Source of the DNA: Hypanus sabinus
Taxonomy: Eukaryota
Length of the DNA: 64,000 bases
Assembly (NCBI RefSeq): GCF_030144855.1
Contig: NW_026781663.1
Span: forward strand, 124,001-188,000
Reading direction: 5' to 3'
The position numbers and the translations under genes are program-made. The notes beneath the pieces are model-generated. The model did not search any database, was not told the origin of the DNA, and was given only the letters and a program-made list of their open reading frames with translations. Within the stretch, counting starts at the first letter, position 1, and the number at the start of each line of letters is the position of its first letter. Below are positions 1 through 64,000 of the stretch, piece by piece.

Positions 1-459
1 AGTTGATATAAAAGCCTTCGATAGGAAACCACGACCGCTCTAAATTAAAGCGCACAATTTAAGGACTACAGGATGTCTCACATCTCCGCATTTCAGCGAC
101 CTGACCTGGAAGAGCAACGGCCGCCAGTACGGGATAGTAATTACGGACAAGATAATAAATTGCTGAATATCCCATTTTCTGCCAGAAGTGGCGATCAGAT
201 GTACGAAAAGTGTCAACTGTCTAGATGCACTCGTTCAACGATCCCTTATACACAAGGAGGCCAGTAAAGCCCATTAATACTACTCTCCCCTTTAGTTGCA
301 TTAGCTACAGGTCAGTGAGCGAAAAATCCGTGTTTGCATCGGTCTATTTTTACTCATTGCGACATTGTGTCAGCCACTTAACTTTCCGTGGAGCATCACA
401 TACAATTCATTCGATGTTTTTAAAATTTATTTTAGAGTGTCAGAGAAATGTTGTATTAC

Positions 460-1180
460 AGCATAAAAAACAGGACCCATTCAGTTCGTGTCGACTTCTG
501 CTGGACATCCATACCGCTTCATTCATGTATAACCCAAATTTGTCTTAAATGTTGCATCAAACCCACGTCCACCCCTTTCGCTGGCAGCTAGTTGCATCCT
601 CACCCCAGCCTCTGAATAAAGTCCCTCATCAGGTTTCCCTTAAATATTTCACTTTTCACACTTAACCTATGACAGGTAGTTCTACTCTCACCCAAAGAAT
701 GACAAATGCCTGTTTCTATTTGCTTCTCGTAAGTTAGTACGCCTCTACGATACCTCCACGAATTCTGCTGCGCTGGAGGTAAGAAAAAGAAATGTCTTAA
801 CCTCTTCAAACATTCCTTATGAATCAGATATTCAAGTCTTGACCATGCCCTTGTAAACTTGCTCTGTATTCTTCCAATCTCAGTGATGCTTTTGTGAAGG
901 TAATTGATCAGAACGCCACACAATACTCCAGAACGAGCCCCATCAAAGCGTAATGCAACTTCAGACCAACTTCTGAACTGAAAGGTTTAATTTATCAAAG
1001 CTGATAAGCTGAATACTCACTTTACGATCCAATCTCCTTCAGACGCCACAATCAATGAATAATGGATCTGTACTCACAGACACCTTTGTTCACTGCGCTA
1101 CTCAGAGCCGTACTATTCCATGTGTACGTCCCACGCTGGTCAGTCCTCCCAGTGTGTAACATCCCACACGTCCGCATTAA
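460..1180 (-). mobile_element. CR1 LINE 3' fragment
   Basis: The minus-strand frame resembles the CR1 ORF2 C-terminus (..IGRIQSKFTR..) and 3' UTR. Confidence 0.6.
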
Positions 1181-1439
1181 CAACAGAGCCGGCGGTGATC
1201 ACTGCGGCACTCCACTACTTTCAGGCTTCCATTCAGAGTGGCGGACATATAACTTTACTCTCTGGTTTCTGCCGCAAAATCATGCGGTCTGCTACTTTCC
1301 ACTGAATGAAAGGAACTGAACCGTCTGGGCAAACCTCCCACGTGGGCTTTGTCAAAAGCGCTGTTAATGTCCAAGTCGACGAGATCCACTGACAGGTCTT
1401 CATTGCAACTCCTGGAACAGTTCTGTCAGATTGCTTATG

Positions 1440-2000
1440 TAACGCGCTGCGTGGTCTCACTGCTAACGTAACGGAATCTCTGTAAGGTTTCACTGATAAT
1501 TATTCTCGGTAGCAGCCTGGTTTGGGTTATAGCTAGAGATAAGGGGGGGGGGCTTTATAATGTGTGCTATCCAATTAGAGGCATGTTGTTTCTTTCTTGT
1601 GGGGCTGAGAGAAGGATTCACGTTTTTTTTTGGCGAGGGATTAAGAGAGAAAACGCGAATGGAGAGAGTTGGTAGACCGCCGTTCGGAGTGGACTTACAG
1701 CGAGGGTCCGAGGGTCGGCAGGGAACGAATGGACGGAACCATGAGCTGCAGCTTTGTACATTAGCCTGCTTCATGAGAATGGGTCCTTTACCTTTTAGAT
1801 TCTTTACGAACCAAGCAGTCAAGTTAAGTATTATAAAGCTCAATCGTTCAATTGAATATTGTGTGTTGTTTGTTATTTTCTGCTAATGATTTGTAACAGG
1901 GTGAAACATCACGCAGCATCCACCCAAACAATATTTCTTAAGTCTGGCCGGGGCTGGGGCTGTCCTCCCCGCGATGAAGCCGCCAGCCGAACCTAGGATC
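1440..2000 (+). mobile_element. LTR-like fragment
   Basis: Non-coding, with a TATA-like ctttataa followed by a T-rich/GA-rich leader and a polyA-like signal; interrupts the CR1 fragments. Confidence 0.35.
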
Positions 2001-2019
2001 CCAAATCTAGGGTTCGGAA

Positions 2020-2390
2020 CAGTGGGATGTGAGCCGGCTGGAAAATGGCCGATGCAAATTAATGCAGACAAGTGTGAGGTGTTGAACTTTGGGAGGACCA
2101 GCCAGGGTAGGTCTTAGACAGTCAGCTTTAGCGCACTGATGACTGTGGTATAACGAGGGGATCTGGAAATACAGTTCCAGAATCCATTGAAAGTGTCGGC
2201 ACAGGTGGACATAGGGCTGTAAAGAAGGCCGTTGGCACATTGGCCTTCATACGTAAATGTATATAAGGCGTTGTTGAGAACTAAGTGTATTGTGTGCAGT
2301 TTTGGATATCTGCCTACTAGAAAGGTTAAAATAAGTTTGAAAGTGTTCATAGAATATGTACAAGGATGTTGCCGGGACTAGATGACCTCA
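2020..2390 (+). mobile_element. CR1 LINE RT C-terminal fragment
   Basis: tgggatgtgagccggctggaaaatggccgatgcaaattaatgcagacaagtgtgaggtg, a degenerate W..KWQM.FN..KCEV motif of CR1. Confidence 0.65.
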
Positions 2391-2649
2391 TGCTCTTGTA
2401 CCCAGTGCCCCAATCAATGACTGCAACCATGTAATACACTTCTGCCACCCCGTTTACGTGTCCATAGCGATGTACCGAACCTTCAAACTACACCAAAACA
2501 ATTCAACTCTCCTCCCTCCTCCTAGCCTTCCGCTGTATGTTCATCCATATGCCCAGCTCAGAGACTAATAAATGTCCCGAATGTCTCTGCCTCAACAAAC
2601 ATCCCTAGCAGTGTATTCACAGCCACACATCTCTCCCTGTGTTTAAGAC

Positions 2650-3480
2650 CATGAGATATAAGAGGTGGATTCGGACATTTCTCTCCTTCATTGTGCACCG
2701 CGTGGTATTACAGCCGATATGTTATCCCTCTCCACCGCATTCCCCTGCTGCCTCTCTGTAGCCTTTGCCTCACCAGGCAAAAAGCTATCAATCTCCGCTT
2801 TAGATATACATACCGACTTGTCCTCTACGCACACCTTTGCCAGTGAATTCCACAGATTCACCTCAATCTATCTAAATAAATTCTACCTCAACTCTGTTCT
2901 AAAGGAACTTCCTTTTCTTTCGAGGCTGTGCCCTCTGGTTCTACACTGCCACGGTGTAGGAGGCATTCTCGGTTCGTCCACTCTGACGGCGCCTTTCAAC
3001 TTCCAAGAGTTTTCAGTGAGATCCACGTCATTTGACTAGCAATCCAGTACAGGTCCAAAGTCATCATATATTCCTCATATCTTAAAACTTTCATGGTGGG
3101 AATCATTCTTGCGAACTCCCCAGGACCGTCTACTGTGTCTCTACATCCTTTCTTTGACATGGGGCACAAAACCGGTCTGATCGATGCCTTATGAAGCCTC
3201 TGTAAGGAGAAGGAATCATCGATGTTGTTATATTCTAGTTGCCTTGAAAGAAAGCACATTGCAGTTGCCTTACCACAGACTCAGTCAGCAATTACACCTG
3301 AAGGGAAATCTTCCAACTCCCCGCTCCTTTGGCATTTCTCATTTCTGAATTTGCTTCACGTTTAAAGAAATTATCTACGCCTTTATTCCTTCTACTAAAG
3401 CACATGGCAACGCACTTCCCTGCTCTATGTTCCATCCGTCACTTGCCTGTTTTCCTCTCCTGTGTTAGTCCTTCTAAAGA
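2650..3480 (-). mobile_element. CR1 LINE 3' fragment
   Basis: Reverse complement of the CR1 ORF2 end and 3' UTR; similar to 53400-54800. Confidence 0.6.
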
Positions 3481-3549
3481 CTCATGGCGTCTTCAGCACA
3501 ATTTGCATCGTCCAATATCATCGATATCATTGAGATATGGTGCAGAAGG

Positions 3550-4821
3550 GACAGAAGGAGATATGGAATGCGGTAGTCATTGGGGATCCCACAGTGAGGG
3601 AAACGGTCAGGAGCTTCTGTCAGCTTGATAGAGATACCCGCATGGTGAGTTGCCTGCCAGGTGCCAGGTTACGAGATATCTCGGGTCAGGTGCAGAGAAT
3701 TCTGAAGGGAGAAGTCTTGATACACGATGGTACGAAGGACATATGTGAAAAAGGGAGGAGGTCCTGAAGACAGAATTCGGTTAGTTGGGTAGGAAGCAGG
3801 ACCTCCAGGGTAGTCATCTCAGGATTTCTGTCTGTACCACGTGCTAGAAAATGCAATAATACCATGATCATGCATATTAATGAGGGACTGAGAGTCTGGT
3901 GTAGAGCGCAGGGCTTCAGATGCCTCTATTATTAGGGCCTCTTCTGGGGAAGTTCCACCCTGTACAAAAAGGATGGGTTATACCTGAACCCAAAGGGGTC
4001 CAATATCCGAGCGGGCAGGTTTGATAGAGCTGTCAGGGAGGTTTAAACTAAATAGGCCGGGGAATCAAATAGGAGCGATAGGGCTGAGGAAAGGAAAAAC
4101 AAAAATAAATTAGCGATAGCGTGCAACAAAAATGCCAGAAAGGAGAAGCAGGAAATGAGGCATAATCACAGCCAGTGGAATGAGTTACAGGGCAATAGAG
4201 GCGTGGTGCAGTTAACACAGAAAGGAACAAATACTGGTCATTAAGTGTTATCTTTGAATGCACGCAGCAAAAGAAAGAATATGGAGGATCTTGAAATTCT
4301 TCTGCAAGTATGACGTTGTGGCCATCTCTGAAACTTGGTTGAAGAATGGCTCCCATTGTGAGCTGAACGTCCAAGGATATTCAGTGTATTGGGACGACAG
4401 GTTAGTAGGCAGAGGCCGTGGTGTGGACCTGTGTAGAAGAAACAATATTAAACATTAGAAAGGATGACGTAGGATCGGAAGCTGTAGAGTCCCTATGGTT
4501 GCGTTAAGAAATGGCAAGGGTAAAAGTACCCGAATGGCAGTTGTAAACAGGCCTCCAAACAGCAGCCGGGATGTGGATTACAAATTACAGGATCGGATAG
4601 AAAAGGAGTGTTAGAAGGGCAATATCATGATAATCGTTGGGGATTTTAGCATGAAACTGGTTTGGGAAAACCAGGTCAGTACTGGACTTCAGGAGAGAGA
4701 ATTTGTAGAATCTCTAAGGGATAGTTATTTAGAACAGCTTGCTCTTGAGACCACGAAGAGATTGACTGTGCCGGATTGGGTGTTGTGTAATGATCTGGAG
4801 GTGATAAGAGAAATTAATGTT

Positions 4822-4870
<49 letters not shown>

Positions 4871-6575
4871 TTTGGAAAATGTGATCAAGTTGACTTTGAA
4901 ATTTGACAATGAGAAACTAAATACTAAATTCCAACGTGTCGATATTTCAGTGGAATAAAGGAAGTTATGATGGCATGAGAGAGGAACTGCCCAAAGTTGA
5001 CTGTAAAGGGACATTAGCTGGAAGGACAGCACAGCAGCAGTGGCTGAATTTCCGTGAAAAATGACGGAAGTGCATGACAGGCATATTCCAAATAAGAAGA
5101 AATTTTCAAAGGGATGAAGAATACTACCGCGTCGGACAAGTGAAGCCAGAGCCGAAGTGAAAGCAAAGAGAGGACATACAAGGAAGCCAAAGCTAGTGGG
5201 AAAATAGAGGAATGGGAAGCTTTTATAAACTTGCAGCAGAAAATTGAGAAGGTCATCAGCAAGGAAGAGATGAATTGTGAAAGGAAGCGGGCGACAAATA
5301 TCAAATAAGATATTAAAGCTTTAATTAATTATATAAAGTGTCAAAGAGAGTCGAGGGTTGATATAGAAACAATACTGAATGATGCTGGGGATACTGTAAT
5401 GAGATATGCAGAGGAACTGAATGCGTATTTTGCATCAGTTTTCCTAGTGGAAGACACCTGCAGAATACCGGACATTCAGGAGTGTCAAGGAAGTGAATTA
5501 GTGCACTGACAATTAAGACTTCCTCAGGAAACGTAATGGTCTGAGAGTGGAGAAAGCTCCTGGTCCTGATGGAATGCTCCCTCGGGTTCTGAAGGAAGTA
5601 GCTGGAGAGATTGCGGAGGCATTAACAACGACCTTTCAGGAATTGATACATTCTGGCATGAACGGAGATTAGAAAATCGCAAAAGTTACTCCGCTATTTA
5701 GGAAGTGTGGGAGGCGGCAGAAAGGAAACTATAGACCTGTTAGGCTGACATCCGTGGTTGCGAAGTTTTTGGAATCGATTGTTAGGTATGAGATTACGGA
5801 GTACCTGGAGGCACATGACAAGCAGGCCAAAGCGAGCATGGTCGCCAGAAACGAAAGTCCTGCCTGACAAATCTGCAATTCTTTGAGGAAATTACAAGTA
5901 GGCTGGACGAAGGAGATAAAGCCCTTGGGATTACAAGGAAGTTACTAACATGTTTGGAGCATTGGCTTGTCGGCAGAAAACAAAAGGTGGGAATAAAGGG
6001 ATCCTATTCTGGCTGGCTGCTGGTTGCCAGTGGAGTTCCACAGGGGTCGGTGCTGGGACCGCTGCTTTTTATGATGTATATCAATATTTTGGACTATGCA
6101 ATAAATGTATTTGAGGACAAATTAGACGATACAAAGATCGGTGCAGGAGTGGATAGTGTTGAAAAAACAGAGAGCCTGAAGAGAGGCTTAGATAGTTTAC
6201 GGTAATGGGAAAATAAGTGGCAAATGAAAGACAATGTTCGGAAAGTGTACGGTCATGCACTTTAGTGGAAGAAATAAATGGGCACACTATTATTTAGATG
6301 GGGAGAGAATTCAAAATACAGAGATGTAACGCGATTTTGAAGTCTTTGTGCAAGATACCCTAAAGGGTAACCTACAGGTTGAGTCGGTGGAAAAGTAGGG
6401 AAATGCAATGCTGACATTCATTTCTGGAGGTATATAATATAAGAGCAGCGTCACGACTTCGAGGTCTATAAGGCACTCGTGAGACCATACATGGAGTATT
6501 TTTTGCAGTTTTGGGCTCCTTAGTTTGTAAAGGATATACTGACATCGGAGAGGATTCAGAGAAGAATCAGTAGAA
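3550..6575 (+). mobile_element. Degenerate, nearly complete CR1 LINE (ORF1 esterase, endonuclease, RT), 3' truncated
   Basis: AVVIGDP..CLPGA..HDGTKDI (SGNH esterase ORF1), YDVVAISETWL (APE endonuclease) and SGVPQGSVLGPLLF (RT), with many stops and frameshifts. Confidence 0.88.
4825..4868. repeat. (AT)22 microsatellite
   Basis: Directly visible, inside the CR1 element. Confidence 0.95.
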
Positions 6576-6603
6576 TTAGGGTTAGGGTTATGGTTAGGGT
6601 TAG
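6576..6603 (+). repeat. Short interstitial telomeric repeat (TTAGGG)~4.7
   Basis: TTAGGG TTAGGG TTATGG TTAGGG TTAG. Confidence 0.85.
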
Positions 6604-6810
6604 AACTCCCTCTGGTGCTTTCCTCCCTCTTTCTTTCTTTCTCCCTAGTCCTCCCGTCTCATGAACCTCTCCCTCACCAGCTTTGTATCCCTTTTGCCAA
6701 TCAACTTTCCAGCACTTAGCTTCGTCCCTCCCCCTCCTGTCTTCTCCAATAATTTCAGATCTCCCCCTCCCCTCCCACTTTCAAATCTCTTACTATATCT
6801 TCGTTGAGTA
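6604..6810 (+). mobile_element. Penelope-like element 3' UTR fragment
   Basis: Pyrimidine-rich sequence homologous to 50745-50950. Confidence 0.7.
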
Positions 6811-8049
6811 TATACTCTTAATACACGGTCTGTCTTCCCTGAGCTAATTTTAGATCAGGAGTCTCCTGCAGTCAGTTTACGTTAACGTTTTGAGAGAGAC
6901 AGTGCACTGATGAATGATGACGGTTTTACTGAGCGGTACTTTCAGCGTCATCGAGTCATACGACAAACATCCCATTCGGCCCGGCATCTTCCTGCCTGTA
7001 ACACATTGCCCACCACATAGAGCCAATCGAACAGGACCTGATCTGTAACTTCCTGTGGCTTGGCCAAGCAACTTCTGCAAAGTTAAATGAGAATAAACAA
7101 AAAAATCACTCTAATTAATTTAATTAAACACGTAATTAAATTGATAATTGTTCAGAATAAATCCCACCGAGGCAGCGCGTTTCATGTTCTAGCAGCATTG
7201 ATAGGAATACATTTCTCTTAGCAATTCTAAATTGGTGCCTTCACCGTGTATCTCTGCAGCCTTATGTTTCCCGATTCTGTCACGTATTCCTCAATGTGCA
7301 CCAGAGCAGGAATTTATTCAAGTTATGTACCACTCATAATAATAGCATAATCATTTCGATTTCCTTATGACAGCTTCAGACTGGTCTGCAACATGCCATG
7401 TAGTCTTCAGTGATAATATTGTGACTGCCTTGTCCCTGACAGCACTGAGAGAGTTCCTGAGGAGGAATGCGACGGAAGCTCAGGTTTCTCATTTGGAATA
7501 ACCCAAAGCTCCATATTGCAGCTTCCGGTTTATTGATGAAATTCTGAGAAATTGGCGTCACTGCTTATGTCACAGCGCCGCCGGGAATGTTGCGATCATC
7601 AGGGACCTGGTGGGCGGTAGAGTTTGTTTCTGTGTTGCAAGACACCGTGTTCTATATTACACTCATCAGTGCAGAAGAAAGAGAAGAAATAAGGTGAATG
7701 GACAGTGGATGATGAATTGATTGACATCACAGTGTGAACACATCACCTGGATATGTTGAAATCATAGAACAGCAGAGAACAGGAACAAGCCCTATGACTC
7801 ACTACCTCTGCGCTGTGCAAGATACCGAACGAGACTAAACTCTGATGAATGTACGTGACCCATCTCTCTTCATTCAGTGCATACGCATGTGCTTTGACTG
7901 AACATTTACCTTTATGAGAATCTAGAGGTCACATCTCAATAGACAGCAAACCTTTACCATCAGCTCCCTTGTTGAAATAAATATTTGAGCAGGCAAAAGG
8001 AAACACTAATGGATGAAACAGGTGAGGCTCAGTTACATACATCCCCGGA

Positions 8050-9815
8050 AGGGAGCAGGAAGGCTAGTGAGTTCGCCATGCTAGAATCAAGTTGGGTGAT
8101 GAACTGGAATCCACATGTAGAGGTAGGGATGGCAGAGAAACCACCAAACTGTACATATACATAGTGTTAGTCATGACACAGCAACAGGATCAGGAGTTTG
8201 CAAAGGCACAAAGAGGAGAGGATTCTGAAGAGTATATGGAGTATCGAGGGATACAGGCACGGAATGGGATTGTACTTAATAATGGTAGATTTTGTTTCCA
8301 GAATGTGAAAGAAACCAAATGATGCATTGTCACCATGAAATTTGTGAACGTCAAGCAGCAGATAGAACTAAGGAACAGCTGTCTAATCTGTGCTGATGGC
8401 CGAAATTGCGATGAGGTGTACACAATATAACCATATAACAATTACAGCACAGAAACAGGCCATCTTAGTCCTTCTAGTCTGTGCCGAACGCCTACTCTCA
8501 CCTACTCCCACTGACCCGCAATCAGCCCATAACCCTCCAATCCTTTTCTCTCCATATACCGATCCAATTTTACTTTAAATGAGAATACCGAACCTGCCTC
8601 TACCATTTCTACAGGAAACTTATTCCAGACAGCTACAACTCTCTGAGTAAAGAAATACCCCCTCATGTTACACTTAGATGTTTGCCCCCTAAGTCTCAAC
8701 TCATGTCCTCTTGTTTGAATCCACATGCAGAGGTAGGGATGACAAAGAAACCACCAAACTATACATACATATATGCATAAAGTTAGTCATGACACAGCAA
8801 CCGTATCAGGAGTTAGCAAAGGTACAAAGAGGAGAGGATTCTGAAGAGTATATGGAGTATTGAGGGATACAGGCACGGAATGGGATTGTGCTTAATAATG
8901 GCAGATTTTCGCTGCCAGAATGTGAAAGAAACCAGCTGATGTATTGTCACCATGACATTTGTGGGCATCAAGGAGCAGATACATCTATGGAACAGCTGTC
9001 GAATCTGTGATGGTGGCCGAAATTGCGAGGAGATATACAGCATTATTGTACGAATTGTTTGTGTTGTGCCCAGTAATAACCCAGATGAGATGTCTATAGT
9101 ATTTTAAGATACGCTCCGTAGAAGGAACATGTGTTACTTTAGAACATTGTTTTGGTGGATTTTCATATCCATCCCCTGGAGAAATAAAATATATCCTCGA
9201 GATAGTGGATGCTTCCACCAAGTGGATCGAGTCTTCCCCAACTGGATAATGAAAACCGCGGCCGTTACAGCCACGATTTGGTTTTGAGAGAGTTTCTACC
9301 CGTTGCCGGTTGACAAGCAAACTAGAATCAGTTATGGCCGCCGCTGCACCGCACATGTGACACAAAATGTAATGAAACTGTTTGGGGTAAAACACAGGCT
9401 GGTATCCATTATCGACCTCAATACAGTGCAATTGCTGAATGGATGAACATAACTTTAATGAAAATGTTAGCTAAAGTGAAAGAGTTAGAATCCTTGTTTT
9501 GGCTAGATATACCATCAACCGAGTGTGGTGGCATTGGGAAGGACAGCAATTAATTGACTCTATTAAGGAGGCCCATTATGTTGCCTCACATAACAGGAGA
9601 CGAAAGGATCAGCAGAACAAAACTCATTATGAGGTGCGAACAAAACCACGGGAGTAGGAAATCGGACAGAAGTTTATAATGTCGTTCTATCAGCCAAGCC
9701 CCTTTACAGCTTCCCGATTTGTAGGGATATGTGATATCGCTGACACAGCCAGTCCACCAGTACATCGAATTTAGACTGTTCCAAACAGGTTGGGTTGGTA
9801 TCATATTAACCAATT
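8050..9815 (+). mobile_element. Degenerate endogenous retrovirus pol (integrase) fragment, partly duplicated and interrupted by CR1
   Basis: Around 8945-9075 it translates as HHDICGHQG..WWPKLRGDIQHYCTNCLCCAQ (HHCC zinc finger). VDASTKWIE lies at ~9205 and a WYHI-type C-terminal motif at ~9795. Confidence 0.7.
8425..8720 (-). mobile_element. CR1 3' end insertion
   Basis: The minus ORF TRGHELRLRG..FFTQRVVAVWNKFP is typical of the CR1 C-terminus; (TGGTTATA)n-type tail. Confidence 0.85.
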
Positions 9816-11429
9816 CAAACCTCTTGGAGACAGTCAATGTCTTTTAGTAGCTGAGTTCTATAAAACATATTGTCAATGTGATGCCCTGGACCGAGATGAG
9901 ATGATCCTCTTAGAGTTATGTTTCACGCAACCACATCCAGTTTGTAACCGGAGGATGATGATAGGTCACATCTTTCCACTTGCCGATGCCAAGACGGAGA
10001 CTATAAAAGAGAGAAAAAAATAGGAGAACGCGTTACGTGGTCTTCTGGAAATAAAGTGGGCGATAATTGATCTGATATGAATGGATTTTAACAATGCGTT
10101 AAGGTTAGCTATGGTCGGACCATTCACAACGTCAGAAAGTTTGGTATCCAGGGAAAGTTGGCTGGTGGAATCAGACTGACGCCCACATAAGACAGAGGAT
10201 AGTTGGAGAGGAAGTGTTTTCTCCCTGGATGTCGGTGGACAGTGACTGAAGAGTTCTGTTCTGAGACCCTCGGCGTTATGTGTTTTTATGAATGACTTGG
10301 ATGAGGAGGAAGAAGGGTGGTTTATTGTACTTGCAATGATGTGGAGGTTGGTGAAATTATGGATGGTATAGAAGGTAGTCAGAGTTTACTATAGGACACT
10401 GACAGGGCGCAGAACAGCGCTGAGAAGTTACAGATGGAGCTCAACCCGGAACGTTACGAAGTGATCCACTTTGGAAGGATGAATTTGAAGGCAGAGGTGA
10501 TACTTTCTCGAGCCAACCGAAGGCCGCACGATTCTACGGATTCCACAATGGCAACTGAGTGGTGACACCGTCTCCAATAAACTGAGGGCCGCTCCTCGGT
10601 ACGAGAATCACAATCGGAACGGAGCGATACACTGCAGGAGCAGAAGGAAGTGTGATTGGCAGGTGAGCTTGAACACTTCCGGTGTTCTGCACATACTCAT
10701 AGTACGCTCGCAAGGCAATATAACTGACAGTAAAACAGGAGTTACGAAAAAGCGCAACTTATGGGAAAACATCCTAGGAACCTGCGGATAGTTCACAGAT
10801 TTCACTTGAGAATTTTGTTCAAAGAGAGGATGGATGGAGAAATAGTGGTAGAATTGTGGGAGGTTTGAGAATATCTTTAAATTTAAACAGACTGCATTGC
10901 ACGTCACGGGTACTGGGTGGTCAGGTCATTGACTGGCAGAGGTCAAGTTCCTGCCAAACGCCCCATGTGTGCGCTGGAAAACATTGTTCTTCAAACTGTC
11001 CACAGCCCTCGCTAATTTCCCGAAGAGACGCTCCCTTTTTGATCAAAGGTCTCTGGAATATTGCTGTGGATCTTTTAAAGTGTTTGTAGGAATACGTGCA
11101 GTGCATTTTATTGTTAAATATGTCAGCTGTCACTGTGAATTCCATCACTTGCACCGCCTGGAATGGCTGGAACGAACGAATGACGGGAATGAACGGATGT
11201 TCCCCTTCAATAAAGAAGTGTTGTCCATTTCACCTGCCAGACCAAACACCACCCCTCTGTCTAAGAAGCAAATGTGCTCCGTTGAATGCTACAAAATAAA
11301 CCAACTCCATTATGAACGCGTATGTTAGAAACAATACTGAGGTAACTATGTCCACTTTGAATAGGTGAGGTCAGGTGTCATGGAAATTAAACTTGCAACA
11401 ATCACATTACATTTTGTTTTAAAGTAAAT

Positions 11430-11656
11430 AGATTGCAATGTCCCTTGAGGAGTTAAATTCATGGACGGTGACAGAGTGAGTAAAAATAGTTTAATGTGTT
11501 TGTGCATTTGGTTGTCACTAATGTCCCTGACGTGATAGCCACGCTAATTGCCTCAGTGGAGTTGCTGTCTCCTCAATAAAAGTCTGCTAAACCGATCACC
11601 AGTCCATCTGAGCAGCTAAAACGTTCCGTACAACTGAACGCTGCTTCTGACGGAAT
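11430..11656 (+). promoter_or_regulatory. Putative proximal promoter/5' UTR of gene 1
   Basis: Much better conserved with 26080-26306 than the sequence further upstream. Contains TGACGTGA (CRE-like, 11528), CTAATTG (11544) and a TATA-position AATAAAA (11575), ~80 nt before the ATG. Confidence 0.55.
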
Positions 11657-13377
11657 ATGGGATATCCGGCGATTTACAACATCGCGGCCGTTTTCTATCC
11701 CACACTTGTAGCGGTTGGTGTCCCCGGTAAGATGCCGGTGCTGGTTACTTTATGTATGGTGCCGTCGTTTTCCTGTTTCTCTGCTGCAGTATTCGTACTG
11801 TTACCACGCACAGATGCTACCATCGGTTGAAAAGTGTTTCCTGAATGGAGGATTCAGGCATCTAATGGTTTTATTTCCATTTTTCTTTTGTCAATTAATT
11901 TGTCATTGTTTCATAATTTCACCTCGCTAAGCTTTCTGAAGTGATGTTGGTCCGAGTCTCTATCAGTGCAGACACTTCGACCTGATAACAACGTGGCAGC
12001 TTATTTAAATGACGGTCCCGTCTATTTCCGACACGTAGGTCTGTTTTTTCTGTAAGTCAGTAAATGAGAACTCGTGCTTTATATCTCCTTGATTCCATTT
12101 GTAACCGCTACAAACAATCCCTTCAGCTATTTTAGCTCTAATAATGGAAACGGTGTAGTTCACAGGAGCGATCGACTGTTCACCGGTACGTGAGTCGTGG
12201 AACTCGGATGCCTCGCTCTAAACTGTGGGAAGGTCGCCAATCCACTGACACTCACATCCGTCATTGTCCTCCAGCCGGAGTGCAGCGACAGAGACAGCAC
12301 ACACTGGATTCCCGCTTTCCACTTCCAAACAGACCATACCCTGCATAGCATCGGAGGAATCGGGTGGGGTGGGGGCATTTAATCAGTTGCAGCTAAACCA
12401 TACCCTCATCGCATCGACAGAATGGGGTATTCAGAGAGTTGTCGCTGACGATATTTCTTTTTTTTCATACTCTTGCAGTTAATTTAACGGCGATTGTGAT
12501 CCTATCTCGGGGAAAATGCGGACTCTCCAAATGCATCACCCGTTACCTGGTTGGAATGGCAACAGCGGATCTGATGGTGGTTATCGTGTTTGCTTTAGTG
12601 GAACAAACCAACAATATCCACATTTATTCCAGATCCCTGCTCATCACTCCTGTGTGCGCTCTGACACTTGTATTTGTGGCTATGACACGGGACTGTTCTG
12701 TTTGGTTCACCGTTAGTTTTACCTTCGATCGTTTCATCGCAATATGTTGCCAAAAGCTTCGGGAAAGATACTGCACCGAGAGAACAGCAACGGTGATTAT
12801 CGTGACCGTGGTTATAGTGATTTGCGTGAAATGTGTCCCGTTCTACTTTGCCATTGAACCTTACGTCATCATTGACAACACGCCGTGGCGGTGTGCAGGC
12901 TCATATGAATACGTTACATCACCCGTGTGGAGAGGATACGAATTACTCGACAGTATTTTAACACCATTACTGCCAATTGGCTTAATACTAGTGTTTAACG
13001 GGTTAACCGTAAGGCATATCATTGTGGCAAATAGAGTCCGCAGAAGGCTTCGGCGCAGCAGCGACAATCAGAAAGATGCCGAGGTGGAAAAACGCAGAAA
13101 ATCGATGATTTTGTTATTTCCTATATCAGCTAATTTCATATTATTTTGGATGCCCTATGTAGCGCATTCCCTAAAATGGCAAACGCAAAACTATTATTAC
13201 CAGGACAGATATTTGAGTTCCCCTGTATACATCCTACAGCAATTTGGGTTCATGTTACAAATTCTCAGCGTGTGCACCAACACTTGCATCTATACACTGA
13301 CACAGAGGAAATTCAGAGAAGAGGTGAGGAATGGAATGAAATATGTGTTTACATTAAATGGCCACCTGTGTAGATAA
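11657..13377 (+). CDS. GPR139-like class A GPCR, gene 1; join(11657..11726,12479..13377), 322 aa
   Basis: Exon 1 encodes MGYPAIYNIAAVFYPTLVAVGVP plus 1 nt, then a GTAAG donor at 11727. The acceptor tttttttcatactcttgcAG ends at 12478, giving an in-frame junction (GVP-V-NLTAIVILSRGKC). Seven hydrophobic segments, ADL in TM2, DRF in TM3, FWMP in TM6 and NTCIY in TM7. AATAAA at 13413. TM1 (YP..GxPxN..xxILS) and TM3 (SVWxTVxFTxDR) resemble GPR139/GPR142. Confidence 0.92.
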
Positions 13378-14399
13378 CGCCCGCGTCTAATGTCAATTCA
13401 GCGGAGTTTTCAAATAAAGTCGTTTTAAAAAGAAAAGTTTTGACAAATATGTTATGAATTCAGACTATCATATGCCTGGTCATCCTGAAATTTCTGAATT
13501 GGTGGAAGATTGATTACTTCCTACAGTTCAGGAAGGTAGCAATACAAACGTTCATTGCTACTGGTTTGATTGTGACATTGGTTGAAGTATGTTTCAAACT
13601 ATCACAGAAACTCAACTCGACTGTCACAAGCCCAAGGATTGCTTGAGGATTTTCCGTGTTTTAGTTGTTTCAAAATGGACGGGATCAGGTGTGAGACTGT
13701 AACGGGAATGTCACGGCCCAGAACGCTGGCTGTTTATTCATTGCCATAGATATTTCTTGATCAGCTGAGGAACAGAAGTGAATCGTCCCTCGCATCAATT
13801 ACCACTCAATTCCCCGTCTTGTCTCTTTCCTCCCTCCACTCAATCATTAATATGCACAGTCTGATGCCAATCTCCCCTCCCTCTACACAACCATTTCTAC
13901 ACCTTTATTACAAATCCATTCTGTCCTCCCTCCACAGTCTGATCATTATCCCCCGTCCCCTAACATCCCTTCCCTCCATACACTCATTAATCATCACACT
14001 CAGCCCTCCTTTCGAAAACCGATAATTTCGCCGTCCAATCCCACTCTTCCTTCTCTGGTACATCGATTAATACCGCATCATGTATGATGCCACATCCTGA
14101 CACCAGATGACGATTAACACCCAAACAGATAGAATTCCAAACTCCCCTTTATCCGGTTACCCCGTATAATCCATCTAATGAAATCTTACAAATGCCTCTC
14201 CACACTGTTCCTGGCATAATCCCTCTGGCCGCTCCCTCAACCCACGATTAATAATCCAACAATTCCATTCACACTCTGGACTTCCTCCACACGCCCACCA
14301 ATGCAATGACCACGATAACCTATCTTCCCTCTGAATGGCGGGCAAACTCAATAATTCCTATCACCCCCCCAATGTGAAGGCCACAAGCCAAAAGTTCAG

Positions 14400-15720
14400 G
14401 ATTGTCATGAGATCCAAATGAGCGTGGTTTCTATTACTGAGGAGAAGGTGCTTGGGGGGGACTAAAAGAAGTGATGTCAGATTTTGGCGGTAATTGAGGT
14501 ATTTTGAAATAGTTCGGATGAGTAGAATATAGCGAAAATGAATCCATTGCCGTCTTGTAGTAGAGAAGTTGTCAAAGTACCGGACATTATAGGGAAAGTA
14601 GCCTGACCTCAGTGGCTGGAAACATTTGGTTCTCCATCACAAGAATGCGGTCTCGGGTCCACAGAGACACATGATAAATAGGCTGAATTTTGCCATGGTT
14701 AATGAAAATGATGACTTCGAGGCCAAATGCACCGGCAATAAAATGTTAGGTGGAGGGGTTGCTATTGCTGATGAAGCAGGACGTTTGCAGAAGAACCCGG
14801 ACGGACTTGTAGATTGGGCAAATAAATGCAAATGGGATCCGTTGTTGCGAAGACCATGGTCACGCAATGTGGTAGAAGGAACAACATCGCAGACTCATTT
14901 CTAAATAGGAAAAACATTCAGAAATCGGAGTTGCAAACGACATAGGAGTCTTCCTTCAAGATTCTCAAAAGATCGCCTTGTAGGTGCTGTCAGTGGTATT
15001 GAAGGCAAAAACGCTGTTGGTGTTTATTTCAAGAGGACTCCGATATAAAATCAACGATGTAACGCTGAGGCATCATAAAGTTTTTGAAATACCTAAGCTG
15101 GAGTATTGTAAAGAGGGTTGAGCCTTACTTTCCCGGGAAACGACGTGATATCATTTCAGACTATCCAGAGGATGTTTACGAAATTGATCCCCGGAATAAA
15201 GCGGTTGACGTACGAGGAGAGTTTGATGGCTCTGCGCCTGTACTCATTGCGGGTCAGGAGAATGAGAAAGTTTCTCTATGAAACCGATCGAACACTGACA
15301 GGTCTAGTTAGAGCGGACGTTTATTACAGAGGGGGAATGTAGCCCAGAGTCCACACCCTCTGAATACAGGAGATCTCTTAGAACAGCGACGAGGAGGCAT
15401 TTCCTGAGCAAAAGCATGGCGAATGTGTGGAATTAATTTGCACAGACAGCCGTCGAGGACAGATCATTGAGTATATTTAATGCGGATTCAGACGTTTTCT
15501 AGACTTGTCAGGGTTTCAATGGCGACAGGGAGAAGGGATGCTCTTTTATTAAGCCTGTTCAGAGATGTAGCGTAGAACAGGGGCCCTTCCAGCCATCGAT
15601 CTGCATCGCCCAGAATCCAGCCTGGTTTTTCTCCCCAGCCTAATCGCCGACTCTATGGGCGGAATGTCCTAATACTGCTCGGTTGTTTATGGTGTTATGG
15701 TCTCACCAACTAAGTAACCT
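14400..15720 (+). mobile_element. Degenerate CR1 fragments
   Basis: ..RLQKNPDGLVDWANKC.. and IQRMFTKLIPGIKRLTYEESL..LYSL are CR1 RT C-terminal motifs. Confidence 0.75.
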
Positions 15721-16147
15721 GTAGAGCAAAGCCAGACTTCATCACATTGCTTCCTACGCTTCCCCAATGCTCTCCTTCTGCCCAGCAAACGGCATATTCC
15801 TGCCACTACCTTCCCTCACACCATTGTTCCGATCTACCCTCCCTGCTTCCCGTGTACAAGCCCGTGTTCCACATTCCCCCAGCTGCATCTCCATAAGCCT
15901 CTGATAACTCATACGCGCGAAACTCACCCATCTTGCTCCACGCTACTTACCGGCCCGCCCTTGCTCCAACGCCTTACACCGATCCTTCAACGCCCATTTT
16001 AATGCAGGCCTTCCACCCGCATATCTTAGCTGCCCATTTCTCTCCACAATCGCTGCCCGATTCACTGAGTCCCACCAGCAGCCGGATCATCGTTCCAGGC
16101 ACTGGAGGCCTGAGAGGTTTAGTGGGTAATCTAACACATGATATGAA

Positions 16148-17978
16148 TGTTATGGTCCGGTCCGGAGCCCGCGTTCTGTGTTTTGATCCGGTCCGCTGAC
16201 TCCGGACACCGGGTCTTGTAACTGTCCCTCCTTTCACCCTTGAGCCCAATTAGTCACACCTGTGGATCATTGTGGCTCGCTGGGGCTCAAGGAGGCGCAC
16301 CTGATCCCCATCGAATGGCAGTGTATATAGGGGGCTCTGCTTCTGAGTGGAGTTGGGGGGTCGTCTTTCTCATCCTGTCTATCCTGCTTACCCTGGTCGT
16401 CCAGCTTTTCCTGTTCCTCCGATTCGCCCTGGCTTGGAATACCCATCGTTAAACACGAGTTCCTCGAGTAAGTCTGGCAGTCACCCCGGACCAAGTTCCC
16501 TTCCTATTCCTTGCCTCTGTCCGGCAAACCTGGCCGGACTGCCGTTGCCCGGAAGGGGACTCTGACCCTTTCCTATCCCTCTCCTTCTATGGGTTGTGCC
16601 CTGCAACCCGCCCAGGTGTCCCGTGACCTGCCCAGGGCCGCGTGTTCCTGCCCCGGAGGACCGGGCTCTGCCCAGGAGTTATGCGGCCGCCGAGTGAACT
16701 CCTAGCCCCAGCATGAAATCCAAGATCCTTTCTTGCCTGAACTCCGGGATTCTCCTTGCCTGAACTCCGGGATTCTCCTTGCCTGAACTCCGGGATGCTC
16801 CTTGCCTGAACTCCGGGATGCTCCTTGCCTGAACTCCGGGATGCCCCTTGCCTGAACTCCGGGATCTTCCTTGCCTGACCTCCGGGATCCTCCTTGCCTG
16901 AACTCCGGGATCCACCTTGCCTGAACTCCGGGATCCCCCTTGCCTGAACTCCGGGATGATCCTTGCCTGAACTCCGGGATGCTCCTTCGCTGAACTCCGG
17001 GATGCTCCTCGCCTGAACTCCGGGATCCTCCTTCCCTGAACTCCGGGATGCCCCTTGCCTGAACTCCGGGAACCCCCTTGTCTGAACTCCAGGATGCCCC
17101 TTGCCTGAACTCCGGGAATCCCCTTGTCTGAACTCCAGGATGCTCCATGCCTGAACTCCGGGATGCCCCTTGCCTGAACTCCGGGATGCTCCTTGCCTGA
17201 ACTCCGGGATTCCCCTTGCCTGAACTACGGGATCCTCCTTGCCTGAACTCCGAGATCCCCCTTGCCTGAACTCCGACATGCCCCTTGCCTGAACTCCGGG
17301 ATGCTCCTTGCCTGAACTCCGGGATGCTCCTTGCCTGAACTCCGGGATGCTCCTACCTGAACTCCGGGATCCTCCTGCCTGAACTCCGGGATCCTCCTTG
17401 CCTGAACTCCGGGAGCCTTCCTTGCCTGAACTCCGGGATCCTCCTTGCCTGAACTCTGGGATCCTCCTGCCTGAACTCCGGGATCCTCCTTGCCTGAACT
17501 CCGGGATCCTCCTTCCCTGAACTCCGGGATCCTCCTTGCCTGAACTCCGGGATGCCCCTTGCCTGAACTCCGGGATGCCCCTTGCCTGAACTCCGGGATG
17601 CCGCTTGCCTGAACTCCGGGATTCCACTTGCCTGAACTCCGGGATTCCGCTTGCCTGAACTCCGGGATCCTCCTTGCCTGAACTCCGGGATTCCCCTTGC
17701 CTGAACTCCGGGATTCCCCTTGCCTGAACTCCGGGATGCTCCTTGCCTGAACTCCGGGATGCTCCTGCCTGAACTCCGGGATGCTCCTGCCTGAACTCTG
17801 GATCCTCCTGCCTGAACTCTAAGACCCGCTTGGAACCCCAGAATCACATTGACGCCACGTCCCTCACGCACACCACGGTCTCCACATCTTGTCTATCGTT
17901 CAGTTGTTCCCAGTCTGCCACGAGTACTTCAGTGCCTGCGTCCTGCACTTGGGTCCAGCCTCCTGTCCCCATATGACA
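16148..17978 (+). mobile_element. Solo LTR containing an expanded minisatellite
   Basis: TGTTAT...ATGACA inverted termini, near-perfect 5-bp target duplication (ATGAA/ATGAC) and an internal TATATA box at ~16324. Confidence 0.65.
16732..17820. repeat. Minisatellite, ~24-bp unit (cttgcctgaactccgggatgctc), ~45 copies
   Basis: Directly visible tandem array with 23-25 bp unit variants. Confidence 0.95.
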
Positions 17979-19999
17979 ATGACAAGAAAATTGTCCGTAT
18001 CCGTTTGTTTTAATGCTTTATTGTCACTGAAATTAAGATTCAACTCTAACAAACTAAATGTAAAACATTGCACGAGCAGAACAAGGTTTGTTTCCAAATG
18101 AACTACGGCAACAGGACTGGCGCGTTAAAAGACAGCGACGGCCGGAGATGTTGGATGTACCGGTAACGGAAGTCCGGTTTTCCGGAGGTTCGCCATACCC
18201 AGAATAAATTACTGCCCGAGCAAGTACACGGGCCTGCTGACATTTCCGTACCGCTACAACTGGCTCTCCAGTCGATAGAGCACATTCACAACAGCATAGG
18301 TCAGGCTGTTCCTTATCGATTACATTTCGGCTTTCAACCCCCATTAACCCATCGGTTCTAACTAACCAGCTTCAACCCACGGGCCCCTGAACCACCACCG
18401 ACAATTGGTTTGTTCCCGTCCTTGTTGAGAGCCTACCGTCAGTACAGTTCAGTAATGACATCTCCTCCTCGCTGACACTGAACCCAGTGACACCTGAAAT
18501 GCGCATGCTCAGCCCACTGCTCCTCTCCGTCCACTCTCGTGATTGCATGGCTATGCACAAATGAACCACAATATGTAGAAACAAGTTGGCACGATTTTCT
18601 CATGGTGAAACATCGGTTGGTGAGGATGAGGCGTACAGGATGAGATAGATCATCATGGTGTATGCTGTCACAACATTAGACTGTATTCAATGTAATCGGC
18701 AACGAGGAATTCGGTTTTGAATTCAAGAATCTGGAAATGAGAGAGAATATCCCAGTTCACATGGAATGGACAGTGGTGCAAAGAGTGAGCAATGTTAAGT
18801 TCCTGGGTGTAAGCATCCCAGTGGATCTATCTGGGCTCAGCAATTCAATGATACGCTGAAGTGGAAAGCACGCCAGCAGCACGAGTTAAGGTTGTCACAT
18901 TGACAGGAGATTGGTAAAGTCTGAACGTGGGTTTAAAGGGGTCCTTTGGAGCATAACAATGAGCAAGTCCTTGGGCAAGGCTCTTAACCGCTCATTGCTC
19001 TGCGACGACACCGGTGCCAAGCTGTATGGGTCCTAATGCCCTTCCCTGCGACAACATCGGTGGCATGGAGAAGGGGGACCTGCAGCATGTACAACTGCCG
19101 GTCTCCCATAAAACCCTGCCCAGGCCTCAGGCATTATCGAAAATCGATGGACAGCCGAAGAAGATTGAAGCATAACTGCTCATGATGTTTTGGCATCCTT
19201 AGGGTTTAGATTTAAGGTACAATTTTTCAGTTTTTACGTTAATGAACTGATGGGATTTTGCCGAAATCTGCAGTCGATACAAAATAGGGACAGATAACGT
19301 CATGGGGAAATAAAGACAGGTAAAAATAATTCACAAAGAAGGGACAGAACAAATGGAACGTCGGGAGGTCTGGGGCTATGCACTTCGAAACAATGAATAA
19401 AGAGGACAGCAGTTTTCTAAACAGGGAGAAAGCGCGTCAGTCGGAGATGGGGATGGGCTTGTACATTTTCGTTCAGGATTCCCTGCTGGATAACAAAGAA
19501 CAGGTCGATAGTTAGAATGGCCAGTGCTGTGTTGACGTTTGTTCCAGAGGACCACTAGGTAAAAGGCCAGATGCATTGGTGAGGTTTTATAAGTTTAAAA
19601 ATGGACAGACTGTATTTGGAATGTTTTATCCAGTTTTGGCCCCGTGTCAATGAAGATTCTCCAGAGGAGATTCACAAAAAAGAAAGACTTTGCCTCCTGT
19701 GTTCCTGGGTCTGAACTCAGTGGAGGTCAGAATGATGAAGACGCATCTTATTGAAAGCTACCGCGTAATGAAAGGAGATTTGAAGATCCGTTTGAACAGT
19801 ATCAGAATAAAAGCCCGTTCCTTTAGATCTCAGAAGACAAGAAGATTCTTCAGCTAAGGGTGTTGGACATGTGGATTTTTTTTATTTTCAAAGAGGACAA
19901 TCGAAGGCAAATCGTTTTGTTTGTTAAAGATTGATACCGGGTGAATTGTTATTGTGAGAAGGCGATACCTTGGTGTTGATGAACTGATCAGCCATAAGT

Positions 20000-21190
20000 G
20001 AAACAAGACACACAAAATGCTGAAGGAATTCCGCAAGTCAGGCAGCATCTCCAGACATGAAAATAAAACTGTCGGCGGTTCAGGCCGAGAGTATTCTTAT
20101 GGACTGGAAAGTTGGCGGAAGAGGCCAGAATAAAAAGGTGAAGGGACGGGAAGGAGCATAGCTAGGATGTAACAGGTGAAGCCAGTTTGGTTGGAACAAT
20201 AAAGAACTGCAGATGAAGGAAGCTGTTAAGAGAAGAGGGTGAACAATAGGAGACATGGAATGGGCAGGGGGCAGGGGAAGGTGATAAATAGATGAAAATA
20301 GGTAAAAGGACAGAGAGGTGTATCGAAGAAGAGGGGAAGGTCAGGGATTGTTTTTAAACCGGAAGGGGAAATCGATATACATGCCATCAGGCTACTCAGA
20401 CGAAAGATTAGTTCTTACTCCTCTACCCCGAGGCACAAGGGGAGGTCATGGACCAACATGTCGGAACTGGAATTGGAATCGGAATTAAATTGTTTGACTA
20501 CCGTGAAGTTCCATCCCTTTTTCCGCCAATTTGCGACGCACTCCACCAACCTGAAGGAGGCCGCACACGCAGCACTACAATCCATAGACACCCCAGCAGA
20601 TCCGCAATGATTCTCTGCCTCACCTGGAAGGACACCTTGCGGCCTGAATGGAGGTGATGAAGGAGGGGAATGAGCAGCCGTAGCATTTCGGCCACTCGGT
20701 GATCGGTGCAAGCAGGGAGATTTGTGGGGTGGAACAAATGAACAAGGGCATCACGGTCGGAAAGGTTCTCGCCACAACCGGAGAGAGGAGGGAGGTAGCG
20801 ACATGTTTGGTGAAGGATCCCTTTTGAAATGGCGGATATCGTGGAAGATGATGGGTTAGATGTATGGGCTCATGGGGTGCTAAGGACAAGGTGATCTCTG
20901 TCACTGCTAAAACGGCGGGAAAATGGGATGAGCGAAGACGTTCTGGAAATGGTGAAGATACGTGTGACCGCAGCGTCAATGGTGACAGAATGGAATCCCG
21001 GTTATTTGAAGAAGAAATGCATCTCTGTTGTTCTGGGGGAGAAAAATAAAAGCTTCATCATGGGGACAGGTGCGACGGAGTCGAAAGAAATGTCAAAGCG
21101 GAATAGCATTTTCACAGGAGACAGGGTGGGAAGAGGTCCAGACAGGACAATCATGGGAATCGACATGTTTATCAGAGATGAATTCCATCT
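20000..21190 (-). mobile_element. Degenerate Penelope-like element
   Basis: Reverse complement of the same 3' region seen at 50597-51050, plus GIY-YIG-like and RT (GTPMxP..) remnants. Confidence 0.7.
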
Positions 21191-22250
21191 GTCACTTGTC
21201 AGCGCTGTTCGGTAACCTGTCAATGTTCTCTTGTACCCGACGACAATCTTTCACACTATCCACAACTGCTCCAATATCCACATCATCTGAAAACTTGATA
21301 ACGCCTCGCTTGCTCTTCCTGTCATTTATTAAAAAAGAAACAGTAAAAGTAGGGGATTCTTGCAGGACACTGATGGTCACCAAACTCCAAGGAGAAAAGG
21401 CTCCACGTACTGCTATCCTTCGCATTCCACGGGCAGTTCAATTCTAAGTGCACCGACTAACCTTCCCAGTATATTATACCTACTGACGCTCTGAAAAAGC
21501 CTACACCAGTGAACGTGTCAAATGTTTTATCTAAATCAATATACATCAGATCAACATCTCTACCTTTAACAATGCGATTCGTCATATCGTCACAGAATTG
21601 AGCCAAGCTTGGGAGACTTAATGCATCCCTCACAAAACCACAGTGACATGCCAAATCAGGATACGCTTCTCTAAATTCTCTTAAATCCTGTCTCTAGAAT
21701 ATTTTCCAATATTTTGCCTGCTATTGCAAAAAGATAAATTGAACTGTAATTTTAAGAGTTATCTCTACACCCTTTCTTCAACAAAGGAATGATATTTTCC
21801 AAGCTCCTGTACGCTGACGCTCCTACTGTGGCCAGTGATAACGCAAGGAGCATCGCCAACGGTGCAGCAATCTCATCCCCCGCTTCCCGCGTTAACCTGG
21901 GGTATATCCCGACAACGCCTGACGAAATATTTGTCCTAATATTTCTCAAAAGATTCAGCGTCACTCTCTAATAACTGCGACATGATCTCGCTGCACACCA
22001 GGCCGTTTTCAGATAATCTCCAAACGTCAAGATCCCTCTCACTGGTGAAAACTGAAGTAAAGTCTTCATCAAGGACCGGCTGTACCTTCCTTTTACTCTT
22101 CAGATAAACGAAAAAATACCGGTATCCTGCTTTCTGTTGTCGGCTAGTTTACTTTCATATTTAATCAATCCCCTCCGAATAGCATTTTAATTTGACTTTT
22201 GTAAGATTTTCAACGCTTCACAGTGATTCAACTTCCCACTTATATAAAAT
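21190..22250 (-). mobile_element. Degenerate CR1 fragments
   Basis: Minus-strand ORFs IKFSDD..CRRVQENIDRL, DVDLMYIDLDKTFD and GIYPRLTREA..EIAAPL. Confidence 0.8.
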
Positions 22251-22463
22251 GCCCCCAACCACCAGCCTAGCATTTTCGGCTTGCAGTACGCTTCTGTCAT
22301 AAGCCCAAAGGGAACTAACGTAGAGGGACCTTCCCGTGACTATGTATGTACAGAGCAGCCTCTCTTCCGTTCCGTGCCCTGTTCAGGACGGGTCGAGGGT
22401 AAGCATTCACTTCAAGCAGTAGATGTTCCGTAACTTAAAGGGGAACTCAAAGGCATAGTAGAA

Positions 22464-23960
22464 ATGGACTTTAATATGGCATTCAGCACCGTTAACCATG
22501 GTAGGGCCTTTCAGAACGTTAGATGGCTTTGTATCCAGGGAGAGTTGGCTGGTGGATTCAGAACTGATTCCCAGAGGAGACAGAGGATAGTTGTGGATGG
22601 AGCGTTTCCTCCCTGGGTGCTGGTGCCAGTGGTGTACTTCAGAGATCTGTTCTGAGTCCCCCGGATTTTTGTGCTTTTAAAATGATGTGAATAAGGAAGT
22701 GGAAGAGCGGCTTATTGCATTTGCAATGATGTGGAGGTTGGTGGAATTATGGATTATATAGAAGTGTGTCACAGATTACAACAGGACAGTGACAGGACGC
22801 AGAGCAGCGCTGATAAGTTACAGATGATGCTCAACCCGGAAAGTAATTCACTTTGGAAGGATGAATTTGAAGGCAGAGGGGTGATATTTTCTTGAGTCAA
22901 CCGAGGGCCTCACGTTAGTACGAGTTCCACAATGGAAACAGAGTGGTGAGACTCTCTCCAATAAACTGAGGGCCGCTCCTCGGTACGAGAACCACAATCG
23001 GCACGGAGCGGTGCACTGCAGGAACAGAAGGAAGTCTGATTGACAGGAGAGCTAGAACACTTTCGCTGTTCTGCACATACTTACAGTGACGCTCGAAAGG
23101 CAATATCCCTGACAGTAAATCAGGAGGAAAAAAGTACAACTTCGTGGCAAGTAATGGAACAGCCTGGAAACCTGCGGATAGTTCAGAGATTTAGCTTCCA
23201 AATTTTGTTCAAAGACCGAACGGGTGGAAAAATAGGGGTAGAATTGTAGCAGTTTTCAGCATATCGTTAAAATTAAACAAACTGTATCGCACCTTACGGG
23301 TATGAGGTGGTCAGGTCATTCACTGACAGAGGCCAAGATTGTTCCAAACGGCCATTGTTTGCGCTGGAAAACATTGTTCTTCAAACGGTCTGTAGCCCTC
23401 GCTAATCTGCCGAGGACACGTTCCCATTTTGACCACAGGTCCCTGGAATATCGCTGTGGATCTTTTAAAGTGTTTGCAGGAATATGTACACTCTATTTTA
23501 CTGTAACACATGTCAGCTGTCACTGTGATTTCCATCACTCAAAGCGCCCGGATTGACTGGAACAAAAGAAAGAAAAACATGTTTCCGCAATGGGGGGGTT
23601 CAGGCATCTCTTTGATTTATTTTCATGTTCCGTACTTCGATCGAAATTCTTTTTGACAACTTTTCATAATTTCACCTCGCTGGAGTTTCCATTTTCATAT
23701 TTTGATGTAAGTGTTTTCCTCTTTTGTCAACCAGTTATGTGCCGATATTGTCGTTGTTTCATAATTTCACCTCGCTAAGCTTTCTGAAGTGACGCTGGTC
23801 TCTGCATTTCTTGGTCCGCATCTCTATCAGTGCAGACACTTCGACCTTATAACAACGTGGCAGCTTTTTTTAAATGACGGTCCAGTCTAATTTCGACACT
23901 TAGATCTGTTCTTCTTTAAGTCAGTAAATGAGGACTCGTACTTTATATCTCCTTGACTCG
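22464..23960 (+). pseudogene. Relic third copy of the gene 1/2 duplication unit (upstream block plus partial intron; promoter, exon 1 and exon 2 missing)
   Basis: 22464-~23575 aligns to ~10080-11185, then jumps to intron-like sequence (23590-23960 ~ 11840-12095), then restarts at the beginning of the gene 2 unit. Confidence 0.75.
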
Positions 23961-24395
23961 ATTTTGTAAGGCATTTGATACGGTTAACCGTGGTAGGACC
24001 GTTCATAGCGTCAGAAGGTTTGGTATCCAGGGAGAGTTGGCTGGTGGATTCAGGACTGACGCCCACAGAAAACAGACTGTAGTTGTGGATGTAAGACTTT
24101 CTCCCTGGATGTCGGTGACCAGCGGAACCATGCACTGGTCGGTTTCAGACCCCCGGCTTTGGTGTTTTTATGTATGATTTGGATGAGGAGGTGGAAGGGT
24201 GGGTTATTGTACTTACAATGATGTGGATGATGGTGGAATTATGGATAGTATAGAGGATTGTCACAGGTTACAACAGGACAGTGACAGGACGCAGAGCATC
24301 GCTGGGAAGTTACAGATGGAGTTCAACCCGACAGGTACGAAGTGATTCTCTTTGGGAGAATGGATTTGAAGGCAGAGGTATTACTTGCTCGTGTC

Positions 24396-24800
24396 AACCG
24401 AGGGCCGCAAATTAGTACAAGTTCAACAATGGAAACAGAGTGGTGAGACTTTCCCCAATAAGCCGAGGGCCACACATTAGTACGAGTTCCACAATGGAAA
24501 CAGAGTGGTGAGACTTTCTCCAATAAGCCGAGGGCCGCACATTAGTACGAGTTCCACAATGGAAACAGAGTGGTGAGACTTTCTCCAATAAGCCGAGGGC
24601 CGCACATTAGTACGAGTTCCACAATGGAAACAGAGTGGTGAGACTTCCTCCAATAAGCCGAGGGCCGCACATTAGTACGAGTTCCACAATGGAAACAGAG
24701 TGGTCAGACTTTCTCCAATAAGCCGAGGGCCGCACATTAGTACGTGTTCCACAATGGAAACAGAGTGGTCAGACTTTCCCCAATAAGCCGAGGCCCGCTC
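24396..24800. repeat. 65-bp tandem repeat, ~6 copies
   Basis: agccgagg(g/c)c recurs at 24461, 24526, 24591, 24656, 24721 and 24786. Confidence 0.95.
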
Positions 24801-24904
24801 ATCGGTACGAGAACCACAATCGTCACGGAGCGGTGCACTGCAGGAGCAGGAGGAAGTGTGATTGACAGGTGAGCTTGAACACTTCCGCTGTTCTGCACAT
24901 AATC

Positions 24905-25357
24905 ATAGAGACGATTGTCTTATGGAAACAGTTGAGTGAACTTGGCCTTTTCCCCTTGGAGCGACGGAAGATGAGAGGTGACCTGATAGGCGTGTATAAG
25001 ATGATGAGAGGCATTGATCGTGTGGATAGTCAGAGGATTTTTCCCATGGCTGAAATGGTTGCCAGAGAGGGCACAAGGATTAAGGTGCTTGGGAGTAGGT
25101 ACAGATGAGCTGTCGGGGGTAGGTCTTCCTCGCACGCAGAGAGTGGTGAGTGCGTGGAATGGGCTGCCAGCAACGGTGGTGGTGGCGGATACGATAGGGT
25201 CTTTTAAGAGACTTTTGGATAGGTACATGGCGCTTAGAAAAATAGAGAGCTATGTGTTACGCTAGTAATTGCTTAGGTAGGGACATGTTCGGTACAACTT
25301 TGTGGGCCGAAGGGCCTATATTGTGCTGTAGGTTTTCTATGTTTCTACGTTTGTATG
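24905..25357 (+). mobile_element. Young 5'-truncated CR1 insertion specific to the gene 2 unit
   Basis: LSELGLFPLERRKMRGDLIGVYKMMRGIDRVD and a (TTTCTATG)n tail; absent from the paralogous positions ~10700 and ~23085. Confidence 0.88.
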
Positions 25358-26079
25358 AAAGACAATATATCTGAAATCAAATCAGGAGAAAAACACAACT
25401 TCGTGGCAAATAAATGGCAGCCTGAAAACCTGCGGAATGTTCAGAGATTTTACTTGTTACTTTTGTTCAAACATAAAATGGATGGCGAAATACTGGTAGA
25501 ATTGTAGCTAGTTTGAGAATATCTTTAAAGTTAGACAGACTGCATGGCAGCTCACGGGTGCGGGGTGGTCAAGACATTCACTGGAAGAGGTCAGATTCCT
25601 GCCAAACGCCCCATGCTTGCGCTGGAAAACATTGTTTTTCAAACTGTCCACAGACCTCGCTAATCTCCCGAGGACACGTTTCATTTTTGATCACAGATCT
25701 CTGGAATATCGCTGTGGATCTTCTAAATTGTTTGGAGGAATATAAGTGCAGTGTTATTCTAACATATGTCAGCTGTCATGTCTATTAAATCACTCACACC
25801 GTCCGGAATGACTGGAACGGACGAACGAACGAAAAGAATGAACGAATGTTCCCCTTTAATAAAGAAGTGTTCTCCATTTCACCTGCCAGAACAAAGTACT
25901 TCCTTCAATTTCAGAAGCGAATGTGCTCCGTCAAATGTTAGAAAATAAATCGACTTCAATATGCATGCCGACTTTAAAAGCAACACAGATATAAAAATAT
26001 CCAATTTTAATAGCTAAAGCCAGGTATCATGGAAAATAAGACAGAAAATTCAAATCATACTTTCTTTTAAAGTAAACAG

Positions 26080-26306
26080 ATTGCAATATCCCTTGAGGAG
26101 TTAAATTAATGACAAGGGAACAGTGAGTAAAAATAGTTTAACGTAATTGTTTGTGCAGTTGGGTGTCACTAATGTCCCTGACGTGATAGCCACGCTAATT
26201 GCCTCAGTGGAATTGCTCTCTCCTCAATAAAAGTCTGTTAACCGATCACCAGTCCATCTGAGCAGCTGAAACTTTCCGTAGAATTGAACGCTGCTTCTGA
26301 CGGAAT
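26080..26306 (+). promoter_or_regulatory. Putative proximal promoter/5' UTR of gene 2
   Basis: Paralogous to the gene 1 promoter block, with the same motifs retained. Confidence 0.55.
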
Positions 26307-28221
26307 ATGGGATATGCGGCGATTTACTACATCGCGGCCATTTTCTATCCCACAATTGTAGCGGTTGGTGTCCCCGGTAAGATGCCGGAGCTGGTCACTT
26401 TATGTATGGTGCCGTCGTTTTCCTGTTTTCTGCTGCAGTATTCGTACTGTTACCAAGCACATATGCTACCATCGGTTGAAAAGTGTTTCCTGAACGGAGG
26501 ATTCAGGCATCTAATAGTTTTATTTCCATTTTCCTTTTGTCAATTAAATTATTATTGTTTCATAATTTCACCTCGCTAAGCTTTCTGAAGTGATGCTGGG
26601 CTCTGCTTATCTATGTCCGAGTTTCTATCAGTGCAGAAACTTCGATATTATAACAACGTTATCCGCTCTGTTACTGAGCACAGATGCTACCGTCGGCTGA
26701 AACGTGTTTCTGGAATGGAGGATTCAGTAATCTAATGGTTTTATTTCCATTTTCAGTACTATGATGGCAGTGATTTCTTCTTTTGTCATTTAAGTTGGTG
26801 TCGATATTGTCGTTGTTTTATAATTTCACCTCTCTAGGCTTTCTGAGGTGATGCTGGTCTCTGGTTTTCTAGGTCCGATTCTCTATCACTGCAGAATCTT
26901 CGATCTTATAACAACGTGACAGCTTATTTAAATGACGGTCCAGTCTATTTTCAACACATAGGTCTGTCTCTATGTCCGTAAATGAGATCTCATGATTTAT
27001 ATCTCATTGACTCCACTACAACCAGTCGCTTCAGCTATTTTGGCTCTAATAATGGAAATGGTGTTGTTTACAGGAGCGATCGACTGCTCACCGGTACGTG
27101 AATCGTGGAACTCGGATGCCTCGCTCTAAACTGTGGGAAGGTCGCCAATCCACTGACACTCACATCCGTCATTGTCCTCCAGCCGGAGTGCAGCGACCGA
27201 GACCGCACACACTGGATTCCCGGTTTCCACTTCCAAACAGACCATACCCTGCATAGCATTGGTAGAATGGGGGCATTCAGGGAGCTGACCGTATTTCTAT
27301 TTTGTTTCCAAATTTCTTGCAGTTAACTTAACGGCGATTGTGATCCTTTCTCGGGGAAAATGCGGACTCTCCAAATGCATCACCCGTTACCTGGTTGGAA
27401 TGGTGACAGCGGATCTGATGGTGGTTATCATTGTTGCTTTAGTGGATCAGACCAACAATATCTACATTTATTCCAGATCCCTGCTCATCACTCCGGTCTG
27501 CGCTCTGACACTTATATTTCGGACTGTAACGACGGATTGTTCTGTTTGGTTCACGGTCAGTTTTACCTTCGATCGCTTCATCGCAATATGTTGCCGAAGG
27601 CTGCGGGAGCGATATTGCACCGAGAGAACAGCAACGGTGGTTATCATGACCGTGGTTATAGTGAGCTGCGGGAGATGTGCTCCGGTTTACTTTGCCCTTG
27701 AACCTTACGTCATCATTGACAACATGCCCTGGCGGTGCACCACCACATATGAATACGCTACTTCACACGTGTGGAGAGGATACCAATTACTGGACAGCAT
27801 TTTAACACCATTGATTCCCATCGGCTTAATCCTGGTGTTTAACGGGTTAACCGTAAGACATATCGTTGTGGCAAATAGAGTCCGCAGAAAGCCTCGGCAC
27901 AGCAGCGACAATCAGAAAGATGCCGAGGTGGAAAACCGCAGAAAATCGATTGTTTTGTTGTTTTCTATATCAGCTAATTTCATATTATTTTGGATGCCCT
28001 ATTTAGTCCATTCCTTGAAATGGCAAGTTCAAAACTATTTTTTCGAGGACAGATGCTTGAGTTCCCCGGTGTACATCCTACAGCAATTTGGGTTCATGTT
28101 GCAAGTACTCAGCATGTGCACCAATACTTGTATCTATACACTGACACAGAGGAAATTCAGAGAAGAGCTGAGGAATGGAATGAAGTATGTGTTTACTTTA
28201 AATGGCCATTTGTGTAGATAA
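26307..28221 (+). CDS. GPR139-like class A GPCR, gene 2 (recent paralog of gene 1); join(26307..26376,27323..28221), 322 aa
   Basis: Exon 1 encodes MGYAAIYYIAAIFYPTIVAVGVP plus G, with a GTAAG donor at 26377. The acceptor tttcttgcAG ends at 27322. Exon lengths match gene 1 (70+899). Open frame with 7TM motifs. AATAAA at 28256. Confidence 0.92.
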
Positions 28222-28529
28222 CGCCCGTGTCTAATGGTAAATGGCGGAGGTTTTAAATAAAGCCGTTTTACAATGAACAGGTTTGGCAAATATGTCTTTA
28301 ATTCAAACATTCATATGCCTGGTCTTCCGGGATTTTCAGAATTGGCGGAAGACTGCTGATTTCATACATCTCAGTTAGGTAGCAATGCAAACTCTCAATG
28401 CTTCTGGCGTGATTGTCACTTTGGTTGAAGTTTGTTCCAAACTATCACAGACACTCGACTGTTACAAGGGCAGGGATGGCTTCAGGACTTCTCGGGTTTT
28501 AGATTTTTCAAAATGGAGAGGGTGGGGTA

Positions 28530-30130
28530 ACAAAGTGTAAAGTGAGTGTGACGGGAAACCAGGGATAGTATCGCAGCTGCAGAAAGCGAGGACAACGTGG
28601 AGCGTTCGCTTGTTAATAGACAGTGAGACCAACACAGAAACATGAAGGGAGCGAACACCCTATATGGAGTATTCTGTATAGCTTGTGCAAGAAAAAATTG
28701 CAACGGAAACAATGAGGTACCGATCGGCAAGCAGAATTTGGACATGTGCCATGTTATTGGCATCTCCACCAGGGAAAAGTTTTAGGTATGGCATAATTTC
28801 TCAGTTGTGTCCAGGAAGAACTGTCACTATATGAAGAAAGGCAGACTGGTGAACAGTCCATACCGGATCTAATATTAGAAAAGGGAACGGATCAGGTGAC
28901 TGATCTCTCGGTGGGTTAACATGTCAGAACCATAGGGCAGAACTTCCAACATTGAACTTGCAAAATGTTAGAACCAGGGAGCATGGGATGCATTTAACTG
29001 GGGTTCTGCGAATTATGATGCTAACTGGCAGGAACTTGGGAACGTACATTGGGAATGATGTACTCAGGGAAATGCGCCACAGATATCTGGAAATTCTTTA
29101 GGGAGCACTGACATGGGCTTCAGTATAGGCTTGTCTCAGTCTGGCAGGGAAAGAATGATGGCGTAAAGTAACCCTGAGTGACAAGAAAATTGGAACGAGT
29201 CAAGAGGAAGAAAGAAAGATACTTAAGATTTAGGAAGAAAGGCTCAGGTAGGGACATGGATAGTCACAATGATGACAGGAAAAAAATTAACAATGGTCTT
29301 AGAAGACTTAGAAGAGGATTTGAGAAGTCCTTGGCGAGTTGAACTGTGAAGAGCAGGAGGAGACTGGGGAGAGTGTGGGAAGATCAGAGGTAAAAGAGGA
29401 AAACTTGTGTCTGGAGTCCAAGGAGGCGGTGAAGCTCCTCACTGAATACATTGATCAATATGAACACAGCGTTCAAAGGCAGATATGCTCGAACATGCCG
29501 ACGCTGAGGAAGAGGATGGGCTGGAAACTTGGAAAACATTATGATAGATTATTCTCCGGTGCCGAAAGGGATATAGTCCAGGTAATAGATGATTCCCCTA
29601 TACCGGAAGAGATAATAGTCCAGGTGATTTCGGAACGCGAGAGGAGAGATTACTAAGGTTTTATACAGGATATTTGGGTCTTCACTGGCTACGGAAGTAG
29701 AACTAGAAGTCTGGAGTGTGGCAAATGTTATTCCTTTGTTGACGAAAGATAATAGGGATACTCCGTTGAGTTATAGAACAGGGAGTCTTCCATCAATAAT
29801 AGGTACACTATTGGAAAAAAATATTGTAGACGGAACTTATGAGCGTTTGGAGAAACGTAATCTGGTTAAGGAGATTCAACAAGGGTTTTTGAGGGGAATG
29901 ATGTACTTTATTAGCTAGATTTAATTATTTGTAACAGTGAAAAACAAACAGAAGCATCAGAACAGTCGATGTGGGTGCATTAATTTTGTTCCGGCGTTTC
30001 CTCAGTTCTCCATATTAGACTCATTCAGAAAGTTAGGAACCATGGGATCGAGGGAAACCGGACTGCGTTGATTCAGAATTGTCTTCTTAACAGAAGACAG
30101 ATGATGTAGTAGATAGAGTGAAATCTGGAT
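28530..30130 (+). mobile_element. Degenerate CR1 ORF2
   Basis: W.VANVIPL..K.NRD.P.SYR..SLPSIIG.LLEK..QQGF (CR1 RT). Confidence 0.8.
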
Positions 30131-31759
30131 GGAAGAGAGCGGGCAGCCGTTTTCCTCACCGAGGACCGAAATTTCGGCACACTTTACTACTATATTTGGA
30201 CTCTGCATTTCCGAGAAACAGGGCTGAGGGAAATAACCGATTTAATCTGATCACGCAGCGGCACCTGGATAATTTATAGTATTAGGGCTGATGACGTAAG
30301 CAAATCTCTGAACTGTTGACAGCCACGTTATCTAACCTGACCTGCCATTTACATATTATAGGGCAGATGGTACAATGGCGGCAAAGCAATCTTTTCCAAT
30401 GGATCCCTGCAACTAAAACCAGCATTTCAAAGAGTTCCGCAGCAGCTTTTGCTGCTCAGTAAAATCACCAACCTTCCAGAATGCCAATTCCAAATTCCCA
30501 ATTCAAGTACTCACCAGCTTATCCCAATACTACGTTACTTTTGAATCGTGACTTTATCATATCAGGTGTAGATGTGCTCATATATCGATCTATTGAACCC
30601 TGAATCTGCATGGCCGTTATGAAATCCGTGTCTTCCTCTGAAATCAATAATAAATGAAACATATGGAAGGACAAAAACTGAAATCGCGGCGAGAGCAAAG
30701 CGAATATCCGGGCTCCTTCAATGGATCCTTCAAAACCATTGCAGGCAATTAGAGAATATAGAATAAACAACTTCAAAAGCAAAAGGCCTCAGCAAGTATT
30801 CTAAAGAACTTAGGAGAGTGAGGTATGGAAGGCTGAGGCTCACATACACTAACGCTTCATAGAATTCCGGAAAGATACGCAGAATTTAGCATCAGTTCCT
30901 AGAAATCACTTCCCTGAAGGTGCGCATTTTTTTTTTGTCACATGTATGGTGAAAAAGAAGATGAATTCAATCATCCCCCTACACAAACTAAAGAACACAC
31001 GACTCACATAAAGTCATTTACGGCCGTAATCTTCCGCTCTCTCTTTCAATTGCACTCACTTATGTCCAATCCGAATGCTATAATTTAAATCCGCAATGCA
31101 CTTATATTTGCAAAATATCGCAGAAAATGGCACGCCCTTATTTGTTCAATAGTTAACAACCATCTGTAATAGCAACTATACAACATTTAATAAAGCCTTT
31201 CGACTTCAAGACAAAGAGACGCAGAGAGCAATGTATTGTATTCAATTAATATTCGACACAATTGAAATATGACGTCTCCACAATTCCAAGCATCCAACGA
31301 CTGCCAAGATTTCCCCCCTCCAATTTCTTTAAGGATAGGATTCGGATGAAATGACCCCTTTGTTGTATAGTATAGCATCGGGACGAATGATCCCAATTAC
31401 CACAGCCGAAGCCATAGATTTGTTCACTGTACACGAACCACTGTCACACCCACCTCCAGCCCGGAACTACTGTCTTTACTGAAGGAGTGAAGGTAAATTC
31501 CTGTAGGGTGATACTCCCTTTATCATCTCACATCGGCACTTCCATCTCCTCATGCTGTAACCATCCATTTACTACCTGGTAATTTTACGCAAGTCTCCAT
31601 GCTTCAGTGTGTGCAAGGACAGAGGGATCGAACAGTATCAAGGACTTTCTAGATTGGTCGGTGCTGGAAAACACTAAAGTTGTAACACGGACATGCAGTC
31701 AGTCAGGTATAGGGAACCACTGCACAGAAACAGGGTCTCCAGACCGTCAGGTCTGTGAA

Positions 31760-32960
31760 GAATTATTTACACTGCCTACACCCATCGACTTGCACGCGGA
31801 CCGTGGCCATCCATGTCCCTCTAATCCATGAACTTATCCAATGACCTCTAAAACGTTGAAATCGGAATCTTAATAACTACTTGCGTTGGCAGCACTGTCT
31901 ACACTCTGACAACCCTCTGGCTGAAGAAGTTTCCCCTCATGATTCCCTTAAACATTTCACCTTTCACCCTTCACCCATGATCTCCAATTGTATTCTCGCC
32001 CAACATCGGTGGAAAAAAGCCTGTTTGCATTTACACTCTCTATACGCCTCGTGATGTTGTATACCTCTATCAAATCTCCCCTCAGTCTTCTACCCGATCG
32101 GGAATAAAGTGCCAACATATGTAATCTTTCCTTCTAATACAAATCGTCCAGTCCCGGCAGTAGCCGGTAATTGAGCAAAACCGTACACATTTTTTTTCCC
32201 AATTAGGCCTCAATAAAGTCGTACATAGCATCAACATAACATCCCAACTCCTGTACTCAGTATTTTGCTCTATGAAAGCCAAAGTGCGAAAAGCTGTTTT
32301 CACGACCCTGTCTAACTGTGCCACAACGTTCATTGAATATGAACCTGAATTTCCAGATTCGTTTGTTCTGTCGTACTCCTCAGTGCCCCATTTCTCATTG
32401 TGTCAGACCACCGCTGGCTGGTCCTCCCAAAGTGCAAAATCTAACACTTGTCTGGGTGAAATCCGAATCGCGCTTTGTCAGCCCATTGTTCCATCTGGTC
32501 CCGATCCCGCTTACGACACCATGCTCCGGTACTCTTCCTCGCTGTCAACTACACAGGTAATGCTGCTGTCATCGGCAGTTTGCTGATCCAGTTAACGACA
32601 TCATTATCCAGATCGTTAATATAGATGACAAACAACAAACAACGATGACAGCAACGATCCGTGCGGCACTCGACTCGTCACAGGTCCCCAATCAGAGAGA
32701 CAACCATTTATTACCACACTCTAGTTTCCCCAACGTATCCAATGGGGACTGCAATGTAATAGTTCATCATGGAAGCCAAGCGACTGAACTTTCTCGAGCA
32801 TCCTCCCATACGGATCCTTGAGAAATTCCTTGCTGCAGTCCCTGTAGACGGCATCCACTGCCTTGCCACCACACCATTCCTGGTAGCTACCTCGGAAAAC
32901 TCTGTGAGATTGGTTAGACATGACCTGCTGCGGACTGGCCCATCCTGACTATCGTTAATG
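31760..32960 (-). mobile_element. Degenerate CR1 ORF2 3' half
   Basis: RSCLTNLTEF, AVDAVY.D.SK.F and EYRSWDVMLML..TL.RP. Confidence 0.85.
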
Positions 32961-33801
32961 TTCCTGTTTTTCCGGATACTTCTCTTCATTCCTCATGACC
33001 AGCGTAGTCTGAACACCGAGGACAATTCCTCATTACATAATACTTGGCGAGTCCCTTCCGAGCAAAGCTATCGAGACCATCCAGCGGTCGGTACTGATAT
33101 ATATGGCCTTTTTAATATTTTCCAGAAATTTATTATCCGACGCATTGAGAGTAGTCTGGAAAAGCAAAGCGTCATTGCTCTAATTAATTAACAAGTACTT
33201 AACTATAGCACGATTCGGTACGCTCGATCGAGCACAGAAGATAGAATATTACAACACATTCCGTGTGTTTCAGATAGGCTTTCAACTAATGTAAGTTCGA
33301 TCTAACACAACCCCGCTGCATCTGAATCAGAATCAAAGGTTTCAATGGTAAATTTAAAGAATCAGAACCAGATTTAATATCACAGACATACGTCGTGAAA
33401 TTGTTAACGTTATCGTAGCAGTACAATGAAATACAGGATAAATAAATCTAGAGAAAACAAAACTGAGATACAGCTGGCAGCGGGGAAAAAAGCTGTTCCT
33501 GAATCTCTGAGCCTGAGCTTTCAGGCTTCTGTATCTCCTTCCCGACGGTAACACTGTGTAGAGGGCACGTCCTGTTAGTGGGCAATGATAATGCTGGATG
33601 CCACTGTGACAAGAATCATCCCTTGCAACAATGATCAATGAAATACAGAGAATCTGTATTTAACAACGTATCTTTTATTATTTCTACTAAAAGCACTATC
33701 TTCCTCTGTGCACCGTACTGGAAACCCTGACACTCGATGAGCAGTCAATGAAGTGAAAAGGTATTACCCGGGAAAAGAGTCTACGCTGGCAAGGCATTCC
33801 A

Positions 33802-34165
33802 TAGAAACATAGAAAACATAGAAAATCTACAGCACAATACAGGGCCCTCGGCCCACAAAGTTGTGCCGAACATGTTCCCACCTTAGAAATGGCTAGGCTT
33901 ACCCTATCCCTCTATTTATCTAAGCTGCATGTACCTATCCAAAAGTCTCTTAAAAAGACCCAATCGTATCCGCCTCCACCACTATTGCCGGCAGTTTATT
34001 CAACGCACTCACCACTCTCTGTGTAAAAAAACATCCCCCTGACATCTCCTCTGTACCGACTCCCCAGCACCTTCAACCTGTGTCCTCTTGTGGCAACCAT
34101 TTCAGCCCTGGGAAAAAGCCTCTAAATATCCACACGATCAATGCCTCTCATCATCTTCCTATCCT
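33802..34165 (-). mobile_element. CR1 3' end (same subfamily as 24905-25357)
   Basis: (catagaaa)n tail and the reverse complement of the 25000-25350 sequence. Confidence 0.85.
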
Positions 34166-34257
34166 CATGTTCCCGATCTCCACGTGTCCGTGTGGTCCTA
34201 CTTTTCGGCAATGGTTGGGGTCTGGCCGTTGGAGAGTTATCACCCCTGCATATATGG

Positions 34258-34624
34258 TGTTACGGAATCTTATATTGTTCCTCATCAATTGAACCATTGG
34301 ATCCCCAAACCATTGGCTCAAGGTCACCTGACCTACCTGGGTCACCTGGTTACTGATCATTGTGCAGAGCTACAACCAACATATTGTACCTGGCTCTGCC
34401 CAGCCCAGCCTTGTGTATTCGTATCTTTACACCCTGACTGGTCCAAACCGGTCAAATGAGGCAACCCAGACTGAGTCGAACGAGACTGCAGATTGCTTCT
34501 TTGAAATGTCTGGCATTTTGCATAACGAGTAGCTGCTCCTCTGAGCATGGTCTCAGGTTTATTGTTCTGATTAGATTGTCCCTGAGTCAAGAATCAGTTC
34601 AGAGTCCACGCCCTTCACGTAACA
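34258..34624. mobile_element. Solo LTR (367 bp)
   Basis: Perfect 7-bp inverted ends TGTTACG...CGTAACA; flanking 5-mers TATGG/AATGG. Confidence 0.65.
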
Positions 34625-35371
34625 AATGGCGACTTGTTTGAGAATGGTCTCAGGTTTAGCAGATCATTACCTGAAGCTTCCTGTCTCCACATTCACTTCC
34701 TCTGATTAAATTATTCCAATGCAAGGAACAGTTCATAGTTCACAAAATGGGTGCGGGCGGGGCAGAGAGAACTGGCTTGTCTGCTTCCCCAGTCTTTGAT
34801 CAGTCTGTAGTTTCTACTGTCCAACAGTGTTTTATGAGACATTCAATTTGACTCGACGGTAACTTTCTCGGGTCTGCTGTCGTCTGAATGCACCAGAGTG
34901 GATGATGGAGGCTTTGCAGAGATGCCGAGTGCTGTAGGGGTTGGAACGGTTTTGTTACGTACCCCATAATGGGTTAAAAGAACCAGCAGAAATGGAACAC
35001 ACCAGGAGTCTGGTATTGTTACAAACAAAGCACTACTTATCAGTATCCACGTAATCTCGTAATATAAAACCAGATTAATCAAACAGATTAGCAGAGTTTA
35101 TGCATATATAAGCGTTGAAATATAAAACCCCAAACTTCTGCAGCATAGGTGGTAAATGATACTGTCTTACGATGGTATAGGAATGACGTCAGTTCAGTTC
35201 GTGATATTAAGAGGAGTAGAATTGAGGAGAGAGAGAGAGAGAAGTGATTTGTTTTCCAAGTAAGCTGATGTCGTCGATCTTTCCGTTGCCTTCCGAAGTC
35301 CTGTCAAAGTTTTGTGATCACACAAAAGAGTACCGCCTTCACGCAGTAAAACTATCAAAGTTTAAACACAC

Positions 35372-36865
35372 TGTTAGGTACTCGTGACACATGACAGTGG
35401 TACACTTGTCACGTGACTGGGGTTGATGCTATACTGGACTTGAGGTAATGGTAACTTAACTATTAATTTAGTTAAGGGTGAATTTGGACATGCCACTGTG
35501 ACTTACCTTGGTTATGTTGTGGGTCAACGTAAGGTAGCTACTGTTCAGGCAAAAATTCAGGCAATTTTAGAGATTCCCACTCCAACATGGGAAAAAAAAA
35601 CTCTCAGAAGATTCTTGGGAATGGTAGGATATTATCGAAAATTTTGTAAGAATTTTGCTAATGTTGCCCTTCCATTACCTAACCTTCTGCAGAAGAATGT
35701 GAAGTTTCTTTGGACAGTGCCTTGTCAAGAAGCATTTGAATAATTGAAAATAATGATATGTCAACAACCTGTGCTTAAGGCACCTGACTTTGAAAAATCG
35801 TTTTCATTGGCTGCGGATGATAGTGATGAGGCTGCAGGAGCAGTATTATTGCAAAAGGAATGAGGGTGATGAGGTTGATCATCCAGTAGCTTATTTTTCT
35901 AAGAAATTTAATAAGCATCAATGAAACTATTCGACAATAGAGAAAGAATTGTTATCTCTTGTTTTAGCTTTGGAATATTTTGAGGTATATGTTGGTATAA
36001 CTCAATAACCACTTATTGTAAACACTGATCATAACCTATTAGTTTTTCTGAGTAATATGAAAAACAAAAACAGAAGATTATTAAATCTGAGTTTGATGTT
36101 ACAATAGTACAATATTGTGATAACTCATATTAAAGGTAAAGATAATGTGGTTCCTGATTGTCTATCTCGATGTTGAATGTACAATGCAATTTTATTTATG
36201 GAGTGTTTTTTTTCAATTGTAACACTCCTACTGTATTGTGAGTTATAAGCTGTTATATGATGGTATTTTATATTATATATGTTATAACATTTATGCAATT
36301 GTTTTCTTGTAAGCAATTGTTCAAAATTTTTGTTCTTGTCAGAACAAAAATGTTTTTTTTTGGGAGGGAGGTGTTACGTACTCGTGACATATGACAGTGG
36401 TACCCTTGTCACGTGACTGGGGTTGAAGCTATACTGGACTTGAGGTAATGGTCTCGTGCTGGTGGAGTGACGTCATTTTCCCGCCAGTAGAGATCACGTG
36501 ATAGTTTTTTTTACAGTTTATAAAAGGAAGACCCCACCCTGTGAGGAGGGGCAGTTCGTGACTGGATTTGCGAAGTTGACTTCATGCCACTGCGTGATTT
36601 AATGTGATGACGCAGTTTAGTTGAAAGATGAAGTTTTATCTAATGCCTGAAGTTTAAAAGCTCATTGCCAGCAGTTTACTTACAATACTATTAGTTTGAG
36701 AATCAGTGGAGTGTGAAGTTCGGAGTTCGGGAGTTAAAGATCGAGCAGAATCGATTTACGACGGTGAAACGGGTTCGACCTTATCTAGGAGGAATTCGTT
36801 GACTGTTCTCGTGTTAATCTCTGCGTGATAGCAGAAGATTGAGGACAGTGTGATAAAGGAAAGGT
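35372..36865 (+). mobile_element. Internally deleted Gmr1-like Gypsy LTR retrotransposon
   Basis: An 81-bp LTR start (35372-35452) is repeated at 36372. RT thumb and RNase H (TYLGYVVGQ..RRFLGMVGYYRKF..HPVAYFSKK..HIKGKDNVV.DCLSR) end pol. A polypurine tract GGGAGGGAGG (36362-36371) abuts the TGTTAC start of the 3' LTR. Confidence 0.85.
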
Positions 36866-39800
36866 TCTTCTCCCAGTTTCCATCACTTAAATTCTCAGAC
36901 AGCCTCGGGTGTTGAGAAATGGATTGGGGAGCTGCCCGCTGTCCAGGCAGAAAGTCAGAGGGGCATTGTCATCCCAGAGGTACAACCAATAAGCCTATGT
37001 GCGTGGAGTTCAAGAATAAGAAAGGTAAATTCGCTGTTATAAGATTATATTAGTGGCCACACCCAGAAAAGTCTGTAAGAAAGAGCAACCGATATGGCAG
37101 CAGTTTATGGGCTGTTGCATGAACAATAGAATAAACGTAGTGGGTGAATTATCACCACTACAGATTCGGAGATTCAGGATCTTAGCATGATGAGAAATAT
37201 TGCATTTAGTTACACAAATAAGAGGAGCCATATGTAAGTTTTAGAAAGTTGAAATTGGACAGGATTTGGAGGAACATAGATGAATATAGAAACAAGTCAC
37301 ACTGTGAATCAGGAGAGTGAACAGTGAAAAGGAAATATCCTCAGTGAGAAGAATTAATGAGAGTCCCAACGCATTGAATGCATGCACTGGAAACATCAGC
37401 ATACTGGGGACAGCACAGGGCCCCTTGAACAAAGAACGGAGTTTATGACTGGAGCCCGAGTTAACAAGCGAGGTCCAAAATTAACTCGTTGCATTCGCTG
37501 GTGTTCAATAAGGAAAATGACATGGAGGAAAGCGAGATCGGGAAAGGGCCATGGTGATATTCTCAGACGTGCTTATACTAAGGAACAGGTAGTGTTGAAC
37601 TTTAAGGTGTGGAAATCCTTGAGGGCTTCATTCCATTGAGGACACAGGCCACATACCGGCAAATCTGCAGTTTAAATTGCCATCGTAATATGCACACAGA
37701 GGGAGCAGAGGGTACTGTTCCTCTGCTGTGCTGTTCATTGTTTATTGGTCAGAGATTTGAGGCACATTGTGCAAAGGATCAAGGAGCATGTTCCGTTATT
37801 GTTATTTCTACAATAACTGTTGTTCTCAGTCAGACAGCTCAAAGATGAACTGGACAGGCCGTTTCGAAGAAATAACCTGCCGAGCTCTGTGAAGAGAGTG
37901 GGAAACGGGGAATGATAGCAAACTTTTTCTCTAGTCTCCAGGAGACTGCTAATCTACCTGCGCCTACAAGACCAATTTGTGTAAAAAGAACAGACTTCTG
38001 TAAAGACACTTACATTGTATTTCAAGCACTCAGAACTGCCAGAGCACAGCACTGACCATTGAAGTCACAGACAGGTACAAGACTCTAATACAAGAAATGT
38101 AATTCATCAAAACGATATACTGATAACCCAGATCTGAACAATCTGTGTTTTGCGCTGTAACTCTGACTAACAAACATCAGTAGACTGATATTGTAGTGGC
38201 ACAAGCAATTACAACACGACGCATCTTACTGCCGACACAACAGCAGGCACGAGACTAAGGACAGACATATCTGTAATAGTCGGCACCACACTGTAAGGAA
38301 ATAGAACTTTCCAGCAGCTGGCCCAATCTGCAAGGCACACATCTTTAAAACAACGGCACCGTATTGTAAGGATAACGATACTTACAACAACGGCCACCGT
38401 AATATGAAGACGGAAATCTTTACTACAACCACCACCATGCCGCAAGGGTACAGACCTTGATGACAGCGAGCACCAGCTCGCACAGATCTTTGCAACAGTT
38501 CGCAGAATGTTCCAAGAAGACACTTCTTTACAAAGCTGGACATGCAAAGACCAGCACAGACCCGGAATAAGGTGAATGCCGATTGGATGTTTCAAGTGCT
38601 TGGGGTGTCCAGAACTAGAGGGCGCAGCCTCAAAATGGAGTGGCGATCTCTTAAAAAGGACATGAGGAGGATTTGCTTTCAGCCAGAGGGTAGGGAAATT
38701 GTGGAAGATTCTGCCACAGACAGCTGTAGAGGCGAAGTCCCTGGGTGTAGTTAAAGCGAAAGCTGACAGTTTCCTGAATAGGCAGGGCATCAAAGTTTAT
38801 AGAAAAATGACAGGTGATTGGAAGGAGGCAGATTAGGATTCAGCCATGATCTGATGGCTGAGCGAAATCGTTGGGTGAATGGACAAGGCCTACTCCTATC
38901 TCTTATGGTCTTATATGATCGATATGGACGGTCAGGGATTCTTATAATTGGTGTATAATAAGAGTCAATACAATTCTTATCAGACACCAATAATTAACTA
39001 GCTTTGTATTGGCTGATCACAGACCTTGGAAATTGCTACAATGAGCAGAAATTTAACAATAATGCATACCCCAGTCTGTTCTGTTCTCTATGACAAGTCC
39101 ACAGAGCTGACTTAACCGAGCTTCAAGAAATGGAGTCAGAGATTTCCAGCACCAGCCATTAACAACCTGACATTGCACCGTGAAGACACCGACCGACACA
39201 CACATGCACACACAAACACAGACACAAGTGCACCAGACACTTCTAAACTGGAGGAACAGCGACCTGATAAAAAAGCACAGTTCTGGACTTTGTGGACACA
39301 GACCAGCGTAGCTTCCGCACTGCACAACATGGAGGAAGATAGGTGGAAATTAAACACAGTAACGAATGGATAGAAATTGCTACAACTCAGCATGATGAAG
39401 AAAGGGAATGGGTATCTCTGCTATAAACATGCCTGCATATGTGATCGTACAAGTTCAGTCGGCAGTTGATTACAGGGATAATGGAGTACAATGTCTAGAC
39501 CTTCATTAGCAGGACACAGACCTATAAATTTCTCAGCACTTTGCAGTGACCACAGAAGCCTGTACACAGCCAAACCCGAACTGCTCTCTTAATCACTATT
39601 ACAACCCTAGTTTTAAAGGACAGAGAAATGTAAAAGCGTAACACTGGACTGCAGTTCACGGATACTATCAATCACCTCCCTCCCACCGGGAATCTTTCAG
39701 GCTGTGACAGAGCATTGATAAAAGAGAACTTTGAGATGCTGTGTGCTTCAAGGTCCAAAGGTGTTGAAATGCCAGCAGGAGAAAGAGGAACTAACCTGAA

Positions 39801-42800
39801 GGTAGGTTAGGGAGATGACTAAAAGGAACAGGGTAGAGTGTGACTGCAATTCCTCCTGTATTGTCTTGGATTTTCCAAGTGCAGATGCTTAGAGGAGCAA
39901 AATTTGCTGGTATCCTGGAGAGACTTTCCAGCACTTACAGCTTCTACGACGTATGTTTTTGAAGAGATAGCACGTCATCTAAAATCTCTGACACACTTAT
40001 GAAGATGTACAACATAGAATATACTAACTGGTTACATCATGGTCTGCTGTGAAAGCCCTATTGTCATTGAATGGAATATCTAATCGAATGGAGCCAGTCC
40101 ATCACAGGTAAAGCCTTCCCCACCACTGAGCATATCAAGCAGGAAAGCTGTCAAAGGGAAACAGTGTTTAACATCAAAGATGATGATCATCATCACCCCA
40201 TCATCCACCTGACGTTCGCTTCCTGAAGGAGTTACAGGAGTCTCAGTTCCCTTAGCACAAACTTCAGGAACAGCAATGACTCCTAAATTATCGGCTGTTG
40301 AACCAAAGGTGATAATTTCACTGATCCGAACCATGAACTCACATTCAATGAATCCAAAACTCTTCTTTCATATATTTGATGTCTTTGATATTTTTTTTGA
40401 AATTTGCAGCTTGTTCGTCTTCCCTTTGTGCAGTTCTTCCTTGATACAATTATGCTTCTTTATATGTACTGCGTATGCCGGCAAGAAAGTGTATTTCAGG
40501 AGAGTAAATGGGGAGACGTATGTACTTGGACAATAAATTTACTTCCAACTTTGAAGTTACGACAGCATGTCTGGTGAGGATAGGTTGAGTAGGATCAGGC
40601 CTTTCTCTTTGGAGAGAAGCGTGATGGGAGCTGAATTCAAAGAGAGATACAGGATGCCTACGTCGAGTGGACAGACAGAATCCTTTTCCCAGTGATTCTC
40701 AAGGTCGTTGTCGGGCAGTATAGGATCTACCTTTGGTTCTCGTTTAAACACAGGGGAAGTGTGGTATTCGATGTCAAGGATGGTGGCAGAGGCAAATACA
40801 TCAGTAACATTTAAGGAAGCTTGTATTGTGGCTTATACCTCGCGTTGATGCAATTCATGGGGAGAGGATATTTGATAATGCATCCCCAAATAAGGTTTCA
40901 ATCTTGTGTGGGGTGGGGGAGCTTTATAAACAGATGTAAACTAATTTTCAGCTACCACCCTGTACTTCGGCATCACCTCCCCCTCCCATCGTCTTTATCT
41001 GACTTCTCATCTTTTTTCTCAGTCATGATGAAAGATCTCAGTTCCGAGAAGTGGAATGTTCACTCTTTTCCTGCTGAATTCCTGCAGAGTTTTCTGCCTG
41101 TTGCAAGCTAAGTATGATTGTGTTGGTAAGGTTCTGGAGAAAGTGGAGTCCAAGAGCACCTGTGGTTGCGTAAACACACTATAGGAATTAGTTAAAAAAA
41201 CACATGGCTCAGAATTGAAATTGTTTAATTGAATGGCTAACAGAAGGATACAAGGTCCGAGATCATTGCATGTTCAGAGATATATTGCAAATGCAGTCCA
41301 ATAGAAAAAAAAAGAACCATAAAGAAATATGCAATACAGTCGACATCGACCAATGGCGATCCTCCGGATAATGTATACATACAGAGGGATTTTCGTGGCA
41401 AGATACTAAAACTGATGGCCGGACCTTCCTTCCGAGATGATACTGCTGCAGCCGAAGTTGGGACCCAGCCGGCTTCGATTTCAAACCATCCGCGTAGAAG
41501 TCCAGTGTTGATCCAACTACATAGAAGGCTGGGCCCAGGATAGCTTCGGAAGTCGAAATTGGACAATGGGATAAACATGCCAAAATATGCAATGCAAACA
41601 GGGAATTATCAGTGCTGAATAATGGTAGGAGAGCTTCAATTATTTTGCTGAGCGAAACTGCAGAAAATGCCAAGGCACTTTCTACATACATTAAAATGAA
41701 CAAATGAAGCACCGTGGAGAAGATAAGAAGGTAGGACAACTCAAGGACAGGTGAGGATACTTAGATTTAGGCTTGAAGCCGGAGAAAGTGGGAAACAACA
41801 TCAAATTAATATTTAACGTCAATATTCATTAAAGAGAAATTAATGGTGGATGGAAAGATCAGGAAAGATAGTTTGATATTCCATGGCATGTTGATAACAT
41901 GCTGATCGGAGCGTCCGGTCTCGCAAAGAATAGCAAGGCGGATAAATGGCCTGACATTGATGGGATACATCCGAGGTTACTGAGTGAATGTGGCAAGTCA
42001 GCAGATTACTGGAGGCTTTATTTAATCACACATGATGCGGCAAAGGACTGGAGATGAGCCAATATTGTTCCCCTTTTTAAAAGAGCTGTCGAGAGAAGCC
42101 AGCTAACTGCACGGTTGACACAAAAATTGCTGCAATGTAGTTAGTGAAGATGGTTGCTAAAAGATCTACCGGAAAAGAGACGAACTGGAAATGTTGGCAG
42201 AGAAACGAAAGATGAACTCTGAAAGTCAAATTGCAGAGCTTTTTTTTCAGAATTCGTCTCCCTATTGCAGCAGCTGTGGCAGTAACAAGCACTGCCAGAA
42301 TATATGGGAGATCAGGGAATCGATATGTGTTCCCGATACCTCTGCAATAGGAAAGTGCATCTGAAGCCACTTCCGACTGACAAAATAAGGGATCTAGATA
42401 AGACAAAATAAGGGATCAACTGACCAAAGATTGTCCAGGACGCTGTGAACAGATAATTTGTCAGATGGGTACACCGAAGTTGCAGATTATGCCCACCAGG
42501 AGACGAGCCAGAAAGTGCATGGCCCCACCAAGCATCCAACTATTCTCTCAGTAACAAACTTACCTTTACAATCTCTTGAAACTACATTACAACGACTTGC
42601 ATGCATTTTCTCCGCTGTTAGATGTTTCAATCATGGGAAAGTGATATGCCCATACTACTCCTTTCTATGCCCTTCATTATAATATGAAAATCCACCATAT
42701 CTCCCCTCACCGTCTGCCGCTGCAGAGAAAGTACCCTACGTTCAGCCAGCTTTCCTTATAGCACATGTACTATAAACTACGCAACAACTCTTCTGCGCCC

Positions 42801-44271
42801 TATCCAAGGCCTCAACATCCTTTCTATATAGGGGCGAATTAAACTGTAACAAACACTACATGTGTGGCCAAATTAGGGGTTTATTAACGAAACTTAACCT
42901 CCTGACATTTGAGCTCAATATCTGGAACAATAAAAGGAAGCCTTCTTAATCACCCTATCAACATGCTTTAAAACACTTCTCATTTGGATGTATCTACCCG
43001 TGGCTTCTGAATTGCTTCCAGCTTTTCCAACATTCATATTTCAGTGAGTAGATCCTTGAAGGTGCAGAAACAGGGAGATAAAAAGGCATCTAATGATTTC
43101 ATGTGTTGTCAGCCGGGCATTGAACAGTAGTCCTACTTACAAGTCCTTTTTAAAACATCAGTTGTGCTGGCTTCAGTGTGTTAAATGTGTACGTATCTTG
43201 TGCCACACTGTTCAAAGAGGGAAGCTTCTCTGAAGAGGAGATTATGGGCGCGTCTGCGTTTCTAGTAGATCCTGCATTGGCTTGAGCATTTTTCCGTCTT
43301 GAAGAGAGTGTGAATGGCCACAGGTTTTCCAAGCACAAAGTGTGTAACACCAGCATGTTTTGGTTTCAGATAAGTGGAGAAATACTGAAAGGTGACGTAA
43401 GGGACATTTCCAACACAGATAGTAATGGAGATGTGGAAGGAGTCACTAGAGAAAGTGGTAAGGGGGGGAGGGTTACAGTTACTGAGTTTGAAAGGCATAT
43501 AGAGAGAGTTACGGATAGGACTGATTCAGAGGGATATGGGTCAAAGGCAGGCAAATAGGACTGAGTCGGGTAAGCATTGGTCAGTTGAAATGAAGGGTAC
43601 TTTTCTGTCCGTTAAAAGCCTGTTATCCAGAGAGAGAGAGATCTGTATAATTAAGGGGACAGAGTTTTAAGTAGAGGAGCGTGAGGGGTAGAGGGGATTT
43701 GAAGAATAATTCCCTCTGAAGGTACCGATCTGGAAACACACGGCCTGAGGGGATGGTGCAGCCATGTAATGACCATCTCTGTAAGCACTTGAAGCAGCAC
43801 CGAGGCAGAGCAGGCGACAGGACAAATGCTGAATTGAAGGAGACAGATTCTGGCACACACATTATGGACCTAGTCGCTCCTTTGCCGCATAAACATCTGA
43901 CTATGCTGTGGAAACCTGGAACATAGTATTATAGGTCAGGCTGCCCTGAAACATTCAGAACAAAGGGAAATCAAATCAGTTCAACAAATGTATTAACTGT
44001 AAAAGTAATGAAACAAATCCCTCCCTTTCACACGAACAAATTGTGAAGCATTGTTGGTACCTTTCGAATTAAAGGCTGCTGGATTGTTCGCTAGGATGGA
44101 CCAAGAATTGTAGAGCACGGAAAGACGACCATCGGTCCATCAGATTTATGTCAATTATAATACCTACTTATACCAATCCTACTTTTCTGCATAAATTCTA
44201 TATACCTTGTTCAATAAAATAGCTAAGCATTTGCCTCAGCTGTTATAGAGTCATATAATGCAATTCCTAGT

Positions 44272-44585
44272 NNNNNNNNNNNNNNNNNNNNNNNNNNNNN
44301 NNNNNNNNNNNNNNNNNNNNNNNNNNNNNNNNNNNNNNNNNNNNNNNNNNNNNNNNNNNNNNNNNNNNNNNNNNNNNNNNNNNNNNNNNNNNNNNNNNNN
44401 NNNNNNNNNNNNNNNNNNNNNNNNNNNNNNNNNNNNNNNNNNNNNNNNNNNNNNNNNNNNNNNNNNNNNNNNNNNNNNNNNNNNNNNNNNNNNNNNNNNN
44501 NNNNNNNNNNNNNNNNNNNNNNNNNNNNNNNNNNNNNNNNNNNNNNNNNNNNNNNNNNNNNNNNNNNNNNNNNNNNNNNNNNNNN
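44272..44585. other. Assembly gap (314 N)
   Basis: Run of N. Confidence 1.
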
Positions 44586-45243
44586 TTGTCAATCACTTCC
44601 AGCCTTCCTGCATTGATTTATCTTCCAATTCAGAGCACCGTGTGTTTTTATTATTATTTATCTGGTCTGCACATTCCTTTGAATATTGAAACAACTTACT
44701 TTTGACATCTGTCAGATTTGAGATGCTTATAGTAGTCTATTGCATCTGCAATATCACAAAATTCTGGAGGGACTCAGTAAATGTGGCTATTCTATGACAA
44801 AGCACAGTCGTTGTGTCTGTGCATATGTTGCAGGCGTGTCTGCATATGCCCGTTTGAATATGTTTGGATGTATATGTGTGTGTGTGTGGCCAGGAAAATA
44901 TTAAAGGACTGACGGACAATTGGAAATGGGAAACCGCAGGGGCAGAATTTTGGGTCGGTGTCGGTGAACTCTGTTTACAGTAAAAACGTTGTTACAATAA
45001 AAACGTGAAATGTAAAAAAGTTGCACCGCGTGCAAAACTCAGCCTTTGTCACTGGAGTTCCGGCATTATTTCCGCCAGATGAGTCACTGCTGAGGTAATG
45101 GCAAAGAATGTTGATTATTTGTTTTCAATCGGCCTAATTGTTACATCAGAGACAATTGTGTTGAATTAAAGTGCTTCTTCAGGTAACTGTAAATATATAA
45201 GTTAGTCAGAGGTATAACCGTGTCTCTGGAGACGGATCCTTTG

Positions 45244-45249
45244 TATAAA
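45244..45249 (+). promoter_or_regulatory. TATA box, gene 3
   Basis: TATAAA 90 nt upstream of the ATG, at a similar offset to the TATA(-like) motifs of the other three genes. Confidence 0.55.
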
Positions 45250-45333
45250 TCAGCCCCGTTTTGAATGTATCAGGTCAGAGTGTCTGCCAGAGCTGTGAAT
45301 TCGGATTAACAGAGGTCACAGATTCTCACTGAA

Positions 45334-47520
45334 ATGGTGTATCCAATCAGCTTGCGGATTCGAGAAGTTTACTATCCTTCCATTTCAGTCTTTGGAATTC
45401 TCGGTAAGCCTCAGTGTCAGCTGCTCTTGGTGGGAATTGTTAATTCCAGCCTTGTGATTATCCCTGTCGCTGGTTTCCACTCTCGCTGCCCAGTCACCGT
45501 GTTCCGCGTATTAGGAATGGAAAGGAAACATTGGGAAAGTGGATTCTGGAATCTAGATCGGAAAGAAACTGCTGCAGAAATTTAACGAAACAGCCAACAT
45601 CTGTGGAATTCAATAGATTAGGCATTGTTCTTCTAGACGTTTCTGTTCAATAGTGGGATGCTTGGTTCTCTGTGCTTTTGGTCTTGTAGAAGCTGCACTG
45701 TATTTGGGTGTATTCTGTTTACACAGCCCACGGAGATGAGAACATTTGACTGTTTGTGTTTCTATGTGAGCGGTTGTCTGCGGAGAGGTGTCACGATCGA
45801 ACTACCGGTTGGTAGTAACACTGTAGACAATGTGAGGAGGTCCACGTTGCTGCATGAAGCCCGTGGCTTTTTTTAAGTAAATGTGAGCACTGTGGCTGAA
45901 TGTGAAGCTGTGGTGGACAGTACAATGAAGTCGGTGAGTAAGTTGACGCAATCGACTCGGTGAAACACGGTTATCAATACTGTGAAATGCATTCTGTTAT
46001 ATTCACATCTGACGCATACAGACATCTGACTGCGGCAGCGAGCTCTGCATCGCTTTGTTGAGTTGGATTCGGTGGGAGTCTTTCTGTCTGTCTGTCAGGT
46101 AGATTTAGATTGCGCTGTACCTGTTGGAATCTGTCAATGTTCACTTTACCTGCTTTCCACATATTTTGATTTGCCTGGATGAATGTTTCCAGCATTTCCT
46201 GCTTCTGTTCCGTTCTTCGGTGTCCTGTCGCTGACAAGGAACACCCTGGAAGCCGATGATTATCTAATGGAAGAATCCCTCCATTCGTGTCCGAATTTAT
46301 TCACTCAGTTGACACGAGACCGGGAATGCGCCGGTAGAAAATATTCCACCCACTATAGACTGTGAGGGGGTAGTTACCCAGTTTCAGCTTTCAACTGACT
46401 GCAGATTACGATCATCAGTAAGGAATCTGAATTCAGCTCACATTGACTTTATTTTACTGCGTGAACTCCTTCTCTGTCCATGCGGTCACTACAATCTGTC
46501 TCCACCCTTCTACTGCTAAATGCAGCAATAAAGTGCAAATATTACAGGATTAAACAGCAGCATTAATTTCTACTCAGTATTTTTCAACTTGCTGTTCCTG
46601 TCTCTCTTCCAGCGAACTCGGTGGCGATTGTGATTCTGTCCCGCGGAAAGTGCGGTCTCTCCAAATGTGTCACTCACTATCTGATGGGAATGGCCGCGGC
46701 CGATCTCCTGGTCGTTATCTCTGATCCGCTGCTGAGGGGGACTGCTGAGATTTATTTTCCCCGAACATTCCTGCTCCTCACTCCTGTGTGCAGACTCGGC
46801 AGATGGCTAATTTTTCCGAGCACTGCAGCCTCAGTCTGGCTGACTGTCGCTTTCACCGTCGACCGATTTGTGGCTATTTGCTGTGAGAAGCTGAAAACAA
46901 AATATTGCACCGAGAGAACGGCGGCTGTGGTTATCGGGACAGTGAGTCTGCCGGCCTGTCTGGAATGTGTTCCCTGGAGCTTTGTGTACGAGCCTTTGGT
47001 AATGATTGATGGTGTTCCCTGGCATTGTGCTGTTACATCGAGCTACAAAAACTCTCCCTCATGGGCGGCATTTACGATGTTTCACCGCATTTTAACCCCT
47101 TGTATCCCATTCTCTCTGATTTTGTTGTTCAATATTCAGACTGCCAGGCGGATTCTAGCGGCCAGTCGAGCCCGCAGGAGGCTCCGGGGGCAAAAGAGTG
47201 AAGAGAATGACAATGACCGGGAGATGGAGAATCGACACAGATCCATAGTTTTGCTCTTCAGCATAACCGGTAGCTTCATATTGTTGTGGATAACACAGGT
47301 GGTATTTTATATCTATCAGCGGATTTCAATGAATTTCGTTTATTCTGTCACAGATCCACGTTACATCACAGAAAAGACAGCAGCAATGCTACAAGTCCTC
47401 AGTTCCTGCACCAACACGTGCATTTACGTCCTGACTCAGAGCAAATTCCGAGAAGAACTCAAAAATGTGGTGACATACCCTCTGAATCGGATTTTGAAAC
47501 TAATGAAACGGGAAAAATAA
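45334..47520 (+). CDS. GPR139-like class A GPCR, gene 3; join(45334..45403,46613..47520), 325 aa
   Basis: Exon 1 encodes MVYPISLRIREVYYPSISVFGIL plus G, with GTAAG at 45404. The acceptor tctctcttccAG ends at 46612, giving the junction GIL-A-NSVAIVILSRGKC. Motifs ADLL, VDRF and NTCIY. TATAAA at 45244 and AATAAA at 47617. Confidence 0.92.
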
Positions 47521-48086
47521 TTGTTTTAAATGGTTACAATTCGGCTAGCTCTGTGCTCCCCATTCTGTACGCCCACTTGTGGGTTAATGTAAGACATGTG
47601 ATGAACAGAGTTACGAAATAAACAGGAGAAAACCTGCGGAAGTTCGAGAAACAAACTAACACACACATACATCAGATTCCTATTGAAGTTTCTCGAGCCG
47701 AAACATTGTTCCAGGGATGATGCCGGACCTGCTGAATTCCTCCAGCACTTTTGTGCATTGCCTGAAAAAGTACACTGCAGTTGTTGTCAGCTGATCTCGA
47801 CGGAATCATTCGCCTCAGAGTCACAGGGATATCCCCGTTGCTCCTGATTTGCCACCGCGATTAATTTGAAGGTCGAGGCGAAACAGTTACCCTTGCTTCT
47901 CGGTTCTGATAGAACTGCCATCTTGGAGTATGTTTTCGTCTGTATCAATCACGCCTGCTCCAGCATTACCCATAATTTCTTTGATGCTCTTTTTCTTCAT
48001 TTTCTCTACCTGTAGGCTATAGTTCTCCTTTTGACAGTCACCTTGACTTGCAATAGCAAAAAAATCATTCTGTTACAAATGTCGGC

Positions 48087-48090
<4 letters not shown>

Positions 48091-48130
<40 letters not shown>
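48091..48130. repeat. (GA)20 microsatellite
   Basis: Directly visible. Confidence 0.95.
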
Positions 48131-48133
<3 letters not shown>

Positions 48134-48759
48134 ACTGTCGGCTACTGGGTTTCTTAAGGCACAATGTTAATCAGATCACTGAATGGTCGATTGATATTCT
48201 CTGTACACTATCTGTCTGTGGTTTCACAAGTGGCTGATTAGTATTTCTTATGTCATATATAATATAGTAATAGTTTTCGACATGTGCACAGTGTCTCACT
48301 TCTTTGCGAATTCCTGATGCTGTTGAATCAAAACGGAGCAAGGGGAATAAAAATATCTTCCTTACAACCCATACCCGTACCCGTGAAGGTGGCCACGCTG
48401 CAGTCATACTGGCGTTATCACTGGATTGCAGCTGATACTGTTCCGTTGGGTGTAAAGACTCGGTTTCAATCCAAGCTGCCGTTCCCGGATTCTGATTCAT
48501 GACAGAATGGGCTTTAATCAAGCGGCATCAGCGTCTTTCTACGAAATGATTTTGTATTCATTGCCAAGCAAAGGTGAAAGCTGTAAAGTTGTACAATTTA
48601 CCCTCCATTGAAGGTCGCCACAAGAAAACAAACAACCGCCAGAGAGAGCGAGCGAGCGAGAGAGAGAGAGACAGAGAGAGGGGGGCGGGGGTGAGAGAGC
48701 AAGAGAAGTTTGTGAACCCACGGACAAACCCAAGGCAACAGAGTGGGAGCATATGCGAT

Positions 48760-49430
48760 GTAATCCTGGTCTATAGCAAGGGAATAATCGACTGCTGACA
48801 TGGCGTCGATCCTAGACAATCGATCAAATGATCGATGAAAAGAACTACAACAATGCGAAACAAGGCTGTCAAAAGGGTCTGGTTTCAATTTCACTTTGAA
48901 AAGTACAGAAAAAGTTTGAAATACTTCCCTTCAGTATTTTTCATGACTCGGACATGTCCACAACGTATGAATTAATGAAGCCTCTCCATTGTTACATCTG
49001 TCACAATAGGGAGATATATCCGCAAGAAAAAGAGACAACTTATCTTTAGTCATGTGGACCCAAAGGGCCACTTTAAATTACAGGTGGAAGTGACGGACAC
49101 ATAGCGATAAGGTGTTAACCAATTTAAAGAATTCGTTCCAAGTCTTCTCAGAAATTTAAGTCTGTAAGTATCGAAAAAAGTGAGTTTTTGGTAAGCTATA
49201 TTTAGCTGACAAGTCCTAAAACGAAAAGAGAATTTTTCCATCAAATAGATCCTGAGAGCATTTAATACCCAGTCTATCCCAATCTTTAAAAATTACATCA
49301 ATCATAGAAGGTAAAAAAAATTAGAAAAAAATGGGACAGAGAAAATCTCAATAAACCAAAACATGTTTTAGATTGCACCCTAATCTTCAAAGTATGTTTA
49401 ACTACAAAGCTATCATTTAGTTTACTCAAT
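48760..49430 (-). mobile_element. L1-clade ORF2 C-terminal (zinc knuckle) fragment
   Basis: The minus strand gives ..FKVA..VHMTKDKLS..ISPYCDRCNNGEASLIH.LWTCP; it probably continues at ~50395-50525. Confidence 0.7.
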
Positions 49431-49441
49431 AATGAGGGAAT

Positions 49442-50394
49442 ATCAGTTCAGTTAAGTTCAGTTTCAGTTTATTGTCATTTGGAAACCACAAATGCAATGC
49501 AGTTAAGAAACTGAGACAACGTTTCTCCAGAATAATATCACAAGAGCACATGACAAAACAGACTGCACCAGAAAATCCACACAACGTTTGACAATCCCCA
49601 ATCCAGAGTCCGGAGAGGCAGCTGCGTATTAATATCGCGCTAACATCTTTGCGTGATCCCCGGAAAGGAGCTCCAAACCCATCAGACAAAACAAGACTAC
49701 CCAGACTCTCCAAGTCAGGAGACCAACAAACCAAAAACTAAAGCTACAAGACCTGCACAAAACCATGTAGTTACAACACATAGTTACAACAGTGCAGACA
49801 ATAGCATAACTGACAAAAAACAGACCATGGGCAGAGTAATAATAGACCAAAGATGTTAAAAGACTATAAGTTCGAAGTAAATCACCACATAGTTTCCGGA
49901 AGTCCTCAGGGTCCCGATAGATTCGTTATCCCACGCAGGCGGTAGAAGGGAGTACCCCCACTATGGACTTCCAAGGCGCCGCCCGACTCAGCCTCGCAGA
50001 CGCAGCATGCAATGGAATCTCCGTCGGACGCAGCCTCGCAGACACAACACACAGTAAACGCGCACCGACCGCAGCGGACACCGAGCCCCCGACCATCCCC
50101 TCCGGCACAGCTTCTCAGAGCACCATCCTCTGCCGAGCGCATTAAGACGTCCCCGCCAACGGCCACCGGCAACGCGACCCGGAGGACTGGGGGCCTGTTC
50201 TTCTCAGCAGAGACCCGGACCTCACAGCAGCAGCAGCAACGAAGAGGCTTTCCTGGAGATTTCCAGATGTTCCTCCGTGCTCCCACGTCGGTTTTTCATC
50301 AGATTAGGATTGTGCACGGCGCCCCGCTTGACAAATCATCGATATCAGCTCCGGAGAGGCGGCTGCAAGCAGCGTCACGCCGCCACCTTGGATC
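49442..50394 (-). mobile_element. Non-autonomous LINE-like retroelement (GC-rich 5' end plus 3' UTR with (ACTGA)n tail)
   Basis: The minus strand starts gatccaaggtggcggc and ends aataaaactgaaactgaacttaactgaactga; inserted in the L1 fragment. Confidence 0.55.
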
Positions 50395-50596
50395 ATAATT
50401 GAGGATCCGAGAAGAGAAATGATAGAAAATTTATTAACAGAGTTAGCTTCTGAAGAATCCAAAACCGGAAAGTCCTCTCGGTTAATGTAATATAACCAAA
50501 ACGTACGATTCGTTCTATTATCTTAGACGGAGGAGAGTGGTGGTAGAGGGGAATTGGTTAGGTCTGGAATCCAAAAAGAAGCGAAGAGCTTCGAGA

Positions 50597-51050
50597 CACT
50601 CAGGTTGGAGGAACAACACCTTATATACCGGCTGGGTAGCCTCCAACCTGATGGCTTGAACATTGACTTCTCTAACTTCCGTTAATGCCCCTCCTCCCCT
50701 TCCTACCCCATTCCTGACATATTTAGTTGTTTGCCTGTTCTTCATCTCCCTCTGGTGCTTCCCCAACCCCTTTATTTCTCCCGAGGCCTCCCTTGCCATG
50801 ATCCCTTCCCCTCTCCAGCTCTGTATCACTTTCGCCAATCAACTTTCCAGCTCTGAGCTTCATCCCACCCCCTCCGGTCTTCTCCTATCATTTCGCATTT
50901 CCCCCTCCCCCCACTACTTTCAAATCTCTTACTATCTTTCCTTTCCCTTAGTCCTGACGAAGGGTCTCGGCCCGAAACGTCGACAGTGCTTCTCCCTATA
51001 GACGCTGCCTGGCCTGCTGTGTTCCACCAGCATTTTGTGTGTCTTGTTGG
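50597..51050 (+). mobile_element. Penelope-like element 3' end (GIY-YIG C-terminus plus pseudo-LTR)
   Basis: LRLEEQHLIYRLGSLQPDGLNIDFSNFR*, followed by a pyrimidine-rich UTR and the hammerhead motif. Confidence 0.85.
50948..50988 (+). ncRNA. Minimal type I hammerhead ribozyme within a Penelope-like element
   Basis: gtc-CTGACGA-A-GGGT(CTCG)GCCC-GAAAC-GTC-gac: complete catalytic core, stem II, palindromic loopless stem III (ACGT), GUC cleavage triplet at 50979-50981 and a short stem I (GTC/GAC). Confidence 0.7.
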
Positions 51051-52110
51051 TAGTAGGGTTGTGTTGCTTTTTGATAAAATAATAAATAAACTCATTAGAA
51101 AGAGGTTGTATCGGGTTGGAGGGTGTAGAATCTCCAGGTAGGGGATTCTACCTCTATGGTGGGGATTCACCACCCTCGGAGTGGAGACATTTCCCCTCAT
51201 TTCAGTCCCGGAGAGTCCACGCCCTTTTGCAGAGACTGGGATCCCTGGTTCAACCGGGAGTAATGTTGTGCATTTCAATGTGTTCACCTCTTAGACCTCG
51301 ATTCTCTAAATGAAAGTTTTATCATATTTGATCTTTCTTCATATAATGACCCCACCACACCAGGGGTCAGTCAGGTGAATCCTCATTGCACTCTTTATAA
51401 TAAATACTCTCGAACCTCTTTGTTAATCCTCTGTGGAATTATTTTCCATCTTCTGCAGCCCCGTGTTGCCCCAACCACTCACCTCCCATCCCTGCCACGG
51501 TTTCCACCTTCCCACCTCCCCCTCACCTGGATCCACATCTCACTGCCCAGCTCTTGCCCAACTCCACCCCTCACCTCTTTTCTCTGACTATTTTCCCTCC
51601 ACACTCAGACCAGAGGGATGGTCTCGGCCCGAAATGTTGACGGTCCATTTCCATCCGCAGATGCTGCCCGACCCACTGTAAAGTCCCCTGTTATGTGTCC
51701 GGCTGTGCCGTGTTGTTGGTGGAGTGGGCAGCGTGGTGTTTGTATCGATTCAGGTCACAACACCAGAATTGCCAGCGGGGTCCACACACAATCAATAGAA
51801 AACCTCTCGTCCCTGCAGTCTTTGTCTCCTGGTAAACTCAACCCCCTGACAGTGTGAACGACAGGTATCCTTCCTCACCCACCCCCATTTTATTTACTTT
51901 ATGAACAAACAATCAAACCGTGCACAGTATGTAAGCTGTGAATATATGTTTTCACCATTGTGTTGTTGTGTTGCATTGGAGCTGGAGTAAGAATTATTTC
52001 GACCTACATCACATTTGTCTGCTGAAAATGGAATTAAACAACCCTGAATCTTGAATTAACATTTCGGCAGGCTGAACCGTCACTTTTCTGTCTCTCAGAA
52101 TTATTGCGGC

Positions 52111-52129
52111 AGAGCGCCACCTGGTGGCA
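52111..52129 (-). promoter_or_regulatory. CTCF-binding motif
   Basis: The minus strand reads TGCCACCAGGTGGCGCTCT, matching the CTCF core CCASYAGRKGGCRS. Confidence 0.6.
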
Positions 52130-52269
52130 ATGGAGTCCACAAATCAGGGATTCCTGTTATTGCGGCAAATTACCGCCAAGTGGCAGTGTTGTCCACAAAA
52201 GGGGGACGTTTACGGCGATAAGGGGAGTGGAAAGGGCTGGAAGCCAATTCTGCAGTGGATGAAGTACTA

Positions 52270-53000
52270 GACCTGCCCCAAACTACACTCCTCACGAAGA
52301 GTTAGGGTCCCAAACGATCCTTCCATTTGAGGCAATTTTTCAACATCGTGCCTGTTGGGGTCATCTGCTGTTTCCAGTTTTCCAGGTGTGGCCTCCTCGA
52401 CAACAGAGAGACCCGATGTAGTCTCTGCATTCTGCACTCTGTCCCGATGAGATTCTGCAGATGTTGGAGATGCAGAGTAACATACACAAAATGTTGCAGG
52501 CAGTCGGGAGGTCTGGTAGCTTATATAGAGGGGGATAAAGCAAAACAGAGATTTCCTGCCGAGACCCTTCATCAGGACTGGAAGTGGGGAGAAGCCGGAA
52601 TAAGATGGTGCGGGGAGTGGAAAGCGTCCAAGCTGGTAGGTGATAGCTGAAGCCAGGTAAGAGTGAAGGTGAGTGGGTGGGGGAGGTGGGAGATGAAGTG
52701 AGACGCTGTGATGTGGTAGGTGGAAAATGAAAAGGACTGAAAAGAAGGAATCTGATCGGAAATGAGAGCGGACAATGGGGAGAAAAGGAAGTAAAAGAGG
52801 AACCAGAGGGAGACGATCAGCAGCGGAGAAGAGAGAAGTGAGGAGACAGAATGGAGGAGACGGCCGTGTGGGTTGATGAAAAGAATAGATGGAGGTAGAA
52901 GGTAAAGATACCGATGATCATGCCATCATGTTGTAAACTACCCGGATGTAATATGAGGTGTTGCTCCACACCTGGGAGTGCGCTCATCGTGTTAGTTAAA
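52270..53000. mobile_element. Penelope-like fragments in inverted arrangement
   Basis: Plus strand GVICCFQFSRCGLL..RET (GIY-YIG), then a minus-strand 3' terminal repeat from ~52480. Confidence 0.7.
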
Positions 53001-53029
53001 CAATGAACCGGAAGAGAGAGTGGGTTACT

Positions 53030-54810
53030 AATTTTCCCCTGGGATTCCTATTAAATCAATCCCCTCTCACCTTAAACTGGTGCCCTCTGGTTGTTGATTC
53101 CACAACAGCGGGGAAAAAGGACTGCACGCATTCCCCATTTCTGTACACTGATAGTTCGGAACACCTGCATAATGTCACCTCAATCTCCTAGACTTCAAGG
53201 TGTGAAGTCCCAACCTGCCCAACCTCTCTCCAGAACTCAGTCCCTCAAGTGCCGGCACCATTCTCATAAACCTCCCCTCCACTCATTCCAACGACGTCCC
53301 CTCTCCTATAGCAGAATGACCAAAACCGAATACAATAATCCAGGCCTGGATACCCTAACAATACCCTGACGCTACTGCAACCTCACTAGCCTCTTCTTCA
53401 GACCATGAGCCATGAGATATCAGACAGGGGCTGCTCAGCCAATCGAGTCTGCTCCGCCATTCTTTCGTGTCCACTTGATTATCTCTCTCAACCCCATATC
53501 CTCCTGCCTTCTCCCCATGATCTTTGAATATCCATTTAAAATACACTCAATGACCTACTCCGTCTGTGGCAATGGATTCCAAAGATTTACCACTCCCTGA
53601 CTAAGGAAACCCCTCCTCATCTCTGCTGTCAGTGGATGCCCTATATATTGAGGCCGTGGCCTCTGGTCCCAGACTCACACAGTACATGGTACATCTACTT
53701 CATGGCCACTCTGTCGAGGCCTTTCAATATTTAATAGGTTTCAATGACATTCCCTCTCTTTCTTTTAGGCCAGCGAGTACAGGGTCAAAGCCAAATAATG
53801 CTCCTCATACTTGACCATTCCGGGAATCATTCTCGTGAACCTTCTCCGGACCCCCCCCCCCTCCAATACGAGCACATCTCTTTCTCAGATAGAAGGTCGG
53901 AAACTGTTCACAAAACACCAAGAGCGATCTGGCCAATGCGTTTTAAAGCCACAGTGTCACATCCTAGTTCTTATATGCTAACATTACAGTTGTCATCCTT
54001 CATCAACACAATCTGCAAGCGAAACTTTAGGGACTCCTGCTCAAGGATTCCCAAGCACCTATGCCTCTCCGACTTTTGAATTTACTCCCATTTAATTGTT
54101 TTTCTACGCCCTTGTTCCTGCTAACAAATGTACATGACCGTACACTCGCATTCACTGTATTTCATCTGCTACTTCGTTGCCTGTTCCCTAAACCTATCGA
54201 ATACCTGCTGCAGACTCCTGCTTTTCTCTAAACTACCTGTCCCATACCTATCTTTGATCAACTGCAAAGTTCCTCACTAATATTTCCATTCCGTCATCCC
54301 TATCATTCAGATTTAACATGAAAAGAAGCGGTCTCAATACCGACCCAGCGGGACGCCATTCGCCACCGGCAGCAAACAGAATCGGTTTGCATTGTTCTGG
54401 CCGTCTCCTGCCAGTAAACCAATCTTCGACTGATGCTAGTATCGTCCCTGTAATACCATGAGGTGTGATCCTGTTCAGCAGCTTCATGTGGAAGACCTTG
54501 TTAAAGACCATCCGAAAATCCCAGCAAACAACATCCACTGTCTCTCCTTTGTCTATCCTGCCTGCTATTTCATCAAAGAATTCAACGGATTTCTCAAACA
54601 AGATTTCCCCTGAAGGAAACCATGCTGATTAAGGCCTATTTTATTATGAAACGCCAAGTAACCCGAAAAGTCTTCCTGAATGGACTCCAACCTCTGAGGT
54701 CAGACTAACTGTCTTGTCGTTTCCTTTCTTCTGCCTCCTTCCCTTCTTAAACAATGGAGTGACGTTTAGTCCGCCAGAACCAGTCCCAAATCTAGTGATC
54801 CTTGAAAGGC
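53030..54810 (-). mobile_element. Degenerate CR1 fragments
   Basis: EFFDEI..RIDKGETVDVV.WDF..VFNKV.H.KLL..HGITG (CR1 RT). Confidence 0.85.
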
Positions 54811-55619
54811 AATTACGCATTATTTTAGAGAAACATGGAGGGGGGGGGGATGGAGAAGGGATGTTCTTCACTCAGAAGCAGTGAGAATATTGAATGAGAT
54901 GCCAGAGCAAGAGGCAGGGTCGATTTCAACATGTAAGAGGTTTTGACTGGGTACATGGATGCAGGGGGTATGGAGGGATAAGTCTGCAGAGTGTTCTCTG
55001 ACTCTAATACCTTCAGAAACTCTCCAACCACCCCGTTTTGAACACTGGAGTGCTCACTGCTGGACCGGGAGTCTTATTTACCCTCAGGGCTTTCAGATTA
55101 CAAAGCACATTCTCTCCTCAGTAATACCATCTATGCTCAGCTTTCCCAATACTTTTGAATTATTGGCAAGTTTTTTTTGGGGGGGGGTGTGGCGCGAAAG
55201 GCGACGTCAGAGTAAGAAATGTAATGGGACAGGAGAGAAAGCAGAGACGGATATGAAATATAAGACCATAAGATGTAGAAGCAGAATTAGGTTATTTGGC
55301 CCATTAAGTCTGCTCCGCCATTTCATCATGGCTAACCTAATTGTCCTCTCAGCCCCAATCTCCTCCGCTCTTCCAGTATCCGTTCATGCCCTGATCAATG
55401 AACAATCTATCAAACTCTATCCTTTTCAGAAACAGACAAGTATATGGGATACAACAGATACTGCAGATGCTGGAAATCTAAAGGAATACAAAGAAGGTGC
55501 TGGAGGAGCTCAGCAAGTCGGGCTTGCTTGGGAGCCAATGTTTCAGGCCAAGACCACTCATCTGGATACTAGAATATCGACAGGGAAGAAATTAGAAAAT
55601 ATTGTCAAATAGTGAAAAC

Positions 55620-56390
55620 GTTTGACAAAATTTACTGCAAGCCTTAAGAAAATATGGCAAGCAGAAGTCAATAGTATAACAAATACAACAACGGGAGTAA
55701 ACACCTTCACTATACCCATATAAATGGCTTTATTAGGAAAAATACCTTGGTCCCCTTCTGATCTGGAAAACTTACAAAGAATAAAAACAACTGAAATGAC
55801 AAATTTAGAAAACAGTGTTAACACTGAAACGCACTCAGATCAACACTACCGAGAACAGAAGGCGGACAAGGAATTACAGACAATAAAAACTGCCACAACA
55901 GTCAGCTAAAACTCCTGAGTGCATATTTTCTTCAAAAATAAGCAGGATTCAGCATTCCATGGGGAAGTATCCAAATGTGACTTGAAGTACACACCAGGAA
56001 GCTTAAATGAGAGGCCAACTTAGAAAAGTGAATCATCACTTGAAGAAACTGCTAACCAGTGGAACGTGTATGACCCTCTATGGGAGACATCCCAACGATC
56101 TGAGCAGACTCGATGTTTGTCAAGAAAGCCACGAACACGCGACTCAAAGTGGGCGATGTCTTCGCAGAAGGTGAGATTCCTCATGGAGATACAGGACAGG
56201 GTGGTTAACATAAAAATTATCAAAAACACATAAAATACTTTCAAACAAGGTGATGAATGCAGAAAATGCCGTGAGAATCCAAACACAATCCAACACTTCC
56301 CGGGATCCTGCAGCAGTTTAACTCAGTCTGATTGTTTTCAAAAATACAATCAGGTGGCAAACATCATTCACCAAAATCTTGCTTTAAGCC
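55620..56390 (+). mobile_element. R4/Rex6-like (RLE-type) non-LTR retrotransposon fragment
   Basis: ..EIQDRVVN.. followed by CRKCRENPNTIQHFPGSC..NQVANIIHQNL, a CCHC knuckle before the RLE domain. Confidence 0.55.
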
Positions 56391-56419
56391 CACGAATGAC
56401 CATCATAAATTCATAAATG

Positions 56420-57050
56420 CACCATAATGACTCTGCCATAGTTTGATGCATCAGCAAGGGAGATGGGGCTGAGTACAGAGCTACGGTGGGAAACTTTGTC
56501 ACATGGTGTGAGCAGAATCATCTGCAGCTTAATCTGAAAAAAACTAAGGAGCTGGTGGTGGACCTGAGGAGGGCTAAGATACCGGTGAACCCTGTTTCCA
56601 TCCAAGGGGTCAGTGTGGACATGGTGGAGGATTACAAATACCTGGGGATACGAATTGACAATTAACTGGACTGGTCAAAGAACACTGAGGCTGTCTACAA
56701 GAATAGCCAGAGCCGTCTTTAATTCCTGAGAAGACTGAGGTCCTTTAACATCTACCGGACGATGCTGAGGATGTTCTACGAGTCTGTGTTGGCCAGTGCT
56801 ATCATGTTTGCTGTTGTGTGCTGGGGTAGCAGGCTGAGGATAGCAGACACCAACAGAATCAACAAACTCATTCGTAAGGCCATTGATGTTCTGGGGGTGG
56901 AACTGGACTCTCTGACTGTGGTGTCCGAAAAGAGGATGCTGTCCAAGTTGCATGCCATCATAGGCAATGACTCCCATCGACTCAGAAATGTACTGGTTAG
57001 GCACAGGAGTACATTCAGCCAGAGATTCATTCCGCCGAGATGCAACACTA
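56420..57050 (+). mobile_element. Rex1/Babar-like LINE 3' fragment
   Basis: WCEQNHLQLN..KTKELVVD and YKYLGI..FYESVLASAIMFAVVCWG..RINKLIRKA. Confidence 0.8.
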
Positions 57051-57481
57051 ACAAAGACTAACGGATTGACATCAGACTGGACGCATGATGAGAAAAGTTA
57101 TTGAAGAATTATTGTGTGAAAAGGAAAGGCAAACGCAGCATCAGTAATGTTATAGTCAGTGGGAATCAGCAGGACGCTGTGTAACAAATGCAGTTACGGA
57201 ACGGAGCGGGACCTCTTCACTGAGTTACTGTGGGACAACGAAAGGACCCTCCTGGAGAGATGCTCTCCGCCGGCGAGGGGAGCGCTGACATCACTCCCTC
57301 TGGGGAGGGGGTGTTCTGTTGTGGAATGTGAATGAAGGAGCTTCATGATCCAGCTGCTCAGTCTATCAGCTGGGGAACAGGTGGCACCGGAGCGGAACAT
57401 CAACCCTTATTTGTTCGTTGGCTGTATGTAACCTCATTCATTGCACAACCCGCCTACCCGTGACGGAGAATTCGTGTTTCC

Positions 57482-57487
57482 TATAAA
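57482..57487 (+). promoter_or_regulatory. TATA box, gene 4
   Basis: cTATAAAt 79 nt upstream of the ATG. Confidence 0.55.
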
Positions 57488-57560
57488 TTAGCAGGATATC
57501 GTGGTCCGAGTCACACGCTGATGTGAACTGCACAACGGGAGATAATTCAAGCAATCGAAC

Positions 57561-59752
57561 ATGAGTCGACCGGCGATCCTACAGGTGAAAGACGTTTGTT
57601 ACCCTGTTCTAGCGGTGTTTGGTTTACCCGGTAAGTCGTATTAATACAGTGTCTAACAGCTATTGGCCTTCGGCAGGACATTGATATTCTTTATGAAGTA
57701 TGATCAGAAGATGCGCCGCAATGTGTCCATTATACAAGATGCTCAATAGTCGCTATATCGTTCCGTGTCCACACGGCCGGTGAGGAGACTTTCCTCTGGA
57801 CACAGGAGGCCGTCTCCTCATGTCCGGTGCAAAGGGAACGGAGGGATGCCATCGCTGAAATAGCAGTAGTGTTTCGCTCAGGAGGGAATGTATTTTTCAT
57901 CGTGCCTGTCAGAGGATAAAAGTGTACTACTACACATGAAGTGGCCATTCGGCCCGCTATGTCAACCTGAACCTCTGTGGTCCTATCTACCGGCACCTGA
58001 CTAATATTCCTCTACCTCCCTCCCACCTCGGCCCTTTACAAGCTTATCTTGCGTGGTACAACAGATCCCGCACCGTCCGCTCCGCGGGGAGCTGTTTCCA
58101 CACTCGCAGCAAACTCTGAGTAAATAATCTCTCTCAGATTACCCACGAAGTAATTCAGCTTTCACGCTAATCATATTGTCGTTCAAAATAATTTCACACA
58201 ATCTGAGAGGAAAAGGCTGAAATACATTTACACCAATTATACCCCTAATGGATACAAAGATTGCTTATTCCCGTCTGTATCCTTGTAAATATTTTGAACA
58301 CTGTCACGAATTTTGATATACTTCCCGTACTGAGATAAGTAGAATTGTAAACAATACTACGGATTCGGCTTTAATTACGTATTGTACAAATTCAACTCAA
58401 TAACTCAACCCCTGCGCTCAGAGTCCTGATTTGTGATGGCCGATGTGCAAAATGATCTCTGTGCCGCCCGGTTTACCCAGTGTTTTACTCTAAATGAATG
58501 ACGGGTCTGTATTTACAGCTCCGTTTCTTTTATGCGGAGCACCTCACAGCCTAGCATTCACCACGCAATGGTAACCTGGTTTACCCTCCTGCAGGGCAGC
58601 ACATTACCCAGGCTCCCAGTACATTACACGTGCTGTTTCTCAGCCCGTTTCCAGCTGGTGAAGATCACACTGTGAAGTGCCTTTCCGTCCTGCCTCTGCT
58701 CACTCTCAGACCACCGGACCAAACAGAAATACATCCGAACGTATTTCAGAAATAAGTTGTCAGATTCACCAGTCTTCCTCCTTCAGTGATGTCTTTATCT
58801 GTTGGTGTTTCTTTCTGTTGCAGCTAATTTGTTAACAATTATTATTCTGTCCCGGGGAAAATGCGGTCTTTCCAAATGCATCTCTGCCTACATGACGATG
58901 ATGGCGGTGTCAGATCTATCGGTCATTCTCATCAATGTCCTTGTCTATGAGATTTTAATATTCCGCCTGTCCAGTTCATTTCTGCATTATACGGAAGTCC
59001 TTAAAGCCACGATCTACGTGCTGGCGGTCACTCTGGAACTATCACGGTGGTACACGGTGGCCTTCACCTGTGATCGATATGTTGCCATATGTTGTCAGAA
59101 GTTTAAAACAAAATACTGCAGAGTGAAGACAGCCAGAATCCTGTCAGCTGTATTACTGGCGGGGCTTTGCTTGGAGAATATACCCCTCTTGTTTGCATTT
59201 CAGCCTCAACGAATAATTGGAAATATTTCGTGGGGTATCCGCCCGAAATTGGACATCTTCAACTCTCCAAACCTTGTTGCGCTCATCAGATTCAAAACCT
59301 TTCAAAACCTGTGCGCATTTGGTTTAATACTTCTGTTTAATGGGATGACGGCCAGGCATATCTTAGTGACCAGCAAATCCCGGAGGGGCTTCCGAACCCA
59401 TAAGAGTAAGATTGAACGTGACCCGGAGATGGAGAACAGAAAAAAGAGCATCATATTACTGTTCTGTGTATCGGGCAGCTTCATGCTATTTTGGCTGTCG
59501 TCGGCAGTGACCGATATTATCGCCAGCATAACCATGTATTTTGATCGCGACTATAACTCTGCCCGATATATCGCTGCTCAAGCCGGGGCTCTGCTCACGA
59601 ACATGAGTTCCTGTACCAACACGTGTATTTATGCAGCGACACAAACTAACTTCAGGGCAGAGTTGAAAACGTTGATACTGTCTCCTTGGACGCTTATCCG
59701 GGAATTGATCAAGACAAATGTCAGATCTCCTAAGGCTTTCTCCCATGAGTAG
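57561..59752 (+). CDS. GPR139-like class A GPCR, gene 4 (divergent); join(57561..57630,58824..59752), 332 aa
   Basis: Exon 1 encodes MSRPAILQVKDVCYPVLAVFGLP plus G, with GTAAGT at 57631. The acceptor ctttctgttgcAG ends at 58823, giving the junction GLP-A-NLLTIIILSRGKC. Motifs SDL, CDRY and NTCIY. TATAAA at 57482 and AATAAA at 59913. Confidence 0.9.
57910..58670 (-). mobile_element. Old CR1 3' fragment in the gene 4 intron
   Basis: Degenerate reverse complement of the CR1 3' end (ggccattcggccc.. tail; similar to 31760-32450). Confidence 0.55.
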
Positions 59753-60714
59753 AACTCAGTTCCAGCTCGTACACGTCTTACAACAGGCAACGTTTTGTAA
59801 AAGATCCGCGCTTTTAGTTCGATAATAAGATAAAGATTCTCATTTAAAACATCCCGATGCTGGTAACTGAACGTGTCTCGTTTGTGTCTGATAAGAATTA
59901 GCTCAAGGTAGAAATAAAATGTACGAATGCGCGGAATGGGCCGGATGGAACACAGTATTGAATTAGACAAGCTTCATTTCAATGTTAAAGAAACCAAACT
60001 ATTTGCACTCAACATTGGATCTCTGTTAAACATCAGAGAGCTACGATCAATAACACACTTATTCCATATTTCCCGATCTGTCAAACTGTTTCATGTCAAT
60101 TAGCGAAAAAGAGGGACAAAAACTTTTCGAATAATTAGTACAAGAATGCAAAGTTGGAAATAAGTTACATCGCCTTTCAGAAGATCTTGTGTTAGTTTAG
60201 CTTACGTTGTGTGGTTCAATTTATTTCGTGATCGGCAGTTCCGCTCAGCTGTACCAGAACCTCCTCAATTGACCAGCCACCCGTCGGCAATAGAAGGCGA
60301 TCTTCTATTCCTGATCCTGTAGACATTATATTCGATGTTACCCCGCGGTATGCCTAGTTACGGAAATCAGCCCTTACAGGAGTCAGAGATCAACGCGTAA
60401 ATATTTGAGTACCTTCTGTGAAAACTAATAAATAATCACACGATGTATTCCTTTTCAAACTGATTTTATTAAATCATGTACAGGTGACCCGCATTCACTT
60501 TCTAAAAAATCTAATATGGTTCATATTTCAGGGAGGCCATACTCTCACCAACGCTCCACAGCACGCCCAGCAAACCCATCCCCAAAATGCCGGGACTGAA
60601 AAACTGATTTACTCAGGTTATTAACAAGGAGCACGAGAAGCTGATTCTCACCTGGTCTAAAGCCGACTGAGCCAAAGCAATCTCGCTTTTTCCTTCCACA
60701 AGCTTCAATGTCAC

Positions 60715-63700
60715 TCAAACATGTTGAATTGTCTGCCTGATTTATTGGATTTGATGGATTTTGATGTTGAGGGATGTCTGTTAGGTCCAGGCTTTTGGAA
60801 AGGTAAGAAGGATGAGTTCTGGGAAGTTGAGGGATTTCTGTTAAGTCCAGTCCCTGTAGGGTTTTGGAAAGCTAAGAAGGATGAGTTGTGGGAAGTTGTT
60901 AATGCATTGCAACTTAAGCCACAGACAGGTATGACGAAGGGGGAACTCCGAATGATAATAATGGAGCACAATATTTTTACTAAGTGCTTTAGTGAAAAGG
61001 AGGTAGAAAATTTTCCTCTAGAGGTCCAGACCTGTCTGGAAGAGATGAGATAATTAAGTTAAGGGTGGAAGAAGCACGGAGACAGAGAGAGGGAAGGGAA
61101 AGACAGAGACAATTCGAGAGGAAGATGTGGCAATCTGAAGGTCCAGTATTGGACACTCATGATTTATATTGCCTGAAAGAGTTGGTTGTAGTTGAAAATT
61201 TTAAGGAGTGTGTTCCCGATGATGTAAGGGCAGTCCGAGATGAAAAGAATGCCGCTACCTTGAGGGAGTCTGCTGGGTTAGCAGACGAGGTTGTTTTAAC
61301 CCGCAAGGTTGAGTTTACTCCCGATGTGAGTTGCCCAGAGAGTAACTGGGAGGTTCAGGGGAACTTGGAATTTGAAGCTGGGACTGGTATTGATAGCCTA
61401 GAAGAGGCAGGTGTCCCGTTTGCCTGTGTTCAGTTTATGGTGGTACCTATGGATTCACAGGGTACTGAAACTTGTGTTGAAACTCGGGAAAGGTCTGAGG
61501 TGTCTGATTTGGTCAAAAAGGAATGCAGTCCTTTTGGGTCAGATGGACTTGGTTCAGTGAGTAATCGGTTAACCCTGGCACCAGTGGAAGTTGAGGATTC
61601 TCAGTCACTTGTGTTAGAAGGTGTTCTAAAAGCTAGTGATCAGATGAAAGCTGGCGATGTGAAATTTATGGACCACAGTGAGAAAGGGGCTGTTGTTCAA
61701 GATTACAATACAGAGAACAAGAATTGTTTTGGTTTTGGGTTTGAGAAACCACCTGTCTGGGTTACTATGGGGACGAATCGAAGTAAAGGTCGAAAAAGCG
61801 GAATTGATGGACTGTTTGGGAACTTTCTGAATGTAAACATGGTCTTTCTAAGCTTAATGATAGTGCTGAGTGTGGTAAACATTAAATTGGCACCTGGTCA
61901 GGGAGAAGTCAATTTAACGGTTCAGCTGACGAGTAAGCTTGTGGCTGCTGAGGACCCGCCTACAGATTCTGAACTTTATCCCGCCTGCGCAGTCACCCGA
62001 AGCATGGTGAAAAGGGCGGCTGGAAAAGACCCTGAGGTGTCTGCAGCAGACGTGGATTAAGCTGAGACGTTTTTACCGACCCTGTATCGGAAGGGGTTAG
62101 AGGATGAGAAGAAAGAGGATAGTGGAGTTGAGTAAGGAGAGGTGGTGGATTTACCATTAGCGAGGAAGGAACTTATAAAAGAGCAGAGACGTGATGAGGA
62201 GCTTGTGCCATTGAAGGAGACAGCTCTCTCTGAAGCGGGATTTAAGAAGGAACCAATGGGCTACTATATGAAGGAGGGAGTATTAATGAGAAAGTGGAGG
62301 CCGACCACCATGCCGGCAGATGAGGAATGGGCGGTAGTACACCAGTTGGTGGTTCCGAAGTTTCATCGGGAAGACATATTGAACATGGCCCACAAGGGTA
62401 ACGGTACATTGGGTTAAGAGGGACACAATTGAGGAGACCCAGGGGTTCAGCCCATTTGAGATTGTTTTCGGTCACAGGCCCAAGGGACCTCTGGCCTTAC
62501 TTAAAGTTAAATGGTCTAACACGACAGTGCATGTCAATGTGATTGACTATGTTTTGAAATTCCGAGAGAGGCTCAGCAGAATATGTGATATTGCCGATGA
62601 AAATCTGCGAGACTCCCAAATTAAAATGAAGCAGTGTATGATAGACGAGCATGAGAACAGGGATTTCACATAGGCGATAAAGTCTTGGTTCTCTTCCCAT
62701 TAGTGACCAACCCCCACAGGCGAACTTCCAAGGTCCGTACAAGATTCAGAAAATATACTCTCTGAACTATGTTATCGAAACCCCTGACAGGAGGAAGCCG
62801 AGCCAGTTGGTACACGTTGATGTGCTGAAAGGTTATCGTGATTCAAAAGCTGCTCCAGTCGGTGCTGTCACGAAAACAAATGAGGCTGTAAGGATTAATA
62901 ATGAGGGGCCTGAGCATCTTGAACAGATAAATATAGTGCCCACCAGACTAGAAAACTCTGTTATTTTGGCCAATTTTGCTGAGAAGGTCACGCATCTGAA
63001 GCCTGGACAGAGGGAACAGCTGACAAAGCGAATTGTCCGGCATGCAGATTTATGTCTAGACGTTCCGAGGAGATTCGAGGGAACAACACATGATGTTATT
63101 GTTATTTCAGCCCAGACTATTAAGCAGCCCCCCCCCCCCATCGGATGAATTTGGAAAAGATCAAGCCAGTGGAAAAAGAAATTGAACATATGCCAGCTGC
63201 TGTTATTATCCAGGAATCTTCCTCAGCATGGGCATCTCCATGTGTGGTTGTCCCGAAGCCTGATGGTAGTGTAAGGTTCTGTACAGATTACAGGAAAGTG
63301 AATGCCATCACAAAGTCTGATGCTTATCCTATCCCAAGGGTGGATGATTGCATTGATAAAGTGGGTAAGGCGAGATACATCACCAAGATTGACTTGCTTG
63401 AAGCATACAGGTGTGTCCCTTTAGCTGACAAGCTCGAGAAATTTCAGCATCTGTCACTCCATCAGGGTTACATGAGTATAATGTCTTGCCTTCTGGAATG
63501 AAAAACGCTCCAGGGACATTTCAGAGAATGATTAACTCAGTGATTAAAGGGTTACAGAACACAGGGACTTACACTGACGATTTAGTGGTTTGGAGTGATA
63601 CGTGGGAGGAGCACCTTGAGGCTGTGGAGGAACTATTTAAACGGATGTCTGCAGCCAATCTCGCCGTGAACCTCGCCAAAAGTGAGTCCAGCCATGCCAC

Positions 63701-64000
63701 GGTCACGTACCTGGGGTATGTGTTCGGACAGGGGCTGCTGGCTCCTGTGCAGGCGAAAGTACAGGCTATTTCTGTAGTTCCAGTCCCGACTGGTAAGAGG
63801 GCATTGAGAAGGTTTTTGGGAATGGTGGGGTACTATCGGAAGTTTTGTAAGAACTTTGCTGATATTGCCCTCCCTCTTACAAAGCTCTTGCAAAAGGATG
63901 AAACGTCTGTGTGGAGCAATCCTTGCCAAGAAGCCTTTAAGAGTCTGAAACCTATGCTGTGTTACCTCCCTGAGTTAAAAGCACCTGACTTCGAATCCCT
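60715..64000 (+). mobile_element. Degenerate Gmr1-like Gypsy retrotransposon (gag/SCAN-like, integrase, RT), runs off the window
   Basis: LKELVVVENFKECVPDDVR (gag); GVLMRKWRP..QLVVPK..ILNMAH, GFSPFEIVFGH and FQGPY (integrase); then [44 protein letters not shown] (RT). Confidence 0.9.

What the first reader, a model, noticed from the sequence alone, without database searches (positions are those of the whole stretch)
12655..12730. An arginine 'staircase' on the pocket face of TM3 across the four paralogs
Seen: counting back from the DR arginine (3.50) with no gaps, a mid-helix Arg sits at 3.36 in gene 1 (VFVAMTRD, CGG at 12688) and at 3.32 in gene 2 (IFRTVTTD, CGG at 27520). It is at 3.29 in gene 3 (CRLGRWLIF) and at 3.40 in gene 4 (VTLELSRW). 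Genes 1, 2 and 4 also have an acidic 3.37 (D/D/E). Known: 3.29, 3.32, 3.36 and 3.40 line the orthosteric pocket in class A GPCRs. Inference: each paralog places a cationic anchor at a different depth, tuning it to different anionic or zwitterionic ligands such as amino acids, carboxylates or peptide C-termini.
Basis: partly seen in the sequence, partly recalled or inferred. Interest (0 to 1): 0.75.

Follow-up and report, generated by a model that had tools for sequence, protein, structure and literature searches.

The report
Movable arginines in stingray receptor pockets
Four neighbouring stingray receptor genes each carry an arginine at a different height on the inward face of their third membrane helix. 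These are four unrelated evolutionary events in a very large shark-and-ray receptor family with a fast-changing ligand pocket, not a built-in graded series.

Summary
Four intact two-exon class A GPCR genes from Hypanus sabinus carry Arg at 3.36, 3.32, 3.29 and 3.40. Genes 1, 2 and 4 also have D/D/E at 3.37.

In 350 relatives, charged residues in TM3 occur only on one helical stripe: 3.23, 3.26, 3.28, 3.29, 3.32, 3.33, 3.36, 3.37 and 3.40. None occurs on the other faces, so the placement is not random.

The "staircase" itself is not a family rule:
- 228 of 350 relatives have no basic residue at 3.28-3.40.
- Gene 2's R3.32 is the ancestral state of its subfamily.
- Gene 1's R3.36 is a recent relocation. 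It lies in the most diverged 24 nt between genes 1 and 2.
- Gene 3's R3.29 is one of 12 residue types at the most variable site of its clade.
- Gene 4's R3.40 is Hypanus-specific. It sits in a remodelled core motif (P5.50 lost) below the pocket.

The pockets of genes 1 and 2 are net acidic, which argues against a simple anion anchor. Side-chain direction could not be read, because the models came without coordinates. Ligands and expression are unknown.

The scan has already noted this GPR139-like family many times elsewhere in this genome.

The parts
11657..11726 (+). Gene 1, exon 1 (23 codons plus 1 nt; N-terminus and upper TM1)
   Evidence: tblastn with Mobula full-length relatives. GT donor, phase-1 intron.
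12479..13377 (+). Gene 1, exon 2 (rest of the 322-aa receptor, stop included)
   Evidence: ORF. AG acceptor at 12477-12478. Pfam 7tm_1 at 81 bits against a cutoff of 30.5.
12646..12747 (+). Gene 1, TM3 (3.22-3.55). Holds V3.32, R3.36 (12688-12690) and D3.37 (12691-12693).
   Evidence: AF2 helix at residues 56-89 of the exon-2 translation. Codons checked. This is the densest gene 1-gene 2 divergence window: 10 of 24 nt at 3.30-3.37.
26307..26376 (+). Gene 2, exon 1
27323..28221 (+). Gene 2, exon 2. R3.32 codon CGG at 27520-27522; D3.37 at 27535-27537.
45334..45403 (+). Gene 3, exon 1
46613..47520 (+). Gene 3, exon 2. R3.26 at 46792-46794; R3.29 at 46801-46803; A3.37.
57561..57630 (+). Gene 4, exon 1
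   Evidence: The spliced product equals P0240 exactly (332 aa, Hypanus sabinus).
58824..59752 (+). Gene 4, exon 2. E3.37 at 59036-59038; R3.40 at 59045-59047. It lacks C3.25, the ECL2 Cys, P5.50 and P6.50.
   Evidence: AF2 mean pLDDT 91.

Best explanation
The window holds a tandem array of four intact paralogs of the elasmobranch 'GPR139-like' class A receptor family. The family behaves like a ligand-sensing repertoire: the intracellular face and helix cores stay fixed while the pocket positions vary.

TM3 exposes one stripe to the pocket (3.26, 3.28/3.29, 3.32/3.33, 3.36/3.37, 3.40). It is the only part of the helix where the family allows charged residues, and basic residues have been gained or lost there dozens of times.

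The four arginines are four separate products of this turnover:
- Gene 2 keeps the ancestral R3.32 of its subfamily.
- Gene 1 lost R3.32 (now V) and gained R3.36 one turn deeper, next to the conserved D3.37. This happened within a local burst of change.
- Gene 3 carries Arg at the hypervariable pocket-mouth site 3.29.
- Gene 4 carries a Hypanus-specific Arg at 3.40, replacing Gln, in a clade that rebuilt the P5.50-I3.40-F6.44 connector and lost the TM3-ECL2 disulfide.

What is shown: the positions, the stripe restriction, and the four histories. What is inferred: that the side chains point into the pocket or core, and that each change retunes pocket charge and shape and so ligand choice. The graded 'staircase' across the array is a coincidence of these events rather than a design.
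For: **Gene models and family**
- Gene models are intact with GT-AG phase-1 introns. Gene 4 equals an annotated H. sabinus protein.
- Pfam 7tm_1 is above its cutoff for all four.
- The family is large: 2230, 2090 and 751 clusters at E<=1e-10 for the three queries. All named hits are elasmobranch.

**Stripe restriction**
- Charged residues occur only at 3.23, 3.26, 3.28, 3.29, 3.32, 3.33, 3.36, 3.37 and 3.40 in 350 sequences. Periodicity peaks at 100 degrees, p about 0.004.
- Minimum changes of basic state, on a tree built without these columns: 30, 8, 10, 23, 4, 4, 4 and 1 at 3.26, 3.28, 3.29, 3.32, 3.33, 3.36, 3.37 and 3.40.

**Genes 1 and 2**
- The clade {g1, g2, P0001, P0002, P0020} has 99/97 support and nests among R3.32 receptors. 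Its states are R3.32, R3.32, R3.33, R3.36 and H3.33, all with D3.37.
- g1-g2 dN/dS is 0.31. The densest divergence window of the whole CDS is 3.30-3.37 (10 of 24 nt, permutation p 0.019).
- R3.36 recurs in a shark group, P0015, P0104 and P0119.

**Gene 3**
- 3.29 is the most variable site of the protein in its clade: 12 residue types in 22 sequences. The next sites are 5.25 (ECL2), 3.28, 2.65, 7.39, 2.61, 6.51 and 7.36.

**Gene 4**
- R3.40 occurs only in H. sabinus paralogs. Pristis and Narcine have Q, Mobula has L, and the rest of the family has V (334 of 350).
- Polar 3.40 goes together with loss of C3.25, the ECL2 Cys, P5.47 and P5.50.

**Structural precedents**
- GPR139 pocket positions 3x29, 3x32, 3x33 and 3x36 (PMC8807744).
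Against: - Side-chain orientation was not measured. The structure tool returns no coordinates, so 'pocket-facing' rests on helical periodicity and on solved relatives that are only about 20% identical.
- No ligand, expression or population data exist. The read search found only short high-copy contigs from related species.
- All four neighbours carrying a stripe Arg is rare under family frequencies (0.2%), which leaves some room for a non-coincidental reading.
- The family sample is the best 120 hits of each of three searches. It is not a random or complete sample.
Confidence: 0.62

Rival explanations
1. Each paralog's TM3 arginine is the primary cationic anchor for an anionic or zwitterionic ligand, set at a different depth so that the four receptors bind different ligands such as amino acids, carboxylates or peptide C-termini.
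For: - Arg occurs only on the stripe.
- R3.36 anchors carboxylates in HCA2 (PMC10043007).
- The nearest solved relative, GPR139, responds to L-Trp and L-Phe through one pocket Arg plus acids (PMC8807744).
- Genes 1 and 2 keep one Arg plus the acids D3.37, E/Q5.39 and D5.42, which suits zwitterions.
- Gene 3's pocket mouth is strongly basic: R2.61, R3.26, R3.29, R5.43, R6.59 and K7.36.
Against: - 228 of 350 relatives have no basic residue at 3.28-3.40.
- R3.29 is one of 12 states at a hypervariable site.
- R3.40 lies in the PIF connector and goes with loss of P5.50.
- The pockets of genes 1 and 2 are net negative.
- The nearest relatives of gene 1 lack R3.36.
Confidence: 0.17
2. The arginines are internal counter-charges. 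They form salt bridges with the pocket acids (2.61, 3.37, 5.39, 5.42) to stabilise the empty receptor or set its basal activity. Their position can drift as long as one base stays near the acids.
For: - In raw counts, basic 3.32 goes with acid 2.61 (odds ratio 30), acid 3.37 (5.7) and acid 5.42 (4.6).
- In the gene 1/2 clade the base moves among 3.32, 3.33 and 3.36 while D3.37 stays.
- Gene 4 pairs R3.40 with E3.37, one turn away.
Against: - Phylogenetically independent contrasts show no coupled change. When basic 3.32 is gained or lost, the acids stay the same in about 9 of 10 contrasts, so the raw association is a lineage signature.
- About a quarter of the gene-1-like subfamily keep the acid triad with no basic residue at 3.28-3.40.
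Confidence: 0.14
3. The differences are neutral drift or decay in redundant or dying copies. On this view the odd Arg residues, especially R3.36 in gene 1 and R3.40 in gene 4, have no function or are assembly or allele noise.
For: - Other arrays of this family in the genome contain broken copies (earlier scan notes).
- Genes 1-3 had no identical protein in the searched database.
- No RNA evidence was found.
- Gene 4 lacks several class A hallmarks.
Against: - All four reading frames and splice sites are intact.
- g1-g2 dN/dS is 0.31 at dS 0.25.
- Signalling motifs are invariant.
- Gene 4's clade features are shared by Hypanus, Mobula, Pristis and Narcine.
- R3.36 recurs and persists in two shark orders.
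- R3.40 is shared by three H. sabinus paralogs.
Confidence: 0.07

Closest known systems
Human GPR139 / GPR142 (orphan class A receptors activated by L-Trp, L-Phe and peptides)
   Same: - GPR139 is the best solved-structure match by sequence (E 1.8e-8), and NCBI names most relatives 'probable GPR139'.
- Both have an ECL2 beta-hairpin and lack P7.50.
- Both have an acid at 2.61.
- Both have a charged pocket that combines one Arg with several acids.
   Different: - Identity is only about 20%.
- R6.51, reported as unique to GPR139/GPR142 (PMC8807744), is absent here (Y, Y, Q, S).
- GPR139 has E3.29 and E3.32 where these receptors have L/R/I and V/R/I/L, so the Arg sits on TM3 instead of TM6.
- The family is massively expanded and found only in elasmobranchs among the named hits.
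HCA2 (niacin receptor) and SUCNR1: carboxylate receptors with a TM3 arginine
   Same: Arg at 3.36 (HCA2) or at 3.29 (SUCNR1) reaches into the orthosteric pocket, and 3.37 is a neighbouring ligand contact.
   Different: - In HCA receptors R3.36 is conserved across the family and sits in a basic pocket.
- Here R3.36 and R3.29 are rare, recently acquired states.
- Gene 1's pocket is net acidic.
- There is no sequence kinship beyond class A.
Lineage-expanded chemoreceptor repertoires of class A type (odorant receptors, TAARs, MRGPRs)
   Same: - Tandem arrays and a large copy number.
- Conserved signalling face with hypervariable pocket positions.
- Charged pocket residues that set ligand class. 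From general knowledge, TAARs use D3.32 and D5.42 for amines.
   Different: - No expression in a sensory tissue has been shown.
- It is a different sequence family.
- Most members have T instead of P at 6.50 and 7.50.

Membership tests
Class A (rhodopsin-like) GPCR | Pfam 7tm_1 above its gathering score | tested here: met
   81.1, 82.1, 70.2 and 41.8 bits against a cutoff of 30.5.
Class A (rhodopsin-like) GPCR | Seven-helix fold matching solved class A receptors | tested here: met
   AF2 pLDDT 83 (gene 1, exon 2) and 91 (gene 4). Foldseek gives TM 0.7-0.78 to CCK1R, NTSR1, GALR and GPR139.
Class A (rhodopsin-like) GPCR | Hallmark residues N1.50, D2.50, D3.49-R3.50, W6.48, N7.49 and Y7.53 | tested here: met
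   All are present in the four genes and nearly invariant in 350 relatives. P7.50 is T in most members, and P6.50 is T in most and S in gene 4.
Class A (rhodopsin-like) GPCR | C3.25-ECL2 disulfide pair | tested here: inconclusive
   Both cysteines are present in genes 1-3. Both are lost together in gene 4 and its batoid clade.
GPR139/GPR142 orthology group | Arg at 6.51, reported as unique to GPR139 and GPR142 and critical for activation (PMC8807744) | tested here: not met
   6.51 is Y, Y, Q and S in genes 1-4. In the family it is Y96, Q53, A49 and so on, and basic in only 28 of 350.
GPR139/GPR142 orthology group | Acidic pocket wall D2.61, E3.29, E3.32 | tested here: not met
   Only the acid at 2.61 is kept, in genes 1 and 2. 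3.29 is L/L/R/I and 3.32 is V/R/I/L.
GPR139/GPR142 orthology group | Close sequence similarity or reciprocal best match | tested here: inconclusive
   GPR139 is the best PDB match, but only at E 1.8e-8. No tree with vertebrate GPR139/142 was built.
Carboxylate receptors with a TM3 Arg anchor (HCA, SUCNR1 type) | The TM3 Arg is conserved across orthologs and paralogs | tested here: not met
   R3.36 occurs in 5 of 350, R3.29 in 5 of 350 and R3.40 in 2 of 350. The nearest relatives of genes 1, 3 and 4 mostly lack them.
Carboxylate receptors with a TM3 Arg anchor (HCA, SUCNR1 type) | The Arg binds an acidic ligand group | not testable with these tools
   No ligand is known, and no model coordinates were available.
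Chemoreceptor-like expanded repertoire | Tandem arrays, many copies, a variable pocket and a fixed signalling face | tested here: met
   Four genes plus a fifth exon 1 lie in 64 kb. There are thousands of clusters. The most variable sites are pocket positions, and the ICL and TM cores are invariant.
Chemoreceptor-like expanded repertoire | Expression in sensory cells | tested here: inconclusive
   No run on record as RNA holds the gene. The laid contigs were short, high-copy pieces from relatives.

The most novel reading that the evidence does not exclude
In the gene 1/2 subfamily, a conserved acidic triad (D3.37, E5.39, D5.42) together with a single arginine that evolution moves along the TM3 stripe (3.28, 3.32, 3.33, 3.36) could form a tunable site for zwitterions. 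The acids would hold the amine and the movable Arg the carboxylate. If so, this undescribed elasmobranch family could be a large amino-acid or amine sensor repertoire, and could account for chemosensation in animals known for very few classical odorant receptors.
Probability: 0.1. Interest if true: 0.8.

Novelty: new member of a known kind. Interest (0 to 1): 0.35.

Why it matters
The specific claim, an arginine staircase, reduces to ordinary pocket turnover in an expanded receptor family.

The analysis still yields testable handles on an orphan family that I could not find described in the searched literature:
- a strict charge-permitting stripe on TM3;
- a conserved acid triad with a relocatable base;
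- a natural Arg 3.32-to-3.36 swap between two 85%-identical neighbours, which suits swap mutagenesis;
- a batoid clade that replaced the P5.50-V3.40 connector with A/V5.50-Q/R3.40.

If the family proves to be sensory, these sites would be the first places to look for ligand-class determinants.

Tried and rejected
1. **Whole-helix variability moment.** The entropy periodicity over 3.22-3.46 was not significant (p 0.77). Variability is dominated by a depth gradient, and only the charge-permitting pattern is periodic.
2. **Coupled evolution of basic 3.32 with acids 2.61, 3.37 and 5.42.** The raw odds ratios are strong, but phylogenetically independent contrasts give no support. I rejected this as evidence for a salt bridge.
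3. **Enrichment of gene 1-gene 2 replacements at pocket positions overall.** By my own hand count over one search's differences, using a pocket-position list recalled from memory, about 8 of 50 fall at canonical pocket sites. I ran no statistical test, but that looks like no clear excess. Only the TM3 patch stands out.
4. **Reads.** No RNA holder was found. The laid runs gave only short, very high-copy contigs from related species, for example a Mobula-like R3.32 version as a loose end at 12675. They say nothing about the H. sabinus allele or about expression.
5. **Side-chain orientation from AF2.** The models are confident, but no coordinates are returned.
6. **Literature.** Four searches for GPR139 with shark, cartilaginous, Chondrichthyes or expansion terms found no description of the family. 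One broad search was uninformative.

Full report
**What is in the window**

The window carries four class A GPCR genes on the + strand, about 15 kb apart. Each has a short first exon of 23 codons plus one base, a GT-AG phase-1 intron of about 0.75-1.2 kb, and a second exon with the rest of the protein.

| Gene | Exon 1 | Exon 2 | Length |
|---|---|---|---|
| 1 | 11657-11726 | 12479-13377 | 322 aa |
| 2 | 26307-26376 | 27323-28221 | 322 aa |
| 3 | 45334-45403 | 46613-47520 | 325 aa |
| 4 | 57561-57630 | 58824-59752 | 332 aa |

The spliced gene 4 product is identical over all 332 residues to a Hypanus sabinus protein, P0240, which NCBI names 'vasopressin V2 receptor-like'. This fixes the species and validates the gene model.

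All four pass Pfam 7tm_1. The best solved relative by sequence is human GPR139, but only at E 1.8e-8. Word searches returned 2230, 2090 and 751 database clusters at E<=1e-10. Every named hit among the 120 listed per search is from sharks, rays or skates, and most are called 'probable GPR139'. Earlier agents of this scan met the same family many times elsewhere in this genome.

**The observation**

Counting back from R3.50 without gaps gives these states:
- Gene 1: R3.36 (CGG at 12688) and D3.37.
- Gene 2: R3.32 (CGG at 27520) and D3.37.
- Gene 3: R3.29, a further R3.26, and A3.37.
- Gene 4: R3.40 and E3.37.

The register is sound. An alignment of 356 family members has no indel across 3.21-3.50. 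AlphaFold2 predicts one unbroken TM3 helix in gene 1 (pLDDT 83; exon-2 product only, since the spliced protein has no reference) and in gene 4 (pLDDT 91).

**Is the placement random?**

It is not. In 350 relatives, charged residues in TM3 above the DRY motif occur only at these positions:

| Position | Charged residues in 350 relatives |
|---|---|
| 3.23 | few |
| 3.26 | 124 basic |
| 3.28 | 24 basic, 4 acidic |
| 3.29 | 10 basic, 12 acidic |
| 3.32 | 85 basic |
| 3.33 | 6 basic, 4 acidic |
| 3.36 | 5 Arg |
| 3.37 | 189 acidic, 4 basic |
| 3.40 | 2 Arg |

There are none at 3.25, 3.27, 3.30, 3.31, 3.34, 3.35, 3.38, 3.39 or 3.41-3.48, and a single acid at 3.24.

This on/off pattern has alpha-helical periodicity, peaking at 100 degrees (permutation p 0.003-0.005). 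I built a tree without these columns. On it, the basic state changed at least 30, 8, 10, 23, 4, 4, 4 and 1 times at the eight stripe positions. The stripe restriction therefore reflects many independent events, not one inherited pattern.

The solved GPR139 complex places 3x29 and 3x32 in the ligand pocket, and 3x33 and 3x36 in its deep part (PMC8807744). R3.36 binds the carboxylate of HCA2 agonists (PMC10043007). [quoted passage not shown] From these I infer that the stripe is the pocket face. I did not measure it, because the structure tool returns no coordinates.

**Is there a staircase rule?**

There is not. 228 of 350 relatives have no basic residue at 3.28-3.40. Each of the four Arg has its own history.

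*Gene 2.* R/K3.32 is the majority state of its subfamily (74 of 119), together with D3.37. On the tree it is ancestral to the gene 1/2 clade.

*Gene 1.* The clade {gene 1, gene 2, two Mobula proteins, one unnamed protein} has 99/97 support. Within it the basic residue sits at 3.32 (gene 2, P0001), 3.33 (P0002) or 3.36 (gene 1), or is replaced by H3.33 (P0020). All keep D3.37.
- Genes 1 and 2 differ at 50 of 322 residues, with dN/dS 0.31 and dS 0.25.
- The densest 24-nt window of differences in the whole coding sequence is 3.30-3.37, with 10 of 24 nt (permutation p 0.019).
- Both Arg-bearing codons differ at two bases. This fits local selection or import of a patch from another paralog, and I could not tell which.
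- R3.36 next to D3.37 also occurs in Heptranchias and Pristiophorus proteins, so the state recurs and persists.

*Gene 3.* In its ray-specific clade of 22 sequences at 74-82% identity, 3.29 is the most variable site of the entire protein, with 12 residue types. The next most variable sites are 5.25 (ECL2), 3.28, 2.65, 7.39, 2.61, 6.51 and 7.36, which are mostly classical pocket and vestibule positions. Arg is simply one of its states.

*Gene 4.* V3.40 is nearly invariant in the family (334 of 350).
- A batoid clade (Hypanus, Mobula, Pristis, Narcine) instead has Q. Mobula has L, and only the H. sabinus paralogs have R.
- The same clade lost C3.25 and its ECL2 partner, and also P5.47 and P5.50.
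- Positions 3.40 and 5.50 are partners in the P-I-F core motif below the pocket. R3.40 is therefore better read as part of a rebuilt connector than as an orthosteric anchor.

**Pocket charge**

The four pockets differ far beyond TM3:

| Gene | Charged pocket residues | Net character |
|---|---|---|
| 1 | E2.61, D3.37, E5.39, D5.42 against R3.36 | acidic |
| 2 | D2.61, D3.37, D5.42 against R3.32 | acidic |
| 3 | R2.61, R3.26, R3.29, R5.43, R6.59, K7.36 against D2.57, E7.35 | basic |
| 4 | mixed | mixed |

In the gene-1-like subfamily, D3.37, E5.39 and D5.42 are kept in most members, whether or not a basic residue is present on TM3. A net acidic pocket argues against a plain anion anchor in genes 1 and 2. 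Cationic or zwitterionic ligands fit better.

Raw counts link basic 3.32 with acids at 2.61, 3.37 and 5.42. Independent contrasts on the tree show that the acids do not change when the base is gained or lost. I therefore do not claim a co-evolving salt bridge.

**Chance**

I drew relatives at random from each gene's own subfamily sample. All four carried a stripe Arg in 0.2% of draws, and at four different positions in 0.03%. This is rare. But the pattern was chosen after the fact, in a family with many arrays in this genome, and the four histories above are unrelated. I read the array-wide series as coincidence, on top of a real position-restricted turnover.

**Comparison with known families**

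These are class A receptors. They are not GPR139/GPR142 orthologs:
- They lack R6.51, which is reported as unique to those two receptors, and have Y, Y, Q and S instead.
- They lack E3.29 and E3.32.

By evolutionary mode they resemble odorant-type repertoires, but no expression data exist. Four literature searches found no description of the family.

**Limits**

- No coordinates, no ligands, no expression data and no population data were available.
- The family sample is the top 120 hits of each of three searches.
- Gene 1 was modelled without its first 24 residues.

Noticed in passing
window 107-175 (minus strand): A fifth first exon of the same receptor family lies on the opposite strand. 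It encodes 23 residues that match the exon-1 pattern of the family. Its second exon would lie beyond the start of the window.
   Followed up: no
window 16732-17819: A 23-bp minisatellite with 47.6 copies (91% matches) lies between genes 1 and 2. It produces a spurious 346-aa ORF on the minus strand (16587-17627).
   Followed up: partly
window 24398-24820: A 65-bp tandem repeat of 6.5 copies (94% matches) lies upstream of gene 2.
   Followed up: no
window 58824-59752 (gene 4) and relatives P0241-P0250: A batoid clade of this family lost the TM3-ECL2 disulfide pair, P5.47 and P5.50 together, and has a polar residue (Q or R) at 3.40. Gene 4 alone also has S at 6.50. The clade is kept across Hypanus, Mobula, Pristis and Narcine.
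   Followed up: partly
family-wide (alignment of 350 relatives): Most members have Thr instead of Pro at both 6.50 (T 235, P 83) and 7.50 (T 320). This is unusual for class A receptors.
   Followed up: no
window 9001-16000 versus 23651-30650: Intron and flanks of genes 1 and 2 are 84-88% identical, about the same as or slightly less than the coding sequence (89.4%). The neighbouring non-coding DNA is therefore not 'nearly identical', as another first-stage note on this window says.
   Followed up: yes
window 61065-62060: A 331-aa ORF downstream of gene 4 has only a weak SCAN-domain match, below the cutoff (17 bits against 27). It may be derived from a mobile element.
   Followed up: partly
window 44272-44585: A run of 314 N (assembly gap or mask) lies about 0.75 kb upstream of gene 3's first exon. 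I left it untouched.
   Followed up: no
P0242 (H. sabinus paralog of gene 4): This annotated paralog has a two-residue deletion in TM3 at about 3.35-3.36. That would shift the helix register, so it may be an annotation artefact or a decaying copy.
   Followed up: no
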